Below, piece after piece: positions 1 to 64,000 of a stretch of DNA of 64,000 nt; positions within the stretch are counted from its first letter, which is position 1; every line of letters begins with the position of its first letter. A program made the translations under genes and the position numbers. The DNA is from an archaeon (lineage in GTDB: Archaea > Aenigmatarchaeota > Aenigmatarchaeia > GW2011-AR5). The stretch spans positions 30,518 to 94,517 of the forward strand of contig JANQNA010000003.1 of assembly GCA_028279825.1 (NCBI GenBank), written 5' to 3'. Below the pieces are notes generated by a model, which did not search any database, was not told the DNA's origin, and was given only the letters and a program-made list of their open reading frames with translations.

Positions 1-528
1 TGTATTGTTACAAAGTCCGCCTGTACCGTTTCCTATATTCCAGTAAAACGAAACACTTGCATTCCTCAAGAACCCTTCAGCCGTAGGTGCATTAAGATCT
101 GTACGATTTGTATTTGCTATAGCTTCCGTCCAGTTCCATTCAAGTCTTCCTGCCCAGAAGTACTGTGTATTTGATTCATTCCTTAGTACTACAACAGCAC
201 CTGCACTGTAATCACCTGCAAAAGAAGATCCATAAGGCCTTTCAGTCTCGTTATATATCGTGCTCATGAACGAATAGATATTCGTAACGTTAACAGATCC
301 TGTATTCAGTATATCAACAGATACATTACCGCCTACCTGGCCCGGTGTTATCAATGACCAGTTAATAATTGAAGGTGTAACAGTAATTTCAGTCAAAGCA
401 GTAACGCTAACATCCACAGTTACGTTGTCGTCAACTGCGTAAGTGATGTCAGACTTAGAAGCGAACAGCACAAATAGTGAGATCACAGCTATGAGTACAA
501 TAAATAGATACTTCGGTCCCAATTCCAT
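1..528 (-). CDS. Secreted protein rich in N-glycosylation sequons, paralog 1 (C-terminal part lies beyond the window start)
   Basis: Minus-strand ATG at 526-528 gives MELGPKYLFIVLIAV... with a hydrophobic signal/TM. The region AVDDNVTVDVSVTALTEITVTPSIINWS...ERPYGSSFAGDYSAGAV...WAGRLEWNWTEAIANT is about 65-70 % identical to the two downstream paralogs. It runs off the window edge. Confidence 0.6.
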   Translation of the reverse strand, partial: MELGPKYLFIVLIAVISLFVLFASKSDITYAVDDNVTVDVSVTALTEITVTPSIINWSLITPGQVGGNVSVDILNTGSVNVTNIYSFMSTIYNETERPYGSSFAGDYSAGAVVVLRNESNTQYFWAGRLEWNWTEAIANTNRTDLNAPTAEGFLRNASVSFYWNIGNGTGGLCNNT

Positions 529-552
529 AGATTTAACTGTGCTTTTGGGCGA

Positions 553-560
553 TATATAAA
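553..560 (-). promoter_or_regulatory. TATA box (TTTATATA on the coding strand) 24 nt upstream of the paralog-1 ATG
   Basis: aaaatcTTTATATAtcgcccaaaagcacagttaaatctATG. The TATA-to-ATG spacing fits a leaderless archaeal mRNA. Identical architecture repeats at 1519 and 2497. Coordinates are approximate (+/-2). Confidence 0.5.
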
Positions 561-597
561 GATTTTGCTATTGTAGAGTGAGAAAAACAGAAAATGT

Positions 598-1494
598 TTA
601 TGTGACAACAAACGTCCAAGTTGCCGGTTTCATGGTACCTTCAGGTATTCCCTTTGGTATCCATACGTCTGCCGTGACTTTTTCAATGTCGTTAGGTGCC
701 ATAGGACCTGCAGTTATCCAGTCAGATGCTGTACAAGTCGTTGCATTGAATGCACCGGTTCTTCTGTCAAAGTTGTAGAAGTATACCTTGTCACATTCCC
801 ATCCAACTGCCACACAAGAACCGTCCAAAAAGTGACCTGATCTTGTTATCCTGAAGTAACTGAAGTTTGTATCTCCACCCTCTCTCGTTATATCCGACAC
901 AGTCGGAGTTCTTGATTCAATAGTACCGTTGTCAGGATCGTCTTCTATAGCAAACTGAGCAAGACTGTCATTACATTGCCCAAGCGTCGGTGTTCCTGAA
1001 CCATTCCCGATAGCCCAGTAAAAAGCAGCACTTGCATTTCTCAAGAATCCTTCACCTACTGGATCGTCTATGTCACTACGATCCGTATTGGATATAGCTT
1101 CCGTCCAGTTCCATTCAAGTCTTCCTGCCCAGAAGTATGTTGAAGTTGATTCATTCCTAAAGGTCAGAACAGCACCTGCACTGTAGTCAAGTGCATATGA
1201 AGAACCATAAGGTCTGTCAGTTTCATTTGTTATTGTCGTAACAAATGCATACATGTTTGTAATATTTGTAGAACCGGTATTCTTGACGTCTACGTTAACA
1301 GTACCACCTGCCTGACCAGGTGTTATGCCGGACCAGTTTATCACAGAAGGCGTAACTGTTATTTCGGTCAATGACGTAACGCTAACATCAACAGTAACAT
1401 TGTCGTCTCCGTAAGCAAAAACAATATCGGATCTCGATACTAGCAGAAATGCTGTGGCGAATACAAGCACCAGTACCAATATCCCAACTTTCAT
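598..1494 (-). CDS. Secreted protein rich in N-glycosylation sequons, paralog 2
   Basis: 298-aa ORF with an N-terminal signal/TM (MKVGILVLVLVFATAF) and more than 12 NxS/T sequons. It is about 85 % identical to ORF 1555..2472 and has no recognisable catalytic motif. Confidence 0.75.
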   Translation of the reverse strand: MKVGILVLVLVFATAFLLVSRSDIVFAYGDDNVTVDVSVTSLTEITVTPSVINWSGITPGQAGGTVNVDVKNTGSTNITNMYAFVTTITNETDRPYGSSYALDYSAGAVLTFRNESTSTYFWAGRLEWNWTEAISNTDRSDIDDPVGEGFLRNASAAFYWAIGNGSGTPTLGQCNDSLAQFAIEDDPDNGTIESRTPTVSDITREGGDTNFSYFRITRSGHFLDGSCVAVGWECDKVYFYNFDRRTGAFNATTCTASDWITAGPMAPNDIEKVTADVWIPKGIPEGTMKPATWTFVVT

Positions 1495-1518
1495 ACTTCT
1501 ATTTCTGCTCTTGGGCGC

Positions 1519-1526
1519 TATATAAA
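1519..1526 (-). promoter_or_regulatory. TATA box copy upstream of paralog 2
   Basis: aatcTTTATATAgcgcccaagagcagaaatagaagtATG. Same 24-nt spacing as the other two copies. Confidence 0.5.
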
Positions 1527-1554
1527 GATTGTTGTTGTACCATATAGACTAATT

Positions 1555-2472
1555 TTATGTGACAACAAACGTCCAAGTTGCCGGTTTCATGGTACCTTCC
1601 GGTACTCCTTTCGGTATCCACGCATCTGCAGTCAGTTTTTCAATGTCGTTAGGTGCCATAGGACCTGCAGTTATCCAGTTCACGTTGGAACAGATACTTC
1701 CGTTGAATGCACCCGATCTTCTGTCAAAGTTGTAGAAGTATACCTTGTCACATTCCCATCCAACTGCCACACATGTACCGTCCAAAAAATGTCCCGCTCT
1801 GGTTATTGAAAAATAACTGAAGTTAGTGTCGCCCCCATTCCTTGTTACACCAGATATAGAAGGCGTTCTTGATTCAATAGTACCGTTGTCAGCATCGTCT
1901 TCTATAGCAAACTGAGCAAGGCTGTCATTACATTGCCCAAGCGTTGGTGACCCTGAACCATTACCGATCGTCCAGTAAAAAGCAGCACTTGCATTCCTCA
2001 AAAACCCTTCACCTACAGGATCATCCACAGCGCTACGATCCGTATTTGCTATTGACTCTGTCCAGTTCCATTCAACTCTACCGGCCCAGTAATAAGTGGA
2101 AGTTGTTTCGTTTCTGAATGTTACAACAGCACCGGCACTGTAATCGCCCGCATATGAAGAACCATAAGGTCTGTCAGTTTCATTTGTTATTGTCGTAACA
2201 TAAGCATACATATTTGATATATTTGAAGACCCTGTGTTTTGAACATCAACTGTTACAGTTCCTGCGGCTGTACCGGGAAGTATGTCAGACCAGTTTATTA
2301 TTGATGGTGAAACTGTAATCTCAGAAAGCTGTCCGATGCTAACTTCAACAGTAACATTGTCATCTCCGTAAGCAAACGTAACGCCGGACGTACCTAAAAT
2401 TATTAACCCACCGATTCCTACGGCTACCAGAAACAGCCAATTTTTTGGCGCGTTTCCTTTGTCAGAAATCAT
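1555..2472 (-). CDS. Secreted protein rich in N-glycosylation sequons, paralog 3
   Basis: The ORF track extends to 2544. The likely true start is Met25 (MISDKGNAPKNWLFLVAVGIGGLIILG, ATG at 2470-2472), because the conserved TATA lies exactly 24 nt upstream of it. Confidence 0.75.
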   Translation of the reverse strand: MISDKGNAPKNWLFLVAVGIGGLIILGTSGVTFAYGDDNVTVEVSIGQLSEITVSPSIINWSDILPGTAAGTVTVDVQNTGSSNISNMYAYVTTITNETDRPYGSSYAGDYSAGAVVTFRNETTSTYYWAGRVEWNWTESIANTDRSAVDDPVGEGFLRNASAAFYWTIGNGSGSPTLGQCNDSLAQFAIEDDADNGTIESRTPSISGVTRNGGDTNFSYFSITRAGHFLDGTCVAVGWECDKVYFYNFDRRSGAFNGSICSNVNWITAGPMAPNDIEKLTADAWIPKGVPEGTMKPATWTFVVT

Positions 2473-2496
2473 TGCTGTCTTGCTTATCGGAATTTC

Positions 2497-2504
2497 TATA
2501 TAAA
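2497..2504 (-). promoter_or_regulatory. TATA box copy upstream of paralog 3
   Basis: aaaatcTTTATATAgaaattccgataagcaagacagcaATG. Confidence 0.5.
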
Positions 2505-2540
2505 GATTTTGTTGGTGGCCAACAGAAAAAGCTTGCAAAA

Positions 2541-5243
2541 TCAAACAAAATTTTTTCTTAACCTAACTATTATACCACTTAACTTACTTTTTTCATACCC
2601 TACGCCCTGACCAAGCGACTTTGTACCGCCACCTTTGCCGTTAAGCTCTTCACAAACCTCTTTTACAATTTTCCCGGCGTCTTCTTTTCTGTTTTTGCCA
2701 ACTGATACCAAAACATGAATTTTTTCATTCTTGCCAAACAAAACCAGTATTCTGTCGTCTGCAGATAATTTTTTTGATATGTTCTGCAAAGTTTTTTGAT
2801 CTGCCTCAAGTTCTTGGACCAAAACATTCTCTACTATTTTATCTTCAAGATATTCCGTCATGCCCGATGCTTCTTGTTCTATTGTTTTTTCTTTCTCCTT
2901 TTTGGATTTCTTCCATTTTTCCAGAAGATCTTCCGTACCTTTTACCAGATCCTTTACACCAAGAATTTTTTTACACTCATCAACTATCCTGTCAACCCTT
3001 TCTTCATATTTTTTGGCAGCAGGTCCTGCCACAAAGTCTATACGAGCTATATTGTCCTGTATTCTCTCAGTAGAAACAATAACAATTTTCCCAACCTCTG
3101 AAGTCGAATCTAAGTGTGTCCCGCCGCAGGCCTCTACGTCAGTACCTGCTATATTAACTATGCGCAGTTCTCTGCCTGGCACAGCACCACCCTGGTATAT
3201 ACCAAAGCCATGCTTACTCTCAGCTTCACCCCTGTTAACGAATTTCTTGTCTATACGCTTCGACGAAGAAACAATATCATTTGCCTCTCTTTCTATACGA
3301 TATAATTGTTCATCGGTTATAGCCGTGTAGTGAGTAATATCCAGATGTGCTTTGTCAACATCCTTGAAGGCGCTTGCCTGGTTAATATGATTACCTAAAA
3401 CCCTGCGGGCAGCTTCATTAAGTATATGGGTCCCTGTGTGATGTTTTGCCAGCTGTATTCTTCTTTCCCCGTCTATCTCCACTTTTACAGGCTGGCCTTC
3501 TACAAAACTCGGCTTACTGAGCATTTTATGAACGATTAGTGCACCCTGCTTGAAAACTTCCACAAAGGGTTCTTTGTTTATTGTGCCTGTATCATGCATC
3601 TGGCCGCCTGATGTAGGATAAGCCACTGTCTGATCTAATATAACGTAATTGTCTACTATTTTCTGTACAGTAGCGGTGTTGGAGAATTTTTTGTAATCAG
3701 CAAAGTATAACGCTTTTGTTGCAGTCACATCGCCAAAATCAATATCAACAGCCTTCTTTGTAGCATGCTTCTGCTCATGATGTTCGTGTATATTGGATAT
3801 AAGTGAATAAAAATTATCAGGCACGTCTATCTTTTTTCCTATCTGTTTTGCTTCCCTTAAGACCAGTTCCGGTGGAACACCATGTGAATCATAAAGTTCT
3901 ACAAGATCATCAAGATCAACATCTCTTGAGACCACTCTTTTAACAAGCTGTACTGATTTCTTCTTCGTCTTTTCATACTTTTCCTTTTCGATATCAAAGA
4001 TCTTTTCCACATTATCCAGGTTTTCCTTTAGCTCTGGCACCTGCGGTTTCAGATATTTTGCATGAAGCTCAAAGAGTTTCTTTACATCAATATTCCAGTC
4101 GTTTTTGTCTATAAACCCTAGCATTCTTCTAAAGATAATACGAAGATTATACGAGTCACCAACATTCGATGGTATCGCCCCGTCACTAAACATCAAAAGC
4201 AGAGCCCTGCTATGTTCAGCCACGGAATACAGCCCGGCCAATGGAAGAATATTCTCCTTTAATGTACTCACGTCTGTACCGACTTTTTGTGCAACATCCT
4301 TCCAGGAGTCTTCAACATTTTCTATTTCATCCAGATTTAACAATCCACCATAAGGAACAAACCTGCCAATAAGTTTTTTGTCAAACTTCAGTTTAGTTTG
4401 TTTTAGCAAATGTTCCATTACTGTTGGGAAAGTAGCGTCGTATATTGTGTTTGTACCCTGTGAAAACCAGGCATTTCGTTCCTGCCCCATACCCATGTCC
4501 AGAACCTTCAGATCTAAGTCACGAAGTCCATTATCACTTTGTTCATACATCATGTAGACCTGATTGCCAAGCTCATTGCCTCTCGAAAAGAACTCCATAC
4601 AAGGACCAAGATTACCGCCACCGGCCCAGGCATCTTCATGAAAAGTCACCTCGCTGTTCGGCAGTCCGAGCCCCTTCTTCAGCCAGGCGTGTATATGTTC
4701 CAATACAAGGTTCTGGTCCCACTCCGAAGGCTGTACAAACGCATGTTGTCCTATCATCGAGAAAACAGTATTGTGACTGCCTGTTATCCCGACATTGTCA
4801 ATGTCCACAGTACGAAAGCAATATTGTGGAATAACAAGCCTCTTCGCGGGAGGTTCAACTTCTCCGGATACAACAAACGGCTGGAATGCCGCTATAGAAG
4901 CATTTGTGAATTCCATTGTCGGATTCCATCTAGCAACAATAGGATAACGATTAATAGGAGTATAGCCAAACTTTTCAAACATTTTTGAAAAGCGCTTCCA
5001 GACTTGTATGTAATCAAGTTTCTTTTTCGCCGGAGATTTGCCGATAAAGGCAAAAGGAATCTCGCCGCATGCAGGATCCCCGCAAGTATCGCGACCTTCG
5101 GTCGCCCAAAAAGGTTTTTTACAATTTTTACATTTCCTTCTTTTGTAACCTTCCGTTTGAAGATACTCTGTGGCGTAATACTTCTCAGGATCCTTGTAGA
5201 AGCTGCCTACATACTTCTTTTTCGCTTCCTTATCTGTTAACAT
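2541..5243 (-). CDS. alaS: Alanyl-tRNA synthetase
   Basis: About 900 aa of class II AlaRS. It has the editing-domain HxxxH / CGGTH signature (HHTGTHIL, ACGGTHL), a zinc finger CKNCKK...C near the N-terminus, and a C-terminal DHHA1-like region. Probable start is MLTDKEAKK; the ORF track adds 16 upstream codons. Confidence 0.9.
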   Translation of the reverse strand: MLTDKEAKKKYVGSFYKDPEKYYATEYLQTEGYKRRKCKNCKKPFWATEGRDTCGDPACGEIPFAFIGKSPAKKKLDYIQVWKRFSKMFEKFGYTPINRYPIVARWNPTMEFTNASIAAFQPFVVSGEVEPPAKRLVIPQYCFRTVDIDNVGITGSHNTVFSMIGQHAFVQPSEWDQNLVLEHIHAWLKKGLGLPNSEVTFHEDAWAGGGNLGPCMEFFSRGNELGNQVYMMYEQSDNGLRDLDLKVLDMGMGQERNAWFSQGTNTIYDATFPTVMEHLLKQTKLKFDKKLIGRFVPYGGLLNLDEIENVEDSWKDVAQKVGTDVSTLKENILPLAGLYSVAEHSRALLLMFSDGAIPSNVGDSYNLRIIFRRMLGFIDKNDWNIDVKKLFELHAKYLKPQVPELKENLDNVEKIFDIEKEKYEKTKKKSVQLVKRVVSRDVDLDDLVELYDSHGVPPELVLREAKQIGKKIDVPDNFYSLISNIHEHHEQKHATKKAVDIDFGDVTATKALYFADYKKFSNTATVQKIVDNYVILDQTVAYPTSGGQMHDTGTINKEPFVEVFKQGALIVHKMLSKPSFVEGQPVKVEIDGERRIQLAKHHTGTHILNEAARRVLGNHINQASAFKDVDKAHLDITHYTAITDEQLYRIEREANDIVSSSKRIDKKFVNRGEAESKHGFGIYQGGAVPGRELRIVNIAGTDVEACGGTHLDSTSEVGKIVIVSTERIQDNIARIDFVAGPAAKKYEERVDRIVDECKKILGVKDLVKGTEDLLEKWKKSKKEKEKTIEQEASGMTEYLEDKIVENVLVQELEADQKTLQNISKKLSADDRILVLFGKNEKIHVLVSVGKNRKEDAGKIVKEVCEELNGKGGGTKSLGQGVGYEKSKLSGIIVRLRKNFV

Positions 5244-5299
5244 GTCTACCCAAGTATAGTTAGAAAAAACAAAATTTAAAGCAAAAAACAAAAAAAGGT

Positions 5300-5611
5300 T
5301 TAGCCGAATAAGCTTGCTAGACCGCCAGCTGCTTCTTCTGCTTTCTTTTCTACTTCTTCTTCGCTAGGACCTTCTTCTTTCTTGGCTTCGCCTGCGGCTG
5401 GAGCTGCGGCTGCTGGAGCAGCTGCTGCTACTGGCATTGCTGCTTTGCTGATGACTTCTTCTATGTTTACGCCATCAAGTGCGGCTACCATTGCCTTTAT
5501 CTTGGCCTCGTCAGGTGTTTCGCCAATTGAGGAAACAATCTTTTTCAGATTATCCTCGTTTATCTCTTTCCCAGCGCTGTGAAGTAACAAAGCGGAATAT
5601 ACGTAGTTCAT
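5300..5611 (-). CDS. rpl12: Ribosomal stalk protein P1/L12
   Basis: 103 aa with an Ala/Pro-rich hinge and the acidic C-terminus [12 protein letters not shown] typical of archaeal P1. Confidence 0.9.
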
Positions 5612-5622
5612 TTTATTACCTC

Positions 5623-6468
5623 CTAAACATTTGTCTTCTCCTTCAGCGCGCGAGCTTCGCTCACTGCTTTTGCAAGAACATCATCTATGAAGCCCTTTTC
5701 GGTTATATTGGCTTCAACACAAAGTGCTCTTGCTTCTGAAAATGCCTTTTGAATCATCAAAGGCATTGTAAGTGTTGTTGGGTATTCCGTGTTCACAGAA
5801 AGATTAACTGCCTTCTGCACGCAGTCAGTTATTTGGTTTACATAATCCTCTGTACTTACATCCAACACATCTTTACCATAAACTGTTCCGTCTTCCCATA
5901 CGTGTGTAAGGTTGAAACCAACTTCCATCGGCTCCATTTTCAAAAGACTCAGTACATCCACCACATCCTGGCTTATCGCTTCACCTTCCTTGGCAACTGT
6001 CTTGTCTGCCATAACGGCAATCTTACCGCCCTGTACAGACGCCTTCAATTTGATTTTTTGTAGCGTTGATATGGAAGGACCAGGTGGAAGTGGGGTAGGA
6101 CCCTTTTGAATAACTATATCCTTTGGAGCAATATCTCCAGGCTTTGCAGCCGCCGGTGTTCTGTTCTCCTTCAGAATTTTAAAGAGTTTAAATGGATTTT
6201 CGTTGCTGAGAAGTAAAGCCGGTGAATCCTGTAATTTACTTTCCAGATCTTTTATGTTTGCCTTTGTGGATTTCTCCAAAGCCTTCTTTAAGAGCGTCTT
6301 CTTTGCCATCTTTATTACTGCCGTTCCTCTAAGGTTTTCTCTCATTGCCTGCAATGCGCGAGAAGGAAGTTTATGCATGTTCAGCACACCCACGACTGAG
6401 TGTTCCTCCATCAACTTCACTAGCTCTTCAACAATTACTGGCTTTTCTTTCTTAAGCATTACTAACAC
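5623..6468 (-). CDS. rplP0: Ribosomal protein P0/L10
   Basis: 281 aa lying between L1 and L12 in the conserved stalk operon. The C-terminal tail resembles P1. Confidence 0.85.
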
Positions 6469-7093
6469 CCACTCTTGCTGGCTTGCCCATTGTGGTTTTT
6501 ATGTAAACGTTCTTTATCTGGGCTTTTGCCGGCAATGCCTTTCTGACTTCTTCTACAACCTTTTCTACATTTGCCTTGATCTGAGTATCATCCATATCTT
6601 CTGATCCTATTGCGAGCTGTATTGTCGGAGAGTCTCTGACGTTTATTCTGACCATTCTCTTTGCCTGCTCAACCATAGGTGTTGGGTCTCTGCCAGGTGG
6701 CAGAGGCTTTGGCATTTTTCCCTTCGGACCAAGATAACGTCCCAGGATCTTACCAACCAGCGGCATTAAAGGAGCTTCACAAAGGAAGAAATCATACTTT
6801 TTCGTAAATGCTTTTGCTGCCGCTTTCTTTCTGGCAAAATCTTCTATTTCTCTCTTAGTGACTCCATTTGAATCAGAAATAACACATATACTGATCTCCT
6901 TGCCTCTCCCATGCGGAAGCACAACATCTTTGGAGAACTTGTTTTCCGGCTTCTTCAGGTCAATATTCCTGAGGTTGATTATAAGGTCTATCGTCTGGGC
7001 GAATTTTCTCTTCTTGGATTCCCTGAGCTTTTTGATAGCTTCTTCCATCTTATGTTCCATTAAATCACCCTTCTGTCGCCAAAATAGATTCAT
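6452..7093 (-). CDS. rpl1: Ribosomal protein L1
   Basis: 213 aa in the L1 family (KFAQTIDLIINLR, GRGKEISICVI), at the conserved position next to L10. Confidence 0.85.
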   Translation of the reverse strand: MNLFWRQKGDLMEHKMEEAIKKLRESKKRKFAQTIDLIINLRNIDLKKPENKFSKDVVLPHGRGKEISICVISDSNGVTKREIEDFARKKAAAKAFTKKYDFFLCEAPLMPLVGKILGRYLGPKGKMPKPLPPGRDPTPMVEQAKRMVRINVRDSPTIQLAIGSEDMDDTQIKANVEKVVEEVRKALPAKAQIKNVYIKTTMGKPARVGVSNA

Positions 7094-7136
7094 TAGACGC
7101 CAGTCTGTGGGTTAAGATAACTATGAGAATAAAGTA

Positions 7137-7634
7137 TTAAAAGGCCTCTTTTTCCTTGTCGTTTTCCACGTTTTTCATTCTCTCGTCTAAAGAGCCAACG
7201 GCTGCAGCAAATATCTGCCTTACTTCGTTAAGCCTGTCTTCTATACCAGCTAATTTACGTGAAAGCTCATTGTACGAAGTACCTATTTCCACTTCTACAA
7301 GATGCCTTACATCAGCTATTTTATTGTCAACGAATGAAACCTGCTTTGCAACATCATCCTTGATTTCATCAGTTTTTCTTGAGATAGAATCAACTTTTTG
7401 ATTTATTTCTTCTATTCGCTTATCGTTGTCAAATCTTAACGTATTCAGCGCATCCTGCAACCCAACCTTTTGCAATATTACCACCAGTATAAGCAGAACA
7501 AATATTACAGTTATAGCGACCATGTCAAATAACTCTATTGCTATAATTGCCAGAACCAGCAGATATAACGCTATCAGAATAAAATCGTATTTCATTAAAA
7601 GAAAAATACCCAGAATATTCTTAAAGCTGTCCAA
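7137..7634 (-). CDS. Hypothetical membrane-anchored coiled-coil protein
   Basis: Two N-terminal TM helices are followed by a heptad-rich coiled coil (KVDSISRKTDEIKDDVAKQVSFVDNKIADV...). It is inserted between L1 and L11. Confidence 0.6.
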   Translation of the reverse strand: MDSFKNILGIFLLMKYDFILIALYLLVLAIIAIELFDMVAITVIFVLLILVVILQKVGLQDALNTLRFDNDKRIEEINQKVDSISRKTDEIKDDVAKQVSFVDNKIADVRHLVEVEIGTSYNELSRKLAGIEDRLNEVRQIFAAAVGSLDERMKNVENDKEKEAF

Positions 7635-7669
7635 AAAAATTATGCATTACTGTGAAATTACATGCGTAA

Positions 7670-8137
7670 TTACTCTACCTTCACTTTACCTTCTGTAATC
7701 TCTTTTATCAGATCTTTCGGCGATTTTTCATCTACCAACACGCCGGCACTCTGGCATGTTCCAAGAACCTGCTTTACCTTTCCCTTTAGGTCACCGCGTA
7801 TAGAGTCCTTGCTCTTCGCTATCTTGACAACAGCGTCAAGTGTTATACTCCCCGCAAGATTCCTTGTTTTGTCCTCATTCAGCGTGCCAAGCTTGTCTTT
7901 TTTTAACTCTTTTTTGATCATTGAAGTAACAGGAGGAGATCCTACAGATATCGTAAAGTTCTTCTTGTCGTCAACAACTATCTTTACAGGCACTTCCATA
8001 CCGTCAAATGATTTTGTTTTCTCGTTTATCTGGTTGACAACATCACCTACATTTATGCCTAGAGGTGACAATGTTGGTCCTATTGGCGGTGCAGCCGTTG
8101 CATGGCCGCCTTTTACTAGCACTTCTACTGTTTCCAT
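7670..8137 (-). CDS. rpl11: Ribosomal protein L11
   Basis: 155 aa. The N-terminal METVEVLVKGGHATAAPPIGPTLSPLGINV is the canonical L11 signature. Confidence 0.9.
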   Translation of the reverse strand: METVEVLVKGGHATAAPPIGPTLSPLGINVGDVVNQINEKTKSFDGMEVPVKIVVDDKKNFTISVGSPPVTSMIKKELKKDKLGTLNEDKTRNLAGSITLDAVVKIAKSKDSIRGDLKGKVKQVLGTCQSAGVLVDEKSPKDLIKEITEGKVKVE

Positions 8138-8581
8138 CTAATCACTCTTCTTTTTTTCATACATTCTTACCGAATTAACAGAAATCGTAACCGGTATTGG
8201 TATTGCCGCTTCCAAGAACTCAACGGTTATTTCACCCTTTGTCTCGTCTACTCTTGAAATCTTGGCTCTTTCACCCTTGAAAGGAGAACCGATTATCTCG
8301 ACAATATCACCAACATCAAATTTCACTTCACTCTTCTCAGGAACCAGAAACTTCTCTAACTGGACCATAGGCACGTTCTTGTTTATGAAGCCTCTGACAT
8401 GAGGAACACTCTTTACAGCCAGTTCTATTTCATCTTCGTCAGCTTCTATGAAAATATAACCCCTCAGTTCTTCCGGGTGAAACAATGATTTTATAGGTAT
8501 TTTCTCGTTTTGAATCTTTGTAGTAAGTGAATCTATTACCACGTTTTCTCTTCCGGTCGTTGTCCTTATTGTTGCTATCAT
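8138..8581 (-). CDS. spt5: Transcription elongation factor Spt5/NusG
   Basis: 147 aa with an NGN domain plus KOW motif (GDIVEIIGSPFKGERAKISRVD). It occupies the conserved position between secE and L11. Confidence 0.85.
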   Translation of the reverse strand: MIATIRTTTGRENVVIDSLTTKIQNEKIPIKSLFHPEELRGYIFIEADEDEIELAVKSVPHVRGFINKNVPMVQLEKFLVPEKSEVKFDVGDIVEIIGSPFKGERAKISRVDETKGEITVEFLEAAIPIPVTISVNSVRMYEKKKSD

Positions 8582-8612
8582 CTAAATCACCGTATGAAGT
8601 TGTTTACAACTT

Positions 8613-8786
8613 CTATAAGCCTCCGATTAACTGTACTGCTATGAATATTGCGAATCCAATTATACCTATAACAACCATACCAAGGCTTGTAATCTTCACA
8701 GTTTGCCTGTATTCGACCTTATCAGGTTTCGAAGAGACTAAAAATATCCTTCTCATCCGGTCCATCAGGTTCTTAAGACCCATGGT
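8613..8786 (-). CDS. secE: Protein translocase subunit SecE/Sec61-gamma
   Basis: A small single-TM protein (KITSLGMVVIGIIGFAIFIAVQLIGGL) directly upstream of nusG. The probable start is MGLKNL. Confidence 0.75.
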   Translation of the reverse strand, partial: TMGLKNLMDRMRRIFLVSSKPDKVEYRQTVKITSLGMVVIGIIGFAIFIAVQLIGGL

Positions 8787-8861
8787 TTCTATTAGAACAA
8801 AACATTTAAAAACGCCCATATTTTAAGAAGATTTCTCTTTCCTGCCTGGTCAGAAAGCTTT

Positions 8862-9944
8862 TTATTTCTCTATAAAGTCTATTCCAAACAACTTCTCAAT
8901 ATCCTTCTTCTTCTCTTGTGTGTAGACCTTTTGAGGAGCAAAAAGAGCAGGTGAATTAACACCGGTCACAACTATCATTGTCCTTATCGAATCTCCAAGT
9001 TCCTTGATTATCTGGGCACCCCAGATTATCCTTGCATCAGGATTCAATTTAGTGGCAACCGTTTCTACAATCTTCTGACAATCCCTTATGGTAATGTCAA
9101 CACCGCCGGATACATTGATCAATGCACCGGAAGCACCTTCTATGTCTATGTCCAGCAGTGGATTGTTCAGAGCTCTTTCAACAGCTTCTATAGCCCTGTT
9201 CTCTGAATCACTGTCACCCATTCCTATCATTGCCAGACCGCCGTTTGTCATGACAGTCCTGATATCTGCAAAATCCAGGTTGACCAAACCAGGTCTTGTG
9301 ACCAGTTCAGAAATTCCTTTAACAGCATTCACCAGTATCTCATCAGCCACTTTGAAGGCTGTTGGAAGAGATACATCCGGAACGATCTCCAAAAGCTTGT
9401 CGTTCGGTATAACTATCAGTGTATCAACATTCTTCTGCAGTTTCTCCAGACCGTCTTTTGCATTTTTCATCCTTGATTTTCCTTCCATCGTGAAAGGAAG
9501 TGTTACGATTCCCACAGTCAGCGCGCCTGATTTCTTTGCAAGCTCTGCTGCCACAGGCAGAGAACCCGTTCCCGTTCCGCCACCAAGGCCGCATGTGACG
9601 AAAACCATGTCCGCGCCTTCAAGTATCTTCTTCAACTCATTCCTGCTTTCCTTTGCTGCTTCTTCACCTATCTTTGGGTCAGCTCCGGCACCAAGCCCGC
9701 CCGTGATTTCCTTGCCTATAAGCATCTTGATATCAGCATCCGTATACAAAAGATCCTGTGCGTCCGTATTTATGGAAATAGACTCTCCGCCGACCACGCC
9801 AACCTGCATAAGTCGAGAAATTGTGTTTCCCCCGCCGCCTCCGGAACCAAGAATCTTGATTTCTGCCTTCTTTGATTCCAGTATCTTGCGTAGTTCTTCA
9901 TCAGCAGGAGAAGTTCCGACATCTTTTTGATTTAGTACGCCCAT
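8862..9944 (-). CDS. ftsZ: Cell division GTPase FtsZ
   Basis: 360 aa carrying the tubulin signature GGGTGTGS and T7-loop NLDFAD. The ftsZ-secE-nusG-L11 order is typical of Euryarchaeota. Confidence 0.92.
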   Translation of the reverse strand: MGVLNQKDVGTSPADEELRKILESKKAEIKILGSGGGGGNTISRLMQVGVVGGESISINTDAQDLLYTDADIKMLIGKEITGGLGAGADPKIGEEAAKESRNELKKILEGADMVFVTCGLGGGTGTGSLPVAAELAKKSGALTVGIVTLPFTMEGKSRMKNAKDGLEKLQKNVDTLIVIPNDKLLEIVPDVSLPTAFKVADEILVNAVKGISELVTRPGLVNLDFADIRTVMTNGGLAMIGMGDSDSENRAIEAVERALNNPLLDIDIEGASGALINVSGGVDITIRDCQKIVETVATKLNPDARIIWGAQIIKELGDSIRTMIVVTGVNSPALFAPQKVYTQEKKKDIEKLFGIDFIEK

Positions 9945-10085
9945 TTGCTCACCAATTTTTGATAATGATATATCGCTCGGGGAATATTTAAAGATTAGAC
10001 CTCTTTTCTACGTGATGGTTCACCATTACACGATGAATCTTTTAATAGTAATAATAGTAATAGAGAATAAAGAATACGATACAAG

Positions 10086-10418
10086 ATGGAAAGCTATATA
10101 AATAGTAGTAATAATAGTAGTAATATGAAAGGAAAAATAGCTCGGATAATAGGACATTTGCAATTTGATGGATGGGTTGCCAATAAAAAACACGCCAGGG
10201 TATTTTTCTATGGAAATTCAAATAAGGATCTTATACATGAATTCGTTAAGGACGTGAGAGACGTTTTTGATTTAAACCCTACCATAAAAAAGGATGGTAA
10301 AATATGGAGAGTCTGCTGTCATAGTGCAAGTGTAGTGAGGGAATTGAATAGAATATCAAGTATGCCAAAAGGCACAGTGTCTCATTGGTTGAGAGGTGAT
10401 AGACGATGTCAAAAATGA
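10086..10418 (+). CDS. Hypothetical protein with low-complexity Ser/Asn N-terminus and weak LAGLIDADG-like resemblance
   Basis: The N-terminus is MESYINSSNNSSN. IARIIGHLQFDGWV ... NSNKDLIHEFVKDV resembles a degenerate LAGLIDADG helix pair. No other motif was recognised. Confidence 0.4.
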   Translation: MESYINSSNNSSNMKGKIARIIGHLQFDGWVANKKHARVFFYGNSNKDLIHEFVKDVRDVFDLNPTIKKDGKIWRVCCHSASVVRELNRISSMPKGTVSHWLRGDRRCQK

Positions 10419-10519
10419 AGTGCAGATTCTGTGGTTATAATTGGAACCCACGCAAGACAAACCCAGTTTCGTGCCCGAGATGTAAAAAGAGATTTGACTA
10501 TCCACGTAGTGTCATTTAA
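10406..10519 (+). CDS. 37-aa zinc-ribbon protein
   Basis: MSKMKCRFCGYNWNPRKTNPVSCPRCKKRFDYPRSVI has CxxC-x17-CxxC. A GGTGA Shine-Dalgarno sits 7 nt upstream. It overlaps the end of the preceding ORF by 13 nt. It is under 60 aa, so the ORF track does not list it. Confidence 0.5.
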   Translation: MSKMKCRFCGYNWNPRKTNPVSCPRCKKRFDYPRSVI

Positions 10520-11163
10520 CTCTTCTTACCGAAGGACTCTACAAAGTTGACCTTCTCTATAGGCTTTACGTATTCCAGAATTAATGTGCTTATCTTTTCC
10601 TTCAATTGTGGATGAATGGCCGAAGGAATATCCACTTCCTTTTCTTTTATTACAGGCGTCACATCTTTCGCACCGAAGTACTGAAGGATTGCCTTCACTT
10701 TATTATCATTCCCCTCTATCTTCTCCTTGACCTCTAAATGATATTTCAGAACATGACCGGCCAGAGGATTGTTAAAGTCCACTCTCACGCGCCCTGCGTC
10801 AACGCTCTGTATCCTTCCCTTCATACCGCCGAAGTCCACGATCATACCCTGTCTTGGCTCGACCTTCTGGTCCTTGAAAGCTTTTTTCGGGACAGTCCTG
10901 ACAAGCTTTGCATCCCTCTGCCCGAACCCATCCTCAGGTTTGATCTCAATATCCTTCTTATCCCCGACTTTCATGCCCATCAGAGCATTGTCAAGGCCTT
11001 TTATGAGAAAGTTAGCACCGATTATTACCGGTAGGTCAGCGTAAGTTATGTTAGGATTATGAATACCTTCCTTTTTGGCTACTTCTTCGTCTGTTAGATC
11101 AAAGATCTCGCCTGTCTCCAGTCTTCCGATATAACCTATCTTTACAAAGTCTCCTTTTTCCAT
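10516..11163 (-). CDS. FKBP-type peptidyl-prolyl cis-trans isomerase (SlyD-like long archaeal FKBP)
   Basis: FKBP fold with an inserted flap (DFVKIGYIGRLETGEIFD...GMKVGDKKDIEIKPEDGFG...VDFNNPLAGHVLKYHLEV). The probable start is MEKGDF. Confidence 0.8.
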   Translation of the reverse strand: MEKGDFVKIGYIGRLETGEIFDLTDEEVAKKEGIHNPNITYADLPVIIGANFLIKGLDNALMGMKVGDKKDIEIKPEDGFGQRDAKLVRTVPKKAFKDQKVEPRQGMIVDFGGMKGRIQSVDAGRVRVDFNNPLAGHVLKYHLEVKEKIEGNDNKVKAILQYFGAKDVTPVIKEKEVDIPSAIHPQLKEKISTLILEYVKPIEKVNFVESFGKKS

Positions 11164-11270
11164 ATCACTCAAACCCCTCTTGGACCACAATCTTTTTAAC
11201 TTCCATACATTACGTAACAATTACGGTGATAAGCTTATAAACCTTTTTGTTACTATTTAGTAGAACATAG

Positions 11271-11567
11271 GTGACACAAATGTTATTCAAAGTTGCAGAC
11301 GATTGGAAACAGAATCTTCCTCCTGAAGACGAGGTAAGAATGAACAACATAATCAAGAGAGTAGCAAAGCACAGAAACGCCTTCAGGGCATCTAAAGACG
11401 TTAAGGTGGCTCAGCTTTGGTGCGCTTTGCTTGAGATGGAGAAAAACCAGGAAAATACTTCTAAAGATATGAGAAAACTCAGAATGATAATTGAAGGCTT
11501 TGCTGATGTTATAAAAAGAGTAGAATCAGAAGACAAGAAACTGATAGAAAGCCTTGAAAAGTTCTGA
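11271..11567 (+). CDS. Hypothetical protein
   Basis: 98-aa ORF with a charged helical character and no recognised motif. Confidence 0.4.
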   Translation: MTQMLFKVADDWKQNLPPEDEVRMNNIIKRVAKHRNAFRASKDVKVAQLWCALLEMEKNQENTSKDMRKLRMIIEGFADVIKRVESEDKKLIESLEKF

Positions 11568-11572
11568 GTCAT

Positions 11573-11845
11573 ATGAGTTCAGGTATATCATTCCCAGCTA
11601 CACGTGCATGGTTGGCTTTTTCTATAAGGGGTTATCATGTTGAAAGGGAGAATGGCGGATGGACAGTTCTACATGATGCAATTGAAGTTACACATTATGA
11701 AAGATCAGACAGTGGGGGATTAAGTTTCCGGCTTTTTTCCCAGGATCCGGTAGTTAAGGAAATAGCAGATAGACTTGGAGAAAATGTAATTTATGCTTAT
11801 GCACATGGTTTGCAGGCATTTGGACAAGAAACATCTACTCCATGA
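11573..11845 (+). CDS. Hypothetical protein
   Basis: 90-aa ORF with no recognised motif. Confidence 0.35.
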   Translation: MSSGISFPATRAWLAFSIRGYHVERENGGWTVLHDAIEVTHYERSDSGGLSFRLFSQDPVVKEIADRLGENVIYAYAHGLQAFGQETSTP

Positions 11846-14645
11846 ATATTCCAAACTTGTTGGGTGAAGCTACTTTTGCTTTTTGATTTGTTGTCTTGTC
11901 GGCATCTATGATTTCTATCTTTGTGTTAGTTTCTCTCTGAAGAAATTCTTTTGCCTCCTTAAGAAGAATCAACTGCATGCTTTTTGTCATTACAGGTTTT
12001 AGCTCGTTAAGTTTTTTGTAAAGAGACTGGATAAACGACACAGTAGCCTTGCCGTAGGCCCCCGAGGACATTATCTCCTTGGTTATTGTATTCATGTTCT
12101 GATCTTTGTTCCTCAAAACCTTTTGATACACCCTGAACTTCCAGTCTTCTGCGATGAAGAGTATTATCTTCTTTGGCTTCATTTTCACGATTCTCTGAAG
12201 ATCTTCTATATCATTCAGAGTCTTTTTCAACATATCCTCACCCAGCTCAGCTTCATTACTCAGCCTTGTGCTGTCCCATTTCGGCCAGCCGGATATCATC
12301 TTCTTGTTGCCCAGATTGCTCCACATTTCCTCACAAACGTGCGGTGTGAACGGAGTTAGAAGCTTGACAATTACTCCCGTGTATTCCTTGATTACTTTCT
12401 TGTTCGCATTTTTCAGGTTGCCTGTCCTTCTCAAATACCACTTAAGATCCGAAGTGGCCTCGAATAGCGCGCTTTGCACGGCATCGCGGAACATCATTGA
12501 TTCCATTGATTTTGTCGTACTTTCTATAATTTTCTGCAGCTTGCCCTGCATGAACAGGTCAATATTCTCCATCTTCGTCTTCTTTGCCTTTTTCCAGTCT
12601 GTAGACAACTGAAACAGTGTATCATAGCGGTTCCTGTAAGCCTTTACTGATTCTTCTCTCCAGTCAGCATCATCAATTCCCTGGCTGGAACCAACCATGT
12701 TTATCCTTACCATGTCGGCACCGTGCTGCTCTAATAGGCTTTTCAGTGGTATTATGTTGCCCTTTGACTTGCTCATCTTTTCCCCTTCAACGTTGACGTA
12801 GCCGTTGACACTTATTCCATTTGGCCATTTTGCCCTTGGGAATAAAGCAATATGGTGGAACATGAAGAATGTAAGATGATTTTGTACAAGATCTTTCCCG
12901 CTGGATCTCATATCTACAGGATAGAAATATTCGAACTCTTTTCTGAGGTCTCTCAGAATCGAAAGCTTTAATTTTGAAGCTTTCGCCACCTTCTTTGTAT
13001 CACCCTTGCCTGTGAAAATAAAGTCAAACACTTCGTCTGTCAGCTTTTCCGGTTTTACCTTTTTTTCATTGATTATTCTCGCAAGTGTATAGTAAGCCAT
13101 GTAAATTGTTGAGTCACTCAACGTTTCAACAATCCATTCCCTGTCCCATGGAATAGGCGTGCCTAAACCACTCTTTCTCGCACATGCTTTGTCTCTTAAC
13201 CAGTCTATCGTGTTTTCAAAGTTGTTCCTGGCCTCTTCCGGGTAAATAGTCATTCTTGAAAGGTTTGTCCGTACATCTTTCTTCCATTCTTCGTCTGAAA
13301 ACTTCAGGAACCATTGATTTTCCAGAATCTTAACATGACAACGGGTATTACATCTGCACACAACTTCACCGACTTCCCACATGACATTTGCAACACCTTT
13401 TTCTATGAAATCCAGTGTTAGTTTCTCTTTTGATTCGTTAACTTTCGTTCCTGTATATTGTCCTGAATTTTTTACAGTTCCCGTATGGAATTCTTTCTTA
13501 TAGAGCAACGAAGTTGCTTCATCAAGCTTTTTCGTATCCGATAAGTCCTTTATACCCATTTGCTCACATAGCTCCACAGCAGGTAATTCACCAAACCCTT
13601 CAACCTCTATCACACTGACTGGTTCTATGTCCGTGCGTTGTGTGTTGTACAGCTGCAGTTCATCCTTGTCCATAAGCTCCATTAATGCGGCCCAGTCATA
13701 AGGCGCGTGAGCAGGCACGCTCATTACAACACCTGTGGCCGTATCTCCACCAACAAATTTTGAAGGAAGGATAGGAATCTCTCTGTTTGAAACAGGATCT
13801 ATGCATCTTTTACCAAAAAGTTCTTTCACGTCAAAATCACTGATAATTTCAACTTTCATCTGGTCCTTCAGTTTTTGCGCAGCTTCGTTGCTGATTATCC
13901 ATCTTTCCCCGTCCACATCTGCCTCGACGTAGTGAGTATCCGGATTCAGCCACATGTTCGTCACACCATATATTGTCTCCGGCCGAAGCGTAGCTGCCGG
14001 CAAGATGTAACCAAGATAAGTGAACTTAAGAAGTACATAGTCAACAGGGCTCTCTCCTTCTCCTATTAGCCTGTCGTGATCACCCGTTGGACTTAAGTCT
14101 TTAGGGCACCATACCACAGGGTGTGTTCCCTGTGTCACAAAACCTTTCTCCTTTAGAGTATTATATTGCCACTCGATAAATCGAGAATATGTAGGCGTGA
14201 GTGTTGTTGTGACGAATTTACGTCTCCAGTCTATGGACATACCGGCTGCCTCCAGCGTAGCGATCCATTTTTTTATGAAAAAGTGAACAAGATTCTTTGG
14301 GTCTTTCTTGAAACCTTCTATGTCCTTTTCTGTAGCCCCATACCCATGCATTGCCTGGATTTGTGATTCATCGCCATTGTTAAGTCTCTTGACGACACCG
14401 ATAATTGGCTCACCTGTCGCGTGAAAACCCTGTGGGAATAGAACATTGAACCCCTGCTGGCGTTTATAACGCGCATATACATCCGTGCGGAATGCCGAAT
14501 AACCATGACCAACGTGTGGGGGACCGTTTACGTAAGGATAAGGAAACGTGATAAAGAATTTTTTGCCTTTGGATACATTAGCCTCAAACATCTTGGCCTT
14601 TTTCCATTTCTTCTGCCACTTACTGTCAAACACTTTAAAATCCAT
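11835..14645 (-). CDS. leuS: Leucyl-tRNA synthetase (archaeal type)
   Basis: 936 aa with YPYVNGPPHVGHGYSAFRTDVYARYKRQQGFNVLFPQGFHATGEPI (the archaeal LeuRS HIGH region) and KMSKSKGN. Confidence 0.9.
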   Translation of the reverse strand: MDFKVFDSKWQKKWKKAKMFEANVSKGKKFFITFPYPYVNGPPHVGHGYSAFRTDVYARYKRQQGFNVLFPQGFHATGEPIIGVVKRLNNGDESQIQAMHGYGATEKDIEGFKKDPKNLVHFFIKKWIATLEAAGMSIDWRRKFVTTTLTPTYSRFIEWQYNTLKEKGFVTQGTHPVVWCPKDLSPTGDHDRLIGEGESPVDYVLLKFTYLGYILPAATLRPETIYGVTNMWLNPDTHYVEADVDGERWIISNEAAQKLKDQMKVEIISDFDVKELFGKRCIDPVSNREIPILPSKFVGGDTATGVVMSVPAHAPYDWAALMELMDKDELQLYNTQRTDIEPVSVIEVEGFGELPAVELCEQMGIKDLSDTKKLDEATSLLYKKEFHTGTVKNSGQYTGTKVNESKEKLTLDFIEKGVANVMWEVGEVVCRCNTRCHVKILENQWFLKFSDEEWKKDVRTNLSRMTIYPEEARNNFENTIDWLRDKACARKSGLGTPIPWDREWIVETLSDSTIYMAYYTLARIINEKKVKPEKLTDEVFDFIFTGKGDTKKVAKASKLKLSILRDLRKEFEYFYPVDMRSSGKDLVQNHLTFFMFHHIALFPRAKWPNGISVNGYVNVEGEKMSKSKGNIIPLKSLLEQHGADMVRINMVGSSQGIDDADWREESVKAYRNRYDTLFQLSTDWKKAKKTKMENIDLFMQGKLQKIIESTTKSMESMMFRDAVQSALFEATSDLKWYLRRTGNLKNANKKVIKEYTGVIVKLLTPFTPHVCEEMWSNLGNKKMISGWPKWDSTRLSNEAELGEDMLKKTLNDIEDLQRIVKMKPKKIILFIAEDWKFRVYQKVLRNKDQNMNTITKEIMSSGAYGKATVSFIQSLYKKLNELKPVMTKSMQLILLKEAKEFLQRETNTKIEIIDADKTTNQKAKVASPNKFGIFME

Positions 14646-14734
14646 AGTAAACTAATATCTGATTAGGTTTTAACCTTTAATTTATAGATTTGATATGGTA
14701 GATCAACACCCGAAAGGGTATTTATGAGACTATT

Positions 14735-14854
14735 GGGTTCGTAGCTCAGCTTGGATAGAGCATTAGCCTTCTATCTTCGGAAGAAAGCTAAGGGTCGCGG
14801 GTTCGAAAACTGTATGAGAGCTTTGCTCTCCGGTCGATTATCCCGTCGGGCCCA
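14735..14854 (+). tRNA. tRNA-Arg (anticodon TCT) with a 12-nt intron at 37/38 and a ~32-nt insert in the T-loop
   Basis: Acceptor GGGTTCG/CGGGCCC+A. D arm GCTC-AGCTTGGATA-GAGC. Anticodon stem TTAGC/GCTAA with loop CTTCTA|tcttcggaagaa|A. Exon nt 32-35 CTTC pair with the intron 3' end GAAG to give the 4-bp BHB helix. T stem GCGGG/CCCGT encloses TTCGAaaaCTGTATGAGAGCTTTGCTCTCCGGTCGAttat. A T-run follows. Confidence 0.8.
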
Positions 14855-14871
14855 CTTTTTTAATTGTGGGA

Positions 14872-16392
14872 TTAAGCACTATATTCAACTAATTCTTCAC
14901 TTTTTTTCCAAGGTTGTGAATGATTCACTGCTCTATTTTCATAAGTATAACCAAAATCAAATCCCTTACTTGAAACCAAGAATTGTTCTCCATTTCTATC
15001 AAATAATCCTCTTTCCCTAGCACCTTCTAAAAATGTTCTTTGTGCTCTGTAAACTTCATCCTGACATTGTAAGTGATATTCATCATCCCCGACCAACATT
15101 TGATTATATCTACAACCACCACCACAGGAAGTTGAAACATCACATGGTTCACAAGTATCATCGGCCACATCACTTACAAAAGTACTTCTCAATGAAGCAA
15201 AGTCTGGGGTCTCAAATATATTTCCAAATGGTTTTGTTTTTCCAATAGACCAATTGCATCCATATAGATCGCCGTTTGGAGCTATAGTTAATGTTGTCCC
15301 ATCTGTTGGATGGCAGTGAGCATATCTCGGATATGCATCAAAGGGTACCGAACCATCTTTTCTTATTAATCCTTTCGAAGCATGTGCTAAACTTTCTGTG
15401 AATTTTATTCCCTCAAACCTTGTTCTCTCTAGAGCACTTGCCATATCAGGTTTGGAAAGTACATCTATCACAGCTAAAATGTATGCAGCTTCGTTCTCTA
15501 TATTTTGCCCCTGTGTGCTAACTCCACCATAATTCCGAATCAAATTTATTCCATGAACAAAACCTCTTTCATACCATCCTCTCTGTTCCATTTCTTGTAT
15601 ATGTCTTTTAAGATCTCCTAAGCCAGCAATTCCTAAATTTTGTTTTGCCAAAACTCTTACATCCCTATCTAAAAGCTGGTCTATACCCCTTACAACCAAG
15701 TCATAACTTCCTCTATGAGAACCAGGTTTTCCCATTGGTCTTTGAGAATCATGTATTTCCTTGGATCCGTCTAGAGTTATATCAACCTCTGTTATTCTAT
15801 CTCTGTGCCTGGATAACAAATCCAAATACGCTTGATTGATTGTGGCCCCGCTTGTTATAACACTTACATAGTATCCTCTATTTTCAGCTAATTTAAGGAG
15901 GCCTTCATTAAGTTGAAAATTTGCTTGTTGTAGTGGCTCCCCTCCAAAAAGATTCAATGAAATTCTATCTGAAGGTAAGTCTCTGAATTCTCTATAAGCG
16001 CTAATTGCCCTATCTATTTCTCGTATATCTCCTTCTACCAATCTTTTTTTACCACCTTCACTTCTTACATCCTTTTCAAAACAATAAGTACAAGACAGTG
16101 GACATGACATAGTTTCTGTGATAAAGAATGTAGTTGGTCTGGATTCTTGCTTTTTTTCAGCAAATTCTCTCATCTTGTCTTTTTGAATTCTAATTGTATC
16201 TTGTGTATGAAAGAAATGATTAAGATCTGGGTTCAGTTCTCTATCTCTTTTTGAGAAACCCGTTTGAGAATTAAAATCTGTTGAATTAAAGGCATCAGGA
16301 TCAGCTACTAAAACCGAACCTCTTAGTTTATCAACTACAAAAGTATCATTCCCTGTTTCATATACTACGAAATTTCCTTGTTTTTGATCCAT
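14872..16392 (-). CDS. Radical SAM / SPASM-domain protein (peptide-maturase-like) with ~95-aa N-terminal extension
   Basis: CPLSCTYC (Cx3Cx2C) sits at residues ~97-104. The C-terminal SPASM cluster reads HCHPTDG...YGC ... CEPCDVSTSCGGGC. Confidence 0.8.
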   Translation of the reverse strand: MDQKQGNFVVYETGNDTFVVDKLRGSVLVADPDAFNSTDFNSQTGFSKRDRELNPDLNHFFHTQDTIRIQKDKMREFAEKKQESRPTTFFITETMSCPLSCTYCFEKDVRSEGGKKRLVEGDIREIDRAISAYREFRDLPSDRISLNLFGGEPLQQANFQLNEGLLKLAENRGYYVSVITSGATINQAYLDLLSRHRDRITEVDITLDGSKEIHDSQRPMGKPGSHRGSYDLVVRGIDQLLDRDVRVLAKQNLGIAGLGDLKRHIQEMEQRGWYERGFVHGINLIRNYGGVSTQGQNIENEAAYILAVIDVLSKPDMASALERTRFEGIKFTESLAHASKGLIRKDGSVPFDAYPRYAHCHPTDGTTLTIAPNGDLYGCNWSIGKTKPFGNIFETPDFASLRSTFVSDVADDTCEPCDVSTSCGGGCRYNQMLVGDDEYHLQCQDEVYRAQRTFLEGARERGLFDRNGEQFLVSSKGFDFGYTYENRAVNHSQPWKKSEELVEYSA

Positions 16393-16507
16393 ATTCCTTC
16401 ATCTATACAATTTTTTTCTTCAATGGCCCCATCCAACTTAGAATCCTAGATTTTATTTTTATGAGTTGAAATCATTCAAAGAAAACCGAAGTTAGAATTC
16501 ATAGTCT

Positions 16508-17413
16508 TTAAGCAGCCAACTTTGCCTGTGCCTTATGATGAGAGTGCATTCCCTTGAACTGTTGGAGACTGGTATCCATTGTATTTATGGCTCCAAGCAG
16601 CTCCCTTGAATTAAATGGCCCATCATAAGAACCTCCTTTTATTTCATCCTTTAAGTTGTAAATCTGATTAACAGCACAACCGGCACAACACCCAAGTTCG
16701 TCCCCAGATTTCCCAGTAAGATAACCTGCTACATCAATTACGTCAGTTTTTGCTTTCTCATAAATTCCAGTACTTACCGATTCAGCAACTTTTGATACGT
16801 ATTCCTTGGAAACATGATCTCCTTGTTGCAAGGTTGGCCCCGAAACACCCAATTCACTGCCAACTTGACTTTCACTGGAATAACCAATTGATTCAACGAC
16901 AGATTTATCTGGTTCTAAATTATTATCTAATTCACCCTCACTACGTTTAACAATACCCTCTTCCCAATTCAAACCATCATATGACATACCTTCTTCCCAA
17001 TCTAAACGATCATATGACAAACCATCTTCGGCTCTTTTTTCGTACGCTCCTTTCCCAATTCCTGAATACTGTAAATCGTCTGAATCTTTACCATAAGAAT
17101 CTCGTCTTTCTGAAGATTTGTAATCTTTTAGTCCCTCTTTTTCTTCACCCTCCTCGTCGTCATCTTCATTGTCATCATCTCCATCCAAGTCAAGATCTTT
17201 TTCATTACGTATTACAGAACCTGTTTCACCAGTGAGTAGCGCTTTGTTTAGCTCTACAAGAAAATCTTCTTCGGACCCCTCACTCCCCATTTCGATTATT
17301 TTTTCATCGTCAATTTCAATTTTATCCTCGTCCAGAGAAATATCTACAAGCTTCTTCTTTTTCATAGCACGAAGTATGTAGTTATTAAGTTTTATAGCTA
17401 TTGTTAATAACAT
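16508..17413 (-). CDS. Highly acidic repeat protein with C-terminal GCCAGC motif
   Basis: Asp/Glu-rich (DLDGDDDNEDDDEEGEE). It has tandem repeats GLSYDRLDWEEG / MSYDGLNWEEG and a C-terminal GDELGCCAGCAVNQ. The start may be Met17 (MKKKKL). Confidence 0.55.
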   Translation of the reverse strand: MLLTIAIKLNNYILRAMKKKKLVDISLDEDKIEIDDEKIIEMGSEGSEEDFLVELNKALLTGETGSVIRNEKDLDLDGDDDNEDDDEEGEEKEGLKDYKSSERRDSYGKDSDDLQYSGIGKGAYEKRAEDGLSYDRLDWEEGMSYDGLNWEEGIVKRSEGELDNNLEPDKSVVESIGYSSESQVGSELGVSGPTLQQGDHVSKEYVSKVAESVSTGIYEKAKTDVIDVAGYLTGKSGDELGCCAGCAVNQIYNLKDEIKGGSYDGPFNSRELLGAINTMDTSLQQFKGMHSHHKAQAKLAA

Positions 17414-17518
17414 TTTGCTTTTTTGACGAAAATATTAATATCGCGAAAAAAACGCATTCTAGTGATATTGGGTTTCGTTATTTTACATCTTCTTAAACAC
17501 AGTCAACAATTGTCATTA

Positions 17519-17689
17519 TGGCCAAAAATGACTATGAGGTTTCAGGTATTGCATTCGTAGGTTGTTTACTCCTGGGAATGGCAATAGGTATGCTCTATGG
17601 CGAGACAGCTGTTGGCATATTCGGCGGATTGGGCGTTGGTTTTATCGTTATGGCTCTTATAGAGCTCAAAATGAGAAAACAAGCTTAAT
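17519..17689 (+). CDS. Possible small (56 aa) Gly-zipper membrane protein
   Basis: MAKNDYEVSGIAFVGCLLLGMAIGMLYGETAVGIFGGLGVGFIVMALIELKMRKQA gives two predicted TM helices, immediately upstream of minD. Below the ORF-track size cutoff. Confidence 0.35.
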
Positions 17690-17714
17690 ATACTTTAATT
17701 GAGAAGTTTTAGTA

Positions 17715-18488
17715 TTGGGTGCGGTCATGACCAGAATAATAGGTGTTGTTTCAGGTAAAGGTGGTGTTGGTAAAACAACTATGGTTGCAAATCTTGGTAC
17801 AGCACTGGCAAAACTTGGAAAAGACGTCATAATTCTTGATGCAAATCTTACCACTCCTAGTCTGGGACTTCATCTTGGAGTTCCGTTATACCCTGTAACT
17901 CTTCATGATGTTCTGAAAGGGCACGCAGGAATTAAGGATGCTATCTACTCGCATGAAAGTGGATTAAGAATAATTCCTGCGGGTATATCACTCCGTGATA
18001 TGAGAGGCGTTGACTCTAAAGATCTACCTAATGCTCTGTTAGATCTGTTAGGCAGTGCAGAAATAATCCTTCTTGACGCTTCAGCAGGCTTTGGCCGTGA
18101 ATCCTTGGCAGCCATGGAAGCAGCCGATGAGATCTTGATAGTTACAAATCCTGAAATATCCGCTGTAACGGACGCATTGAAGGCTTCAAAGTTATCCGAA
18201 CAGCTTGGTACAAAAGTGACCGGTGTAATAGTAAACAGAGTTACCGGCAAGAAACACGAAATGAGTGAAAGGGATATTGTCGGGATGCTGGATACTGTAA
18301 ATCTTCTTGGTCAGGTCCCTGAGGACGTAAACGTTCAGCAGGCTGTATCAGGCAGGGTTCCTGTCATCAGATATTCCCCCAAGGCAAAGGCAAGTGGCAG
18401 AATAATGAATATAGCTGCTGAACTTGTAGGCCGTGATCCTGTATACAAGAGCACGCCATGGTACAAGAGGATGTTTCCTTTCAGATAA
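17715..18488 (+). CDS. minD: MinD/ParA-family P-loop ATPase
   Basis: Deviant Walker A GKGGVGKTT and a 257-aa MinD-like layout. Confidence 0.85.
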   Translation: MGAVMTRIIGVVSGKGGVGKTTMVANLGTALAKLGKDVIILDANLTTPSLGLHLGVPLYPVTLHDVLKGHAGIKDAIYSHESGLRIIPAGISLRDMRGVDSKDLPNALLDLLGSAEIILLDASAGFGRESLAAMEAADEILIVTNPEISAVTDALKASKLSEQLGTKVTGVIVNRVTGKKHEMSERDIVGMLDTVNLLGQVPEDVNVQQAVSGRVPVIRYSPKAKASGRIMNIAAELVGRDPVYKSTPWYKRMFPFR

Positions 18489-18552
18489 TTATGAAGAAAA
18501 AGAAGCGAAAGTCAGCTATTCGGGACATAACACCCATCCGTGGAAATTAGTT

Positions 18553-18870
18553 TTAACCGTATAACAAAATACCAAATATTATCAGGATTTCCATGAATAT
18601 CCACATACCGGCGGACAGTATAATCGGCCTGTCTTTATGAAAAAGCCCGTAATTCAACCAAAACATTGAAGTAAAAAGATAGGCCCCCCATGTTATGATG
18701 GATACACCGGATGCGTTTTTATTAATCCATATTTCTACAACTTGTGTTATAGTCATCAGAGGTCCGATAAAGACTATGAAATATATTATCCTGTCTATAA
18801 ACCTTTTTTTCACCGGCTTTACTTTTTGATGTTTTCTGTGATGATGTAGTCCATACAATTTATTGACCAT
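18553..18870 (-). CDS. Hypothetical small membrane protein (3 TM)
   Basis: Hydrophobic helices. The probable start is MVNKLYG. Confidence 0.45.
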   Translation of the reverse strand: MVNKLYGLHHHRKHQKVKPVKKRFIDRIIYFIVFIGPLMTITQVVEIWINKNASGVSIITWGAYLFTSMFWLNYGLFHKDRPIILSAGMWIFMEILIIFGILLYG

Positions 18871-18880
18871 AGCTAACACT

Positions 18881-20524
18881 CTATTTCTTGAATATAAATT
18901 CGAGATCAATCTCAAATGCAACCACAGGATTTTCTAAATCCCATGAGTTAAGCACGGATGGATGAATCTCGCCTATGAAGCCCAGTGAAGTTTTCCCGAC
19001 GAATATCTCTGCTGTGCGACCTTCTATGAAACTGTCATGCCTGCCTTTTTTCAGGTAGTAATCAATTCCTATGTTGCGGAAAAATGCATCCAATCTTTGT
19101 GATATTGTTTCATAACTCACATTGCCTGTACAGGCAGCTGCTAACTTTTGAACATCCCTTGCCTTTGTTTCCCTGGAGTTGTCCGCAAGGACAACATTAC
19201 CTATCTCAAAAACGGATTGTGGATATTCAACATGCCTGTTTTTAGAGAATATGTCCATTAACCCGGGTATCAGACTTGTTCGGAAAACAGACCAGTTTGC
19301 AGACATAGGTTTTTCTATCTCGACGGCTTCGCCGTCGGTATTCATTCTTGCGTAAAGATCATTTACATTTGTTAATGTGTAAGACATTATTTCCTGGAAT
19401 CCTGCACCAATCATTATCTCTGTAAGCTTGTCTATGATGTGAATCTCTTTAGAGATTCCACCTTTTGTTATAGTTTTCAGTTCTTCAGGTTCTATATCGT
19501 TAAAGCCGTATGAAATTATTACGTCTTCTATTACATCATCTTCATGCATTATATCCTGGCGGTATGCTGGGTACAGAACATCAATCTTCTTTCCTTTCTG
19601 TTTGGCATCATATAGTGATTTTTTCAGAAGAACCAGAATCTCTTCTGTCTTTAGCGTTAATCCCAGCATCTTGTTTACAGAATCAACGTTTATTGTATAT
19701 TTCTTCGGCGTGAGATTTGGTGTAACTTCTGAAGTTTTTTGGTAGTTTACTTTTACAGAATATATCGTCCCGCCGCGCTCTGCAAGTGCAGCAACAAGAA
19801 CGTTTATGGCTGTGTTCAAAAACCTGAGATCAAATCCACTGCATTCTATAAAGACGTCAGTAGTCTTTTCCGTAATCTTTCCGCTAAAATCAGAATTGAT
19901 TATAGGCGGCATCGAGAGGACTTCACCGACAGAGTCAATGAATATAGGAAAGTCTTCCTTCAGCAAGTGTCCAAACTCTTTACCCTTTGGGTGTTTTTCC
20001 AGAATTTCTTTAGGATGTAACTTTTCCTTGAACTCCAAAGGCACAAAACTAATGTCCTTGTCTTTGACAGATTTGAACGTTATCGGGAATTGTAATTGTC
20101 CAACATCATAAACACCTATTGCAACTTCCCTGCGGTTGCTGCCAAACGTACCGGCTACCTTTTCTTGCAGCTGAATCATTTGCGACAACATGTTTTCATC
20201 TATTTTCAGTCCCTTCACAACAGCACACGTTGTAAAAGGTCTAACTTTTTCCACACTCTTGTCCACGTTGACAACGTAGTCAGACTTCTTTACTTCGTAT
20301 TTTGGCAAACCAGGACTATATCTTGCCTTTATCTCTCTTGCAACACCTTCGGCACTCCAAAGGTCAGGACGATTTGTATCCTTAATGTCCAATTTAAGCA
20401 CGTCACCCTCTACCTTATCCAACTCAGTCTTGGCAAACATGACATCATCGCGCAATTCCTCTATAGACAGTTTACGCCCGATTAGTCCGCATAAATCCTT
20501 GTGTGATACATCTATTGTTGGCAT
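18881..20524 (-). CDS. pheT: Phenylalanyl-tRNA synthetase beta subunit
   Basis: About 545 aa with archaeal PheT B3/4 and B5 domains, immediately downstream of pheS. The probable start is MPTIDVSHKDL. Confidence 0.85.
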   Translation of the reverse strand: MPTIDVSHKDLCGLIGRKLSIEELRDDVMFAKTELDKVEGDVLKLDIKDTNRPDLWSAEGVAREIKARYSPGLPKYEVKKSDYVVNVDKSVEKVRPFTTCAVVKGLKIDENMLSQMIQLQEKVAGTFGSNRREVAIGVYDVGQLQFPITFKSVKDKDISFVPLEFKEKLHPKEILEKHPKGKEFGHLLKEDFPIFIDSVGEVLSMPPIINSDFSGKITEKTTDVFIECSGFDLRFLNTAINVLVAALAERGGTIYSVKVNYQKTSEVTPNLTPKKYTINVDSVNKMLGLTLKTEEILVLLKKSLYDAKQKGKKIDVLYPAYRQDIMHEDDVIEDVIISYGFNDIEPEELKTITKGGISKEIHIIDKLTEIMIGAGFQEIMSYTLTNVNDLYARMNTDGEAVEIEKPMSANWSVFRTSLIPGLMDIFSKNRHVEYPQSVFEIGNVVLADNSRETKARDVQKLAAACTGNVSYETISQRLDAFFRNIGIDYYLKKGRHDSFIEGRTAEIFVGKTSLGFIGEIHPSVLNSWDLENPVVAFEIDLEFIFKK

Positions 20525-20525
20525 A

Positions 20526-20756
20526 CTACACCCTTCCATAGAACAATGCTTCCAACTTCTCACCATCTTTTAGCGGTCTCTCATCAAAGAAGGATATCAT
20601 CTGTTCTTTTGTTTCTTCATTCTCGAATATGATAGCAAACTTGTCTTTTTCATTAAACATACACCCTGGCATTAGTATATGGAAATGCCACTTGACTTTG
20701 TTCTTGTAACATTCCTCCGCTTTTTTCAACAATACAGAAAATTCTACTTCATTCAT
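20526..20756 (-). CDS. Hypothetical small protein
   Basis: 76 aa between pheS and pheT (4-nt overlap with pheS). No motif recognised. Confidence 0.4.
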   Translation of the reverse strand: MNEVEFSVLLKKAEECYKNKVKWHFHILMPGCMFNEKDKFAIIFENEETKEQMISFFDERPLKDGEKLEALFYGRV

Positions 20757-21997
20757 ACAACCACCTGTTTTCTCAAAAGATCTAAATTCTGGCTGAACAG
20801 ATCACGAATATCTTTTATTCCAAGCTTGAACATGGCTAGCCTGTCTATTCCCAGTCCCCATGCTATGACAGGAACATCAACACCCAACGGCTGTGTTAAC
20901 TCTTTTCTGAACACACCCGCACCGCAAAATTCTACCCATCCAAGTTCAGGGTGTTTTGCGGACATCTGGACAGACGGTTCCGTAAAAGGATAATAGTCTG
21001 GGAAAAACTTTACCTTCTCAGCACCGGCAAATTCTATTGCAAACTTTTTCAGTATACCCAACAGACTTCGAAAGTTAAGCGTCTCATCTACAACAATACC
21101 TTCTGTCTGGTTAAACTCAACACCATGTGTAGCATCTATTACATCCGGCCTGTAGCATCTTGCTATAGAAAAGTATCTTCCAGGTATTTTACAATTCGTA
21201 AGCGTACGCGCCGACGTAGCCGTGCCGTGTGCACGAGGCATCAACCTTGACGCTTTCTCCGGCGACCACTTATAACCCCAGCCGATGCTGCCTGTAGTCC
21301 ATCCATTTTCGTGCGCAGCTTTTACGTTATCCAGCAAAGCACCGCCAGGAAGATCCCCGTTCTTTGGAGATTTTAGAGAATATGTCTGTGTCCAGTCACG
21401 GCTTGGGTGGTTCTGTGGTTGATACAACGCATCAAAGTTCCAGAATTCTAGCTCAATAGTCGGCCCGATCATTTCCTGAAAACCTAACTCCACCAACTTC
21501 TTTCTTACATCACCGAGAAAAGCATTATACGGATGTCTTTTACCGATGTGCATCTTCTTACCCGGGGATTCAACATTGTACGGACGAAGCTTGACATCCT
21601 TCCATACACCCGATTTAATAAGATCAGTATTCAGTGAAGTTACTTCCTGCCCCTTGTACTTTTCCGCTCTTTTTAACAGATCCTCTCCGCCTTTCTTGAC
21701 AAGTTTTCTGGAAATAAGCGTTTCTACTATAGAAGTTTCCTTGTCATCTGAAACATCCTTTAAACCATTTTGCTGATCTTCTATTTCTTTTGGCTCTTTT
21801 GTTAGGGTTAACTTGCCGTGTACAACTTCTACACAATCATATTTCTTGCACCATTGAAGGGCTATGGAAAATTCTTTACCAAGTTTCTGCGTTGCCTCTT
21901 TCATTTCCACAGGCCCATCCCTTATTAGCTCTATTAACCTCTTCTCAGGTAACCCCTTCTTTAGGTACTTTTTGCCTTCTTCTGTTAGTACATACAT
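20753..21997 (-). CDS. pheS: Phenylalanyl-tRNA synthetase alpha subunit
   Basis: Class II motifs 2 and 3 (FRKELTQPLG...GAGVFRKE / GLGIDRLAM) with an N-terminal winged-helix region. Confidence 0.9.
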   Translation of the reverse strand: MYVLTEEGKKYLKKGLPEKRLIELIRDGPVEMKEATQKLGKEFSIALQWCKKYDCVEVVHGKLTLTKEPKEIEDQQNGLKDVSDDKETSIVETLISRKLVKKGGEDLLKRAEKYKGQEVTSLNTDLIKSGVWKDVKLRPYNVESPGKKMHIGKRHPYNAFLGDVRKKLVELGFQEMIGPTIELEFWNFDALYQPQNHPSRDWTQTYSLKSPKNGDLPGGALLDNVKAAHENGWTTGSIGWGYKWSPEKASRLMPRAHGTATSARTLTNCKIPGRYFSIARCYRPDVIDATHGVEFNQTEGIVVDETLNFRSLLGILKKFAIEFAGAEKVKFFPDYYPFTEPSVQMSAKHPELGWVEFCGAGVFRKELTQPLGVDVPVIAWGLGIDRLAMFKLGIKDIRDLFSQNLDLLRKQVVV

Positions 21998-22031
21998 GAT
22001 ATCACTTTAGATTCATCAAATAAAAACATAG

Positions 22032-22319
22032 TTATTCCTCAACTTTCATATCAACTACTAGCGCCGTTTTTCCAACCCATCCGTCAGTATCAACAAAGTT
22101 AACACCTTTCCCTCTTCCCAGGTATACAGCAACCTCTCCATATCCATATCTAAAACGTCTAATAGCACAGTCAGGGACGGCATTATCCGATTTCATATGT
22201 TCCAAAGTCTCTTCTATCATTTCTGCATAACTACCCCTTGCATTAGCACCGTTAATTTCGATGGTTTTCCCGTCAGGTGCCCTTACCCTAACAACAAAGT
22301 CTTTCTTTTCATATACCAC
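22032..22319 (-). CDS. Hypothetical protein
   Basis: 95 aa with no recognised family. Confidence 0.4.
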   Translation of the reverse strand: MVYEKKDFVVRVRAPDGKTIEINGANARGSYAEMIEETLEHMKSDNAVPDCAIRRFRYGYGEVAVYLGRGKGVNFVDTDGWVGKTALVVDMKVEE

Positions 22320-22470
22320 AGAATCGTCTCCTTCAGTGCTTTATTCAGAAATAGAAACTTAAAGGTAATCAAGTCCTTTGTTAGAATCACTTTTCGAATT
22401 GGTACGGCATCAATCCACCTTAGATCAATAGTTTTAAAGCTAATATATAAATAGGTTAATACGTGATCAG

Positions 22471-23946
22471 ATGACGCAAGAGAAGATAGAAGAAGTGGCC
22501 AGAAGGCGAGGGTTCTTCTGGAAGGGATCAGAGATATACGGCGGACTCTCCGGTTTTTACGATTATGCTCATTTAGGATCAGCTATAAAGATCAAGTGGG
22601 AGAACGAGTGGAGAAAGTTTTTCCTATCTCTGGACGACAATTTCTTTGAAATTCAACCAGCAAATATAATGCACGAAAAAGTGTTCATAGCCTCCGGCCA
22701 TGTTGATTCTTTCGTAGATCCGGTTGTAAAGTGTAAAAAATGCGGTAACTTCGAGAGAGCAGACCAGATACTTGAGCACCATCTCAAAGAGAACTTTGAA
22801 GGAATTGAGCCTAAAGAATTGGAAAATTTGATAAAGAAGCATGATATAAAATGTCCTAAATGCGAGGGTAAGTTCGAAGAAGTCGGGTCATTTAACTTGC
22901 TGTTTCCTTTGACTGTCGGTGCAGAGAATCCGCAAAAGGCTTATCCCCGCGGCGAGACGGCCCAGGGTGTTTACGTAAACTTTGCCCGGGAGTTCGAGTG
23001 CCTAAGAAAAAAATTGCCAATGGGTCTGGCCATCGTGGGCAAAGCCTACAGGAACGAAATCAGCCCTAGAAACTTATTGTTAAGGATGCGTGAGTTTACA
23101 CAGGCAGAACTGCAGATATTCTTTGACCCGGAAAAAATAGAGGAACACCCAAAATTTGAAGAAGTAAGAACTGAAAAACTTCGCGTTCTTTTTGTGAAAA
23201 ACAAAGAATCCAAGGAAATTACGGCTGAAGAATTAACCAACAGATTACCCCAGTTTTATGTTTACCACATGGCCAAGGTACAAAAATTCTTTTTGGAAGT
23301 CATGAAGTTCCCTAAAGAAAAATTCCGGTTCAAGGAGTTATCTGAAGAAGAACGGGCATTCTACAACAAATATCACTGGGATGTTGAACTAGAGCTTAGC
23401 AACGGTTTTACGGAAGTTGGCGGTGTTCACTACAGAACAGACCATGACCTTTCAGGACATCAAAAAGTATCTAAAGAAGACATGTCCGTCTTCACAGATA
23501 AAAAAATCCTGCCGCACGTTCTGGAATTAAGTTTTGGAGTTGATCGTAATGTTTTGGCCCTGCTGGAACTAAATTATCGTGAAGATGAAAGAAACTTTTT
23601 CACGTTTCCCAGAAATGTCTCACCATTCCATTGTGCGGTTTTTCCTTTAGTCAAGAAAGACGGTCTGGACGAATTAGCCACAGAAATAAAAGAGCTGTTG
23701 AAAGAAAACCTTTCTGTGTTCTACGACAATTCAGGAAGCATAGGCCGCAGATACAGGCGAATGGATGAGATCGGTGTGCCGCTTTGTTTAACGGTTGATC
23801 ACAAGTCTTTAGAGGACAAAACCGTAACACTTCGTGATCGCGATTCAATGGCACAGGTTAGGGTGAAAATTAGCGATCTGGAAGATTTTATGCGCAGATT
23901 TTTCAAAGGAGAAGACCTGCAAAACCTCGGAGTTATAGTTAAATAG
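22471..23946 (+). CDS. glyS: Glycyl-tRNA synthetase (archaeal/eukaryotic alpha2 type)
   Basis: MTQEKIEEVARRRGFFWKGSEIYGGLSGFYDY is the N-terminal signature of alpha2 GlyRS, and class II motifs are present. Confidence 0.9.
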   Translation: MTQEKIEEVARRRGFFWKGSEIYGGLSGFYDYAHLGSAIKIKWENEWRKFFLSLDDNFFEIQPANIMHEKVFIASGHVDSFVDPVVKCKKCGNFERADQILEHHLKENFEGIEPKELENLIKKHDIKCPKCEGKFEEVGSFNLLFPLTVGAENPQKAYPRGETAQGVYVNFAREFECLRKKLPMGLAIVGKAYRNEISPRNLLLRMREFTQAELQIFFDPEKIEEHPKFEEVRTEKLRVLFVKNKESKEITAEELTNRLPQFYVYHMAKVQKFFLEVMKFPKEKFRFKELSEEERAFYNKYHWDVELELSNGFTEVGGVHYRTDHDLSGHQKVSKEDMSVFTDKKILPHVLELSFGVDRNVLALLELNYREDERNFFTFPRNVSPFHCAVFPLVKKDGLDELATEIKELLKENLSVFYDNSGSIGRRYRRMDEIGVPLCLTVDHKSLEDKTVTLRDRDSMAQVRVKISDLEDFMRRFFKGEDLQNLGVIVK

Positions 23947-23982
23947 CTAACTGGACAAGTTTTTTGTAAGGGGTGAAGAAAC

Positions 23983-24159
23983 ATGGCAGAAGTCCTTGTT
24001 GTAAAAAGTAAAGTTCGTGAATATGCAAAAAAGAAAAAAATGAACCTTGGCGGTGACGCCGTGACAGCCCTTAGTCGAGAAGTCGCAAGACTTGTAGACA
24101 GAGCTGCTGAACGAGCAAAACAAAACAGAAGATCAACGATCAAGGGAAGAGACATATAA
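23983..24159 (+). CDS. Small histone-fold DNA-binding protein (DUF1931-like)
   Basis: The 58-aa MAEVLVVKSKVREYAKKKKMNLGGDAVTALSREVARLVDRAAERAKQNRRSTIKGRDI matches histone helix2-loop2 (AKxxxRKTIKxxDI). A GGGGTGA Shine-Dalgarno lies 6 nt upstream. It is not in the ORF track. Confidence 0.6.
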   Translation: MAEVLVVKSKVREYAKKKKMNLGGDAVTALSREVARLVDRAAERAKQNRRSTIKGRDI

Positions 24160-24179
24160 AATTTTAGAACTTTTTTATT

Positions 24180-25298
24180 TTATCTTCTTTTACTAAGAAC
24201 ATTTCTTCTTTTTCTTTCATCTCTCTTGCGGCCGTGCTTTCTGAGAACCGTAGACTCTAAATTGTCCATAGTTTCTTGAGCGACTGATACAGGATCCCAT
24301 CCCCAGGCCTTTGCAACGAAAAGACCCATAGGTGTTCCGAATCTTGCCCTTATGGAGTATTTCTGTTTTGAGCCTGTCTTATGATATTTCTCCACATGCA
24401 GGAAAAGGTATTGTATGTCAATCATCTTTCCCATTTTTTGTATAAAGTCTTCAACAGCCTTGTCCATCTTTGCTGTAAAGAGCGGTCCCTCGTCCTTCAT
24501 GCCAACTATCTGAACATGTACTTTCTTCTCTTTTCTTCCAAGAATGAACTCCAGGATATCTTTAGGTGTTACTATCTTTACTTCACCATCCAGAACTATT
24601 GCCTCTTCACTGTTTGCTAGAGACCTTATTGCATCCTTGACTGTGGCATTACCATAAAGCACGACGGGCTTGTGCATGAACGAAGAAACCCTGCTTTCCT
24701 CAACGTTCATCTTCTCTATTGCACCGGATTGTTTGCCTTTGGACAGAGTCCCTCTGCCTTCCAGCAATTTAATCAGATCAACCAGACCAATAACACCAAC
24801 TATGTTTCCTTCATCAACAACAGGAACCCTTGAGACGTTATTGTAAAACATTATGTTTTTTACCTTACCAACATTATCCTCCGGCCTGACATAGTCACAT
24901 CCAGTTGCCACGTCACCAACCGACAGGGCAAGTACGTTTCTGGATACCTTATCCAGAGCCTTCATTATGTCCGTCTCTGAAAGTATTCCAACCATCTGGT
25001 TATCTATTACAGGCAATGCCCGGAAACCAGAGTTGAGCAAAGCTCTTGCAGCGTCACCAACAGTATCCGTGCTTCTCAAGGAAGGCGTACTGACGGCAAC
25101 ATTGCTGACATTTGTCTTTGTAGGGTCAATATTTTTTACCACAACATCCTTCAATGCAACCATACCTGCGTACTTTTTCTCGTAGAGCACAGGCAACTGG
25201 TTTATATCATACTTCTTTATTTTATTGAATGCCACAGAAACCTTTTCTTCAGGGCCGACCGTGACGACATTTCTTACCATTATATCTTTTACTTTCAC
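24180..25298 (-). CDS. CBS-domain protein (two CBS pairs plus C-terminal domain)
   Basis: Repeated CBS motifs (MVRNVVTVGPEEKVSVAFNKIKKYDINQLPV; PVIDNQMVGILSETDIMKAL; VPVVDEGNIVGVIGLVDLIK). Confidence 0.75.
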   Translation of the reverse strand: MKVKDIMVRNVVTVGPEEKVSVAFNKIKKYDINQLPVLYEKKYAGMVALKDVVVKNIDPTKTNVSNVAVSTPSLRSTDTVGDAARALLNSGFRALPVIDNQMVGILSETDIMKALDKVSRNVLALSVGDVATGCDYVRPEDNVGKVKNIMFYNNVSRVPVVDEGNIVGVIGLVDLIKLLEGRGTLSKGKQSGAIEKMNVEESRVSSFMHKPVVLYGNATVKDAIRSLANSEEAIVLDGEVKIVTPKDILEFILGRKEKKVHVQIVGMKDEGPLFTAKMDKAVEDFIQKMGKMIDIQYLFLHVEKYHKTGSKQKYSIRARFGTPMGLFVAKAWGWDPVSVAQETMDNLESTVLRKHGRKRDERKRRNVLSKRR

Positions 25299-25348
25299 TC
25301 GATCACCATATTCATTATAGACAAAGAAGATTTATAGATATATGATAT

Positions 25349-25609
25349 ATGGAAATCATGCTTACTGAAGCACAGATAAGATTCATTAACGACGAAGCGG
25401 AAAAACTCTGCGTTTCCTATGGATTCGGATATGTTCGCGACAAAGATGGGTTAAGCACAGCAACACGTTGCGGTGTTTCAGTCTACAGGATTTGGATAAC
25501 AAAAGGTCGTGGAAAAAGCTACGGTGTTAAAAACGTTACACCTTTAGAAGGAACAAGATACCGGAATAAGTTTTTAGAAAAAGAACTGATAAAAATTCGT
25601 AAACCTTAA
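25349..25609 (+). CDS. Hypothetical protein
   Basis: 86 aa, preceded by an AT-rich TATA-like box. Confidence 0.35.
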   Translation: MEIMLTEAQIRFINDEAEKLCVSYGFGYVRDKDGLSTATRCGVSVYRIWITKGRGKSYGVKNVTPLEGTRYRNKFLEKELIKIRKP

Positions 25610-26196
25610 GGCTTATGTCGTGTTATCTGGTAATAAGTCACGTCGCCTTCATTATCTACAATAGCCCAGAGCATTCTAGCACGTATATTATGTGCAAGTC
25701 TTACCGATCTGGACAGCTCCTGGAAAGAGCAGGCGTAATCTTCTGATATTGAGAATACAATCCACTTGGTGTGCTCTTTAGACGATTTAGGACCCTTTTT
25801 GAGCTGCACACCCCGTTCATACACACGAAAATCACAGCCAAACTTGAAGCCTGTGCGGACCAAAAGTCCTCTCTCGCGTAAGTCTTCATATACTCTGAAT
25901 CGTTCAGCGAAGCGCGGATCAAGTTTACCAGCATGCGCATAAAGTTCCTCAAAATCAACCTGTTTTTTCCCGGAGAAAACCTTTATCCGGCCGCGCTTAA
26001 GCAGCAGCAAAGCTTCTATCAGAGCTAACTCTAGCCTGTCTCCTAACTGCTTTCCGTAGTAACCCGGCTCGTAGACATGCTCTGAGTTTTCTGTGGCTAT
26101 TACTTTGTCGCCTTCCAGCTTCGTGTCTACAACCATCTTGAATGGTTCCGGCTCTACATACTCATTGTCCTCTATTTTTGTTTTCTTCTTTGGCAT
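25606..26196 (-). CDS. endA: tRNA-splicing (intron) endonuclease
   Basis: The EndA catalytic-domain signature YEDLRERGLLVRTGFKFGCDFRVYE with downstream HS/K. The start MPKKKT is chosen because the upstream ORF-track codons overlap tRNA-Phe. Confidence 0.85.
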   Translation of the reverse strand: MPKKKTKIEDNEYVEPEPFKMVVDTKLEGDKVIATENSEHVYEPGYYGKQLGDRLELALIEALLLLKRGRIKVFSGKKQVDFEELYAHAGKLDPRFAERFRVYEDLRERGLLVRTGFKFGCDFRVYERGVQLKKGPKSSKEHTKWIVFSISEDYACSFQELSRSVRLAHNIRARMLWAIVDNEGDVTYYQITRHKP

Positions 26197-26198
26197 AG

Positions 26199-26272
26199 TG
26201 GGACTGGTGGGATTTGAACCCACAACACCACGGTCTTCAGCCGTGTGCTCTCCCAGGTTGAGCTACAGTCCC
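26199..26272 (-). tRNA. tRNA-Phe (GAA)
   Basis: The reverse complement folds as GGGACTG-TA-GCTC-AACCTGGGA-GAGC-A-CACGG-CTGAAGA-CCGTG-GTGTT-GTGGG-TTCAAAT-CCCAC-CAGTCCC-A. Confidence 0.9.
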
Positions 26273-26313
26273 TTTTACCCATGATTAAACCTCTTTTCAA
26301 AGAAGCTTATAAG

Positions 26314-26386
26314 CGCCTCCGGCAGGGCTCGAACCTGCGACCCTCACGTTAACAGCGTGATGCTCTACCTACTGAGCTACAGAGGC
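26314..26386 (-). tRNA. tRNA-Asn (GTT)
   Basis: The reverse complement folds as GCCTCTG-TA-GCTC-AGTAGGTA-GAGC-A-TCACG-CTGTTAA-CGTGA-GGGTC-GCAGG-TTCGAGC-CCTGC-CGGAGGC-G. Confidence 0.9.
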
Positions 26387-26450
26387 TTGATTGCATGACG
26401 TACGTATTACGTCTATCTATTTAACTAAAACGTAGTATTTAAAAATAGAC

Positions 26451-27542
26451 CTAATCGAGGAATTTTTTCTTCTTCAACTTATCAGGCAGGTACTCCTCAG
26501 ACATGAATTTGAGCCCTCTGTGCGACAGCGCCTCGATTTCCGCTTTGATGCCTTTCTCAATCATGAGATTTATCTCTTTCTGCCAGGCAGGTTTCTTGAA
26601 CCAGTCATAATTTAGCAGCTCTTTAGCCCTCTTTATGTCAACATCCCTTGCCTTGATGGTACACTTTTTCAGATCATATTCATAGATATCTGAGATTGTC
26701 AGCCCGATAAACTTGGCTGTTGGTGTAGATATCCTGTCAGACACGTGAGCAAGACTGATAGATCCTGACTTGATAACAGAATAGATGTAGAATCCGTAAC
26801 TGTCAGCATCTGTCATTACGTATACAGGCAGCTTATGTTCCTTGTTCAACCTCTGGATGAGCAGTCTTGTCCCTCTGGACGGCTGTCCTCCCGTACCTAT
26901 CAGAATGCATTTCTGTTTCTGCCAGAATTTGTCCTCGTGCAACCTTTCAAAACCTGCATTCTTCTCGACAACTATTACAGACTCCGCATCTACTTTCTTG
27001 AAATCAACTTCATCCACTGTTGACGGGATTGACCATCCGCCGCTGCCCAGTTTTGACCAGTCAATGATGTCACCACGATCTTTGATCTGCACGTTTCCCG
27101 CGACAATACCCTTCCTGTCTGTCGTCAGATGAAGCTGTTCGCGCAGCACATCCAGCGCAACTTCTAAATCAACTATAATTGGATCACTTTCGCTCTGCAT
27201 ATCAAAAGTATTCTCATGGCTGTCAGGCAGCGTCCGCTTTAAATTGTAGAACATGTCCCTGATGCTTGCGTGTATCTTGTGATCAATAAGTTGTTTAGAA
27301 AAGGAAGCCACCATCAGCGTCTGCATGAACTTCTTTGCATGAGCAACATTGAAGTAGTACCTCCTAGAAGTCTTTGATCCAAGCACCAATTGACCAGATT
27401 TTTTGTCATAAACAACATTGGAGAGTGCTCTTATCGGTATCTCTATGTTCGGATTTTCCTTTTTGGTTATTTCCTGTGTTACCTTAACACCAAGTTTTTT
27501 CAGTTCCCCGTCAACTTTCTCCATTTTTTTCTGTGTTGTCAT
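26451..27542 (-). CDS. top6A: DNA topoisomerase VI subunit A (Spo11-like)
   Basis: 363 aa with a winged-helix/CAP region carrying the catalytic Tyr and a Toprim domain ([19 protein letters not shown]; DADSYGFYI). Confidence 0.88.
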
Positions 27543-29121
27543 CTGTAAACTCCTCCTTTATATGTATCCTGCTCTTCACCAATTCTGTAAGAGATTTTTG
27601 AATATCTTTCTCTTTATGGTCCGTAAGGACCGCCAATGCTTGGGCAACCTCTCCTGAATACCTGTCAAACATTTGAATTCTTCTTTTCTGCTCCCCTGCT
27701 TTTCTTTTCCCGCTCAGAAATGAAGAAAGTTTTCTTCCAGCGTCCTGTATAGCAAGTTTTGTCTCTTTAATTATTTCAGGATATCCTGCAACAGCTTCTT
27801 TACTCTCAGAGACAAACGGTACCCAGACTGAACATATATGTACAACAAGTTTCATTGGACCGGCTGGAAGGTTACTTCCGGACTGCTGCATGTTATACCT
27901 GCGCCAGTCAACTCCCTTGACCGCGTCTGTCAGTGCACATGCACTTTGCTGATACAGCAGCGGAACCTTGTTGGCGAATCTTATAAGTTCTATAGTACTT
28001 TGCCTTTCATCGTCATCCTTTTTCTTTTTTTCTTGCAGGCCATAAACTATGCCGACTTCAATCAGAAACGGAAAACCTCTATATACCTCCGGATCTCTTG
28101 TTATTGACGTTACGAATTCTGCTTCAGGATATTCCTTATTCAGACTCTTCTCCAGCTCTTTGTTGCCTATAGGACTTAGACAATCCGTTGGCGGCCGCTG
28201 CACCTTTGCTTCCTGCATGGATTTTATAAGTTTTTCTATCTGTACCCTGTCAAGTTCATGCGGTTTTTGACTATCAGAGAGCTTTGCACCCTTGACAATT
28301 GCCCTTGCACTGTGCTGGCCAATAGATGAAAATTCATTTGTCAAAAATGCAGTTATTGTTCTTGATTTTGTGTGCTGCAGCAATTTCTTCAGTGTACCAA
28401 ACTCCATGCCGTGCGGGTGTGGCCGCATTGTCTTTGGTGTTCTTGGAAGCTCGTTTACAGACCTTGGAAATATTTTCTTTGTTCCATCAGGCGCCGTGTA
28501 GGTAAGCTTGACAAACGGATTTGATACTGACGTATGTTTTATGTAATCTTCCACTGTTTTTCTATATCTTCCATGCATCTCCATTTCAATTTTGGTGCCG
28601 TGTTCACCGGCAATACCCTTCTCAACTTCTTCCTGTTTCAGGATATCCGGCTCGTTTGTCTGTGTGTTCAGATGCAGCTCACAATAATGTATTTTTTTAC
28701 CGTTCCCCGTCTTCGACCAGACCTTTGTGGGCACGCCTGTTGTTAACTGTGAGTACAGTGTAACACTGCTTATTCCGATACCCTGCTGGCCTCTTGATTG
28801 TTTTAATCTGTGGAACTTTGAACCGTAGAGAAGCTTACCGAGGATCCTCGGTATTTGCGCTTTTACTATACCAGGACCGTTGTCCATTACAGACACAACG
28901 TATATGTCCTCTTTTACGTTCTTTATCTTTATCACGATATCCGGCAGTATGCCGGCCTCTTCGCAGGCATCCAGAGAATTATCAACAGCCTCTTTGACTG
29001 CCATTAACAATGATTTTGTAGGGTTGTCGAAACCGAGCAAATGCTTATTTTTCTCAAAAAACTCACTTACGCTTATTTCTTTCTGTTCTCTTGCAAAATC
29101 CTCTGCAGTTTTCTTACCCAT
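27511..29121 (-). CDS. top6B: DNA topoisomerase VI subunit B (GHKL ATPase)
   Basis: Bergerat-fold motifs [15 protein letters not shown] ... VMDNGPGI ... GQQGIG. 536 aa, overlapping top6A by 32 nt. Confidence 0.88.
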
Positions 29122-29605
29122 TCTTCTTGCCCTCTAGAAACTTGTATACAAACCTGTGTGACATACCTTTTATAATTTTGCTCACGCCCTGTTCAGCCAG
29201 ATCAACGTTGTCGTATCCTCCTATTATTGATACTGTTTTGCCGTAAACAGATATTTGCGTACCTGTCAGCCTTTCTATATTTCTCCTGCACTTACCGCTC
29301 GTACCTATTAATCTTGCTTTGAGTCTTTTCTGTGTGTTTTCGTTCTTTGGCAGTTCCATTATTGCCAGTGAAGTTTCCTCTTTCAGGAGTATCTTTGCCT
29401 TCACGGGAGAAAAACCTCTTCCTATTGCCTTTACTATGTTCTCCGCCGTGAGGACATTCAGTGAATCCCCCTCTATGATTACTTCTTCCTCTATAAGAAT
29501 TTTTGTTTTGGTTTGTTTTTCTATTTGACGTTTTATAACACCGTTTTTACCTATCAGAACCGGAAGACGTTCGTGTGGAATTTTAATTGTCTTTATCATT
29601 ATCAA
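29114..29605 (-). CDS. KH-domain RNA-binding protein (Dim2/Pno1-like)
   Basis: Two KH-like GxxG motifs ([12 protein letters not shown]; [12 protein letters not shown]). Conserved archaeal neighbour of aIF1A. Confidence 0.7.
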
Positions 29606-29889
29606 TCAATCTTCAGTATCCCTCTTTTTCTAAGCCACGAAACCTGTGTGTATGTGTATCTGTAAAGTACATCTGCTTTCTGATCCCCCTGTATGTCCCA
29701 GGGTTTGATAAGTATAACATCCCCTTCCTTTATCCATATCTTTTTCCTTATCCTTCCGGGTATCCTGCAGAGTCTTATTTTTTCATCCTGGCACCTGACA
29801 CGCAGCTTGTTTCCACCCAGCTTTGACTCAACAATACCAAGAATTTCGCCCGGTTTCGGTTGCTTTATTCTTATTGGTTCTTCTATCAT
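29602..29889 (-). CDS. eif1a: Translation initiation factor aIF-1A
   Basis: The 95-aa OB fold GEILGIVESKLGGNKLRVRCQDEKIRLCRIPGRIRKKIWIKEGDVILIKPWD is the eIF1A signature. Confidence 0.9.
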   Translation of the reverse strand: MIEEPIRIKQPKPGEILGIVESKLGGNKLRVRCQDEKIRLCRIPGRIRKKIWIKEGDVILIKPWDIQGDQKADVLYRYTYTQVSWLRKRGILKID

Positions 29890-29893
29890 AACA

Positions 29894-30493
29894 TTACCTT
29901 ATTGCATAGTAGTTTCTATAAAGTTTTTGACCTTTCTTTTCAGCAGCAAGCTTGAAAGTTTTTCTTATTTTATAGTTCTTCGCCAGTGCTTTTGCTGCTT
30001 TTCCTGCATTTGCCTTTCTCATTATCTTTATATTGTAACCTTCTTTCAGAGATTCGATACTAACAAGAGCTTTCTGCGGGACCAGTTTCCTAACCTGCTC
30101 CATTATTTTCTCCTTTTCAGGACCCCTTGCCTGTATCACAGCCTCGTAATAACCCCCGAAAAGTTTTACATGCATGTCGCACGTCTTCTTCCGCAGCACA
30201 ACCAGGATCTTCTTTGTTTCCTCTTTAGGCACGCCTTTTATTTTTCCAGTGCAGGTTATTTTAGTATAAACTTTATTTCCCACGATTTTCAGGTCAGTTT
30301 TTATCTTCTCCAGTTCATTCTCGCTTTTTACCCTGTCTTCCACATACTCCTTTATAGCCTCTTGTTTTATGCCGCAATGCTCGCAGAAACGTAGCTCTAG
30401 ATCTTTTGCTTCAAACAGTTTCTCTTTTTGCAAAAAACAATCCTCGCAAAAATTGTCAATCTTTGCCGTTTTGCCGCATTTTATGCAGAACAT
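29894..30493 (-). CDS. NMD3-family protein (short archaeal form)
   Basis: An N-terminal double Cys4 cluster (CIKCGK...CEDC...CEHCG) matches the NMD3 N-domain. At 199 aa it is shorter than typical NMD3. Confidence 0.6.
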   Translation of the reverse strand: MFCIKCGKTAKIDNFCEDCFLQKEKLFEAKDLELRFCEHCGIKQEAIKEYVEDRVKSENELEKIKTDLKIVGNKVYTKITCTGKIKGVPKEETKKILVVLRKKTCDMHVKLFGGYYEAVIQARGPEKEKIMEQVRKLVPQKALVSIESLKEGYNIKIMRKANAGKAAKALAKNYKIRKTFKLAAEKKGQKLYRNYYAIR

Positions 30494-30522
30494 GGTTAAA
30501 GTAAAGATTCAATCTATATAAA

Positions 30523-31578
30523 TTAGTAGAAAACGCGCCACAATATCAGTTCAAAAACGTAAGGATCATTGTCGAAAATGATCATATTTGACGCAAAGTG
30601 TATTGGTGCGGGTGTTTTGGTCACTGTGTCAAGACTGTAACTCTCACCGCTTCCCCACATGACTGCTGATTTCAAAAGATCGTCAATCTTCCTTGTGTTT
30701 GTACTGTTATGATCAACTCTTACGTAATCACCAAACCAGATAGCACGGCCGTTTCCGTTTATAGCATTGCCTCTGGCCCTGACGTAAGTCTTGCGGTTCA
30801 CAGGATCCAGGCCGGACATCATATCCTTCCCGTCACCAATGGCCAAGACCCCGTTGGAGTTGAAGCCGTTGAACTGGACAGCTGTCATATCCACTAAGTC
30901 AGTCTGGTTCACACCGGCGTAGTATCTTGCTGCATAGTGTGAAACATTTCCCGGATCAAACACTTCATAGAATATAGCAGTATCAGAACCTATTATACCG
31001 GCCCATGTAAGATTGAACAGCTGGCCTATGTAACCCTCTATGTCTGCCTGTGCAAGATTACTCAACAATATGACTGTGCCCCCATCCTCAACAAAATTCT
31101 CTATAGGTATCTTATTAGGCTCTATGTCAAGCTTGTAAAAGAAAAACACTATGTTGGTTTCTTCCGGTATATCATCAGTACTTACATTGGTTATTCGTAT
31201 GCTGGTCGGCCGGCCCTTGTACGTGAAATCCAAGGGATCCAGTATGGTATTGAGCTCCAGCAGATCCGTATACCCGCAGCTTACACAACCCACGTATATT
31301 ATGTTATTGGGTATGCCTTTTACGTTAACAGAGAAGTCAATGGTTTTTGGCAGGATGTTTGACAGGTATGTGTTAAGACCGTCACTGTCATCGTTTTGAA
31401 CATAAATTTTCAAGTCACCGCTAAAGTAAGAACTCTGCAGCACATCCTGGGAAATTACCTGCAAAGCGGAGTCTTCCCATTGGGAATCCGGCACAGTTTC
31501 TATGAAGAAAAATGTAAGAGAGGTAAGAATAATAATTGAAGCCACAATCGATTCCAGTATTCTTGCAAAACCTTTCAT
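30523..31578 (-). CDS. Prepilin-like protein (class III signal peptide MKG/FARILESIVASIIIL)
   Basis: The N-terminus is K-G followed by a hydrophobic helix. The rest is an NxS/T-rich extracellular domain. It is the last gene of the pilus operon. Confidence 0.55.
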   Translation of the reverse strand: MKGFARILESIVASIIILTSLTFFFIETVPDSQWEDSALQVISQDVLQSSYFSGDLKIYVQNDDSDGLNTYLSNILPKTIDFSVNVKGIPNNIIYVGCVSCGYTDLLELNTILDPLDFTYKGRPTSIRITNVSTDDIPEETNIVFFFYKLDIEPNKIPIENFVEDGGTVILLSNLAQADIEGYIGQLFNLTWAGIIGSDTAIFYEVFDPGNVSHYAARYYAGVNQTDLVDMTAVQFNGFNSNGVLAIGDGKDMMSGLDPVNRKTYVRARGNAINGNGRAIWFGDYVRVDHNSTNTRKIDDLLKSAVMWGSGESYSLDTVTKTPAPIHFASNMIIFDNDPYVFELILWRVFY

Positions 31579-31579
31579 T

Positions 31580-32101
31580 TTACATCACTGTTACCTTCAA
31601 ACGTATCATAGGCGTTATAGTTGAATTAAGAACGGCAAGCCTGACCGTGTGAAACTGGTGTCTTATATTGCTGCCGCCCGGATGTTCACATATAACACTG
31701 GATGTCCCTATGACCGGTGAATTGTCCATGTAAGTTGCCTCTATCTTTATTTCATTTCTGTAATTCATACCTAGCCTGTTCTTTGTGGCGTTATACCCTC
31801 CCGGACTGTTGCATATCTGGTTCATCTTGTCAAGCTTGTTTATGTCGATAAAGTATCTTTTCCCGGTAGAAAAACCAAATCGGTAGATGTCATCGATTAT
31901 TTCACCGTTCCAGTCCCTTGGGTAACCTTCGTCGAAGAGCAGCAATTCAGAGTACTGATGACTTTTTGATTTTATCCCCTCAGCCACTGCACTGTCATGA
32001 AATAGCGGTATATTGCCTACTATCATAGCTGCAACAAACGATATCGTAGTTATGAATACAAATACTGATATTATGAATTCTACTTCTACAATCCCTTTCA
32101 T
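31580..32101 (-). CDS. Prepilin-like protein (MKG/IVEVEFIISVFVFI)
   Basis: Class III signal-peptide-like N-terminus. 173 aa. Confidence 0.55.
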   Translation of the reverse strand: MKGIVEVEFIISVFVFITTISFVAAMIVGNIPLFHDSAVAEGIKSKSHQYSELLLFDEGYPRDWNGEIIDDIYRFGFSTGKRYFIDINKLDKMNQICNSPGGYNATKNRLGMNYRNEIKIEATYMDNSPVIGTSSVICEHPGGSNIRHQFHTVRLAVLNSTITPMIRLKVTVM

Positions 32102-32112
32102 AGAAGCACCAC

Positions 32113-33081
32113 CTAAATAATGCCCGTTTTTACAACTATTATGAATATCAGGAAACCGCTTACAAGCATTATCATGCTGTGCTTCATTCCAACGGCCATT
32201 GAATCTGAACCAATCTGACCGGCTATCAATCCGGAAAAGAATCCCTGTATCAGTATCATTGTCAGAAACAATGACTTATAATAAGACGCTGCATCACCCT
32301 CGGATCCTATGTCAAATGCAGTGGCTATTGAACCGAATATGTAACATCCACTGCATGCACTGTTTGATGTACCCACACAGGCAGAACACGGATTAGGATT
32401 GAATCCCTGCAGGCCAAAAGACCCGCTGCTTGTCTGTGCCTGGAGAAGCGGTATCAGGAATTTTATAAGAGCGATTGTTATGCCAAGGAATATGAAGAAT
32501 ATGGCATACATCATCATTACTTGTTGATTTAATAATGAAGCCTTTTCCTGCTGAGCCTCCTTGATAGATTCGATGTTGTTTGAAAGCGACTCCATCGTAG
32601 CCTCTACACTGCCGCCGGATTTGTTTGCCTGGTCAATAATAATCAGTGATCTTACAATAGTTTTGCTGTCTGCCACCCGTTCCCTGAAACTTCTAAGAAC
32701 CTTGTCCATGGGAACATTCCAGCTTAGCTGGTCGCTCATCTTCTTTATTTCCTTTGAAAGCATACCGTAGTCAGACTTTGCCGCAGAATGCAGGGCCTGT
32801 ATCAGTGACAGGTCAGCCCTCTGATTCTCCGCAAGATCCCTCAAAAAGTTCGGGAATTCACGTTCATAAGATCTTATCCTCTTCAGTCTAATGAACTTGT
32901 AGACACTGAAAGGAACAAAGATTATCAGCAGACTCAGGAACAGCATGTTTATCAGCAAAGGCGTGTTCCCGATAGCAGCAGATAGAGCAATAAGTCCGAA
33001 TGCAATCGCAATCGATATAATCAGTATTGACTGGCTCTTGCTCATCTTCTTTTTCTCTTTCTTCTCTTTGTGTTTTTTCAT
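32113..33081 (-). CDS. Type IV pilus/Tad-like inner-membrane platform protein (TadB/TadC/FlaJ family), part 1
   Basis: Polytopic membrane protein with a cytoplasmic helical domain in the T2SSF-like layout. It pairs with the adjacent second platform gene. Confidence 0.6.
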   Translation of the reverse strand: MKKHKEKKEKKKMSKSQSILIISIAIAFGLIALSAAIGNTPLLINMLFLSLLIIFVPFSVYKFIRLKRIRSYEREFPNFLRDLAENQRADLSLIQALHSAAKSDYGMLSKEIKKMSDQLSWNVPMDKVLRSFRERVADSKTIVRSLIIIDQANKSGGSVEATMESLSNNIESIKEAQQEKASLLNQQVMMMYAIFFIFLGITIALIKFLIPLLQAQTSSGSFGLQGFNPNPCSACVGTSNSACSGCYIFGSIATAFDIGSEGDAASYYKSLFLTMILIQGFFSGLIAGQIGSDSMAVGMKHSMIMLVSGFLIFIIVVKTGII

Positions 33082-33088
33082 ATAATCA

Positions 33089-33943
33089 CTAAGTAGGGTC
33101 TGCTGCCCTTATTAACACTATGAAAGCCACCGAAATAAACGGCAATAATATAAACACGACCATTGTCTGCACAAGTATAGTTCCAAGACCTGCAGATATT
33201 GTTGAGATTATGGATGAAAGTACTATGAAGAATATTGAACCGGTTATGATAAGGGTCAGGTACATTTCTACGTAAAGTGAAAGATCCTGCGAGTATTTTC
33301 TTATCCTTCTCCTGTAGTCATTCATGTACTCATCACCTTTCTCTTTCAGAAAAGTACCAAGATTTCCCCCGGTCATCATCATCGTGTTGATGCCGTAAAG
33401 AAGTTCCTTCAGGTCGTTGGACGGCGTTAATTTTGCCTGTTTCTTTATGGCTGCTGATGTCGTCATGCCAAAGAATTCAACGTCACGAACTATACTTTCA
33501 GCTTCTTTTGTCAGTTCTCCGTATTCCTTGAACTGGCTTATCGTTTTGAACACGCTTATCGGCGGCACATTCGAACTGGCTATTGTTGACATATAGGAGA
33601 CGGTAAACGGAAGCACTTTCCTTATTTTCCTGTCCCTGCCTTTTGATGCAGCTGTCGGATATGAATAGAAAAGGAAAAACAGCAGACCTGATATGGTCAG
33701 TGCCATGGTAATACCGAGTATAACCGATATTATAGGATTCATAAAGAGGCCGAACAGGAAAGAAAGTATCAAAGTCTCCATGATAAATGTCACAACCGTC
33801 GTGAACAGGGATATAGAAAGGTATTCTTCAAGTGTATAGTTTATGTTGGCCTTTTTGAGATCGTCTCTCATTTCAATGAAATAAGGCCGTATAGATTTGC
33901 TGAGCCCGCCAAAGAATTTGTATGATGCGTCTGCATAACTCAT
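33089..33943 (-). CDS. Type IV pilus/Tad-like inner-membrane platform protein (TadB/TadC/FlaJ family), part 2
   Basis: T2SSF-like layout (cytoplasmic domain plus 3 TM segments). It overlaps the ATPase gene by 4 nt. Confidence 0.6.
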   Translation of the reverse strand: MSYADASYKFFGGLSKSIRPYFIEMRDDLKKANINYTLEEYLSISLFTTVVTFIMETLILSFLFGLFMNPIISVILGITMALTISGLLFFLFYSYPTAASKGRDRKIRKVLPFTVSYMSTIASSNVPPISVFKTISQFKEYGELTKEAESIVRDVEFFGMTTSAAIKKQAKLTPSNDLKELLYGINTMMMTGGNLGTFLKEKGDEYMNDYRRRIRKYSQDLSLYVEMYLTLIITGSIFFIVLSSIISTISAGLGTILVQTMVVFILLPFISVAFIVLIRAADPT

Positions 33944-35724
33944 AACTCACCCTCAATTCTTCCTAGGAGGAAATCGGGCGAAAGATAGAACATACTTATT
34001 ACCGAGGCAATTTTTCTGTAGTCTGTTATTCCACGATTCACGAGCCATTTAAGGACCTTTGCACGGTTTTCGATTTCTCGCTTCACGTCTCTCTCAGTAA
34101 GTCCAACAGTATCTGAGATTTTTTTCAACAATGCACTCTTTCCTTCAAAATGAAACTTGTCGCGTTTTGCATCCCATGTCAACAGTTCATTTGTTATAGG
34201 TAATTTTGCCTCTTGGTCGTAGCCAACCACTTCCGTTACAGAGAAAATGCGTCTGTTGTACCTTCTGCCCTGCTTGACACGTTTTATAAAAACAATAAGG
34301 TCAAGGTTCTGCAGCAGGTTAGGTGCCAGACTTATAGGCGGTGATGTCATTCTGTCGAAAAGTTTGGAAAAGTTTTCCGCGTGTATTGTTGACAAACCAG
34401 GGTGACCTACAGCCATTTGCTGGAAAAGCACGTAGGCCTCTTTACCTCTGACTTCCCCTACTATGATATAATCAGGTCTCTGCCTCAGAGACTCCCTTAA
34501 AAGTTCAAACATGTCTACTCTCCCTTCCTCAGATATTGCCGTTCTGGCAACTTCAGGCACCCAGTGTGCGTGAGGGAGTCTGAGTTCGGACGTATCTTCT
34601 ATGCTTATGATTTTCATCTGAGGTTTGATGAACAGTGAGAGAACGTTAAGCAGCGAAGTTTTTCCGGAAGCAGTTCCGCCTGAAATAAGCACAGACGAGC
34701 CGTGTTCTATCAGGAACCAGAAGTACGCCATCATTCTTAGATCAGATGTACCATACCGTATCGTATCAACTGGTGTCATAGGTTTATCTGAGAACATTCT
34801 TATTGTAAAGTTACTGCCGTTTCTTGCTATGTCACTTCCAAGCGTTGCCTGCAGCCTTGCACCGCCCGGCAGGGTACCATCCAGTAATGGTCTTGCGACA
34901 GATATCGTCTTTCCTGATCTCTCTGAAAGTTTGTTTACAAACAGATCAAGCTCTTCAGAATCCTTGAATACCATATTGGTTCTTATCGAACCGAACTGCG
35001 GGTTTCTGTGATACACGTATATAGGAATATTGACGCCGTCACACGAGATATCCTCTATGTTCTTGTCATTCATGAGAGGTTCCAGTTTTTCTAGACCGAT
35101 GAAATCTCTTATTACGTAGTACCTTAGTATTTCTTCAGTATTTTTATCTACCTTGACTCTGAAGTATGCAAGTGCTCTCTCAAAGGCAGAGTTGAGGTAG
35201 CTAACAGCATCAGTTTTTCTTATCTGTGAGAAGTTTATGTCAAGTTTCTCCTGTATGTATTCTTTTATCTCCATCAGAGTTTTCTGGTTGTTGCCTATAG
35301 GCGGCTCCACAACGTTATAGATGACTTCACCGCTTTTTTTATCAAAGAAAATATGTGCGTAAGACATGACCTTCTCACCTTTCTTTGGCTCTGAAGGCAT
35401 AAGCGGATACTTCATATTCACAAGCCGCACGTCATCTATCTCGGGTATTGTAAGCTTTTCAGTATGAATCTTTGGGATTGTTATACCCTCAATTTCGGAT
35501 TTTTCTGCTATCTTCCTTGGTTCCCTGTGTCCATGGACAAATCTGCGCTGATCTATAAATTGTATGAAAGAACCGCCTGGAGGTTGCTGTTGCTGCTGTT
35601 GCATAGGCTGCTGCCGCCCGGTTATCACACCTGTCTTTATGGCGGCAATTTCCTCTGGAGTTCTTGGTTTTAGTACGAATTTCTTCCCGCCCTGTATTTT
35701 CAGCAAAAGTTTTTTATTGACCAT
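33940..35724 (-). CDS. Type IV pilus assembly ATPase (FlaI/TadA/VirB11 family) with N-terminal poly-Q tract
   Basis: Walker A ISGGTASGKTS, Asp box and His box (EDTSELRLPHAHWV), plus an N-terminal QQPMQQQQQQPPGG. Confidence 0.85.
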   Translation of the reverse strand: MVNKKLLLKIQGGKKFVLKPRTPEEIAAIKTGVITGRQQPMQQQQQQPPGGSFIQFIDQRRFVHGHREPRKIAEKSEIEGITIPKIHTEKLTIPEIDDVRLVNMKYPLMPSEPKKGEKVMSYAHIFFDKKSGEVIYNVVEPPIGNNQKTLMEIKEYIQEKLDINFSQIRKTDAVSYLNSAFERALAYFRVKVDKNTEEILRYYVIRDFIGLEKLEPLMNDKNIEDISCDGVNIPIYVYHRNPQFGSIRTNMVFKDSEELDLFVNKLSERSGKTISVARPLLDGTLPGGARLQATLGSDIARNGSNFTIRMFSDKPMTPVDTIRYGTSDLRMMAYFWFLIEHGSSVLISGGTASGKTSLLNVLSLFIKPQMKIISIEDTSELRLPHAHWVPEVARTAISEEGRVDMFELLRESLRQRPDYIIVGEVRGKEAYVLFQQMAVGHPGLSTIHAENFSKLFDRMTSPPISLAPNLLQNLDLIVFIKRVKQGRRYNRRIFSVTEVVGYDQEAKLPITNELLTWDAKRDKFHFEGKSALLKKISDTVGLTERDVKREIENRAKVLKWLVNRGITDYRKIASVISMFYLSPDFLLGRIEGEL

Positions 35725-35734
35725 AAGAAACCAC

Positions 35735-36169
35735 TTAATCCACTGACACTCTCTGTATTGTGATTTGCTCGTTTTTCAGTATCTCTACATACTGAGCAGT
35801 GCTCACAACCTCACTATTATTGATAACATTGTCGTAGTTTATATTAAAAAGTTGCCTCTCGATTCTCACGTCATTACTAAGTGTATTTATTATAACTTTC
35901 CCGCCATCAGCGTCTTTTATTGAAATTTTGTAGATCTCATCGGAAAGCATTATTGGGATTCTTAATCTAATGGAAGTGTTTTCCGACTGGGATGCCTTTA
36001 GAACAGCCTCTGCAACTAGATCTGACACACCCTCAAGCTGGTCGTACAGTGTAATTTCTCTTACAGTATCCTCAACATTTGCAAAATTTACGATAACATA
36101 TACTGTTATCAAAACACCAAGTCCGAATAGAATCATTTCGCTTAAAATTCTGTACTGCCCTTTCATCAT
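35735..36169 (-). CDS. Prepilin-like protein with KGQ motif (MMKG/QYRILSEMILFGLGVLI)
   Basis: Class III signal peptide with Gln at +1, as in EppA-processed euryarchaeal pilins. 144 aa. Confidence 0.6.
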   Translation of the reverse strand: MMKGQYRILSEMILFGLGVLITVYVIVNFANVEDTVREITLYDQLEGVSDLVAEAVLKASQSENTSIRLRIPIMLSDEIYKISIKDADGGKVIINTLSNDVRIERQLFNINYDNVINNSEVVSTAQYVEILKNEQITIQRVSVD

Positions 36170-36801
36170 ACTATACTTATTCTCACTGTACTCTTTATTA
36201 GAGTTCGTCCGTTATTATCGGCGGGTAAAATCGTCTGATCGCCCACGCTTTCAATAACAATTGTCCTGTCAAGGCCGCCTGAAGCGCCGTTACCGGTCAA
36301 TTCAATGACAAAATCCCTTGTTGTCTTGTCATTTCTGAGCTGTATGTATTCAAGCACATAGTCTGTCTCGTAAGATGTTTCCCCGTATTTTGTGCTCTTT
36401 ACTGTATAAATTACAGGATCGTCAACACCCCAGACGCCGTATCTTATTGTTGCATTGTATGGATCTAATTTTAGATTCGTAGATGAAGTCCTGCCCAGAG
36501 GTATGGGCGAGTCTATTGCATATATCGTGCCTTCTGTGGCAATTGATAGTTCAATTATTTTGCCGTCAAACCTGATTATGCCTGGTAATGTCACAACAAG
36601 CTGGTCTCTGCCGCCGTTATTTGCCACAAATTTTATCTTTGTATCCAAATCATGCATGAACGTTTCTGCTGTTTCCAGCAAAGAATTATCCTTGTTTTTC
36701 TGCACTAATGGTATACCCCAGAAATAAACAGAACCCACTACACCTATGAGTATTCCGGATATCAAGACAGCCGATAATGCTTCCTGTTGACCCTTTTTCA
36801 T
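36166..36801 (-). CDS. Prepilin-like protein with KGQ motif (MKKG/QQEALSAVLISGILIGVV)
   Basis: Class III signal peptide. 211 aa. It is the first gene of the pilus operon and overlaps the next gene by 4 nt. Confidence 0.6.
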   Translation of the reverse strand: MKKGQQEALSAVLISGILIGVVGSVYFWGIPLVQKNKDNSLLETAETFMHDLDTKIKFVANNGGRDQLVVTLPGIIRFDGKIIELSIATEGTIYAIDSPIPLGRTSSTNLKLDPYNATIRYGVWGVDDPVIYTVKSTKYGETSYETDYVLEYIQLRNDKTTRDFVIELTGNGASGGLDRTIVIESVGDQTILPADNNGRTLIKSTVRISIV

Positions 36802-36853
36802 AAATGTAATTATATCCGGGCCAATATAAATGTGATACAGTCAAGAAAACGGC

Positions 36854-37279
36854 TTACATAGGTCGTCTGGCAGGAGGTCTAACCTGCCTTGATTTCATAG
36901 CTGACAGAAGCATGGCATTTATTCTCTTCTCTAACTTCTGTATTCTGTCTTCCACATCTGAAGGTGTTGTTGTTTCCTCTTCTTCCTCATCCTCACTCTT
37001 GGCTTTCTCCTGGTTCATCTCTGTTATTTCTACTCTTTCCAAAAAGTTGCTCATTTTTCCAGTCAGCTGAGTAACGTTTGAGGATAATTCTGAAACTCTG
37101 TTGATCATTTCAGAATTTATTTTTACAACCTCGTCTACAATTCTTTGGTTTGTCCTTACAACATCTATGAGCTCTTTAACCATCTCTGTGCCCGAACCGC
37201 TTTTCTCTAATCTGTCAAGTCGCTTCTCCATTTTTCTCAAAGGACTGACAGGGATAAGTTCGTACTCTTCTTCATTCAT
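36854..37279 (-). CDS. Hypothetical acidic coiled-coil protein
   Basis: 141 aa with heptad repeats and a Glu-rich stretch. Confidence 0.45.
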   Translation of the reverse strand: MNEEEYELIPVSPLRKMEKRLDRLEKSGSGTEMVKELIDVVRTNQRIVDEVVKINSEMINRVSELSSNVTQLTGKMSNFLERVEITEMNQEKAKSEDEEEEETTTPSDVEDRIQKLEKRINAMLLSAMKSRQVRPPARRPM

Positions 37280-37323
37280 AATTATCTAACAAATCTTATG
37301 TAAAAGAGAATATAAAAAGCTAC

Positions 37324-38931
37324 TTAGTATTCCATACCGCCCATTCCAGGTGGCATACCGCCTGCTGGAGGACCGCTGGACGTCTTTGATGTTATAACAT
37401 CATCTATTCGAAGTATCATTTCTGATGCTTCAGAAGCAGATTTTATTGCCTGAGTCTTTATTTTCAGTGGTTCAACAACACCGGCCTTTTTCATGTCAGT
37501 TAGTTCCCCTTTTATGACATCAACACCGTAGTTTGTGTTTCCTTTCTCGTGCTGTGATCTTAGATTAACCAAAAGATCTATTGCATCCTTACCTGTAGAT
37601 TCTGCCAGAGTCCTTGGTATTATCTCAACAGCTTCCGCGAAAGCGTTTATTGCCAGTTGCTCACGACCCCCGACTGTTTCGGCATACTCTCTAAGCTTTC
37701 TGGAAAGTTCTATCTCTATAGAACCGCCGCCAGAAACAACTTTGCCGATTTCAGCTGCACTCATTACACCAAGAACAGCGTCGTCCATTGCCCTTTTTGC
37801 TTCATCTACAACGTGCTCTGTACCACCTCTCACGAGTATGGAGACAGATTTAGGATCTTTACATTCACGAACAAAAATCATCTCTTCTCCGGCTATTTTT
37901 ACTTCCTCAACAAGGCCTGCTTCACCAATGTCTGTTTTAGAAAGTTCCTCAATGCTGGAAACAACGTTTGCGCCTGTTGCCTTTGCCAGTTTTTCCATGT
38001 CACTTTTCTTGACTCTCCTGGCTGCAGACACTCCCTGTTTTGCAAGATAGTGCTGTGCTAAATCATCAATACCTTTCTGGCAGAAAAGAACGTTACATCC
38101 GGAATCCACGACTTTCTTTACCATGTCCTTCAGCATTCTTGATTCCTGTTCAATGAAGGCCTGCAGCTGTGTAGGATCTGTTATTCTTATCTCTGCGTTT
38201 GTTTCCGTTTCCTTTACTTCCATAGCTGCGTCCAGCAGTGCAATTTTTGCATTCTTCACTGACTTTGACATGTTTGCATGAACGATTTCCTTGTCAATGA
38301 CAATACCCTTTATTAGTTCGGTATCATCCATTGATCCGCCCTGCTTTTTCTCTATCTTAATATCATCCCTGTTTCTGCCACCAACTGTCTTTACAGCCTG
38401 CACAGCCAGTTTTGCCAGAGAATCTTTAGCAGCCTCACTGCCTTTTCCTGTCATGGCAGTCATTGCTATCTTTTCCAGTGTATCAGTATCGTCTATTGTT
38501 ATATCTTCTGAAATCTTCTGAAGGATTTCCAGAGCCTTTATCTTTGCCTGTCTGAACCCTCTGATTATCATTGTCGGATGAATATTCTGCTCTAAAAGCT
38601 GTTCTGACTTCTTAAGCAGCTCACCTGTAACAACAACAGCTGTAGTTGTGCCGTCACCTACCTCATCGTCCTGGGTTTTTGCCACTTCAACAATCATTTT
38701 AGCAGCAGGATGAACGATTTCTATCTCATTTAGAATAGTTGCACCGTCATTGGTGATGGTCACGTCACCTATGCTATCTACAAGCATTTTGTCCATGCCT
38801 TTTGGACCCAAAGTTGTACGAACATTATCAGCTACCTCTTTAGCAGCCGCTATATTCTTTGTTTGTGCATCCCTGCCGGTTGTTCTAAGCGTTCCTTCCG
38901 GCAAAATGAATATTGGTTGTGTTCCGTTCAT
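37324..38931 (-). CDS. ths: Thermosome (group II chaperonin) subunit
   Basis: TCP-1 signatures ([13 protein letters not shown]; VVTGEL; GDGTTTAV) and the C-terminal [12 protein letters not shown] tail. Confidence 0.92.
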
Positions 38932-39066
38932 ATCAAATCACTCCTATGTTAACCGAAATCTTTTTATACTAATTCCTTTTAAGTAGTGACAAGTTGCCAT
39001 AAGTCACCAGAAGTACTATAGACTCGAAAAACTTCTTAAACCTTTCTTTTCCCGGGATTCCTGGTA

Positions 39067-39214
39067 TGGGCCGCGTGAGATTTGAACTCACGACCTCCTG
39101 CTAACCTAGATCACAACGATGTAAACTGTATGACGCATCTTGAATGCGTCTTTCTACTTCTTATCGTTGTGTGTCATATAAGACAGGTGCTCTACCAGGC
39201 TAAGCTAGCGGCCC
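39067..39214 (-). tRNA. Intron-containing tRNA, anticodon reads TAT (tRNA-Ile UAU) with a 74-nt structured intron at 37/38
   Basis: Reverse complement: GGGCCGC-TA-GCTT-AGCCTGGTA-GAGC-A-CCTGT-CTTATA|intron|A-GCAGG-AGGTC-GTGAG-TTCAAAT-CTCAC-GCGGCCC-A. Exon nt 32-35 CTTA pair with the intron 3' end TAGG to form the 4-bp BHB central helix. The intron holds a 9-bp helix CACAACGAT/ATCGTTGTG and an inner hairpin GACGCAT-tcaag-ATGCGTC. Confidence 0.7.
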
Positions 39215-39223
39215 GATCTGTAT

Positions 39224-39272
39224 TACGTAAAGCAGAAAAACGCCCCAAAGAACGTCAGTCAATTTACGTCTA
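39224..39272. promoter_or_regulatory. Conserved palindrome-rich intergenic element, copy 1
   Basis: TTACGTaAAGCAGAAAaACGccCCAAAGAACGTCAGtcaaTTtACGTCT is about 80 % identical to the element at 62624..62673. It lies in the upstream region of the minus-strand tRNA. Confidence 0.5.
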
Positions 39273-39498
39273 TAGACCTAACAACTGATTGATTAAAACT
39301 CTTTTAAGCTTTCAGAAAGCGATGGAACAAAAAAAAGCAGAAAGGACTTAACAATAACAAAAACAGTCCTAAATTAACCCGATTTATCTCTTCTTCTTTT
39401 TCTTTTTTGCCATTTATATCACCATTAGATAAAATAATGACGCTATTCCATATATATATTTTTCCGTAAGACAAAAATCAATTCTTTTAGAAAAAAAT

Positions 39499-39969
39499 TT
39501 ATCCTTGATAACTTTGCGATTCGGTTTTTAGTTTCAAATCGCTCCAAGAATCAGAAAGTTTTCTGCAAACATCAGAAAGTTCTTTTTCGAGTTCCTCGCT
39601 CCATAGTTCCCATGTCTTCTTTACCCATGCAGCAGTTTTCTGGTCATTCTGTTGAAGCATAAGCAGATTGTTTTCCCATTTCAGAACCTGGATTTTCTTG
39701 TAAATATCAAATAATCTCTGTCGCTCTTGATCAGACAACATTTCCTGTTCAAATATGCATGAGTAAGACTCAGACCCAGCTATGACTGGCTCTATTATCC
39801 TTTCGGTAAATGCAAAAAGACGATCAGAAACACCGGTTCTTATTTGATCAAACAGTCTCTCATTTTCTTCTATGTCAAATTTGAATGTTTCCTTGAGTTC
39901 ATTTAGGTGTGGCAAATCAAATTTGTCCTGCATTTTCCGATATTTCTGGAAACTTTCAGGACTCATTAC
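39499..39969 (-). CDS. Hypothetical protein
   Basis: About 156 aa with a helical, charged character. The probable start is MSPESFQKY. No motif recognised. Confidence 0.4.
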   Translation of the reverse strand, partial: VMSPESFQKYRKMQDKFDLPHLNELKETFKFDIEENERLFDQIRTGVSDRLFAFTERIIEPVIAGSESYSCIFEQEMLSDQERQRLFDIYKKIQVLKWENNLLMLQQNDQKTAAWVKKTWELWSEELEKELSDVCRKLSDSWSDLKLKTESQSYQG

Positions 39970-40051
39970 TATAAAACACTGGTTAAAAAGTATTAAAACC
40001 TTCCGAAAACAATACACGTATCCAAAAGTATCTTTACAGTGGTGAAAAAAA

Positions 40052-40699
40052 GTGAAAATCGTTGTAAAAGTTGGCGGTTCGACATCTATAAATGAAGATG
40101 GTCCTGATTTTTCCTATTTCTCAAAATTAGTCCCGGTTCTGAACAGAATAAAAAAGGAACACCAGTTGATTGTGTCTATAGGCGGCGGCGGATTGACACG
40201 TAGCTATCACAGATCCATAGAAAAGTTCGCGATGAACAGCCATGAAAAAGAACAGATTTTCATAGAGCTCATCAAATCCAACGTTCTGACACTTGCCTAC
40301 CTTTTGAAGACAAAGCCGATTTTTTCTCTGGACGAAGTCAAGAGAAATACATCCGGTGTTATCGGAGGAATAAAGCCCGGGAGAAGCACAGATGCTAACG
40401 CGGCCATAGCCGCGCAAAAGATCCAGGCAGATGTTTTCGTAAAACTCACCGATGTTAACGGTATATACAGCAAAGATCCTAACAAATTCATCGGTGCAAA
40501 AATAATAAGCAGAATGAGCTTTTCCGATTTGCAAAAATACTCTACCAAGGGAACCCCTAACAACTACGGTATACTTGACGCCACGGCCATAAAGACACTT
40601 TCAAAGAACAAGATAATAACACATATAATCAACGGAAAGAACCCTGATAATATACTAAAAGTGCTGAAAGGAGCTTCTATAGGAACCACTGTTTCTTAA
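40052..40699 (+). CDS. pyrH: Uridylate (UMP) kinase, archaeal type
   Basis: Amino-acid-kinase fold with KVGGS, SIGGGGLTRSY, GGIKPGRSTDANAAIAA and VNGIYSKDPNKF, ending GTTVS. The 215-aa length fits archaeal PyrH rather than IPK. Confidence 0.75.
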   Translation: MKIVVKVGGSTSINEDGPDFSYFSKLVPVLNRIKKEHQLIVSIGGGGLTRSYHRSIEKFAMNSHEKEQIFIELIKSNVLTLAYLLKTKPIFSLDEVKRNTSGVIGGIKPGRSTDANAAIAAQKIQADVFVKLTDVNGIYSKDPNKFIGAKIISRMSFSDLQKYSTKGTPNNYGILDATAIKTLSKNKIITHIINGKNPDNILKVLKGASIGTTVS

Positions 40700-40854
40700 A
40701 GGATAAAGTACAGCAATCCCAAGAAAACAATCACAATGAACGCAGCTGCGCACTTCTCCTCCATTGTTAGCTTTGTTGTTGTTGACCTTGTAGTTCTTCT
40801 TGAAACTTTTCTTCTTGTCCTTCTTGAAACCCTTCTCCTAGACTTTTTTGCCAT
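40696..40854 (-). CDS. Possible 52-aa tail-anchored basic protein
   Basis: MAKKSRRRVSRRTRRKVSRRTTRSTTTKLTMEEKCAAAFIVIVFLGLLYFIL has an Arg-rich N-terminus (from direct DNA repeats CTTCTTGAAAC x2) and a C-terminal TM. Its stop overlaps the pyrH stop convergently. Below the ORF-track cutoff. Confidence 0.35.
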   Translation of the reverse strand: MAKKSRRRVSRRTRRKVSRRTTRSTTTKLTMEEKCAAAFIVIVFLGLLYFIL

Positions 40855-40925
40855 AATTATACTAGTCGACCCGCTTTAAAAAGATTCAATATGACGAGGA
40901 ATAATATTACTACAGAATGGAATCA

Positions 40926-41030
40926 GGGCCTGTAGTCTAGTGGTATGACGTCTGCTTCACACGCAGGAGACCGGCGGTTCGATAGCTGTATGAGAGCTAC
41001 GCTCTCCAGTCGAGTGTCCGCCTGGGCCCA
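40926..41030 (+). tRNA. tRNA-Val (CAC) with a ~32-nt insert in the T-loop
   Basis: GGGCCTG-TA-GTCT-AGTGGTAT-GAC-G-TCTGC-TTCACAC-GCAGG-AGACC-GGCGG-TTCGAtag[CTGTATGAGAGCTACGCTCTCCAGTCGA]gtgt-CCGCC-TGGGCCC-A. The insert block is shared with tRNA-Arg. A T-run follows. Confidence 0.75.
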
Positions 41031-41059
41031 TTTTAATATTTTTCTTATAAGGAATCTCT

Positions 41060-41530
41060 ATGAATGATGAAGAAACCACAGAAATTCTCAGAAAACCCTC
41101 AAGAGATACTGTTCAGACACCGTCATGGCAACACAGAGAAATGCCACACGACGGAGTTTATCTCTCTTTATACGACAAAGAAGGCCAAGATTATTCCTTA
41201 CAAATAACAGTTAATGGAGAGGGTTCAGAGGAAGCTGCCCTTGGGCACGCACGTGCATTCTCAGTATTTTATGGTACTGGTGGCTCTGATTCAAAACACA
41301 TAGGTGGTGTAGGATTTAGCTCAGTAGCCTACTCACGAAGAGGTCGATTAAGCCCGCTAAGACGAGCAGAAATAGAAGAAGTTTACTGTTTTTTCGCGAG
41401 GGAAATTGAAGATTTTCCAGACAGAGATCTTCTATCTACAATAAAAAAGGATCTAGAAAAACTGTATAGAGAAGCCGTGAAAAATTTAGACGGAGACTGG
41501 GGAGCCCACGAACCTACTTCTTCTCAATAA
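41060..41530 (+). CDS. Hypothetical protein
   Basis: 156 aa with no recognised motif. Confidence 0.4.
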   Translation: MNDEETTEILRKPSRDTVQTPSWQHREMPHDGVYLSLYDKEGQDYSLQITVNGEGSEEAALGHARAFSVFYGTGGSDSKHIGGVGFSSVAYSRRGRLSPLRRAEIEEVYCFFAREIEDFPDRDLLSTIKKDLEKLYREAVKNLDGDWGAHEPTSSQ

Positions 41531-41954
41531 TTATTTCTGTTAAGTTATCACCACGTCGCATATGCTTAGTGAAATGATATGTCCAATTCCCCAGAAGATA
41601 GTCAACTTTGAAATCCAGGAATGTTTTATCAAATAATTCAGGATCGATCTTTCCCTTTAACCCGGGAAAAGGATCTGTGTGAAATCTGTAAACTATTCTT
41701 TTTTCTGTGACCTCAGGGAATTCTACATGAAGTCCAACGGAAGCATCTCGTTCACCTACACATCTTGCAAAATCCTCCGGTATACCCTTAGTGAATCCCA
41801 TTTTATCATAAGCAGGACTCAGTCTACTCGCAAATAGCGTTTTCATATAATTCAGAGCCCCAGCTTCCCCAACTTCTTCTAATTTCTTAAGAAAACGCTG
41901 TTCATAGTCAGAGAAAAACTCTGTATTGTAAGGAACGGTGGGTTTGAAATCCAT
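41514..41954 (-). CDS. Hypothetical protein
   Basis: 146 aa, convergent with the previous gene. No recognised motif. Confidence 0.4.
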   Translation of the reverse strand: MDFKPTVPYNTEFFSDYEQRFLKKLEEVGEAGALNYMKTLFASRLSPAYDKMGFTKGIPEDFARCVGERDASVGLHVEFPEVTEKRIVYRFHTDPFPGLKGKIDPELFDKTFLDFKVDYLLGNWTYHFTKHMRRGDNLTEIIIEKK

Positions 41955-42004
41955 ATTGAGAATGTCCTTAGAACCCTTAAAAAGATTACAACAGTCCTAT
42001 TCTT

Positions 42005-42985
42005 ATGAAAGCAACAGCTGTGGCGAATGCCAACATAGCTTTGGTAAAGTACTGGGGCAAGAGAAACAAGGAGCTAATATTACCTTTCAATTCTAGTATT
42101 TCCATGGTTTGTGATGGTCTTCACACAAAAACAACTGTGGAATTTGGGGACTATGATGAAGATTCCATAAAGATAAACAATGAAGAACTTCAGAAAGACG
42201 AAAAAGACGTATTAGGTCATGTTGAAAGAATCCGCAAGATAGCGGGCATAAACAAAAAGGCAAAGGTAATATCAGAAGCAAACTTCCCTGTGGCCGCAGG
42301 CCTAGCTTCAAGCGCTTCTGGCTTGGCAGCTCTTACGCTAGCAGCCAGCAAGGCAGCCGGTTTGGATCTAAGTGAGCGTGAGCTCACAATGCTGGCACGA
42401 CAGGGATCGGGAAGCGCTTCGCGCTCCATAAGCGAAGGCTTTGGTATCTGGAACAAGGGTGAGAAAGAAGACGGTACAGATTCTTTCGCCGAAACTATCG
42501 CGCCAAAGGCACACTGGCCCGAATTCCGTATGATTGCCTGTATTGTCAGCGAGGCCAAAAAGGCGACAAGCTCCAGAGCAGGCATGAGCCAAACTGTAAA
42601 GACAAGTCCTTACTACGAGGGATGGTTGAAGACCATTGATCAGGATATTGAAAACATGAAAGAAGGTATAAAGAAAAAAGACTTCACACTTGTTGGGTCT
42701 ACCGCTGAAGCAAACGCATTGAAGATGCACGCAACCATGATTACAACAGATCCGTCAATAATATATTGGGCACCTGGAACAATGGAGATCATGCACTCTA
42801 TACTCCAATGGCGCGAAGAAGGATTGGAATCATATTTCACAATGGACGCAGGTCCTCAGGTAAAAATACTTTGTTTAGAGAAAGATCTGGAAGAGATACA
42901 AAAAAGACTGTCCAATCTAGTAAAGAAAACAATTGTCTGCAAACCAGGCGACGGCGCAAGGCTAACAGAAGACCACCTATTCTAA
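42005..42985 (+). CDS. mvaD: Diphosphomevalonate decarboxylase family (MVD/PMD)
   Basis: GHMP-superfamily MVD signatures NIALVKYWGKRN and AAGLASSASG. 326 aa. Confidence 0.8.
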   Translation: MKATAVANANIALVKYWGKRNKELILPFNSSISMVCDGLHTKTTVEFGDYDEDSIKINNEELQKDEKDVLGHVERIRKIAGINKKAKVISEANFPVAAGLASSASGLAALTLAASKAAGLDLSERELTMLARQGSGSASRSISEGFGIWNKGEKEDGTDSFAETIAPKAHWPEFRMIACIVSEAKKATSSRAGMSQTVKTSPYYEGWLKTIDQDIENMKEGIKKKDFTLVGSTAEANALKMHATMITTDPSIIYWAPGTMEIMHSILQWREEGLESYFTMDAGPQVKILCLEKDLEEIQKRLSNLVKKTIVCKPGDGARLTEDHLF

Positions 42986-43512
42986 TGATAACAGATAATC
43001 TCGAAGAACTTTTTGATGTCGTGGACGAAAACAATAACGTAGTGGGCAAAGCAACACGCGGAGAAGTTCATACAAAAGGTTTATGGCATCGCGCAATTCA
43101 TGTATTAATTCTGAACTCAAAAAAGGAAATACTTCTCCAAAAACGCTCAATGACAAAGGAATTATATAAGGGCTACTGGATTGATACAGCTGGCCATGTT
43201 GATAGCGGCGAAAGCTACGAAGAGACTGCCAAGCGAGAAATGAAAGAGGAAATTGGTATTGACACAGAGTTAGAGCATTTATTTGATTGCACAAAATACA
43301 CAGGCAACGACAATGAGTTTATACGTGTATTTTTGGGTCATCATGATGGACCTTTTGAAATTAATAAAAACGAGATGGATTTTGTCAAATTTTTTCCCAT
43401 AAAGAAAATTTTTGAAATGATCAAAACAGAAAAAATAACACCGGGTACTTTAAGTATACTTAAGGAGCTGGAAAAACATCCGGAACTCTTAAAAAGACTA
43501 ATGGGAGAGTGA
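42985..43512 (+). CDS. IDI-like Nudix hydrolase lacking the IDI catalytic Cys
   Basis: The start ATG overlaps the MVD stop (TAATG). HRAIHVLILNS...QKRSMTKELYKGYWIDTAGHVDSGESYEETAKREMKEEIGI resembles the IDI-1 core but has TAGH instead of C(C)xHP. Confidence 0.65.
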   Translation: MITDNLEELFDVVDENNNVVGKATRGEVHTKGLWHRAIHVLILNSKKEILLQKRSMTKELYKGYWIDTAGHVDSGESYEETAKREMKEEIGIDTELEHLFDCTKYTGNDNEFIRVFLGHHDGPFEINKNEMDFVKFFPIKKIFEMIKTEKITPGTLSILKELEKHPELLKRLMGE

Positions 43513-43516
43513 TAGT

Positions 43517-44455
43517 ATGAGTGGAAAAGGTATAGGATTTGGTAAGACTATTCTATTTGGAGAGCATTTTGTTGTTTACGGGCTTCCAGGTATTGCATCA
43601 GCAATAAGTGATTTGACAACAGCGGAAGTTGAAGAAGGAGAAAAGTTTGAACTTGTTGATAACAGGCCGGCTGTTGAAGGTTACAAAGTAAAAAAGCAGG
43701 AAGAGATTTCCAGGGAACTAGATTCTATTTTCGAATTCATGAAGATTGATCGTGAAAAACCACCTTTGAAAATAACACTGGCAGGAAACCTTGAGTGTGC
43801 TTCCGGTATAGGCGCTAGCGCCGCTCTGGCAAGCAGTATCGCGCGTGCATTGAGTGAACATTTGTCGCTAAATCTGACAGATGACCAGATAAATGAAATA
43901 GCATTTGAAGGTGAGCGTGGAGGATCAGGAACACCAAGTGGTATAGACAACACATGCTCAACATACGGCGGCATGATTACTTTTGAGAAGAATCTTTCTG
44001 GCGGACCAAACAAGATAGAACACATAGAAGTCGGGAAGCCTTTTGAGATTGTTATGGTAAACACTGGAATAACCCAGGAAACAAAGAAAGTCGTGGCTGA
44101 CGTAAGAGCTGAAAAGGAAAAGGACCCCGAAAAGTATGAGAAAATATTCTCGGATTACAAAAAAACTGTCGACGAGGCTGTTGTTTCTCTAAAGGAAGGC
44201 AACATCGAGAACGTCGGTAAATTGATGGACAAGAATCAGGAATTGCTTAGACAAATAACAGTAAGCTGCCCTGAAGTTGAAAATATAGTAAAGATGACCA
44301 AAGAAAAAGGCGCACTCGGAGCAAAACTAACAGGTACAGGAAGAGGCGGTCTTGTTATTTGTTTGTCTCCTGGTAAAGATGTTACAAAAACAATAGTAGA
44401 GTCAGCTAAAGCAGAAAATCTAAAAGTAAATGTCACGACTCTAGGGAAAAAATAG
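43517..44455 (+). CDS. mvk: Mevalonate kinase
   Basis: GHMP motifs KTILFGEHFVVYG, ASGIGASAA and TGTGRGG. 312 aa. Confidence 0.85.
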   Translation: MSGKGIGFGKTILFGEHFVVYGLPGIASAISDLTTAEVEEGEKFELVDNRPAVEGYKVKKQEEISRELDSIFEFMKIDREKPPLKITLAGNLECASGIGASAALASSIARALSEHLSLNLTDDQINEIAFEGERGGSGTPSGIDNTCSTYGGMITFEKNLSGGPNKIEHIEVGKPFEIVMVNTGITQETKKVVADVRAEKEKDPEKYEKIFSDYKKTVDEAVVSLKEGNIENVGKLMDKNQELLRQITVSCPEVENIVKMTKEKGALGAKLTGTGRGGLVICLSPGKDVTKTIVESAKAENLKVNVTTLGKK

Positions 44456-44456
44456 G

Positions 44457-45482
44457 CTATTTTTTTGCCGTAGTCATGTAAAGCAGATCATTCCCCGAAA
44501 GCAGCCGCTCTGAAGTTACATGATTAAAACCAACTTCAAATAATTCTCTTGCATATTGCAGTGCAGGTCTATGCCCTTCTAACAACAAAATATCATCCTC
44601 TGGTCTGAATTCACCTGCTTCCTGTGCCTTTCTTCTTACATCTGCCCAGCCTCCCCAGAAATTTCGTATTGTTGCATTGGCTTCAAATTCAGCAGAACTC
44701 CCAACTCTTCCTGGGGATTCTAAAGCCTTTGGATAGGCCCTGGCAAAATCATCAAGATCACTATGTTTTGTCTCCCAATCAAACCTTTTTAAAAATTCAA
44801 AAACACGATGAGGATGCTCCCACATTGAATTGTGCCAGTCCGGCAAAAGAACTGAACCACCATGTTTTGTCACATGATAAAGAACTCTAAATGGTGTATC
44901 AAGGTAAGCATGATGGTGAATAGCAGCAACAGCACTTACTATATCCTGTGAGCCACGAGGTGTAAAATCTCTTGCATCTATGTCCCTTGCTGCATGTGTA
45001 GTGAAGTCTTTATCTTTTTTTAGACCCAGCTCTTCCAAATCAGCTGTCATTTTATCAAGTCGTTCTTGTGATGGCTCTATTAGTGTTGCATATACACGTT
45101 CTATGTCAATATTATCCGCCAGAAGTTTTTCATAAACATTAACAGTACTAACACCTGCACCACATTCCAGATAATTTACTGTACCCATCATTTCTTGAAC
45201 AAGTTTTGATACAGCAGCTGCATTTGCATTCCGCAATATTTGAGGGAAATTTTGCAAACCGGCAGCTTCTGTAGCCTCTATAACATATTTCATCTGCCTT
45301 GGCGAACCGCCTTCCCATTCCATTCTGTAAGCATCATCACTTCTTTCTCTGAACTCACCCTCAGGAATACCCCAGTTAGAATAAGCATAAGATGGCACAC
45401 GCAAAGCAGAACCAAGTCTGACAGGCATAAGCGGCGAAAAAACTTCATCACTAGCAGGATTAAATTCAGGCATGTCTACCAT
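44457..45482 (-). CDS. Putative class I SAM-dependent methyltransferase-like protein
   Basis: Motif I-like LECGAGVST. 341 aa. Family not resolved. Confidence 0.45.
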   Translation of the reverse strand: MVDMPEFNPASDEVFSPLMPVRLGSALRVPSYAYSNWGIPEGEFRERSDDAYRMEWEGGSPRQMKYVIEATEAAGLQNFPQILRNANAAAVSKLVQEMMGTVNYLECGAGVSTVNVYEKLLADNIDIERVYATLIEPSQERLDKMTADLEELGLKKDKDFTTHAARDIDARDFTPRGSQDIVSAVAAIHHHAYLDTPFRVLYHVTKHGGSVLLPDWHNSMWEHPHRVFEFLKRFDWETKHSDLDDFARAYPKALESPGRVGSSAEFEANATIRNFWGGWADVRRKAQEAGEFRPEDDILLLEGHRPALQYARELFEVGFNHVTSERLLSGNDLLYMTTAKK

Positions 45483-45969
45483 TCCACTCTATGACATCCA
45501 ATAGAACACTGCACGCCGGAGTAAATTCTTTTTTCCGTGCAAATGCTTCATCTTCCAACATGTATTGCGGTTTTCTAGCATCTGACTCAGGGTTTTCTTC
45601 AGGCTCCTGACTATCATCTTTTGGCACAAGACCTACTAACCTACCCCTGTATTCCTTTTCACTGTCCTTATAAATCATAAGAAAAGATCCGTCGTCGAAT
45701 GATTGTACAATAATTTCTGGCCTGTCCCATATATGTCTATCTGGTCTAAGAATATGCAATGGTGGTCGATATGTTATTATACCAGTTTCTTCTCTCACTT
45801 CATGCATGGCAGCCTCAGCGTAAGTTTCTCTGCGTAAACGACCGCCACCAGGTATAACCAGTTGACCTCGTCTCTCAGGATCATCTTCTTTGTAACGAGT
45901 TGCAACAAGAAGTTGCCTACCCCCACCTAAGTCTCGTGATACATATCCCCATGCGACAGATTTAGCCAT
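45466..45969 (-). CDS. Nudix hydrolase
   Basis: Nudix box GGGRLRRETYAEAAMHEVREETGI. Confidence 0.75.
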   Translation of the reverse strand: MAKSVAWGYVSRDLGGGRQLLVATRYKEDDPERRGQLVIPGGGRLRRETYAEAAMHEVREETGIITYRPPLHILRPDRHIWDRPEIIVQSFDDGSFLMIYKDSEKEYRGRLVGLVPKDDSQEPEENPESDARKPQYMLEDEAFARKKEFTPACSVLLDVIEWNGRHA

Positions 45970-46019
45970 ACCCAGACGTTATTAGAAATCTTTTTAAGTG
46001 TTGTAAAGACAGCTATTCT

Positions 46020-47147
46020 ATGCACTTTTCAGCACCTGGAAAACTGGTAGTTTCGGGTGAATGGGCGATACTGGAAGTCGGAAACAGGGGATTGGTTGCT
46101 TCTGTGAACAACCGCGTTCACGTAGATATTGATAAAAGCGATGATATAGTTATCACAGCCAGTGAGTTTGGCATTGAAGACGCGAAAGCAAAGTACAGTA
46201 ACGGGCAGTTAACTGTGGACGTTGATGAAGAAAAGAAGAAAACACTTAACCTTCTTTCAAGGGCAATTGCCACGTCTTTGAAGTATCTGGAAGAAAAAGA
46301 AATTAAGATAAAGACGTTCAAGATAAAGACGTCCAGTAAAGATACGCAGTTTGACGTTAACGGGGAAGTCAAAAAGATCGGTTTTGGTTCTTCGGCAGCC
46401 GTCACTGTTGCCGCTATAACAGCTGTTTTGGATTTTCATGGCTACGCCTATCAAAAAGATGAAATATACAAGCTCGCTACAATAGCGCACTTCTACGCAC
46501 AGGGGAAAATAGGATCAGGTTTTGACGTAGCAGCTTCAACATACGGTGGATTGTTTGTTTATTCAAGATTTGATCCAAAATGGTTGACCGAAAAGGTAGA
46601 AGCAGGTGAAAAACTTGGCCTGATCGTAAATGAGAAGTGGCCGGGATTTGTTGCTGAGGTACTGGAAGTTCCGAAAGACTTTCATCTTCTGGTCGGCTGG
46701 ACAAAAGATTCCGCATCAACAAAGGAAATGGTAAAACAGATGAACGTATTCAAGGAAGGTCATAGAGACGTTTATGATAAACACTTCTCTGGCATAGCTG
46801 CCTTGGCAGCTGAAGCCATAACGGCATTCAAAACAAACAACAAAGAAAAGTTTTTGGAGCTTTTGCAAAAAAACGAACAACTACTTTCAGATTTGGGCAA
46901 AGCCAGCGGTGTCAACATAGAAACGCCTGAACTGAAAACTCTATCGGAAGAGGCCGCTAAGGCCGGCGCAGCCGGTAAGCTCTCAGGCGCCGGAGGCGGT
47001 GATTGCGGTATTGCCGTATGCTTTGACGGAGCCGTAGCAAAAAAGATAAAAGAAGCATGGAAAACAGCAGGGTTGCATCTTGTAGACGTGACTATAGACA
47101 GAGAGGGTGTTAAAAAAGATAAATCTGTTTTTAACCTTTTCCATTAA
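46020..47147 (+). CDS. Phosphomevalonate kinase (GHMP/ERG8 type)
   Basis: APGKLVVSGEWAILE, GFGSSAAVTVAAI and SGAGGGDCGIA. 375 aa. Confidence 0.75.
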   Translation: MHFSAPGKLVVSGEWAILEVGNRGLVASVNNRVHVDIDKSDDIVITASEFGIEDAKAKYSNGQLTVDVDEEKKKTLNLLSRAIATSLKYLEEKEIKIKTFKIKTSSKDTQFDVNGEVKKIGFGSSAAVTVAAITAVLDFHGYAYQKDEIYKLATIAHFYAQGKIGSGFDVAASTYGGLFVYSRFDPKWLTEKVEAGEKLGLIVNEKWPGFVAEVLEVPKDFHLLVGWTKDSASTKEMVKQMNVFKEGHRDVYDKHFSGIAALAAEAITAFKTNNKEKFLELLQKNEQLLSDLGKASGVNIETPELKTLSEEAAKAGAAGKLSGAGGGDCGIAVCFDGAVAKKIKEAWKTAGLHLVDVTIDREGVKKDKSVFNLFH

Positions 47148-47155
47148 TTCTAATT

Positions 47156-47671
47156 ATGCACGAAGTAATTCTTGTTGACAGCGAAGATAATGAACTTGGT
47201 ACGGCTGAAAAATATCCTCCACACAGGCATCCGATGAAGTTACACAGGGCATTTTCTGTATACGTACTTAACGGACAAGGCCAATTGTTGATACACAAGA
47301 GAGCAGGTGACAAAAGAACTTGGCCAGGATTCTGGACAAATACATGCTGCTCACATCCAAGACCAAACGAGCCTGTGGAAATAGGCGCAGCCCGAAGACT
47401 AAGGGAAGAACTGGGTTTTGAATGTGATCTTGAGTTTCTCTTCAAGTTTGAATATCAGGCAAAATATAACGAAGAGTATGGTGAATATGAATTAGATCAT
47501 GTTTTCCTTGGACATTTCAACGGTGAAGTGGTGCCAGATCCAACAGAAGTTGAAGAGTTCAAGTTCGTTGACTTGGGTTTTCTGGAAAAAGATATGAAAG
47601 AAAATCCTGAAAAATATACTCCATGGTTCAAGATATCATTCCCAGGAGTTCTGGAACATATAAAAAAATAA
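47156..47671 (+). CDS. idi: Isopentenyl-diphosphate delta-isomerase type 1 (Nudix-fold IDI-1)
   Basis: LHRAFSVYVLN, KRTWPGFWTNTCCSHPRPNE and EELG. The catalytic Cys is present and the size is as for E. coli Idi. Confidence 0.8.
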   Translation: MHEVILVDSEDNELGTAEKYPPHRHPMKLHRAFSVYVLNGQGQLLIHKRAGDKRTWPGFWTNTCCSHPRPNEPVEIGAARRLREELGFECDLEFLFKFEYQAKYNEEYGEYELDHVFLGHFNGEVVPDPTEVEEFKFVDLGFLEKDMKENPEKYTPWFKISFPGVLEHIKK

Positions 47672-47700
47672 ATTTAAACCATTGAATTCAATTTTTCTAT

Positions 47701-49359
47701 ATGCCTGATTTTTCTTCCGCCATGCAGGAATGGGGACAACTCCTGGGAAGTGATCGTGTTAGTTCTGACGGAAACGTTCTGGATAGATACGGAACCAACA
47801 TTAACGCTTTGTATAGAAGAGTTCGGGGTGTTTTATATCCTGAAACCACCAAAGAAGTCCAGGAAGTTGTAAGAATAGCACGGAAACGTGGTGTATCTCT
47901 TTATCCTGAGAGTACGAAACAGAATCACGGCCTGGGCGGTGCAACACCCGTGCAGGACGACTGTGTTGTTGTTGATCTTGGCAGAATGAATAAAATCAGT
48001 GTCAACGAAGAATACCACTACGCTTTAATCGAGCCGGGTGTGACCCAGGGGCAGCTGTATGAACACTTGGAGCAGGATGGAATTCCACTGATGTTTGATG
48101 CAACAGGCGCAGGAACAAGGGCAGGGTTTGTTGGAAACGCCGCAGAAGGTGGTGTCGGTTATTTTTCGTTACGTTTTGATCAGGTTTCGGATTATACAGC
48201 TGTACTTGGCACAGGTGAAATTTTTGAAACAGGCTTTCCGTCTGGATCAAGTGTAAAATATCTCTTCAGGTATCCTCCCGGAATGTTCCTGGATGGTTTG
48301 TTTAAGCATTCCAATCTTGGAATAATAACAAAAATAAAGCTTGGTCTTATGCCACATCCGGAATACCGGTCAATGTTGTTATGTAGCATAGGTAGCGAAG
48401 AAAGTTTCCCATACCTGGTTGACGGATTAAGAAAGCTAAGAGATCAGGGAACCATACAGACAGTTGTGAAGATTTCCAATGATTCTAGGTCAAGAATCAG
48501 CATAGCACCACTTTTGTATAGAGAACTTATGCAAAGAGGAACCTATGGCGACAGTCAGAGTACCAGAACATTTGTAGAGAATACTCTTAGGAGAAAATCC
48601 GGACCCTGGAGTGCTATAACAAGTCTTTTGGGAACCCGCAGCGAGGTAAGGAGCAAACAGAGAGAGATAAGAAAAGTGCTTGGTAACGTGGGAAAGGTGG
48701 AGTTCATCACAGACAACGGGCTTGACCTGAACGGTGGACGTTTACAGGTGGGACTTGACTGGGGCAGAGGATTAATGCAAGCAGGGCGGTTTCTTTCACG
48801 GCCGTTTGGCGACCGTCCAAAGAGATTTATTGACACTTACGAGTCTTTAATGGAGTCACTATTGCCTTTGTATCATCTTGCTACCAGAGGCAAACCAACC
48901 GACGCGCCTTTGTTGAGCCTGTATTGGCCCCTGGGTGACATTCCTGAAAACTGGCAATATCCAGAACAGATAGCAAATTGTGGTATGCAATTTAAGCTGC
49001 CTCTAATACCAATGAATGGAATGGAATCAAGGGAAGCAGTAAGAAAAATAAGAGAAACGATAGAGAAGTATGGTTTTGAACCGGCAATTACTCTCAACAC
49101 GGTCGAAAAAGCTTTTGATACTGTCACAAGCATACCATTCAACAGAAGTGACGCAGAAGAGGTTGAAAGGGCCAGTGAATGCGAGGAAGAGCTTTTCCAT
49201 GAACTCGCAGAATTCGGAGATCCTGATTATCGTTTTGGGATCGGCACCATGGGAAGAATGTCTGGTACAGTTCATCCGTACTATCGGATGTTGTACAGAG
49301 CGCTGAAGAATGAATGCGATCCCGATTATATCCTGGCACCTGGAAGATATGAATTATGA
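47701..49359 (+). CDS. FAD-linked oxidase (FAD_binding_4 / PCMH-VAO family)
   Basis: N-terminal PCMH-type FAD-binding domain (YPETTKEVQEVVRIARKRGVSLYPESTKQNHGLGGA ... VVVDLGRMNKI). 552 aa. Substrate unknown. Confidence 0.7.
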   Translation: MPDFSSAMQEWGQLLGSDRVSSDGNVLDRYGTNINALYRRVRGVLYPETTKEVQEVVRIARKRGVSLYPESTKQNHGLGGATPVQDDCVVVDLGRMNKISVNEEYHYALIEPGVTQGQLYEHLEQDGIPLMFDATGAGTRAGFVGNAAEGGVGYFSLRFDQVSDYTAVLGTGEIFETGFPSGSSVKYLFRYPPGMFLDGLFKHSNLGIITKIKLGLMPHPEYRSMLLCSIGSEESFPYLVDGLRKLRDQGTIQTVVKISNDSRSRISIAPLLYRELMQRGTYGDSQSTRTFVENTLRRKSGPWSAITSLLGTRSEVRSKQREIRKVLGNVGKVEFITDNGLDLNGGRLQVGLDWGRGLMQAGRFLSRPFGDRPKRFIDTYESLMESLLPLYHLATRGKPTDAPLLSLYWPLGDIPENWQYPEQIANCGMQFKLPLIPMNGMESREAVRKIRETIEKYGFEPAITLNTVEKAFDTVTSIPFNRSDAEEVERASECEEELFHELAEFGDPDYRFGIGTMGRMSGTVHPYYRMLYRALKNECDPDYILAPGRYEL

Positions 49360-49438
49360 AACTTGGTTTTAAAAAATTCAAAAACGTTTTTATAGTACGT
49401 AATTTAATTGTAATTGATACGTAATTGGTAACATTCTG

Positions 49439-50362
49439 GTGTTTATATTGGTTGATATAGTATACAGAAGAGCTAGACCGGGCGATGAAAAGGGTTTAAA
49501 GGAACTGTATGATGATGCGTATGGCGGCGGTTATTCTTTAACAGGTTTCACAACACATGAATCCGTGAGAGCACTTATTGAACAGGGCAGTTACATATGG
49601 TATGTGGCTCTTTCTGACGGGAATATAGTTGGCTCAACAGTAGCTGTTCCAGACGATTGGAATAGAAGCTTTGAGATGGGAAGATCTGCCGTAAAAAGAG
49701 AGTATAGACGTTTGGAAGTAGCAAAAAAAACTGCCGAACTTGCGAGAGACGAAGCTATTGAAAGAAGATACGATATAGGATGGGGGAGCCTTAGAAATAC
49801 TGCCATGCTTAGAGTGTCTGTAAACGACAAGATGACTGTGGTAGGCCATACTTCAGAGCACAGCCCATCTGGAGAAAGAGAAACTCATCTAATATGTGAA
49901 AGAATGACTGAGGATGCAAAAAGGCGCAGGGTTGTCCCTGCCAACAGTTATTTGTATGATTGGTTTGTAGTGGAACGCATACAGGATCAGATGGAATTAG
50001 AAAATAGGGAAGGTGAGTATCCACCCATAGATGTTGTGGGTAAAGGAGCAAACAGCGAAATTAGTGTGGCATTGCGTATGCATTTGGAAGACAATTCAGG
50101 AACCGTTACAGGAATTGAGGGAAGTCTGCCTGAACATATGAAGGTCGTTCTTCTTGCCGACAGGACAGAAGATATGGAATTGTTAAGAGGGTACGGTTTC
50201 AGGATTACTGCATTCATGCCCGGCTGGTATCTTTTGGGCAGGAACAGATACGACTGTGTTGTTATGGAAAATTGTTGTGTAGAACCAAGATCAGAAGATG
50301 AGAAAATGGATACAATGATACGCGAATTTACTAAGGGCTTTAGCTTTAAAAAAGAAGATTAG
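49439..50362 (+). CDS. Hypothetical protein with N-terminal GNAT-like region
   Basis: RRARPGDEKGLKELYDDAYGGGY ... YIWYVALSDGNIVGSTVAV is acetyltransferase-like. 307 aa. Confidence 0.4.
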   Translation: MFILVDIVYRRARPGDEKGLKELYDDAYGGGYSLTGFTTHESVRALIEQGSYIWYVALSDGNIVGSTVAVPDDWNRSFEMGRSAVKREYRRLEVAKKTAELARDEAIERRYDIGWGSLRNTAMLRVSVNDKMTVVGHTSEHSPSGERETHLICERMTEDAKRRRVVPANSYLYDWFVVERIQDQMELENREGEYPPIDVVGKGANSEISVALRMHLEDNSGTVTGIEGSLPEHMKVVLLADRTEDMELLRGYGFRITAFMPGWYLLGRNRYDCVVMENCCVEPRSEDEKMDTMIREFTKGFSFKKED

Positions 50363-51102
50363 GGAGCAGGCGGCATTCTTGCGGTAGACCTCGCAAGTAT
50401 ATTGTACGCAGTACCTTTTCTATCGTCACCGCCATGGACTATAGCCCCTTCATTGAAAAATACTTTACCATTATGATGGCGTGGTATTCTATAAATACCG
50501 GAATTCTCTATCAGTTCCCTAAATTCATCACGCGTATATCCGGCTTTCAGAGAGCTTTCGAATATATGTTGACCTTCAGGACCGTATACGCCAAACTCAG
50601 ACATAATGTAAGCAAGTTCTTCTTCAGAACTGGGCCTCTGTATATCTTGCAGGTAGAGTACCCCACCGTCAAGTTTTGTTGCTCTGTACATATTACGAAG
50701 TATTTTTTCGGCCTCTTTCGGTTCTACTTCATGAGGAATAACATGCAGTGATGTGACCAAGTCAAAATCTTGAAAATCCATACGAGAGGCATCCAACAAT
50801 TGGAAAGATAAACGAGAACGTCCTTCTGAAAGTTCTTCAGCTTTTTCAATCATCTCAGGTGATATATCTATACCTACAATATTTGCTTTAGGACACATAT
50901 CAGCAATTTCTCTTTCAACAAAACCCGGACCACAACCTACACCCAGAACCCTGTCCGGTTTTTTCCCTGTCCAGCTATTGTACGCAAAAAGAGCCCGCGT
51001 AGCAAAATCCTGGGTTACAAATCTTTGGTGTAGCGGGTGCCTTGCCATTTCTATATAAGCTTCTGCGTAGCCTTCTCTCTCCGGTTCAGGAGTTCTATCC
51101 AT
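50359..51102 (-). CDS. Class I SAM-dependent methyltransferase
   Basis: Motif I VLGVGCGPGF and motif II ANIVGIDIS. The probable start is MDRTPEPE; the ORF-track start overlaps the upstream gene. Confidence 0.7.
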   Translation of the reverse strand: MDRTPEPEREGYAEAYIEMARHPLHQRFVTQDFATRALFAYNSWTGKKPDRVLGVGCGPGFVEREIADMCPKANIVGIDISPEMIEKAEELSEGRSRLSFQLLDASRMDFQDFDLVTSLHVIPHEVEPKEAEKILRNMYRATKLDGGVLYLQDIQRPSSEEELAYIMSEFGVYGPEGQHIFESSLKAGYTRDEFRELIENSGIYRIPRHHNGKVFFNEGAIVHGGDDRKGTAYNILARSTARMPPAP

Positions 51103-51769
51103 GTTTTGGCAACCCCAGGTATGGCGTGAATTTTGAGCCCAAGCCTTTGAAGCCGGGTTCATCTTTTACCAGAAAACTATTGCTCTTGAAATTAGCATCA
51201 CTTTTGCTCCAGCTTTCCACTGGCTTAACAACAAACTCACAGCTTGACGCACCGGAAGCAACGCACTTTGTTTCCAGGCACAGCATTTTCTTGCCAGTTA
51301 TAACTTCAAAGGCACCGGCCCACATGCCCATGAGCCAGTAATCAACAGGTTTTTTCTGCAGACCGAAAAACCTTTTGTACTCCTCGGCGAAAGGAGAAAC
51401 CCCTTTGTACATGAAAATATTGTTCTTGAAATCCATTCTGATAATATTGAAACTTCCCAGACCCAGTACCTCAGTCTGTCCCTGGTTGAATATAGTAAGG
51501 CTCTGTTTCTCTTTCAGAGTTTTCGCATAACCAAATCTCTCGTTTATTATTCTTGTTCCTATTTCCGCCTGGAATTTTGCCACATGGTACCTTATCCTGT
51601 TTGCCTCAGACTTACAACTCTTCTCTACCAACTTATGATAATAAAGCTGAATGTAGATGGGGTCTATGAATGCTGGGTTTCCCCAGATCAGGAACTTGCC
51701 CCTGTCGTGTTTTATTGCCTTGAATTTCATAACCCTCTGAAGTATCTTCGGGGGTGCTCTAAATGCCAT
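51095..51769 (-). CDS. V4R-like (hydrocarbon-binding) domain protein, tentative
   Basis: C-terminal Cys motif CLETKCVASGASSCEF. 224 aa. The assignment is by memory of the family only. Confidence 0.35.
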   Translation of the reverse strand: MAFRAPPKILQRVMKFKAIKHDRGKFLIWGNPAFIDPIYIQLYYHKLVEKSCKSEANRIRYHVAKFQAEIGTRIINERFGYAKTLKEKQSLTIFNQGQTEVLGLGSFNIIRMDFKNNIFMYKGVSPFAEEYKRFFGLQKKPVDYWLMGMWAGAFEVITGKKMLCLETKCVASGASSCEFVVKPVESWSKSDANFKSNSFLVKDEPGFKGLGSKFTPYLGLPKHG

Positions 51770-51773
51770 ACTA

Positions 51774-52601
51774 TCACTTACCTATATCATGAATAATCAT
51801 GCCAGTTTTACTTATCTCAACGGGATGCACATCCTCGTTGTTTATTGTATTTCGCATTTTCCTGATTAACAGGTTCCTTGAAAACTGGCCGCCCATGGAT
51901 TCAAAATTAATGAGCAAAATACCGTCTGCAACAAACTCTGATATGGTATCTCTCGAAATATATCTGCCTCTCTCCGCGGACTCGGATATCAACAGTGTTG
52001 TGCAGTCATTTTCCATTAAACGAAGCGAATCAACAAAATTGTAGATGAATCTCTTGACTATCAGGTCTCCCATTATAGGCGGTGAAAAGAAGGAATTTTT
52101 CTTCATTATATCAACCAACGCCATGTCCTTCACATAATTATAAACAGGAGCATTTATTGCCAGCGAAGATATCGAGTCAACCACGAGCCTTTTTATTTTA
52201 TTCTCGGAAACGTTGTTGATTAATTCATCCAGTGCAGCGAAATCCAGATTCTTTATTGGCATATGCTTTATTTCCAGCATACCCTCGTTTATTAGCGGTT
52301 CAAGGTCCCATCCAAACTGCAGTGCCTGTTCCTTGAGTGATTCCACAGGTTGTCCAAAACTAACATATAACCCTTTTTCTTTGAACTCAGTAACGCCGTT
52401 GTACAGATACTCCAGACTAAAAATAGTCTTGCCTGTTCCCGGAGTTCCTGTTAATAGAATAGTACTGCCGCGCGGAAATCCGCCCTCAATCAGCTCGTCA
52501 AAACCCTTTATACCTGTTTTAGTGCGATCTTTAACCATTAAATCACTACTAGTAATATCCCTCAAGCAGTTTATAAAAGTTCTAGAATCAATCTTTCCCA
52601 T
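51774..52601 (-). CDS. KaiC-like / RecA-superfamily ATPase
   Basis: GIKGFDELIEGGFPRGSTILLTGTPGTGKT (Walker A in KaiC/RadA context). 275 aa. Confidence 0.7.
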   Translation of the reverse strand: MGKIDSRTFINCLRDITSSDLMVKDRTKTGIKGFDELIEGGFPRGSTILLTGTPGTGKTIFSLEYLYNGVTEFKEKGLYVSFGQPVESLKEQALQFGWDLEPLINEGMLEIKHMPIKNLDFAALDELINNVSENKIKRLVVDSISSLAINAPVYNYVKDMALVDIMKKNSFFSPPIMGDLIVKRFIYNFVDSLRLMENDCTTLLISESAERGRYISRDTISEFVADGILLINFESMGGQFSRNLLIRKMRNTINNEDVHPVEISKTGMIIHDIGK

Positions 52602-52779
52602 TCCTCATTATACGTGTCAGATAGCCGGTAACTTTGTTGCGCATCTTTTTGTCGTCTATTATTTTCAGCTCTTTGATTACCTGCTTGTTTGCCTCGAAAT
52701 CCTTGCCAAGCTTCTCTCTGTGGACACCCTTTATCTGGAATGCAGCGTTCTTTATGTCCTTTGTACGAATGTTACCCAT
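52588..52779 (-). CDS. rps17e: Ribosomal protein S17e
   Basis: MGNIRTKDIKNAAFQIKGVHREKLGKDFEANKQVIKEL...MRNKVTGYLTRIMR matches the S17e signature. Confidence 0.85.
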   Translation of the reverse strand: MGNIRTKDIKNAAFQIKGVHREKLGKDFEANKQVIKELKIIDDKKMRNKVTGYLTRIMRNGKD

Positions 52780-52914
52780 TTTTACCGATTTTTTATACCT
52801 TTGTAAAACTTAAATACTCATCAAGACCCATCGTTTAAGGGTCAAATAGTATAAAACGATGATCTGGATGCCAGTTACCATCTGCTTCCGGGTTGTCAGG
52901 ATGGTAAACTGAGC

Positions 52915-53871
52915 ATGAAAAAGGCATTTTTGGCACGCTCTCCGTTGGGGTTTTTCGCTTTCGATCCTGCAGGAAAGCTGTTGTTTTACGAGATATTCAC
53001 AGACGTGGGAAGATTCTTAGCCAGACAAATAGATAGAGATTTTCTCAAAAAACTGCCTGATTATGAAATAAAAGAGGATCCAAAAGCCTATACTTTTCTG
53101 CGTAAGCATATACGCGAATATGCCAGAAATTTTGCTAATTTGAACGATGCACAATTCAACGAATTGCTTACAAAATTTTCCATAGAACTGTCAACAAGAA
53201 GACTTGTAGGTGCTACAGGTCGCGACAAGTTAATAGTCCAGGCTGTCAGGTCTTTGGATGATTTGACAAAGACAATAAACGTGTTTTCTGAGCGTCTTTA
53301 CGAGTGGTATTCTTTGCATTATCCGGAAATGAAGAATGTCAATGTTACTGATCTAGTTGCAAAACACGGTAAGCGCGAGAATTTTCCATCTTTCAAAAGC
53401 AGCACTGGTGTGCCATTAAACGAAGCGGATGAACTGGCTCTGAGAAAGTATGCCTATACAATACAAAATCTTTCCAGAGATAAACGGGATCTAGAGAATT
53501 ACATCAAGAATTCTATGCACGAAGTGGCAAAGAATCTTTGTGCACTTACAGACCCCCTTCTTGCAGCAAGGATAATGGCATATGCAGGATCTTTAGAAAA
53601 GTTGGCAAGAATGCCTGCATCTACGATTCAATTGCTTGGCGCAGAGAAAGCGCTGTTCCGTCATTTACACACCAGAGGCAAAAGTCCGAAATACGGTTTA
53701 CTCTTTAACTCGATATTAATTCAAAGAGCCAAAAACGAACACAAGGGAAAAGTGGCCCGTATATTATCGTCCAAACTGATGATGGCCGTGCGTATTGACT
53801 TCTATTCAGGAAGAGACGATACGGAGAAACTGAAAAAAGAACTGAAAGAAGAAATAGAGGCGATTAAATGA
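52915..53871 (+). CDS. nop5: C/D box snoRNP protein Nop5 (Nop56/58)
   Basis: NOP domain with a coiled coil, directly upstream of fibrillarin in the conserved arrangement. Confidence 0.88.
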   Translation: MKKAFLARSPLGFFAFDPAGKLLFYEIFTDVGRFLARQIDRDFLKKLPDYEIKEDPKAYTFLRKHIREYARNFANLNDAQFNELLTKFSIELSTRRLVGATGRDKLIVQAVRSLDDLTKTINVFSERLYEWYSLHYPEMKNVNVTDLVAKHGKRENFPSFKSSTGVPLNEADELALRKYAYTIQNLSRDKRDLENYIKNSMHEVAKNLCALTDPLLAARIMAYAGSLEKLARMPASTIQLLGAEKALFRHLHTRGKSPKYGLLFNSILIQRAKNEHKGKVARILSSKLMMAVRIDFYSGRDDTEKLKKELKEEIEAIK

Positions 53872-54497
53872 AGCAGATATCACATAATGTTTACAAAGAC
53901 GGGAACAAGATCTACACAAAGGCGAGAATAAAGAAAAAAATTTACGGTGAAAAGATCCTGGGAGACAAACGTGAGTGGGATCCAAAAAGGAGTAAGCTTG
54001 GCGCTGCCGTACTAAAGGGTTTGAAAGTATCCATAAAGGACGGCGATATTGTTCTTTATCTCGGGGCATCAACAGGAACAACCGTATCACATGTCAGCGA
54101 TATTGTAGGTAATGGTTACGTTTATGGTATTGAATTTGCTGAAAGAGTGTTCCGCTCTTTAGTCGAGCTGGCTAAGGACCGCAAGAACATAGCGGCACTG
54201 AAGGAAGACGCAAGAAAAATGGATTATTCATGGATAGAACAGTGCGATGTTGTTTTTTGTGACATTGCTGACCCTCAACAAACAGACATTGCTATACGCA
54301 ATGCAAAAGAGTTTCTCAAAAAGAATGGATTGCTGCTTATTTCTGTAAAATCCCAGAGTATTGACGTAACAATGAAACCAAAAGATGTTTACGAGAAAGA
54401 AAAGAAAAAGGTAGAGAAGGCGGGGTTCTCTGTAATTCAACTTATTGATCTTGAACCTTACGAAGAAAAACATACAATGATTGTAGCGCAGAAATGA
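53868..54497 (+). CDS. flpA: Fibrillarin rRNA/tRNA 2'-O-methyltransferase
   Basis: VLYLGASTGTTVSHVSDIVG ... GYVYGIEFAERVFRSL. Confidence 0.9.
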   Translation: MKQISHNVYKDGNKIYTKARIKKKIYGEKILGDKREWDPKRSKLGAAVLKGLKVSIKDGDIVLYLGASTGTTVSHVSDIVGNGYVYGIEFAERVFRSLVELAKDRKNIAALKEDARKMDYSWIEQCDVVFCDIADPQQTDIAIRNAKEFLKKNGLLLISVKSQSIDVTMKPKDVYEKEKKKVEKAGFSVIQLIDLEPYEEKHTMIVAQK

Positions 54498-54508
54498 TTA
54501 GGATTGGT

Positions 54509-55555
54509 TTACTTATTGGCAACCTTAATCAGTATTTCCTTGAATTTTTCCCACTGATCTGCACTGATAGTTGCACCTGCAGCTGCGTCATGTCCGCCAC
54601 CGGAACCACCGACTTCTTTTGCAGCTTTACCTATAACCTTGCCGGCGTTTATGTTCTTTGACTGGTTTCTTGAAGAAGCTTTGACACGGGATCCGACTTT
54701 CTGGTAAATAACAACAAGATTATCCCTGTAGTTTTCGCTTACTCTTGTAGACAGCGGTGAAGAAAGATTGTATTTTGATTTGATGTTGTAGAACATGACT
54801 TTTCCATGCCTCTCCATGTTTGCTTCAGCATCTTCAACAAGATCATCCATCTCTTTCTTTATTACTTCACCTGATTCAATCATATTGTCGGCATTATGTG
54901 TTTTTTCAAATTTCTCAAAAGTCGCATTCTGGAAAACATCGACCATCTGATCAAAAGAAAGTTTTTTCGTTGCACTTGTTGCTGCGATCATATCGGCAAG
55001 TCTGCCAATTCTCGTTTCGTACAATGGCTTGTCAAAACCATACCTTTTCTCTACTTCCTTTACCAGATCCTTTGAATCATTAAGATTGTAGTCAGCCACC
55101 ATCCCAACTGCTGCAACCCACAAGAGATCTGAAACATCCATTACTTTTGATAAAATCTTGTAGATGCAGTAAGATGTTGACTGGTATAACCTGGGATCGT
55201 CTATCCTTGGGTTGTAGTGGACTATTCTTTTGGAATTCATGTTCTTGAAGACCTGATGATGATCTACAACAAGCACTTCTGATAACCCAACCAGACTTTT
55301 CAGAACACCCTGCTGCTGGTCGGCCGCCAGATCCAGAAGTATTATCTTGTCCGGAATACCTGTTTTCACTCTCTGCACAATGTTTTTGTCCATTGGCATT
55401 GGCTGTGATATTATGTAGGGTTTTTTCTTGCCTGTCCTCTTGAGGTATTCACTAACCATGACGCATGAGCATATTCCGTCGCCGTCGTTGTTATATATTA
55501 TAACAACGCCATCTGTGCTCTTTATTCTCTCTAGAAAGTCAGCTGCTTTTTTCAT
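54509..55555 (-). CDS. DHH-family phosphoesterase (RecJ-like, DHH-DHHA1)
   Basis: DHH motifs IIYNNDGDGICS, LVVDHH and GGGH. 348 aa. Confidence 0.75.
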   Translation of the reverse strand: MKKAADFLERIKSTDGVVIIYNNDGDGICSCVMVSEYLKRTGKKKPYIISQPMPMDKNIVQRVKTGIPDKIILLDLAADQQQGVLKSLVGLSEVLVVDHHQVFKNMNSKRIVHYNPRIDDPRLYQSTSYCIYKILSKVMDVSDLLWVAAVGMVADYNLNDSKDLVKEVEKRYGFDKPLYETRIGRLADMIAATSATKKLSFDQMVDVFQNATFEKFEKTHNADNMIESGEVIKKEMDDLVEDAEANMERHGKVMFYNIKSKYNLSSPLSTRVSENYRDNLVVIYQKVGSRVKASSRNQSKNINAGKVIGKAAKEVGGSGGGHDAAAGATISADQWEKFKEILIKVANK

Positions 55556-55589
55556 AACAATAAAGTACAGAGAAACGGTTTAAAAGGGA

Positions 55590-58454
55590 TCAAACCTTGT
55601 CGAACTTAAACCCTACTTTCTTGCTTTCTACTTCCACAAAACTGGTTGGTGACCTTATATCCTCGAATACAACACTGTCTGCACCAACCTTTTCCTTTAT
55701 TTCCTTCCCGTATTTTTCCATAAGTTTGTTATCCAGATGCAGTATTATTCTGTTTGCCACAACAAGACCTTGTTTCTTTCTTTCACTTTGTATCTCTCTC
55801 AAGAGCTCTCTTAGGAGTGCTTCTTCTTTGAGTTCATCGTTTATTTCTACATTAAGGTAAACTGTTGTTTCCCCGACCTTCTTGCTTGGCCATTCCTGCT
55901 TTTCAAAGGAAACTTTCTTCACGTTACACATTATCTTGATTATATCACCCAGTTCTTCAACCTCCTTGGGTACAACAAGCTCACTCAATGGCCATCTTAA
56001 TTTGATGTTTTTCTCCTTTCTTATCATGTTTGCTGCTTCTATAGCCTCCAATGCCTTGTCCATCACGTTCTCAAGTTTTTCGTTATTCTTATCAGGTACT
56101 GGCCATCTTTCCAGATGAACAGATCTTCCTGTCATGTCATGATATATGTGCTCAGAAACAAACGGCGTTAGCGGTGCCATTAACTTGCATAAAATTTCCA
56201 GTGTTTGTGTCAGCACGTAGTTAACTCCCCCGTCCTGTCGGTCTCTTACTATTTTTATGTACGTTCTTGATAGATCATTTATTATGAAGTTCATTAAATT
56301 TCTTGCAACCATATGGAAGTTGAATTTGTCAAGATCCTCTGTTGTTTTAAGTGTTAACGAGTTTATTTTGGAAAGTAACCACTCATCCTCCTTTCTTAAT
56401 TTTGAATCACTCTTTGAAGGTTTTGCGTAAGTCTTGAAGTAGTTGTAAGTGTTCCACAGAATATTCAGGTGTCTGCCAAGATCCTCAGCATTTCTATAAG
56501 AAAACTTTTGGGTTTCCCATGGTGCAATGTCATGGCATATATACAGACGAAGCAGATCCGCACCAAGTTTTTCATATCCATCTTCTGCTGAAATTACATT
56601 CCCAAGACTCTTTGACATTTTTTCTCCCTTTTCGTCAAGAGTCCATCCGTTCAGGCAAACGGTTTCGTAAGGTGCTTCATCAAAGGTAGCAAAGCTGCAT
56701 ATCATTAATGTGTTGAACCACGCTCTTACCTGGTCCTGGCTTTCATCAACAAGATCTATCTTCCAAAGTTTTTCGAAAAGCTCTTTATTCTTGAATGGAT
56801 AACCTAAAGATGCCCACGGAGCAATGCCGGAGTCAAACCATACATCCATGATATCTTTTTCTCTTTGCATCTCCTTACCGCATTCACATTTTATCCTGAC
56901 TTTGTCGACAAAATTCTTGTGAAGATCAAACTTCTCCGGCAAACTTTCTGTAGCGTGTTCCCGCAGCTCCGCCGCGGATCCAATAACCTTCTTAGTTCCG
57001 CACTCACATGTCCATACGGGCAGTGGTATGCCCCAGTATCTTTGTCTGGTCACAGCCCAGTCAGGTGCTTCTGAAATTAAATCATGATATCTTTCACCGG
57101 CAAAACTAGGCAGCCAGTTTATTTTCTTGTTTGCCGCTATTATCTTTTCACGCAGGAGGTCCAATTTCAAAAACCATTGTCTGCTCATTCTGTATATCAG
57201 CGGCGTTTTACACCTCCAACAGAGCGGGTAAGAGTGAACTATTTTCTCCGTATGGAATAATTTACCATCCGCTTTAAGATCCTCAATAATTGTTGGATCA
57301 GCCTTTTTGGCAAACATGCCTTTGTACTTGCCTGCGTCTTCTGTCATACAACCCTTCTCATCTATCGGTGAAATTTCCGGCAGATTGTAGTGCTTACCCA
57401 GTTTGTTGTCCACTTCACCGTGTCCGGGTGCTATATGAACCAGGCCGGTACCTACATCCATCGTTACAATATGACCAAACTCGTCCTTTGCAGCTTCGCC
57501 TTTTGCGACAGTCTTGCTTGCCACCCTTTTCTTCATCACCGGCACTGACAAAAGAACCTGGTGAGAGTTAGGATTCTCCCCTATCTCCTTTTGCGAACCT
57601 GTATCAAGAATTGGCTCATACTTTATTCCCGCCAAATTCTTTCCCTGTATATGCTCTAAAACAGTATAGCCCATTTCCAGTCTTTGAAACTCCTCAAGTC
57701 TCTTTTCACCTATTATCAAAACCTGATCGTTTACCCTTACCTTTACGTAAGTCTCATCCGGATGCACGGCAATGGCAGCATTAGCCGGCAGTGTCCATGG
57801 TGTTGTTGTGAAGACCAATAGATACTCGTTACGGTCACAAATCTTGAATTTTATATAGATAGACGGATCTTCCACATCCTTGTAAGACTCACTGGCTTCT
57901 ATTCCTGCCAAAACAGTTTCACAATGTGGACACCAGAATCCTGGGCGATGACCTTCTACAAACAGACCTTTCTCAAACCATTTCTTTACGGTCCACCAGC
58001 CAGATTCTAAATAATAATTCTCTGATGTAAGGTACGGCTCAAGCCATCCTCTCCATGCAGCAACCTTTTTGTAAAAGTTTAACCATATCGGCTCATTACC
58101 CTTTGCAAAACTATGGCATGCTTGTATGAATTTGTCAACACCAACCTTTGTTTCAATATCACCTTTCGACTTTATACCGAGTTCTTTTTCAACTTTATTC
58201 TCTATCGGCAATCCGCCGCAGTCAAAACCCGGCTGGAACCACACGGCGTAGCCTTGCATGAACTTGAACTTGCCCCAGATATCCTTGAATATTGTAGTTT
58301 TCGCGTGTCCGACGTGCGGCACACCGTTTACGTACGGCGGTCCGTCCAGAAGATAGTATTTCTTGCCTTTTCCCATCCTGACAATCTTGTCAGGTATTTG
58401 TTGATCAGCCCACATCTTTTGGACTTCCTGTTCAACTTCTTTAACATCGTACAT
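55590..58454 (-). CDS. ileS: Isoleucyl-tRNA synthetase
   Basis: DGPPYVNGVPHVGHAKTTIFKDIWGKFKFMQGY...PGFDCGGLPIE...VEKELGI (IleRS HIGH region) and KMSKSLGN. Confidence 0.85.
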   Translation of the reverse strand: MYDVKEVEQEVQKMWADQQIPDKIVRMGKGKKYYLLDGPPYVNGVPHVGHAKTTIFKDIWGKFKFMQGYAVWFQPGFDCGGLPIENKVEKELGIKSKGDIETKVGVDKFIQACHSFAKGNEPIWLNFYKKVAAWRGWLEPYLTSENYYLESGWWTVKKWFEKGLFVEGHRPGFWCPHCETVLAGIEASESYKDVEDPSIYIKFKICDRNEYLLVFTTTPWTLPANAAIAVHPDETYVKVRVNDQVLIIGEKRLEEFQRLEMGYTVLEHIQGKNLAGIKYEPILDTGSQKEIGENPNSHQVLLSVPVMKKRVASKTVAKGEAAKDEFGHIVTMDVGTGLVHIAPGHGEVDNKLGKHYNLPEISPIDEKGCMTEDAGKYKGMFAKKADPTIIEDLKADGKLFHTEKIVHSYPLCWRCKTPLIYRMSRQWFLKLDLLREKIIAANKKINWLPSFAGERYHDLISEAPDWAVTRQRYWGIPLPVWTCECGTKKVIGSAAELREHATESLPEKFDLHKNFVDKVRIKCECGKEMQREKDIMDVWFDSGIAPWASLGYPFKNKELFEKLWKIDLVDESQDQVRAWFNTLMICSFATFDEAPYETVCLNGWTLDEKGEKMSKSLGNVISAEDGYEKLGADLLRLYICHDIAPWETQKFSYRNAEDLGRHLNILWNTYNYFKTYAKPSKSDSKLRKEDEWLLSKINSLTLKTTEDLDKFNFHMVARNLMNFIINDLSRTYIKIVRDRQDGGVNYVLTQTLEILCKLMAPLTPFVSEHIYHDMTGRSVHLERWPVPDKNNEKLENVMDKALEAIEAANMIRKEKNIKLRWPLSELVVPKEVEELGDIIKIMCNVKKVSFEKQEWPSKKVGETTVYLNVEINDELKEEALLRELLREIQSERKKQGLVVANRIILHLDNKLMEKYGKEIKEKVGADSVVFEDIRSPTSFVEVESKKVGFKFDKV

Positions 58455-58487
58455 AAAACCACTTTTTACTTCATGCTTAAAAGGCTT

Positions 58488-58688
58488 CTAGTCTTTTAGT
58501 TTCCCAGCATCTTCATGATTCTTTAACAAGTAAACATTAGGGTCATCCAGAGATTGCTCCACGGGTATTTTCCTGCACCTCCGGCTTACATAGGGTTCCC
58601 CGCCACTCATATCTACGTGATATCTGCCGATTCTCTTTCCGTCAGTATCACAAACAAGACTCCATACAGGATTAATCGGCTTATCCAT
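58488..58688 (-). CDS. Small protein A (66 aa), PRC-barrel-like, tentative
   Basis: VCDTDGKRIGRYHVDMSGGE fits v.d.dGkriG.v.dv..d..G. A GGTGA Shine-Dalgarno overlaps the stop of the upstream small ORF. Confidence 0.6.
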   Translation of the reverse strand: MDKPINPVWSLVCDTDGKRIGRYHVDMSGGEPYVSRRCRKIPVEQSLDDPNVYLLKNHEDAGKLKD

Positions 58689-58694
58689 ATTTAA

Positions 58695-58916
58695 TCACCT
58701 TTTACCATAGGGCTCTTTTTTACCTTCCCGAAGTATCCATACTGTTGATGAATCCGGTTCACTTGCAGGATCTACTCGTGCCAAATCGTTACCTAAGCGG
58801 GCAAGGTATCTTCCATCGGCTCTGATAACAGTTGCATAGCGACATAATCCACCGTTTTTTTCACGAATTTCCATTCCGTCTCCCATACACTTGTTTTTTT
58901 CTGCCATCACAACCAC
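58695..58916 (-). CDS. Small protein B (73 aa), PRC-barrel-like, tentative
   Basis: VIRADGRYLARLGNDLARVD. Overlaps ORF C by 10 nt. Confidence 0.55.
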   Translation of the reverse strand: MVVMAEKNKCMGDGMEIREKNGGLCRYATVIRADGRYLARLGNDLARVDPASEPDSSTVWILREGKKEPYGKR

Positions 58917-59125
58917 CCTGTATGATCTGGATTTTTCGGATAAAAACGAGGACTACCGTGAATGTCACTCCTTTCTTCAAGAGATATTATACGACCTCTA
59001 TACTTGATCGTTAGTTCCCCATGCTCTGTAAGTGCATGATAACGTCCAAGTCTTTCATCTGTTTTCGGATTAAAGACAGCCACTGGTCTTACCAGTTTTT
59101 CCCTGCGTGCATGTCCACTTACCAT
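58907..59125 (-). CDS. Small protein C (72 aa), PRC-barrel-like, tentative
   Basis: VFNPKTDERLGRYHALTEHGELTI. Confidence 0.6.
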   Translation of the reverse strand: MVSGHARREKLVRPVAVFNPKTDERLGRYHALTEHGELTIKYRGRIISLEERSDIHGSPRFYPKNPDHTGWL

Positions 59126-59127
59126 TT

Positions 59128-59373
59128 CTATTCACCCCCACCTTGTAGTTTTATTTCTCTGGCATGGGATGAGTCTTGCAAAATACAACGATGTGGCATA
59201 GAAGCCGCACGCCTGAATCTTACAGGAAAACGCCTACTCCCTATTAGCGCGTACGCGCCGGATTCTCCGATAAAAACCTTGTAAGATCCCAATAAATCCA
59301 GGTGTCCATTGTCCCCTACTAAATAGACTTCCGTTTGAGCTCCTCTATAACCCTCTCCTGTCGTATCCAACAT
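59128..59373 (-). CDS. Small protein D (81 aa), related to A-C
   Basis: VYLVGDNGHLDLLGSYKVFIGESGAYALIG. A 2-nt gap separates it from the neighbours. Confidence 0.5.
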   Translation of the reverse strand: MLDTTGEGYRGAQTEVYLVGDNGHLDLLGSYKVFIGESGAYALIGSRRFPVRFRRAASMPHRCILQDSSHAREIKLQGGGE

Positions 59374-59375
59374 TT

Positions 59376-59744
59376 CTATTCGCCCCCATTTCTCTCCAGA
59401 ACAAATGTTTCTCCTCTCTGAGAACGTTCAACGCACTTCACGGAAGCCTGCATGCCTCCTAGCATAACGTAGAATTCATCACCGTTCTGGAAAATATCAT
59501 AAGTACCAATTTCTTGAAACCTTCCCGGGCCGACCTTCTCAAATATCCTGGGACTCATTGGCTTTGTTCCCGGTATCACCCATCCTGATGAATGAGATTC
59601 AGTCACGTATCTTGCCGGTACTATTTCTCCACCTATTTCAGCAAAGCATCCGTCTCCATATTTGAAAACCCTGCCACATCCTATGCTTCTCAGGTCTTCC
59701 CCTAAAATCGGTCCACGATAAACGTCTTCTGCATGATTTGTCAT
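59376..59744 (-). CDS. Small protein E (122 aa), two internal repeats of the same motif
   Basis: RSIGCGRVFKYGDGCFAEIGGEIV and GRFQEIGTYDIFQNGDEFYVMLGG. It begins immediately after the stop of F. Confidence 0.55.
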   Translation of the reverse strand: MTNHAEDVYRGPILGEDLRSIGCGRVFKYGDGCFAEIGGEIVPARYVTESHSSGWVIPGTKPMSPRIFEKVGPGRFQEIGTYDIFQNGDEFYVMLGGMQASVKCVERSQRGETFVLERNGGE

Positions 59745-59747
59745 CTC

Positions 59748-59912
59748 TTACTTCCCCCAGTCAAGCATTCTTCTCTCTTTTTCATATTTACAGGTTGGAA
59801 CGTAGCCTTTGTCTTTAATTTCATATGGAGTCCCTGACAGACTACATATTTTAGGCGGTTCTGGAACCTTTCCCTTGAATTTTTCTGTTTCTCCCATATC
59901 TATACCTCCAAG
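59748..59912 (-). CDS. Small protein F (about 54 aa; the ORF-track N-terminal extension is probably untranslated)
   Basis: MLGGIDMGETEKFKGKVPEPPKICSLSGTPYEIKDKGYVPTCKYEKERRMLDWGK. The upstream ORF-track codons are hydrophobic junk lying over a TTTTATTA box. Confidence 0.4.
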   Translation of the reverse strand, partial: LGGIDMGETEKFKGKVPEPPKICSLSGTPYEIKDKGYVPTCKYEKERRMLDWGK

Positions 59913-60140
59913 CATAGGTTTGTCCCCGCCAAAAAATTTCACAACAAAAAAGAAGCAGGGGAAACAAGACCGTTTAGCAAACAATCTTATCACTAATAAA
60001 ATCTGTATCCAGTACATTTAGATTCATTAGTGCCCTATTCATCAACCCTTAGTATGAATGTTGATGCTTATAAGCTTTTTCACCACGATAGAATAAGCAT
60101 AAAACAGACTAAAGTTTCGCAGAAACTTTTTTCATTTCAT

Positions 60141-60254
60141 GGCTGCTATGGTGTAGCTTGGTTAGCATATGGGCCTGTGGAAAGCTTTCCATGACTTCAA
60201 AAGCGGAAAGTTTACAGTAAGCCTCTGGGGCGGGTTCAAATCCCGCTAGCAGCC
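60141..60254 (+). tRNA. tRNA-His (GTG) with genomically encoded G-1 and 39-nt canonical BHB intron
   Basis: G-1 pairs with C73. GCTGCTA-TG-GTGT-AGCTTGGTTA-GCAT-A-TGGGC-CTGTGG|39-nt intron|A-GCCTC-TGGG-GCGGG-TTCAAAT-CCCGC-TAGCAGC-C. Exon CTGT pairs with intron ACAG (central helix), and intron AAGCTTTCC pairs with GGAAAGTTT (outer helix). Confidence 0.85.
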
Positions 60255-60307
60255 CTCAAACCTTTTCTTTAGTAAAGAAAACCTTTGATGGAAAAAGAAA
60301 CAGTTGT

Positions 60308-60577
60308 TTACTCTATTCTTCGTATAATGTGCCAGCCGAACTCTGTTTTCACTGGCTCAGAAGTCTGGCCTTTCTCTAAGGCAAAGGCCACTTTTTCGAA
60401 AGGCTTTACCATTTGTCCACGGGCGAAAGCCCCTAAATCTCCACCCTTCTTCCTCGATGGGCACAATGATTTAACTTCTGCAAGCTTGGCAAAACTAACA
60501 CCATCTACAAGATCCTCGTATATCTGTCTTGCTTCCTGTTCCGATTTTACCAAAATATGTGCGCATCGTATCTTCAT
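60308..60577 (-). CDS. Parvulin-type peptidyl-prolyl cis-trans isomerase
   Basis: AHILVKSEQEARQIYEDL ... GGDLGAFARGQMVKPFEKVAF ... FGWHIIRR matches the PpiC signature. Confidence 0.85.
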   Translation of the reverse strand: MKIRCAHILVKSEQEARQIYEDLVDGVSFAKLAEVKSLCPSRKKGGDLGAFARGQMVKPFEKVAFALEKGQTSEPVKTEFGWHIIRRIE

Positions 60578-60652
60578 GTTTTTCCCTTGGACGAAGCTTA
60601 TTTAAATGAAAATTTCGGCGATTTAACGATTTTTAAGTAAATAATCTAATAG

Positions 60653-61891
60653 ATGAGTATGAAATTCCAGACACCACGAGGTACAAGAGATTTTCTCCCG
60701 GAAGCAATGATGAAAAGGCATTTCGTTATTGATACTGCCAGGACTGTTTTTGAGAACTGGGGTTTTGATCCCTTAGATACACCGGCTTTTGAAGAATATG
60801 CCCTGCTTACGGCCAAATCCGGAGAAGCAATAAAAGATGAGATATATCATTTTAAGGACAAGTCTGATAGAGATTTAGGTCTACGTTTCGACTTCACTGT
60901 TCCATTGGCACGTGTAGTTGTAAACAATCCTGATATACCAAAACCTTTCCGGAGATACCAGTTAGGTCCTGTGTGGCGTTACGACAGACCAGGATCCGGC
61001 CGTTACCGCGAATTCTGGCAGGCTGATGTCGACATTGTTGGCGCCGAAGGCGCTTCAGCAGACGCGGAAGTTGTGGCTTGTGCCTGTGATGCATTGAGAA
61101 AAATGGGTATGTCCAACTTTTACGTTCGTGTGAATAACAGAAAAATAATCAACGCGTTTCTAGGCAGCCTGAATCTCGTCGCCCCTGACATTCTGCGCAG
61201 CATAGACAAACTGGAGAAAATAGGCGACGATGCTGTCAAAGAAGAACTAAAAGAAAAGGGTGTTGGATCTGACGAAATAGAAGCAGTAATGGATTTTGTT
61301 AAAGGAACCATTAAGGACGCTGGTGATATTCTTGATGACAAAAAAGGGATAGAAGAATTGAAAGAAATGGTTAGTATTCTGGAAAGCTTCCAGATACCTG
61401 TTAAAATTGACCTGAGCATGGTACGTGGTTTAGACTATTACACTGGTAACATTTTTGAAATCAATCAGGAGGGTAGCCTGACGATAACAGCCGGCGGAAG
61501 ATATGATAAAATGATCGAGGGTTTCGGCGGACGTCCTACTTCAGCTACAGGCATATCTCTTGGCGTGGATCGTTTGATCAATTTAGTACAGCTGGAGTTT
61601 GGAAAAACTAAAACTCACGTATATTTAGCCAATGTTAAGAGCAAGGAAAAGGTCCTGGAGATAGCGAAACAGCTGCGTGAAATAGGAATAAACAGTGAAT
61701 ACGACGTAATGGGAAGGTCTCTGTCAAAACAGCTGGAATATGTGAATTCCAAAGGAATCAAGTTCCTGATTGTCGTTGGCGAGAAAGAAATCAGCAGCGG
61801 TGTTGTAAAAATCCGCAACATGTTCAACGGAAATGAGAAGGATATAGAACTGAGAAACCTACAGCGTATAAGAGATCTTGTGGATGAGTAA
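60653..61891 (+). CDS. hisS: Histidyl-tRNA synthetase
   Basis: RGTRDFLPEAMMKRHFV, class II motif 2 YRYDRPGSGRYREFWQ and motif 3 GGRYD. 412 aa. Confidence 0.9.
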   Translation: MSMKFQTPRGTRDFLPEAMMKRHFVIDTARTVFENWGFDPLDTPAFEEYALLTAKSGEAIKDEIYHFKDKSDRDLGLRFDFTVPLARVVVNNPDIPKPFRRYQLGPVWRYDRPGSGRYREFWQADVDIVGAEGASADAEVVACACDALRKMGMSNFYVRVNNRKIINAFLGSLNLVAPDILRSIDKLEKIGDDAVKEELKEKGVGSDEIEAVMDFVKGTIKDAGDILDDKKGIEELKEMVSILESFQIPVKIDLSMVRGLDYYTGNIFEINQEGSLTITAGGRYDKMIEGFGGRPTSATGISLGVDRLINLVQLEFGKTKTHVYLANVKSKEKVLEIAKQLREIGINSEYDVMGRSLSKQLEYVNSKGIKFLIVVGEKEISSGVVKIRNMFNGNEKDIELRNLQRIRDLVDE

Positions 61892-62036
61892 CCCCTTCAC
61901 CGTGGTCATGCCTTTAAAGCTATCTTCTATTTTAAGTTATTCCTAGTTTTCTGAATTTCTGGTGTGTAAACCATATTTTAACCCTCAATAATGCCTTTAT
62001 AATAAAAATTGCAATATTACCCATAGGGTGTGGAAA

Positions 62037-62144
62037 ATGAGATGCATAGATTGTGGGTCAGAAAAGATAAGATACGACCCTCTACATGGGAGCAAATTTT
62101 GCCGTGACTGCGGCATAGTCCTAGAGGAGTTTGTATTGTCTTGA
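62037..62144 (+). CDS. 35-aa TFIIB-type zinc-ribbon miniprotein
   Basis: MRCIDCGSEKIRYDPLHGSKFCRDCGIVLEEFVLS matches the TFB N-terminal ribbon pattern CxxCGS..lvyD...GelvCxdCGlVleE. A GGGTG Shine-Dalgarno lies upstream. Not in the ORF track. Confidence 0.55.
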   Translation: MRCIDCGSEKIRYDPLHGSKFCRDCGIVLEEFVLS

Positions 62145-62197
62145 TCGAAAAATAGATTCGTCATAGGACATTTTTCTAGTGTGACTTATTGAAAAAT

Positions 62198-62518
62198 TTA
62201 CTGTCTTTGGGATCTCAATACAACATGCTTGCTTGCTTCTCCCACTAGATCATCAAATAGTTCTCTGTATTCAGAAGACTCACTACTATATACGGCACTT
62301 CCAATAGCACCGACAAATTCAGAAACACGCTCATCTCCTAATTGTCCTTTTGCGCGCAGAACATATAATCCATCATGTAGCATGGAAAATAATTGAGCAC
62401 GATAGTCTTTAAGTTCATCGTCACTATGTCCTCCTGAATTTCCATTAAAACAAATCTCACACATTTTTGCAGCAAGTCCTAATTCCCTGAATCCCGTTTC
62501 TTCAATAACGTAACTCAT
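62198..62518 (-). CDS. Hypothetical protein
   Basis: 106 aa with no recognised motif. Confidence 0.35.
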   Translation of the reverse strand: MSYVIEETGFRELGLAAKMCEICFNGNSGGHSDDELKDYRAQLFSMLHDGLYVLRAKGQLGDERVSEFVGAIGSAVYSSESSEYRELFDDLVGEASKHVVLRSQRQ

Positions 62519-62623
62519 ATTACCACCATTAACTACTCAAAGGTAATTATTCAAGTATTTAAAGATTCCGGCATAATCAATGCTTGACTCTTACTTCTTA
62601 GAAAACGGAATAATAAAAATAAA

Positions 62624-62673
62624 CTGACGTTAAGCAGAAAGACGTTCAAAGAACGTCAGAAGATTAACGTCTC
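62624..62673. promoter_or_regulatory. Conserved palindrome-rich intergenic element, copy 2
   Basis: CTGACGTTaagcagaaaGACGTTCaaaGAACGTCAGaagattAACGTCTC. There is an 8-bp outer inverted repeat CTGACGTT/AACGTCAG and an inner perfect palindrome GACGTTC-aaa-GAACGTC. It ends about 17 nt before the ATG at 62690. Confidence 0.5.
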
Positions 62674-62689
62674 AAGGGGTTGAAAACAT

Positions 62690-64000
62690 ATGGAAAAAAT
62701 AGTACCGGATACGAGTGTACTCATATCAGGAAAACTTACAGAACTAATAGAAAAGGGAGAAATTTCAGAAGCAGAAATCATAATCCCAGAATTTGTCGTT
62801 GAAGAGCTCAGAGCCCAGGCGTCTAAAGGACGCGAGATAGGCTTCAAAGGGCTTGAAGAGCTGAAGAAACTGAGAACAGTTTATGAAAACGTTAACGTAA
62901 CAAAAACAGGAAGAAGGCAGACTTATGAGGAAATACAGTTAGCCAAGTATGGTCGTATAGATGCCCTTATAATGGATGTGGCCCGTGATAACAGTGCTAC
63001 TATCTATACAGCCGATTATGTGCAATATCTGGTAGCAGAGGCAGAAGGCATAAAGACTAGATATTTCAAGGCTTATGAAGAAAACAAGAAAATAACGCTT
63101 TCTGACATGCTGACACCAGATACAATGAGTTTGCACCTGAAGGAAAAAACAATACCTGTTGCAAAAAGAGGCAAGCCGGGTGAATTTGATCTTGTCAAAG
63201 TATCAGAAGAGCCAACAACTGCCGAGCAGCTAGAAGTTATAATCAAGGAAGTTATGGATGCAGCTCGTTACAAAGACGATTCGTTCATAGAGGTCGGCGG
63301 TCATACCGCCACAGTAGTTCAGCTGGGTGACATGCGAATAGCTATAGCCAGACCGCCTTTCGCAGATGGCATAGAAGTTACAGTTGTCAGGCCGATAGCA
63401 AAACTTGGTTTAGACGACTATAAACTGTCTGATAAATTAAAAGAAAGAATGATCGGCAGAACGGAGGGAATATTGATAGCAGGTCCTCCGGGCTCAGGAA
63501 AGAGTACGTTTGCAGCCAGCATAGCGGAATTCTTTGAGGCCAAGGGCAAGATAGTAAAAACGATGGAATCTCCAAGAGACCTACAGGTCAAGCCGGAGAT
63601 TACACAGTATTCTAAGCTGAAAGGATCTTTCGAGAACACAGCAGACATGCTTTTGCTTGTAAGACCTGACTATACCATTTACGATGAAGTTCGTAAAACA
63701 AACGACTTTGAAATATTTTCTGACATGCGTTTAGCCGGTATAGGCATGATTGGTGTTGTTCATGCAACAGAACCAATTGACGCAGTCCAGAGATTCATCG
63801 GGCGTGCGGAACTTGGCATGATTCCGCACATCATAGACACAATTGTTTACATAAAAGACGGTAAAGTAGAAAAGGTCTATTTGGTGACTTTGACTGTCAG
63901 AACTCCAACAGGCATGACCGAGGCAGATTTGGCCAGGCCGGTTGTTGAAGTAAGGAACTTTGAGACAAACGCACTAGAATATGAGATCTACACGTACGGT
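62690..64000 (+). CDS. PIN-domain / PhoH-like P-loop ATPase with KH region (3' end beyond window)
   Basis: N-terminal PIN (MEKIVPDTSVLISGKL...IIIPEFVVEEL), Walker A AGPPGSGKST, a KH-like C-terminal part. No stop codon falls within the window. Confidence 0.7.
   Translation, partial: MEKIVPDTSVLISGKLTELIEKGEISEAEIIIPEFVVEELRAQASKGREIGFKGLEELKKLRTVYENVNVTKTGRRQTYEEIQLAKYGRIDALIMDVARDNSATIYTADYVQYLVAEAEGIKTRYFKAYEENKKITLSDMLTPDTMSLHLKEKTIPVAKRGKPGEFDLVKVSEEPTTAEQLEVIIKEVMDAARYKDDSFIEVGGHTATVVQLGDMRIAIARPPFADGIEVTVVRPIAKLGLDDYKLSDKLKERMIGRTEGILIAGPPGSGKSTFAASIAEFFEAKGKIVKTMESPRDLQVKPEITQYSKLKGSFENTADMLLLVRPDYTIYDEVRKTNDFEIFSDMRLAGIGMIGVVHATEPIDAVQRFIGRAELGMIPHIIDTIVYIKDGKVEKVYLVTLTVRTPTGMTEADLARPVVEVRNFETNALEYEIYTYG

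Follow-up and report, generated by a model that had tools for sequence, protein, structure and literature searches.

A probably orphaned radical-SAM/SPASM maturase, apparently acquired by horizontal transfer, in a variable segment beside an intron-bearing tRNA-Arg gene of an Aenigmatarchaeon

The window analyzed here, a 64-kb stretch of archaeal DNA that is part of a 180-kb contig, contains an intact gene for a radical-SAM (rSAM)/SPASM enzyme directly beside a doubly interrupted tRNA-Arg gene. We lean towards the interpretation that this enzyme is a horizontally acquired maturase, orphaned in a variable spot adjacent to the tRNA, and that the acidic protein encoded next to it did not co-evolve with it.

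Architecture and class of the enzyme

The enzyme gene and its parts are as follows.

14872..16392, minus strand: radical-SAM/SPASM enzyme gene, intact, 506 aa (open reading frame, profile matches, AF2 model)
16138..16392, minus strand: predicted RRE-like N-terminal domain, residues 1-85 (AF2 model, collinear NCBIfam alignments, Foldseek)
16081..16104, minus strand: CxxxCxxC motif (C97, C101, C104) of the SAM-binding [4Fe-4S] cluster, invariant in two alignments
15058..15330, minus strand: SPASM domain with exactly seven conserved Cys (C360, C379, C414, C417, C423, C427, C443)

By its sequence the enzyme belongs to the radical-SAM superfamily and to its SPASM group. It passes the gathering threshold of Pfam Radical_SAM (PF04055; 42.2 bits, cutoff 29.5) and also matches Fer4_12 in Pfam, and the HMM check on SPASM proposed in the preliminary description gives 39.6 for NCBIfam TIGR04085 (cutoff 27) and 18.7 for Pfam PF13186, slightly below the cutoff of 21.5. 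The canonical CxxxCxxC motif and full SPASM cysteine array claimed in that description are both borne out, with C97/C101/C104 and the seven SPASM cysteines invariant in homologues and the SPASM array showing no variation in an alignment of 27 of them. The array, C360-x13-G374-x4-C379 ... C414-x2-C417-x5-C423-x3-C427 ... C443, fits the published seven-Cys formula Cx9-15Gx4C-gap-Cx2Cx5Cx3C-gap-C (PMC6231123), and the homologue alignments contain no conserved Cys between C104 and C360.

The ~95 residues that had been noticed ahead of the radical-SAM core are indeed there, and the first ~85 are modelled with an RRE-like fold. In the AF2 model (pLDDT 84.5 overall, ~90 in most 10-residue blocks of residues 11-100) three beta-strands (8-12, 17-21, and 27-30) are followed by helices (32-36, 48-53, 55-60, and 64-84) before the core begins, and so predicted, the domain conforms to the RRE fold, in which an antiparallel sheet of three strands is joined by three helices (PMC6231123). 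A Pfam scan of the isolated N-domains returned no PqqD/RRE match, even at E<=10. The top NCBIfam matches are RiPP maturases with alignments that begin at enzyme residues 6-17, and in Foldseek TigE, CteB, and SuiB align with the enzyme across 480-506 columns, anSME across only ~400. Sequence and model thus support an RRE-bearing enzyme of the peptide-maturase type rather than an anSME, as had been suggested at the outset.

There is next to no chance that the enzyme is instead an anSME-type housekeeping enzyme making formylglycine in a sulfatase. Its score with the anSME model TIGR03942 is 59.3 bits for a cutoff of 349.45, and anSME covers only the core (319-400 positions) without the N-terminal domain. 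Unlike the enzyme, anSME (4K36-4K39) has no N-terminal recognition domain and possesses an eighth Cys, an extra one upstream, so that its auxiliary clusters are fully Cys-ligated (PMC6231123), whereas the enzyme lacks any conserved Cys in the corresponding stretch after C104. A sulfatase-type C/S-x-P-x-R motif is absent from all long ORFs of the window, and no sulfatases are found among the neighbors of the enzyme's clade in its home loci. Orthology to anSME, one part of what the preliminary description had named as refuting it, was not found.

Among named families, the best profile matches are TIGR04463 (rSAM_vs_C_rich), CefB (NF038107), the geopeptide maturase TIGR04280, and the nif11-like maturase TIGR04064, together with PapB (NF047865), QhpD (TIGR03906), and the SCIFF maturase TIGR03974. 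These matches have E values of 1e-17 to 1e-24 and several are close to full length, but they score 60-84 bits against family cutoffs of 340-600; over all named maturase families the matches reach at most 84 bits for cutoffs of 300-855. The enzyme falls outside TIGR04463, CefB, PapB, QhpD, SCIFF, and CcpM (the best score is 84.3 against 525 and the others are 4-10 fold under), and neither the equivalog score nor the PqqA/MftA-type precursor with a PqqD/MftB partner that would mark PqqE or the mycofactocin maturase MftC was found. Judged from these profiles, the enzyme has a well-known architecture and is not a member of any named maturase family. CteB (5WGG/5WHY), SuiB (5V1Q), and TigE (8VPO), RRE-bearing radical-SAM/SPASM RiPP maturases of known structure, share just 14-18% identity with it and differ from it in several respects besides the missing Pfam PqqD/RRE match. 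Specifically, the enzyme gene has no short precursor-peptide gene beside it and has a 301-aa acidic protein as its neighbor instead; in its home loci the coupled gene encodes a tail-anchored Cys/His protein accompanied by a P-loop ATPase; and its clade is archaeal (DPANN), whereas maturases of the CteB/SuiB/TigE type are bacterial.

We put forward a hypothetical reaction for this enzyme, whose build is that of RRE-bearing maturases: a recognition domain at the N-terminus, then a TIM-barrel core that cleaves SAM, and finally a SPASM domain with two clusters. SAM would be reductively cleaved to give the 5'-deoxyadenosyl radical, which would take a hydrogen from the bound peptide, and the resulting substrate radical would be trapped as an intramolecular cross-link, the likeliest product being a Cys-derived thioether. 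Thioether formation may be helped by an auxiliary cluster, as only seven Cys ligands are available for two clusters. The substrate may be encoded outside the window, or it may be the acidic neighbor. We infer this chemistry by analogy because the nearest NCBIfam families (TIGR04463, CefB, PapB, QhpD, and the SCIFF maturase) mostly use Cys-rich peptide or protein substrates, QhpD acting on a protein, and because the seven-Cys count is that of AlbA and CteB, in which an open Aux I site has been proposed or seen (PMC6231123). The reaction type is nevertheless a guess, because all matches to named families lie far under their cutoffs, and the structural work on this subfamily warns that function within it is not readable from similarity (PMC6231123).

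The enzyme's clade and its home loci

Just four close homologues of the enzyme were found in 5.8e9 proteins, after which identity drops to 29%. Scans of JGI metagenomes and of IMG/VR viral contigs gave no relatives closer than 30%, and a GTDB genome scan with the rSAM profile gave no match. By sequence, the enzyme belongs to a very rare archaeal clade, and we found no description of it in the literature on radical-SAM maturases of DPANN or Aenigmatarchaeota. A 316-aa MinD/Get3-like P-loop ATPase gene ends 1-3 nt ahead of the rSAM start in five home loci (L001, L002, L003, L004, and L006). A second gene, for a small protein, is found upstream in L001 and L004, and in L005 it extends over the rSAM start. 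The small protein (131-153 aa) is a tail-anchored Cys/His protein with an invariant H-x3-C-P motif and His-rich stretches. In the home genomes the rSAM gene is translationally coupled to this small tail-anchored protein, usually with the ATPase between them. In the 64 kb of the 180-kb contig that the search for them covered, neither the H-x3-C-P protein nor the 316-aa ATPase is present.

Compared with its four homologues, the enzyme has lineage-specific changes at 11 of 189 otherwise invariant sites, and several of these are radical substitutions (D to S, R to T, P to T, and H to Y). In the comparison case, homologue P0004, which has kept its usual partners, 13 of 191 sites have changed in this way. 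The changes in the enzyme's sequence could reflect either altered specificity or relaxed constraint.

The variable segment beside tRNA-Arg and the origin of the enzyme gene

The locus has two conserved edges with a variable segment between them.

14735..14854, plus strand: tRNA-Arg(TCT) with two introns, its spliced form called by ARAGORN; conserved left edge of the variable segment
14855..17714, no strand: lineage-specific variable or inserted segment of about 2.86 kb, from the tRNA-Arg 3' end to the minD start
17518..17688, plus strand: 56-aa hydrophobic ORF just upstream of minD, its reality uncertain
17715..18488, plus strand: archaeal MinD (TIGR01969, 260 bits, cutoff 202); conserved right edge of the variable segment

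Two introns interrupt the tRNA-Arg gene, one of 12 nt at position 37/38 (14774-14785) and one of 33 nt in the T-loop near 59/60 (~14808-14840). Unspliced, it is missed by ARAGORN and by Rfam at the gathering threshold, with a weak Rfam tRNA match over 14735-14805; with the introns removed, 75 nt of canonical tRNA body are left, and ARAGORN recognizes them as tRNA-Arg(tct). Intron-bearing orthologues lie between LeuRS and MinD in related MAGs, one of them with a homologous T-loop intron. The initial reading of a doubly interrupted tRNA-Arg beside the two genes is thus upheld by recognition of the spliced body and by the synteny of its orthologues. The rSAM gene is convergent with the tRNA gene, its stop codon lying 17 nt from the tRNA 3' end. 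On the other side, MinD copies that are 59-90% identical stand beside LeuRS in related MAGs. The MinD of the window is not the ATPase partner known from the rSAM home loci and has no tblastn similarity to that 316-aa protein.

Within the segment lie the genes of the rSAM and of the acidic protein, as well as the 56-aa ORF, which has a TM segment, no homologue in the fetched loci, and no NCBIfam match. A GTDB genome scan with LeuRS supplied the syntenic loci and the taxonomy. In the 9 related Aenigmatarchaeota loci with the tRNA oriented as in the window, the tRNA-to-MinD spacer is about 45-1100 nt long and its content is different in each, and no homologue of the rSAM or the acidic protein occurs in the LeuRS-tRNA-Arg-MinD block of 9+ Aenigmatarchaeota MAGs. 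This comparison reveals a hypervariable tRNA-Arg-adjacent spot in Aenigmatarchaeota. The preliminary description had called the tRNA 3' end a classic integration site, and measured against syntenic relatives it is a real insertion point, but the hallmarks of integration are missing: there is no integrase-sized ORF in 14855-17714 and no att-like direct repeat of the tRNA end near 17414-17714. The segment resembles tRNA-gene-targeted integrative elements in having genes of foreign composition directly 3' of a tRNA at a spot that varies among relatives. Unlike tRNA-targeted genomic islands, it has no duplicated tRNA 3' end, comprises no more than two or three genes in 2.86 kb, and encodes proteins with no relatives on viral contigs. 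Defined by an integrase plus att repeats, it is not a tRNA-targeted integrative element.

Codon composition also sets the rSAM gene apart. None of the 52 window genes has a lower GC3 than its 0.203 (z = -3.4; window mean 0.396 +/- 0.057), a value that agrees with the 0.15-0.23 seen across all of L001 and L006. Between the enzyme and its counterpart on L001 identity reaches 66%, against only 36-38% for PheRS alpha and beta of the window contig and of L001. This L001 copy has a near-identical cluster-mate named Pacearchaeota, P0003 on L001 falling into one 90% cluster with a protein of that name. The break in synteny, the GC3 outlier, and the contrast in identity together indicate, at the level of sequence, that the rSAM gene was acquired horizontally. 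An apparent PheRS-rSAM synteny of the window and L001 was set aside as coincidence, given the low PheRS identity and the lack of an rSAM in the window's close relatives. We propose that the donor was a low-GC archaeon related to the L001/L006 lineages and that the enzyme gene alone was transferred, arriving in the Aenigmatarchaeota genome at the hypervariable spot between tRNA-Arg(TCT) and minD and leaving its usual partner genes behind. Movement of an Fe-S-rich peptide maturase between DPANN phyla is mildly unexpected because DPANN genomes are minimal and have few accessory enzymes, and it gives a hint of a function that selection could favor, perhaps in dealing with a host or with metals.

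The foreign composition of the segment might also come from a chimeric metagenome assembly with its join at the conserved tRNA gene, which would make the 2.86 kb foreign to this genome, and tRNA genes are classic points for such joins. We consider this very unlikely: a second join would be required near minD, where there is no repeat, both flanks consist of typical Aenigmatarchaeota genes on one contig, and the rSAM and acidic proteins are each recorded in two sources, NCBI and Logan.

If the gene was transferred, the enzyme could be an orphan without a substrate in its host, a neutral passenger heading for decay. The usual partners are missing from the window, the codon composition is still so strongly foreign that the arrival would be recent, and radical substitutions affect several positions that the other four homologues keep unchanged. 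We nonetheless regard this as quite improbable, in that the full-length ORF retains every cluster-ligand Cys and every SAM-motif residue, and its lineage-specific changes are no more numerous than those of the partner-keeping P0004. With their small genomes, DPANN archaea would in general be expected to shed useless genes fast, which also speaks against a passenger. The interpretation that we prefer remains that of a horizontally acquired and orphaned maturase.

The acidic protein and its relation to the enzyme

The second gene of the segment encodes the acidic protein.

16508..17413, minus strand: acidic protein, 301 aa (285 from M17), defined by its ORF, composition, family, and predicted structure
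16953..17018, minus strand: two tandem 33-nt/11-aa copies, LSYDRLDWEEG / MSYDGLNWEEG, 88% nt identity
16511..16816, minus strand: conserved C-terminal domain of the acidic family, residues 200-301 (four remote homologues, E 2e-21 to 8e-7)
16676-16690, minus strand: CCAGC motif of the C-domain, residues 242-246, at the N-terminal end of helix 3

This ORF represents a real protein; the chance expectation for an ORF as long is 2e-4 in the window. With a likely start at M17 (17365), the protein has a pI of 4.4 and a D+E content of 23%, rising to 34% within residues 17-150. Residues 1-192 are predicted to be disordered, and residues 200-301 form a confidently predicted 4-helix domain (pLDDT ~90) that ends in an MHSHH tail. 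The tandem 11-12-aa repeats reported earlier are present in the predicted disordered part (pLDDT < 50), but there are exactly two 11-aa copies, a duplication and not an array. The GCCAGC motif, described earlier as C-terminal, is also present but occupies residues 241-246, 55 residues short of the C-terminus and inside the folded domain. A fold search against the PDB gave no significant match (generic helical bundles only, E > 0.4), and neither Pfam nor NCBIfam gave a match. A word-indexed search retrieved only the protein itself, as would a strict ORFan, a status that was rejected when exhaustive phmmer recovered four remote relatives, making a family of 5 members in 1.84e9 representatives, in which an acidic half, predicted to be disordered, is combined with a 4-helix CxGC domain. 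A profile search with the family alignment added no further members, and an IMG/VR scan found none on viral contigs. Within the family C243, G245, and A247 are invariant and C246 is present in 4 of 5 members, and a His ahead of the Cys motif in 3 of the 4 homologues is missing from the window protein. Two tiny uncharacterised families come to light in this comparative work, that of the tail-anchored H-x3-C-P proteins and that of the acidic proteins with a CxGC domain.

The acidic gene lies on the same strand as the rSAM gene, 115 nt upstream of it, and the two had been described as a RiPP-like maturase and its partner. That pairing finds no support in conservation, in either direction. The five homologous rSAM loci contain no homologue of the acidic protein, and inspection of them for a co-conserved precursor or acidic partner found the H-x3-C-P protein with or without the ATPase, never the acidic protein. 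Conversely, the gene downstream of acidic-family members, readable in L090, L091, and L092, is never an rSAM, on contigs of only 1-2.5 kb from which an rSAM slightly further off would fall outside. Neither a short precursor ORF in the 115-nt gap nor a Cys-rich small ORF in the window was convincing. An adjacent co-conserved precursor gene, as in an RRE-dependent RiPP maturase system, is therefore not found here, with the neighbor unconserved and the H-x3-C-P protein absent. Because the acidic family is elsewhere unlinked to radical-SAM enzymes, the sequences indicate that the two genes are most likely juxtaposed accessory genes rather than a co-evolved maturase-substrate pair.

A less probable reading, although one that deserves weighing, is that in this genome the acidic protein serves the enzyme as substrate or partner, the two forming a protein-scale RiPP-like pair that was co-acquired or re-paired after transfer. 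The RRE would then dock on part of the long disordered acidic region, and the cysteines of CCAGC would be cross-linked, possibly to Asp/Glu as by PapB or QhpD. Co-acquisition is possible because the genes share a strand and the inserted segment, are only 115 nt apart, and both have low GC3 (0.275 for the acidic gene, z = -2.1). The acidic family conserves an (H)-x-C-x-G-C-A motif and a His-rich tail, the home-locus coupled proteins likewise combine a His/Cys motif with His-rich stretches, and the nearest named enzyme families use Cys-rich substrates, in one case a protein (QhpD). By analogy, the acidic protein may be a functional counterpart of the home-locus proteins, a non-homologous replacement at the same position; homology suggested by the likeness of the motifs received no support, as a profile-profile comparison (hhalign) between the acidic C-domain and the small proteins of the home loci gave a probability of 0.2%. 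Besides this result and the lack of co-conservation, the Cys motif is predicted to sit in a confidently folded domain and not in a flexible core peptide, and the His found ahead of the motif in three of the four homologues is missing from the window protein. Moreover, a separate A/T-rich stretch precedes the rSAM gene and the stop codon of the acidic gene is followed by a T-run (both read by eye), so that co-transcription is not evident.

Juxtaposition remains our preferred account of the two genes. A fairly improbable extension of the pair is an undescribed DPANN system, in which the native target would be a tail-anchored metal-binding Cys/His membrane protein handled by a Get3/MinD-like ATPase, sometimes along with a CobW-like GTPase. 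In the window the maturase would have been re-paired with the CxGC/His-tail acidic protein, which it would cross-link. If true, this would be a natural case of a maturase switching substrate after horizontal transfer.

Domain architecture and proposed chemistry of the enzyme

The tRNA-Arg(TCT) gene and the variable segment next to it contain the following features:

14735-14854, + strand: tRNA-Arg(TCT), its spliced sequence called tRNA-Arg(tct) by ARAGORN
14872-16392, - strand: radical-SAM/SPASM enzyme, 506 aa (Pfam Radical_SAM, NCBIfam SPASM TIGR04085)
16508-17413, - strand: acidic protein ORF, 301 aa, start probably M17
16953-17018: two copies of an 11-aa repeat, 33 nt each, 88% identical
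17518-17688, + strand: putative 56-aa Gly/Ala-rich hydrophobic ORF, 27 nt upstream of minD

The 506-aa enzyme is a new and very rare member of a well-known architecture. It scores above threshold for Pfam Radical_SAM and NCBIfam SPASM TIGR04085, its CxxxCxxC motif is formed by C97, C101 and C104, and its C-terminal cysteines (C360-x13-G-x4-C379, C414-x2-C417-x5-C423-x3-C427, and C443) match the published SPASM formula exactly (PMC6231123). All 10 motif cysteines are invariant across 27 homologues, which bears out the radical-SAM motif and full SPASM array of the preliminary description, and no further conserved cysteine lies between C104 and C360 in this set. Among the named families in NCBIfam, the best matches come from peptide maturases (TIGR04463, CefB, geopeptide, nif11-type, PapB, DynA, QhpD, and SCIFF), each scoring 4-10 fold under its family cutoff. 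An anSME identity was rejected, the enzyme falling outside that family in the membership tests with 59 bits against a cutoff of 349, and the earlier assignment to the RRE type rather than to anSME therefore holds. Several of the maturase alignments start at enzyme residues 6-17, which makes the N-terminal extension collinear with RiPP maturase N-domains. In the AlphaFold2 model, which was built from an alignment of 27 sequences and is confident (pLDDT 84.5, pTM 0.87), the barrel is preceded by three beta-strands and then helices, the arrangement that PMC6231123 defines for an RRE. Since the isolated N-domain has no PqqD match in Pfam, the predicted structure is the basis for describing this domain as RRE-like, as had been suggested.

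We propose that the enzyme would cleave SAM, then abstract hydrogen from an enzyme-bound peptide, and then form a cross-link. We favour a Cys-derived thioether because most of the nearest families have Cys-rich substrates and because, with seven cysteines, one auxiliary-cluster site lacks a Cys ligand, as it does in AlbA and CteB (PMC6231123).

Home loci and horizontal acquisition of the enzyme gene

Close homologues number only four among 5.8 billion proteins (identities of 73, 66, 65, and 45%, against 29% for the next best), and no relative closer than 30% was found in JGI metagenomes and IMG/VR. One cluster-mate is named Candidatus Pacearchaeota, and the other contigs with relatives carry archaeal information-processing genes. 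In the home loci, the contigs with close relatives, the genes are tightly coupled:

L001, 6644-9473
L004, 6524-9491
L005, 7600-9467
L006, 269-4210

In three lineages (L001-L003, L004, and L006) the radical-SAM gene starts 1-3 nt past the gene for a 316-aa P-loop ATPase, whose likeness to MinD/ParA/Get3/ArsA is confined to the surroundings of the P-loop. A small protein (131-153 aa) with an invariant H-x3-C-P motif is encoded upstream of the ATPase in two loci (L001 and L004), and in L005 its gene directly overlaps the radical-SAM start codon; two of the three proteins (L004 and L005) have a His-rich middle, and because all end in a hydrophobic helix and a basic tail they look tail-anchored. 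A CobW-like GTPase takes the place of this protein at the visible edge of L006, and Cu-ATPase, HMA, and cupredoxin genes flank the L001 locus. Together these genes may form a metal-related module for protein maturation in DPANN archaea that has not been described before. None of the partners (ATPase, H-x3-C-P protein, or CobW-like GTPase) is encoded in the 64-kb window. Its MinD was considered as the partner ATPase and rejected, as it is an ordinary archaeal MinD that is, the P-loop aside, unrelated to the 316-aa protein.

The window itself belongs to a DPANN archaeon of the Aenigmatarchaeota. The LeuRS it encodes (11835-14645, - strand) shares 53-66% identity with LeuRS from many Aenigmatarchaeota MAGs and no more than 38% with LeuRS from other archaea. 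Housekeeping genes (several aminoacyl-tRNA synthetases, thermosome, Topo VI B, and FtsZ) abound in the region. Nine related Aenigmatarchaeota contigs have the order LeuRS, intron-bearing tRNA-Arg(TCT) oriented as in the window (a tRNA that Rfam confirms for L007 and L010), and MinD, with a tRNA-Arg-to-MinD spacer that ranges from ~45 nt (L009) to ~1.1 kb and differs in content in each. In the window this spacer is 2.86 kb and holds the genes for the enzyme and the acidic protein plus the 56-aa ORF, for which none of the fetched loci has a homologue. Of the 52 window genes, that of the enzyme is lowest in GC3 (0.203 versus 0.396 ± 0.057, z = -3.4), and that of the acidic protein is also low (0.275, z = -2.1). 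Throughout L001 and L006, GC3 is 0.15-0.23. Between the window and L001 the enzyme is 66% identical, compared with 36% for PheRS alpha and 38% for PheRS beta. Three independent lines of evidence, namely the synteny break, the foreign composition, and an identity far above the housekeeping level, together show horizontal acquisition of the enzyme gene: it came from a low-GC archaeon related to the L001/L006 lineages and settled at a variable site beside a tRNA gene. The site had been called a classic integration site; it is indeed an insertion spot, but neither an integrase nor a repeat of the tRNA 3' end was found at the locus, and it is a variable hotspot rather than a recognisable integrative element. 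At otherwise invariant sites the window enzyme has 11/189 lineage-specific substitutions, several of them radical, compared with 13/191 in P0004, a relative that has kept its partners, which shows no clear decay of the window enzyme.

The acidic neighbour and the question of pairing

An ORF as long as that of the acidic protein is expected by chance ~2e-4 times in the window. The protein is as acidic as first described (pI 4.4; Asp+Glu 34% over residues 17-150), its tandem repeats amount to exactly two copies, and the GCCAGC motif, reported as C-terminal, is a conserved CxGC motif that lies 55 residues before the end. A word-indexed homology search matched the protein only to itself, whereas exhaustive phmmer with residues 101-301 against 1.84 billion representatives recovered four remote homologues, with E-values from 2e-21 to 8e-7. 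Common to them are an N-terminal half that is acidic and of low complexity and a ~95-residue C-terminal domain that carries the motif (H)-x-C-x-G-C-A ... G-x-Y-x-G-P ... Q-F-x-G-x-H-x-H. AlphaFold2 predicts disorder for residues 1-192 and a confident four-helix domain for 200-301, whose helix 3 begins with the Cys motif; Pfam, NCBIfam, and PDB folds gave no match indicating function. The C-domain of one member, P0040 (L173), is truncated past the CxGC motif.

The enzyme and the acidic protein had been proposed to form a RiPP-like maturase-substrate pair, with co-conservation of the partner as a check. Comparative analysis does not support this: the radical-SAM loci contain no acidic-family member, and the other family members, all on short contigs, have no adjacent radical-SAM gene. 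The gene directly downstream encodes an MBL-fold hydrolase in L091 and L092, where Sec61-beta lies upstream; in L090 it is an unrelated ORF, and in L089 and L173 nothing follows up to the contig end; in L173 (1224-2427) the P0040 gene is divergent from an upstream gene for a NikR-like (RHH + NikR_C) regulator. Profile-profile comparison of the acidic C-domain with the H-x3-C-P proteins gave nothing. The most economical reading, which we hold to be somewhat better than an even bet, is that of a transferred, now orphaned RRE-type radical-SAM/SPASM maturase beside an unrelated, lineage-restricted acidic protein. Its main rival, that the acidic protein is the enzyme's substrate within this genome, draws on where the acidic gene lies, on its strand and its low GC3, on a Cys motif plus His-rich segment that recurs, at every locus, in the proteins encoded upstream of the enzyme, and on the presence at several loci of neighbours with links to metals (CobW-like GTPase; Cu-ATPase/HMA/cupredoxin in L001; NikR in L173), but with co-conservation wholly absent and the Cys motif in a folded context we consider it unlikely. 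Less probable still, tail-anchored metal-binding proteins would have a maturation system specific to DPANN archaea, re-paired here with a new substrate.

tRNA introns and other observations

The doubly interrupted tRNA-Arg(TCT) is real. Unspliced, it is missed by ARAGORN and by Rfam at the gathering threshold; removal of its two introns (12 nt at position 37/38 and 33 nt in the T-loop) gives a canonical tRNA. Among the orthologues beside LeuRS in Aenigmatarchaeota, compared across L007-L016, L020, and L024, the intron positions vary: near 29/30 in the anticodon stem (L007, L008, L009, L010, and L013), in the D-loop plus 37/38 (L016), long introns at 37/38 (L012, L014, and L024), and near 59/60 in the T-loop (the window, L013, and L020). 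These differences indicate quick intron gain, loss, or sliding within one tRNA gene. Two more window tRNA genes, 39067-39214 (- strand, 148 nt) and 60142-60254 (+ strand, 113 nt), were found by Rfam and not by ARAGORN, and given their lengths are presumably intron-bearing.

The otherwise variable spacers of L013 and L010 share a conserved non-coding block of ~60 nt (GCGCGCCATAAAAACACC...GCGAGCAGTACAAGGNCTAGA) that matches no Rfam family and may represent either a small RNA not yet annotated or what is left of a mobile element. Window genes 41060-41530, 44457-45482, and 45466-45969 may be further foreign genes because of their unusually low GC3 (0.26-0.29 versus a mean of 0.40). In L087/L088 (1551-9078), an archaeal contig, three consecutive radical-SAM genes only distantly related to the window enzyme (24% identity) are interleaved with an S_layer_C-domain protein gene and followed by an ABC transporter, which looks like a separate RiPP-like cluster. 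Aminoacyl-tRNA synthetase genes are unusually dense in the window (2541-5291, 11835-14645, 18881-21997, 22471-23946, 55590-58454, and 60653-61891), encoding AlaRS, LeuRS, PheRS beta and alpha, a Pro/Thr-type enzyme of class II, an Ile/Val-type enzyme of class I, and HisRS, and the PheRS beta start is overlapped by a gene for a 122-aa SemiSWEET-like transporter (18553-18921, - strand).

Follow-up and report, generated by a model that had tools for sequence, protein, structure and literature searches.

A tRNA-Arg(UCU) gene with predicted introns in the anticodon loop and the T-loop in an Aenigmatarchaeota genome fragment

Introduction

Divergently upstream of a LeuRS gene lies a stretch of 120 nt that reads as a tRNA-Arg(UCU) with two oversized loops and that default tRNA finders pass over. 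The question it raises is whether this is a working gene, whose precursor loses two introns by protein-dependent splicing, or a tRNA copy spoiled by insertions. We addressed it in the window, i.e., the whole 64-kb stretch of archaeal DNA that was analysed. The best relatives of the flanking LeuRS (52-66% identity) are almost exclusively Candidatus Aenigmatarchaeota MAGs, and homologues of the splicing endonuclease EndA likewise point to Aenigmatarchaeota. Because of these two sets of homologues the window is assigned to an Aenigmatarchaeota (DPANN) archaeon that appears to have no close sequenced relative, and not to a euryarchaeon. The initial annotation of this DNA had placed T-loop introns mostly in Thermoproteales and a few DPANN lineages, as opposed to typical euryarchaeal genomes. 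The host belongs to DPANN, where introns of this sort are to be expected, and the euryarchaeal contrast has no application here.

Materials and Methods

All one- and two-intron solutions that yield a 75-nt cloverleaf with the anticodon loop CTTCTAA and a TTCRA T-loop were enumerated and scored for BHB motifs. In such a motif two 3-nt bulges, each cleaved past its second base, lie on opposite strands at either end of a central 4-bp helix (H), which is flanked by helix h on the outer side and helix h' on the inner side. As a control for chance, the insert sequences were shuffled in place. For the in silico removal series, the 12 nt of the first insert were deleted together with any 33 nt whose loss leaves a 7-nt T-loop, and the products were submitted to ARAGORN. 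A covariance model (CM R1) was built from 12 spliced or intron-less orthologues, with the window excluded. Metagenome contigs were scanned with the pattern GGGTTCGAAA-N18-40-CGATTWTCCC; this pattern fixes H and three T-stem pairs, so that conservation of H and of these T-stem pairs among its matches is uninformative. The query for EndA searches (M. jannaschii EndA) was identical in sequence to PDB 1a79.

Results

Read directly, the first part of the gene is GGGTTCG TA GCTC AGCTTGGATA GAGC A TTAGC CTTCTA[TCTTCGGAAGAA]A GCTAA and the rest is GGGTC GCGGG TTCGAA[AACTGTATGAGAGCTTTGCTCTCCGGTCGATTA]T CCCGT CGGGCCC A. Every part of a class-I tRNA is present. The acceptor stem has 7 bp, two of them G.U, the anticodon and T stems have 5 bp each, the D arm closes on the usual loop AGCTTGGATA, and the variable region measures 5 nt. 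CCA is not encoded. The anticodon loop and the T-loop are oversized, with 19 nt and 40 nt, respectively, versus 7 nt each. The initial annotation had described a 120-nt tRNA-Arg(TCT) gene with a 12-nt insert at 37/38, following A37, in which C32-C35 (CTTC) pairs with GAAG, and the reading of both gene and insert agrees with this. It had also given 46 nt as the length enclosed by the T stem GCGGG/CCCGT, which by count is 40 nt, and about 32 nt as the length of a T-loop insert, which is close to the exact value of 33 nt. The three exons follow one another in linear order on a single stretch of 120 nt, which rules out a split or permuted tRNA gene. Since oligo-T is a terminator signal in archaea, the T6 run that follows the discriminator is likely a transcription stop (Table 1).

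Table 1. Positions of the tRNA-Arg(UCU) gene, its predicted exons and introns, and other features of the 64-kb window.
Feature	Position	Strand	Description and basis
LeuRS	11835..14645	-	Flanks tRNA-Arg(UCU)
Pre-tRNA-Arg(UCU)	14735..14854	+	120 nt, three exons and two introns; sequence, ARAGORN, orthologues, CM R1
Exon 1, tRNA positions 1-37	14735..14773	+	Anticodon TCT at 14770-14772; splice-register enumeration with BHB scoring
Intron 1 (predicted), 37/38	14774..14785	+	12 nt, TCTTCGGAAGAA; relaxed hBH/BHL motif
Exon 2, positions 38-59	14786..14807	+	Register enumeration and identity to spliced orthologue
Intron 2 (predicted), 59/60, T-loop	14808..14840	+	33 nt, AACTGTATGAGAGCTTTGCTCTCCGGTCGATTA; hBHBh' motif
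Exon 3, positions 60-73	14841..14854	+	Discriminator A; register enumeration and identity to spliced orthologue
T6 run	14856..14861	+	Two bases past the discriminator; seen in sequence; likely archaeal transcription stop
EndA	25606..26196	-	196 aa, N- and C-terminal domains; tblastn, Pfam; starts 2 nt past tRNA-Phe
tRNA-Val(CAC)	40926..41030	+	Predicted 33-nt 59/60 intron at 40984-41016 (AGCTGTATGAGAGCTACGCTCTCCAGTCGAGTG); Rfam sub-threshold, sequence, ARAGORN after removal

ARAGORN at default settings calls only tRNA-Phe and tRNA-Asn in the window. With an intron option of 0-200 it reports two more window tRNAs and nothing at the tRNA-Arg locus, nor on the isolated gene, because the option accepts introns in the anticodon loop only; this check, put forward in the initial annotation, fails to find the gene in either mode. 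At its gathering threshold Rfam returns four window tRNAs, tRNA-Arg(UCU) not among them. When the threshold is relaxed, the locus does match the Rfam tRNA model, but with 20.2 bits (cut-off 29) and a deleted or broken T arm, and the gene boundaries are therefore not settled by Rfam. Once both inserts are cut in silico, ARAGORN identifies tRNA-Arg(tct) with a top score of 120.5 and the loop TTCGAAT, which substantiates the gene call, and all products of the removal series are called tRNA-Arg(tct). Removal brings the anticodon loop and the T-loop back to 7 nt and leaves a canonical cloverleaf with none of its 21 pairs broken and with no change in the conserved D and T loops. The spliced sequence shares 94.7% identity with spliced L004, an orthologue from which it departs in the acceptor stem only; the exon content is therefore fixed independently of folding.

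The best pair of splice registers combines 37/38 (12 nt; H 4/4, h 5, h' 1) with 59/60 (33 nt; H 3/4, h 5, h' 4). In intron 1, H pairs 14768-14771 (CTTC) with 14780-14783 (GAAG), that is, C32UUC35 with intron bases G7A8A9G10, giving a perfect 4 bp. The 3' splice site lies in a canonical 3-nt bulge at 14784-14786 (A11 A12/A38, the slash marking the cut), which is stacked on the anticodon stem. The 5' site (A37/U1), by contrast, is part of the terminal loop and has no 3-nt bulge around it, and h' amounts to one C-G pair at most. A minimal hBH-type intron had been proposed, and the complete H, the canonical 3' bulge and the 5' site in the loop conform to it; the modelled structure supports the 12-nt insert as a relaxed hBH/BHL form, which is a recognised intron class. 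In the isolated anticodon arm, the BHB conformer has a predicted energy of -4.9 kcal/mol versus -7.3 kcal/mol for a competing cUUCGg tetraloop hairpin, the MFE structure. The hairpin is 2.4 kcal/mol more stable, and the enzyme would therefore have to capture the BHB conformer. A full H of 4 bp arises in 1% of the shuffled 12-mers.

In intron 2, the 5-bp T stem itself serves as outer helix, and H pairs 14802-14805 (TTCG) with 14835-14838 (CGAT) by U55-A, C56-G and G57-C plus a U54.U mismatch. The 5' bulge is at 14806-14808 (A58 A59/A) and the 3' bulge at 14839-14841 (U A/U60), while h' joins 14809-14812 with 14831-14834 (ACUG/CGGU). Past h', an internal UAU bulge is followed by a 6-bp hairpin at 14816-14830 (GAGAGC-UUU-GCUCUC). 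The centroid fold of the whole gene shows the T-loop BHB exactly in this form, so that mapping the BHB by folding, as had been suggested, is successful; the full cloverleaf with both BHB motifs has a predicted energy of -38.0 kcal/mol versus -40.8 kcal/mol for the MFE. A BHB with H of at least 3 and h' of at least 4 is found in 0.6% of the T-loop-insert shuffles. The modelling supports the T-loop insert as a 59/60 intron with a predicted near-canonical hBHBh' motif. Two other readings of the insert structure were rejected: with the helix ACUG/CGGU as central H, the bulges would share one strand and the T-loop would still measure 18 nt once cut, and the hairpin with the UAU bulge is not a K-turn, as the pairs past the bulge are Watson-Crick and not tandem G.A.

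The window holds a second hidden tRNA gene, tRNA-Val(CAC), which scores 23.9 bits with Rfam, below threshold, and is called tRNA-Val(cac) by ARAGORN (118.8) once its 33-nt insert is removed. The predicted BHB of this insert is perfect (H 4/4 including U54.G, outer helix 5, inner helix 4). The Val and Arg 59/60 introns are identical at 27 of 33 positions (82%), and the surrounding T-arm exons at only 11 of 17. This likeness about equals that between the Arg introns of the window and of the relative L007 (28/33). The core motif shared by the Arg and Val introns occurs exactly twice in the window and is absent from the shuffles. Judged by their sequences, the two introns belong to one family that occupies 59/60 in both tRNA species, and are apparently paralogous. 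Two of the six window tRNA genes, Arg(UCU) and Val(CAC), are thus invisible to default tRNA finders, and a third, His, is mistyped.

The Val intron also bears on where exactly the cuts would fall. Both introns of tRNA-Arg could be real and be cleaved one or two bases away (58/59, 60/61 or 36/37), or EndA could cut the mini-intron at its 3' site only, with the 5' side handled otherwise. Runs of A at the junctions (GAA/AAC, GAA/AGC) let several registers give one mature sequence, two different T-loop cuts both yield the identical TTCGAAT loop, and the 5' site of the mini-intron is outside any 3-nt bulge. However, only the combination of 37/38 and 59/60 puts both sites at bulge positions 2/3 with a 4-bp spacer, and 59/60 is fixed, with a perfect BHB, by the Val paralogue, whose 3' junction (UG/U) is free of the ambiguity caused by runs of A. 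We regard shifted or one-sided cleavage as unlikely.

The place of tRNA-Arg(UCU) divergently upstream of LeuRS is conserved in about twenty relatives, nearly all of which have introns in the gene. No intron is present in L013, L024 and L026, and a long 37/38 intron is found in L006 and L018. Single introns also occur at 29/30 (L001-L004, L019 and L168; L020 is ambiguous between 29/30 and 32/33, with tied scores), at 40/41 (L008) and, with a length of 12 nt, at 37/38 (L166). An intron at 29/30 is combined with one at 59/60 (L007, L014), at 53/54 (L012, and L161 as read by eye and not parsed by the solver), at 40/41 (L162, and L160, again by eye and not parsed by the solver) or at 37/38 (L163), and L010 combines a D-loop intron at 19/20 with a 12-nt intron at 37/38. 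The syntenic gene thus has at least six intron sites across relatives (19/20, 29/30, 37/38, 40/41, 53/54 and 59/60), and in silico splicing makes all orthologues converge on nearly one 75-nt sequence. A parse of L009 with four inserts (12, 12, 14 and 18 nt) was not adopted: the sum is correct, but the parse has G38, a weak anticodon stem and poor BHBs.

Both introns of the window gene have counterparts among these relatives. Homologues of the 12-nt intron are TCAATGGAAGAA in L010 and TCTTTGGAGGAT in L166; across the three lineages the changes fall in three loop bases or turn U33-A into U33.G, and H is kept. The MFE folds of L010 and L166 consist of anticodon stem, 3-nt bulge, helix and tetraloop. 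The 59/60 intron recurs with pair-preserving changes in L014 and in L007, where it is identical to that in metagenome contigs L080 and L138. The initial view of the T-loop insert as a second, non-canonical intron is sustained by this recurrence together with the 59/60 hBHBh' fold and its rarity among shuffles.

Such conservation is hard to reconcile with a decaying pseudogene, a tRNA-Arg copy that gained two insertions and is no longer processed to a working tRNA. Decay could account for the failure of standard finders and for the two G.U pairs of the acceptor stem, and a 64-kb window leaves room for a second tRNA-Arg(UCU) copy elsewhere. Against it stand the 21 cloverleaf pairs and conserved D and T loops that emerge intact upon removal, splice motifs on both inserts at exactly the registers that restore 7-nt loops, a conserved place upstream of LeuRS at which all relatives keep tRNA-Arg(UCU), nearly always intron-bearing, and inserts conserved across lineages whose LeuRS are only about 65% identical. 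A pseudogene is therefore, in our assessment, very improbable.

Alternative gene boundaries that would make the T arm canonical had been raised in the initial annotation as a challenge to the second intron, and CM R1 found none. The model aligns to 14735-14824 of the window with a score of 49.5 bits; it accommodates 13 nt of the anticodon loop as an insert, and its 3' T-stem and acceptor strands align only to mismatching bases inside the T-loop insert. These mismatched pairs leave no alternative contiguous canonical T arm, and the sole fully paired solution requires excision of 33 nt.

The pattern scan of metagenome contigs returned 80 stretches, most of which are chance matches without T-stem complementarity or without an inner helix. 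Fourteen matches lie in nine distinct tRNA genes, recognised by ARAGORN after insert removal, namely Arg(UCU), Arg(GCG), Gly(GCC), Gly(UCC), Ser, Ala (three genes) and Trp, and h' measures 3-8 bp in all of them. ARAGORN calls none of the pattern matches outside this context a tRNA, and those among them with a complementary T stem have an h' of 0-1 except L107 (2) and L090 (3). Across 12 independent 59/60 introns (Arg, Val, Gly, Ser, Ala, Trp), h' pairs 1-3 are standard in 12/12 and comprise four to five pair types each. Structure, and not sequence, appears to be what is conserved among homologous and analogous introns, and 59/60 introns seem to be a recurrent architecture. Retention of the 33-nt insert as a T-arm expansion of the mature tRNA, or its being a self-splicing or other element, has in its favour a stable 6-bp hairpin conserved in three copies and is nevertheless of negligible probability, as an expanded T-loop would destroy the T-loop/D-loop interaction (we know of no precedent for one retained in a mature tRNA), the junctions form a BHB, h' covaries without sequence conservation across unrelated tRNAs, inserts of 12 and 33 nt are too short for group I or II introns and match no Rfam intron family even at E ≤ 10, and insert-free orthologues have a plain TTCGAAT loop.

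A candidate enzyme is encoded 11 kb from tRNA-Arg(UCU). With M. jannaschii EndA as query, tblastn matched 25609-26118 on the minus strand (41% identity, E 7e-30), and the product contains the Pfam domains tRNA_int_endo (PF01974, 97 bits) and tRNA_int_endo_N (PF02778, 59.7 bits). Compared with M. jannaschii, the window EndA has six extra residues between the catalytic Tyr126 and His142 (FRVYERGVQLKKGPKSSKEH). This insertion, VQLKKGPKSSKEH, aligns without gaps with the loop IPKKGKRSEREH of the Nanoarchaeum equitans alpha subunit, and the stretch FRVYERGVQLKKGPKSSKEH of the window EndA aligns gap-free to FRVYDIGVIPKKGKRSEREH of the same subunit (residues ~90-98). The Lys-rich loop is invariant in 15/15 Aenigmatarchaeota EndAs, which are 70-86% identical to the window EndA and far more conserved than LeuRS in the same clade. 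Tyr and His are kept, and the position of MJ K156/AF K287 is occupied by Ala173, followed by Arg174 (NIRARML), again in 15/15. The strong conservation argues for a predicted active enzyme, and the invariant Lys-rich loop in a protein without the canonical catalytic lysine could reflect a modified active-site arrangement. A beta subunit of EndA was not found in the ORFs scanned in the 64-kb window, and RtcB was absent among the 20 window ORFs scanned. A weak EndA-like tblastn match at 52203-52295 was rejected as a beta subunit after inspection of the translation, which is a KaiC/RecA-like ATPase ORF with a GTPGTGKT P-loop.

Consecutive basic residues in the N. equitans EndA loop (residues 90-98) have been proposed to give broad specificity (PMC3488258), and the NEQ-type loop, later named L3, is associated with disrupted tRNA genes in DPANN EndAs (PMC5829648). 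Substrates of the hBH/BHL form are reportedly left uncut by the strict enzymes of the alpha4 and alpha'2 types (PMC5829648, PMC3488258). Because these studies link such loops to specificity and disrupted tRNAs, the loop may, by analogy, confer relaxed specificity here as well.

Discussion

We conclude that the locus is very probably a functional Aenigmatarchaeota tRNA-Arg(UCU) gene, the 120-nt precursor of which contains two BHB-type introns that would be spliced by proteins, with cutting by EndA and joining by an RtcB-type ligase. With gene anatomy, motifs, conservation, covariation and the presence of an EndA with the loop established, we infer the actual cleavage, the ligation and the order of events as follows. 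The precursor would be transcribed with both introns. The anticodon stem, the 4 bp that C32-C35 forms with intron bases 7-10, and the bulge AA/A38 would present the 3' site of the mini-intron, the 5' site of which (A37/U) would be exposed in the terminal loop in the relaxed hBH/BHL manner. Independently, the T stem, the helix of U(54)55-G57 with CGA(U), the bulges AA/A and UA/U60 and the intron helix would form the near-canonical hBHBh' at 59/60. EndA, with its Lys-rich Nanoarchaeum-type loop beside the catalytic His, would cut the four bulge and loop sites, and both introns are probably processed by the enzyme encoded in the window. The RtcB-type ligase would then join the three exons and CCA would be added last. 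The product would be a tRNA of 75 nt in which both loops, CUUCUAA and UUCGAAU, are normal.

Several observations count against this scheme. The U54.U mismatch leaves the T-loop motif with three of four H pairs, and the mini-intron has both its better-scoring cUUCGg competitor, by 2.4 kcal/mol, and an h' limited to a single C-G pair. On the enzyme side, neither RtcB nor an EndA beta subunit is seen in the 64 kb, and the catalytic-Lys position of EndA is Ala.

The mechanism itself is already known, and the gene adds a good further example to a phenomenon on record, not a new mechanism. Multi-intron tRNAs with non-canonical introns, T-loop introns in a DPANN archaeon and an association of EndA loops with disrupted tRNAs in DPANN have all been described; what is added here is an apparently paralogous intron pair, turnover of sites in one syntenic gene, introns of 10-12 nt and a conserved EndA with an altered triad position. 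We tentatively raise the possibility, without favouring it, that tRNA introns have proliferated and transposed in Aenigmatarchaeota much as in Thermoproteales, which would make the phylum a second hot-spot of independent origin. This suggestion is made because one 33-nt family occupies 59/60 of both tRNA-Arg and tRNA-Val in one genome, because one syntenic tRNA-Arg has at least six insertion sites across the phylum, because the smallest introns, of 10-12 nt, come close to the least length that the geometry of a bulge-helix-loop allows, and because one unusually conserved alpha-type EndA appears to serve all introns.

Since such tRNAs are hidden from default finders, annotations of Aenigmatarchaeota and similar DPANN MAGs will under-count tRNAs, which may give a false appearance of missing decoding capacity or of host dependence. 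The locus provides a well-resolved comparative series on the gain, loss and movement of tRNA introns within one gene and one synteny. It also bears on the co-evolution of EndA loop insertions with relaxed splice motifs, the enzyme and two unusual substrates being found on one 64-kb fragment.

Multi-intron tRNAs with non-canonical introns were reportedly described in Thermoproteales by Sugahara et al. in 2007/2008 and by Fujishima et al. in 2010. A single tRNA gene of Thermoproteales may contain several introns with BHB or relaxed-BHB motifs outside 37/38, the T-loop being one of the places, and similar introns in different tRNA species have been read as intron transposition (PMC4033280, PMC4090602). 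The Arg/Val pair at a common 59/60 site parallels this "intron transposition" (PMC4033280), and the two systems share multi-site introns, T-loop sites, recurring intron sequences and genes that standard finders miss. Thermoproteales, however, are Crenarchaeota with an (alpha-beta)2 enzyme and a Crenarchaea-specific loop, whereas the present host is a DPANN archaeon with a single alpha-type EndA and a Nanoarchaeum-type loop, no beta subunit being seen in the 64-kb window.

The mini-intron resembles the euryarchaeal 37/38 hBHBh' introns, such as that of Haloferax volcanii tRNA-Trp, in its site, in an H formed from positions 32-35 and in a 3' bulge beside the anticodon stem. It differs in being too short for an h' helix; the 5' site lies in the loop because 12 nt leave no room for h'. 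No citable figure for the minimum length of archaeal tRNA introns was found in our literature search. In the eukaryotic alga Cyanidioschyzon merolae, tRNA introns are ectopic and multiple, with a reported minimum of 11 bp (PMC3728597). The likeness comprises very short introns, sites outside the anticodon loop and BHB-like junctions; the algal introns, however, are nuclear and eukaryotic, are handled by another endonuclease complex and are unrelated in sequence.

Within DPANN, a full-text literature search returned no specific description of tRNA introns in Aenigm(at)archaeota, which, given its incomplete coverage, is weak evidence of novelty. A survey that did not analyse Aenigmarchaeota notes that incomplete DPANN tRNA sets point to undetected disrupted genes (PMC5829648). 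In ARMAN-2 (Ca. [quoted passage not shown] ARMAN-2 is thus likewise a DPANN archaeon with a relaxed-BHB T-loop intron, but its specificity comes from the ASL loop (K161) of a three-unit epsilon2 enzyme, while the window EndA has ~196 aa, two domains and only the NEQ-type L3. The EndA alpha subunit of N. equitans (NEQ205, PDB 3IEY) has 154 aa, needs the beta subunit NEQ261 and acts mainly on split tRNAs, and the catalytic Lys present in NEQ, MJ, AF and MK is Ala in the window EndA. The Tyr-His loop of the N. equitans subunit nonetheless aligns gap-free with that of the window EndA (VQLKKGPKSSKEH versus VIPKKGKRSEREH).

tRNA genes and aminoacyl-tRNA synthetases

The 64-kb window contains six tRNA genes, four of which are interrupted. 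Aminoacyl-tRNA synthetase genes are also unusually plentiful in this stretch.

Features of the window and of loci from relatives
Feature	Locus	Position	Strand	Remarks
AlaRS	window	2541-5291
LeuRS	window	11835-14645
PheRS beta	window	18881-20566		assigned by inspection only
PheRS alpha	window	20753-21997
Class-II aminoacyl-tRNA synthetase	window	22471-23946
EndA	window	25606-26196	-	start 2 nt past tRNA-Phe
tRNA-Ile, anticodon TAT (UAU)	window	39067-39214	-	canonical 74-nt intron at 37/38, good BHB
tRNA-Val(CAC)	window	40926-41030	+	33-nt T-loop intron at 59/60 (40984-41016), BHB perfect
Class-I aminoacyl-tRNA synthetase, Ile/Val-type	window	55590-58454
tRNA-His	window	60142-60254	+	39-nt intron at 37/38
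HisRS	window	60653-61891
tRNA-Arg orthologue, 131 nt	L009	~5100-5234	-
LAGLIDADG_3-domain ORF	L161	620-1390	+	adjoins tRNA-Arg/LeuRS; tRNA interrupted
tRNA-Asn(GTT), syntenic	L171	747-829	+	10-nt intron at 37/38
tRNA-Phe	L171	~880-1003	+	beside tRNA-Asn; two introns, ~28/29 and variable region
LAGLIDADG_3-domain ORF	L171	1004-1630	-	adjoins tRNA-Phe/EndA; tRNA interrupted

Interrupted tRNA genes in the window and in relatives

The tRNA-Val(CAC) gene received no ARAGORN call and only 23.9 bits from Rfam, which is under threshold; its intron shares 82% identity with that of tRNA-Arg. The gene adjoining HisRS is tRNA-His: bulge-helix-bulge (BHB) geometry places its intron so that the anticodon reads GTG, the base at 60141 encodes G-1, and the discriminator is C. 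ARAGORN reported this gene as Tyr(gta) with a 28-nt intron. In archaea, AUA is usually decoded by a modified CAU tRNA, and an isoleucine tRNA with a UAU anticodon, as encoded here, is uncommon.

In L171, the locus of another Aenigmatarchaeon, the tRNA-Asn intron (AAATGCAGAA) forms all four pairs of the central BHB helix, and its removal gives an ARAGORN score of 127.3. Unlike their L171 counterparts, tRNA-Asn and tRNA-Phe of the window are not interrupted. The tRNA-Arg orthologue of L009, a relative's locus in which this gene also lies beside LeuRS, would fit a 75-nt tRNA only with four small inserts (12, 12, 14 and 18 nt). In this tentative parse the splice motifs are poor, the anticodon stem is weak and position 38 is G. 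To our knowledge, the published maximum is three introns, which the four-insert parse would exceed.

tRNA-splicing endonuclease

In the window, tRNA-Asn, tRNA-Phe and EndA all share one strand, and L171 has the same gene order (TopoVI-A, tRNAs, EndA, CBS protein). Across Aenigmatarchaeota, EndA identity is 70-86%, versus only 52-66% for LeuRS.

Residue 173 of the window EndA (motif NIRARML, ~25678-25680) is Ala, where characterised EndAs have the catalytic Lys. The 15 aligned Aenigmatarchaeota EndAs all carry this Ala, followed by Arg except in two proteins (His in one, Lys in the other), and conserve the Tyr and His of EndA. The catalytic Lys is K156 in M. jannaschii EndA and K287 in A. fulgidus EndA.

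Follow-up and report, generated by a model that had tools for sequence, protein, structure and literature searches.

A conserved type IV pilus-like operon with a two-gene platform in Aenigmatarchaeota, probably nearest to the euryarchaeal clade 2 systems

Which archaeal surface machinery is encoded by the seven genes found between positions 36801 and 30523, and is its platform really divided over two genes? The original prediction described an Epd/Tad-like type IV pilus operon with an unusual split platform, four prepilins and a poly-glutamine ATPase. We examined the locus within the complete stretch of 64,000 nucleotides (64 kb, hereafter the window) and across its relatives in Candidatus Aenigmatarchaeota (DPANN). 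With a probability of about 0.8, we read it as a phylum-wide, vertically inherited archaeal type IV pilus (T4P) assembly operon, nearest to the euryarchaeal "clade 2" systems with own pilin sets. Gene content, domain identities, a genuine split of the platform, conservation of class III motifs, synteny and predicted folds form the basis of this reading. The features are the following:

36854..37279, minus strand: conserved 141-aa coiled-coil protein adjoining the operon (neighbourhood comparison)
36802..36853, minus strand: putative promoter region of the operon, with the TATA-like box TTTATATT (sequence inspection)
36166..36801, minus strand: pA, pilin-like, 211 aa, start MKKGQQ (ORF, orthologue motif and model)
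35735..36169, minus strand: pB, pilin-like, 144 aa, start MMKGQY (ORF and orthologue motif)
33940..35724, minus strand: assembly ATPase of the FlaI/GspE/VirB11 family, clade-2-like, 594 aa, with a variable N-terminal extension (profiles)
35584..35601, minus strand: Q6 run, CAA CAG CAG CAA CAG CAA, in a Q/P/M-rich linker of the ATPase (DNA)
33089..33943, minus strand: pfN, platform N-terminal half, TadC-like, 284 aa, one T2SSF domain (Pfam)
32113..33081, minus strand: pfC, platform C-terminal half, TadB-like, 322 aa, one T2SSF domain (Pfam)
32344..32388, minus strand: NPC-x2-C-x7-C-x2-C motif in the TM3-TM4 loop of pfC (orthologue alignment)
31580..32101, minus strand: pC, pilin-like, 173 aa, start MKGIVEVEF (ORF and orthologue motif)
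30523..31578, minus strand: pD, large pilin-like protein, 351 aa, start MKGFARILE (ORF and predicted fold)

The seven co-directional open reading frames (ORFs) are all present and intact in the proposed succession of two pilins, an ATPase, two platform genes and two further pilins (pA, pB, ATPase, pfN, pfC, pC, pD). They are tightly packed or overlapping, with -4 to +11 nt between neighbours, and their domains are confirmed by Pfam and their motifs by orthologues. The box TTTATATT (36830-36823) is located 21 nt upstream of the pA ATG and would represent the operon promoter according to the archaeal TATA consensus; comparable boxes occur upstream of the coiled-coil gene and of NMD3. The type IV pilus-like nature of the operon is also supported, by T2SSE, T2SSF and class III motifs. 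The ATPase matches Pfam T2SSE with 106 bits (E 2e-30) and Walker A (GGTASGKTS), Walker B (IIVGEVRG) and His box (GHPGLSTIHA) motifs are readable in its translation, while each platform gene harbors exactly one T2SSF domain (E 9.5e-15 for pfN and 9e-15 for pfC) and 4-5 TM-like segments.

In the window, pfN and pfC are separated by just 7 nt and lie in different frames, as they might if a sequencing or assembly frameshift had split a single platform gene. Such a frameshift had been named beforehand as fatal to the prediction, as had pilin-like N-termini that are ordinary Sec signal peptides. However, pfN ends with a TAG immediately followed by an in-frame TGA, and its homologues, which form more than 120 clusters sharing 56-100% identity, measure 261-293 aa (mostly 284-287 aa), none of these clusters being near full FlaJ length. 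Moreover, pfN and pfC are separate and never fused in 42 of 42 related loci, where each of the three relative frames is represented and the distance between the two genes ranges from -4 to +369 nt, once two still more negative values are set aside as longest-ORF artefacts. The frameshift fails on homologue lengths, gaps and frames, and we dismiss it; these comparisons of gene structure show that the two-gene platform is genuine.

The two proteins map onto successive halves of FlaJ and UpsF: pfN aligns to positions 8-248 of the 555 of the FlaJ model, and pfC to positions 257-452 of the same model and 182-406 of 465 in another. The predicted order, TadC-like then TadB-like, is thereby recovered: Denise et al. 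(2019; PMC6668835) treat the N-half as TadC and the C-half as TadB. A recent duplication of a platform gene was ruled out, as pfN and pfC share no BLASTP similarity and match different halves of FlaJ. A profile search with pfN against the PDB returned chance matches only. All four cysteines of the pfC motif are kept in 36 of 36 orthologues, and the loop bearing them would be extracytoplasmic given the positive-inside rule and the known cytoplasmic position of T2SSF.

The split is genuine but cannot be called unusual, since it has been published for Epd, Tad, clade 2 and DPANN systems. EpdJ and EpdK of M. maripaludis form such a platform (PMC4371748), the trait unites the Epd-like and Tad clade (Denise et al., 2019), many euryarchaeal clade 2 loci carry two tadC-like genes (PMC4858521), and DPANN islands are labelled TadC plus TadB in another survey (PMC6393860). 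The literature explains the split as an ancient gene fission common to Epd, Tad and many euryarchaeal systems, and therefore it opens no new question. Because a two-gene platform is already known from several archaeal pilus systems, the locus is an ordinary representative of these.

The four pilin-like proteins all start with M-K-G (M-K-K-G in pA) followed by a hydrophobic helix, which corresponds to a class III signal conserved over about 35 Aenigmatarchaeota species. K(-2) and G(-1) are found in at least 94% of orthologues in all four families, mostly with a 3-aa leader, and each family has its own invariant positions, such as Q(+1) in pB, E(+5)/F(+6) in pC and F(+1) in pD. These motifs are not a chance occurrence, because they are kept in the 31-37 orthologues available for each family. 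The Sec signal alternative is dismissed together with the frameshift on leader length and motif conservation: leaders of only 3 aa leave no room for a Sec n-region, G(-1) and K(-2) hardly vary, and the hydrophobic segment is retained within the mature protein as one of its conserved parts. A six-frame scan of the window for N-termini with [KR][GA] ahead of a hydrophobic stretch recovered pA-pD. The other matches were a real gene at 1555-2472 that does not resemble class III and three short or antisense ORFs, and the scan yielded no further convincing class III-like ORF of at least 40 aa in the 64 kb. Under the published FlaFind pattern, all four proteins would come out FlaFind-negative.

Among the four, pA exhibits K/R at -2 and G/A at -1 over 34 orthologues, which share the conserved helix ALSAVLISGILIGVVGSVYFWGxPLIQKNKD, and Q at +1 in 27 of these 34 (V/I/L in the other 7). 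Its AF2 model (pLDDT 87) combines a helix at 5-62 with a beta-sandwich, 40 of 49 family members match Pfam DUF7289, and all of its 101 homologues that bear an organism name belong to Aenigmatarchaeota or to an unclassified archaeon. Being encoded by the first gene, behind a TATA box of its own, and combining the best conserved helix with a compact beta-sandwich as its head, pA is likely the main filament subunit, although the true major subunit could be encoded outside the locus. The signal of pB (M-M-K-G|QYRI..E) has Q(+1) in 37 of 37 orthologues, and the window protein and all five tested orthologues match DUF7266 over nearly their full length at sub-threshold scores; pB is probably a minor pilin. 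For pC (M-K-G|IVEVEF), E(+5) is present in 33 of 34 orthologues and replaced by D in the remaining one, Phe(+6) is invariant, Q(+1) occurs in 3 of 34, and no Pfam family was matched. Finally, in pD (M-K-G|FARILE) the AlphaFold model starts, like that of pA, with a long helix, and the predicted fold continues with an alpha/beta domain resembling GATase1/ThuA/GIFT and, at the C-terminus, a beta domain, making pD a candidate for the tip or for an adhesin. A distant relationship links the pilins to the haloarchaeal families DUF7289, DUF7266 and DUF7288, with Pfam matches mostly below gathering thresholds; we found no literature on these three families.

The affiliation of the machinery is best approached through its ATPase. 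The best PDB match is AfGspE (2oap), with 377 bits over residues 134-591, compared to 281 bits for FlaI and 135 bits for CpaF. The PilB3_C profile is passed (31.7 bits, cutoff 27), whereas the TadA model TIGR03819 (160, cutoff 373) and the NCBIfam FlaI model (406, cutoff 550) are not. AfGspE belongs to clade 2, arCOG01817 (Makarova et al., 2016, Fig. S4). The ATPase thus appears closest to the clade-2 AfGspE and not to CpaF, in what is a ranking by similarity to AfGspE, FlaI and CpaF rather than a phylogeny. Cluster names of ten ATPase representatives (Aenigmarchaeota "TadA" and "FlaI", and one Thermoprotei hypothetical) are too sparse for placement.

An alternative is that the locus belongs to the Epd-like/Tad lineage proper (clade 1 of Makarova, "Epd-like" of Denise) and depends on EppA. 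The split platform with one T2SSF per gene and the N-half first would fit, as would the K-G-Q cleavage context that pA and pB share with EpdB-E (PMC4371748, Table 1), the Glu(+5)/Phe(+6) of pC together with its occasional Q(+1), and an archaeal MinD gene located 12 kb from the operon. Against it stand the ATPase scores given above and the two tadC-like genes of many clade 2 loci. Furthermore, the four window pilins and the tested orthologues have no DUF361/PF04021 match at E <=0.1, the pilins measure 144-351 aa and no short Epd/Flp-like pilin of about 60-70 aa is present at the locus, position +1 is hydrophobic in pC and pD, and clade 1 has been reported only from methanococci, methanobacteria, Methanopyrus and thermococci. 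We consider this affiliation quite unlikely, and of the "Epd/Tad-like" label only the architecture is retained, the ATPase and the pilin families pointing elsewhere. Similarly, the Gln(+1) noticed in two pilins as a hallmark of EppA substrates is indeed present in pA and pB, but it is not obligatory, as the V/I/L of seven pA orthologues indicates.

No A24-type prepilin peptidase (PibD/FlaK/EppA) candidate was found within the 64 kb window, which extends the predicted lack of such a gene in the locus. This follows from a scan for TM segments, because the sole ORF with at least 3 TM-like segments beyond pfN and pfC is antisense to the NMD3/aIF1A genes and is regarded as spurious.

Compared with known systems, the clade 2 T4P (A. 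fulgidus AfGspE/AF0659; H. volcanii PilB3/PilC3 and the PilB4-type locus, which has its own pilin set; Makarova et al., 2016) share with this operon an AfGspE-like ATPase with PilB3_C, several distinct pilin genes flanking the ATPase/platform module, a stand-alone MinD gene, pilins akin to the haloarchaeal DUF families and, in many loci, two tadC-like genes. The operon differs from them by its DPANN host, the hypervariable N-terminal extension of 45-183 aa of the ATPase, the ThuA/GATase1-like head of pD, the invariant tetracysteine loop of pfC and a fixed position among housekeeping genes throughout the phylum. The Epd pili of M. maripaludis (EpdL, EpdJ and EpdK, EppA, EpdA-E) also have two half-size platform proteins, a single ATPase, several minor pilins and the K-G-Q context, in two pilins here. 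Unlike them, our locus and window lack EppA, the locus has neither a DUF361 match nor a short major pilin, its ATPase leans toward clade 2, and +1 is I/V or F in two of the four pilins; as for the Epd-type pattern Q(+1) ... E(+5), regular Q(+1) is confined to pA and pB and E(+5) to pC. Bacterial Tad/Flp (type IVc) systems resemble the operon by a platform divided between two proteins with one T2SSF domain apiece, which are homologues of the N-half (TadC) and the C-half (TadB), and by a single ATPase with no retraction ATPase. They are set apart by their CpaF-type ATPase, from which ours is distant, and by our archaeal host; no Flp-size pilin, TadV peptidase or RcpA secretin was found in the locus or among the scanned window ORFs. 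In bacterial Tad loci tadB precedes tadC, whereas the N-half precedes the C-half in this operon.

The closest published description concerns the DPANN "dark matter" T4P islands, which combine an ATPase with TadC and TadB (Makarova, Wolf and Koonin, 2019, Fig. 2A) and whose description our locus matches. The unannotated signal-peptide proteins around these islands are inferred there to be pilins (PMC6393860). The islands are represented there by a generic example only, and the present analysis adds the phylum-wide synteny, four pilin families defined by their motifs, the fold predicted for pD and the cysteine motif of pfC. No AR5/Aenigmarchaeota entries were found in the supplements of Makarova et al. 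(2016).

Genes of this kind are commonly annotated as a partial archaellum, and the possibility that the locus encodes a reduced archaellum, thus a motility apparatus, has to be weighed. The Aenigmarchaeota MAG annotations published by Li et al. list FlaI, FlaJ and FlaG, pfN homologues are named "flagellar protein FlaJ" by JGI, and the FlaI and FlaJ models are the top NCBIfam matches. These matches are nonetheless well below their cutoffs (406 versus 550 for FlaI; 94 and 63 versus 550 and 400 for FlaJ), and the ATPase is nearer to AfGspE than to FlaI. The locus contains no ArlH/FlaH. A single KaiC-like gene occurs in the window (51774-52601), and it scores 43, versus 215 for ArlH. No archaellin, FlaF or FlaG family was matched, because pA-pD match no Pfam family beyond DUF7289, DUF7266 and DUF7288 at E <=0.1. 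Finally, archaella all have a single FlaJ (PMC4858521), whereas the platform is split here. An archaellum is thus extremely improbable.

The poly-glutamine ATPase of the original prediction is only partly upheld. The tract QQPMQQQQQQPPGG is indeed present at residues 38-51 of the ATPase, and it is the only poly-Q run of at least 5 in any frame of the window. Among 38 orthologues, the region N-terminal to the core is of low complexity and the longest Q run in the others does not exceed 3. A functional family feature was ruled out, the run being unique to the genome of the window among these orthologues, and Q6 is best viewed, on this alignment, as a lineage-specific local expansion in a hypervariable low-complexity linker.

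The inheritance of the operon was assessed in 41 distinct related species-representative loci of GTDB. The order thermosome, coiled-coil gene, pA, pB, ATPase, pfN, pfC, pC, pD, NMD3 holds in essentially all of them, L021, L030 and L036 being the exceptions, the housekeeping neighbourhood extending to eIF1A and topoisomerase VI, and every locus with a phylum name belongs to Aenigmatarchaeota. Horizontal acquisition was ruled out by this synteny and by a GC content equal to that of the flanks. As far as gene order and composition tell, the operon appears to be vertically inherited and phylum-wide in Candidatus Aenigmatarchaeota. The coiled-coil gene adjoins it in all but one locus whose sequence extends that far upstream, with an inverted orientation in L005 and L017. 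Its product has no family match in profile searches and is possibly a cytoplasmic accessory of the pilus system.

A mechanism may be proposed, in which cleavage, filament formation, individual pilin roles and adhesion or host attachment are inferred. The four pilin-like proteins would insert into the membrane through their N-terminal hydrophobic helix, and an A24 prepilin peptidase encoded elsewhere would cut the very short leader (usually just M-K-G). The hexameric GspE/FlaI-type ATPase would dock on a platform of two half-size one-T2SSF proteins, which together would equal one FlaJ/PilC, and ATP hydrolysis would raise the pilins from the membrane into a helical filament bound by the N-terminal helices. 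In such a filament pA would be the likely main subunit and pB, pC and pD the likely minor pilins, priming or capping the fibre, with pD displaying its ThuA/GATase1-like domain and plausibly binding a surface or a host cell.

Another product is conceivable, namely a short pseudopilus or a bindosome-like array showing functional domains such as the pD head, or a machinery for DNA uptake. The four substrates are fairly large and a small major pilin is absent from the locus, the predicted pD fold is enzyme-like or carbohydrate-module-like, BasE and BasF come second or third among the NCBIfam matches, and type IV pili of M. maripaludis have been linked to natural transformation in one report (PMC10133366). 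We regard these options as very unlikely, given that BasE reaches 221 for a cutoff of 1000 and BasF 61 for a cutoff of 1300, that the compact helix and beta-sandwich of pA are typical of filament subunits and the polymerisation helix is strongly conserved, and that a domain for binding solutes or DNA was found in none of the components. A T4P assembly operon nearest to clade 2 remains our preferred reading. Counting against it are the lack of an A24 peptidase candidate within the window, the lack at the locus of a small, abundant major pilin of the EpdE or Flp kind, the mostly sub-threshold Pfam matches of the pilins and their expected FlaFind-negative outcome.

DPANN archaea presumably live attached to hosts, and their surface machinery is mostly unannotated. 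One T4P operon proves here to be a fixed, apparently vertically inherited part of every related Aenigmatarchaeota genome found, which corrects the common "partial archaellum" annotation, provides names and motifs for four "hypothetical" pilin families and proposes pD as a candidate tip adhesin. A bolder proposal, which we regard as unlikely, is that the operon would build the attachment organelle, to host or surface, underlying the episymbiosis of Aenigmatarchaeota, with pD as a glycan-binding tip adhesin and the invariant, predicted extracytoplasmic CxxC-x7-CxxC loop of pfC as a metal- or redox-dependent element, not described before, at the base of the pilus, and that DPANN split-platform systems would be the closest archaeal sister of Epd/Tad. 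If this last relationship were true, it would give a sharper picture of how Tad pili reached Bacteria.

Seven minus-strand ORFs (36801-30523) make up the locus, with neighbouring genes spaced by -4 to +11 nt:

pA, minus strand, pilin-like protein of 211 aa, N-terminus MKKGQQEALSAV...
pB, minus strand, pilin-like protein of 144 aa, N-terminus MMKGQYRILSE...
ATPase, minus strand, 594 aa
pfN, minus strand, N-half (TadC-like) platform protein of 284 aa
pfC, minus strand, C-half (TadB-like) platform protein of 322 aa
pC, minus strand, pilin-like protein of 173 aa, N-terminus MKGIVEVEFII...
pD, minus strand, pilin-like protein of 351 aa, N-terminus MKGFARILESI...

The original prediction described this operon accurately, as its seven ORFs, their domains and the QQPMQQQQQQPPGG tract of the ATPase were all recovered. 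TATA-like boxes were read 21-30 nt before the start codons (ATG) of pA, NMD3 and the coiled-coil gene, so that pA to pD probably form a separate seven-gene transcription unit according to the archaeal promoter consensus.

Exactly one T2SSF domain (Pfam) was found in each of pfN and pfC, which cover positions 8-248 and 257-452, respectively, of the 555-position FlaJ model (NCBIfam); together they amount to one FlaJ. The 3' end of pfN reads TAG-TGA and pfC starts 7 nt downstream in a different frame. A frameshift in a single gene was considered and the split proved real, the two halves being separate in 42/42 loci with all three relative frames represented and a gap of -4 to +369 nt, apart from two larger negative values that are artefacts of taking the longest ORF. 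The pfN homologues listed all measure 261-293 aa, mostly 284-287 aa, and none of them approaches the full length of FlaJ. Since BLASTP detected no similarity between pfN and pfC, the platform halves are considered ancient, and their origin by recent duplication or from a broken gene is ruled out.

Such a platform was flagged as unusual at the outset. M. maripaludis encodes EpdL along with EpdJ and EpdK, with K-G-Q processing sites (Pohlschroder and Esquivel, 2015; PMC4371748), and thus has two platform genes, as here. The TadB/TadC and Epd platform pairs were attributed to gene fission, the N-half being TadC and the C-half TadB (Denise et al., 2019; PMC6668835). Likewise, DPANN islands in which TadC and TadB accompany an ATPase and unannotated pilins, as in this locus, were described (Makarova et al., 2019; PMC6393860). 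Given these descriptions of Epd, Tad and DPANN systems, the feature was already documented. EpdL, EpdJ and EpdK are presumably MMP0040, MMP0039 and MMP0038, respectively. The TM3-TM4 loop of pfC harbors a further element (residues 232-246):

32344-32388, minus strand, tetracysteine motif N-P-C-x2-C-x7-C-x2-C

This motif is invariant in 36/36 Aenigmatarchaeota orthologues and the loop that bears it is probably extracytoplasmic; no comparable element is known from FlaJ, TadB or PilC.

The ATPase exhibits T2SSE (E 2e-30) and PilB3_C (31.7 bits, cutoff 27) domains (Pfam), and its top NCBIfam model is FlaI, with 406 bits, under the 550 cutoff. Against solved structures, it scores 377 bits with A. 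fulgidus GspE (2oap), 281 bits with FlaI and 135 bits with CpaF. AfGspE/AF0659 is listed as the typical ATPase of clade 2, arCOG01817 (Makarova et al., 2016). Affinities of the ATPase and of the pilins place the locus nearer to euryarchaeal clade 2 than to Epd or Tad, and the proposed designation "Epd/Tad-like" therefore suits the split platform but not these other components; a deeper kinship with the Epd/Tad lineage may exist. Many relatives of the ATPase in a 50%-identity representative library (P0229-P0361) are 1000-1600 aa long and align to it over 2-3 separate stretches, which suggests intein insertions in this family.

The segment leading from a short conserved N-terminal motif to the ATPase core spans 45-183 aa and is of low complexity in 38/38 orthologues, being Q/M/P-rich in close relatives. 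Among these 38 orthologues, no other ATPase exceeds three consecutive Gln residues, and the poly-Q codons are a mixture of CAG and CAA. The tract is thus present and unusual for the family, as initially stated; it is no family trait but a lineage-specific expansion within a disordered linker.

In each of the four pilin families, at least 94% of the 31-37 orthologues carry K at position -2 and G at position -1, and the usual leader is M-K-G only. Signatures differ by family: Q+1 (27/34 orthologues) followed by ALSAVLISGILIGVVGSVYFWG in pA, Q+1 (37/37) in pB, E+5 (33/34) plus F+6 in pC, and F+1 (30/31) in pD. A Sec signal at these N-termini is ruled out, because it is incompatible with a leader of only three residues. 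The N-terminal Gln of the M. maripaludis major pilin is reportedly present as pyroglutamate. AlphaFold2 models were built with family alignments. That of pA (pLDDT 87) presented a 58-residue N-terminal helix and a beta-sandwich, and Foldseek returned no significant match for it; in that of pD (pLDDT 89), a helical linker follows the N-terminal helix and leads to an alpha/beta domain, with a beta domain at the C-terminus. In Pfam, DUF7289 is matched by 40/49 pA family members, DUF7266 is matched almost full length, slightly below threshold, by pB and 5/5 tested orthologues, the match of pD to DUF7288 is weak and pC has none; PF04021 (DUF361) is absent from the matches of all four.

FlaG, FlaI and FlaJ were reported in most Aenigmarchaeota MAGs (Li et al., 2021), as would be expected if the locus were an archaellum. 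However, archaellum models score below their cutoffs here, the platform is split, no archaellin family is among the Pfam matches of pA, pB, pC and pD, and ArlH is absent, the KaiC-like gene of the window being a different protein:

51774-52601, minus strand, KaiC-domain ATPase of 275 aa, not ArlH/FlaH (43 bits vs cutoff 215)

We thus retain a type IV pilus, and this locus is likely the source of the FlaG/FlaI/FlaJ annotation. Besides pfN and pfC, no credible polytopic membrane protein was found in the 64-kb window, which confirms that the locus lacks a prepilin peptidase.

Archaeal housekeeping genes flank the operon: the thermosome gene lies upstream of it, and the downstream side carries NMD3, aIF1A, a KH protein and topoisomerase VI B/A. 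GC content is uniform between locus and flanks. Homologues of pfN form more than 120 clusters (identity 56-100%), the named ones belonging to Candidatus Aenigmatarchaeota/Aenigmarchaeota, "archaeon GW2011_AR5" or plain "archaeon". Scanning one genome per GTDB species yielded 41 distinct loci, and every phylum-bearing title was Aenigmatarchaeota. The order thermosome, 141-aa coiled-coil gene, pA, pB, ATPase, pfN, pfC, pC, pD, NMD3 is kept in almost all loci (exceptions: L021, L030 and L036). The most divergent locus (L047, pfN identity 43%) retains the arrangement and encodes at the pA position (3343-3774) a shorter, differently starting pilin of 143 aa (N-terminus MILLKGISSIIVVILLL..., divided as MILLKG and ISSIIVVILLLLISV...); the first pilin gene is therefore exchangeable, the rest of the operon being kept. 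Other genes of the window are the following:

36854-37279, minus strand, coiled-coil protein of 141 aa with N-terminal EEEYELIPVSPLRKMEKRL motif, acidic E-run and own TATA-like box
17727-18488, plus strand, stand-alone archaeal MinD (TIGR01969, 260 bits, cutoff 201.75)
598-1494 and 1555-2472, minus strand, adjacent paralogues of 298 and 305 aa with hydrophobic N-terminus
18553-18870, minus strand, MtN3_slv protein of 105 aa with one domain (27.2 bits, cutoff 23.7)

Among related genomes in which that flank is present, almost all have the coiled-coil gene next to the pilus operon (inverted in L005 and L017), and its product may act as a cytoplasmic accessory to the pilus system. In the literature, archaeal T4P and Tad systems are associated with the MinD-type ATPase family (arCOG00589/TadZ-like). 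The paralogues share a FAYGDDNVTV(D/E)VS motif after the hydrophobic N-terminus, lack any Pfam match and may be surface or S-layer-type proteins; the MtN3_slv protein is, by its domain, a predicted SemiSWEET-like sugar transporter. A trinucleotide tract (10043-10125), AT-rich and made of imperfect (AGT/AAT)n repeats, spans the start of an ORF at 10086 that begins MESYINSSNNSSN.

Gene content, platform split, signal motifs, folds and synteny are demonstrated. The DPANN genome studied here carries an archaeal type IV pilus operon that is well preserved and ordinary. Its phylum-wide fixed location, four defined pilin families, ThuA-like pilin pD and CxxC-x7-CxxC loop of pfC are modestly new. As in the T4P characterised in archaea and bacteria, the leaders would be cleaved and the pilins assembled into a filament with pA as major subunit and pB, pC and pD as minor or tip pilins, and this pilus would serve in adhesion.
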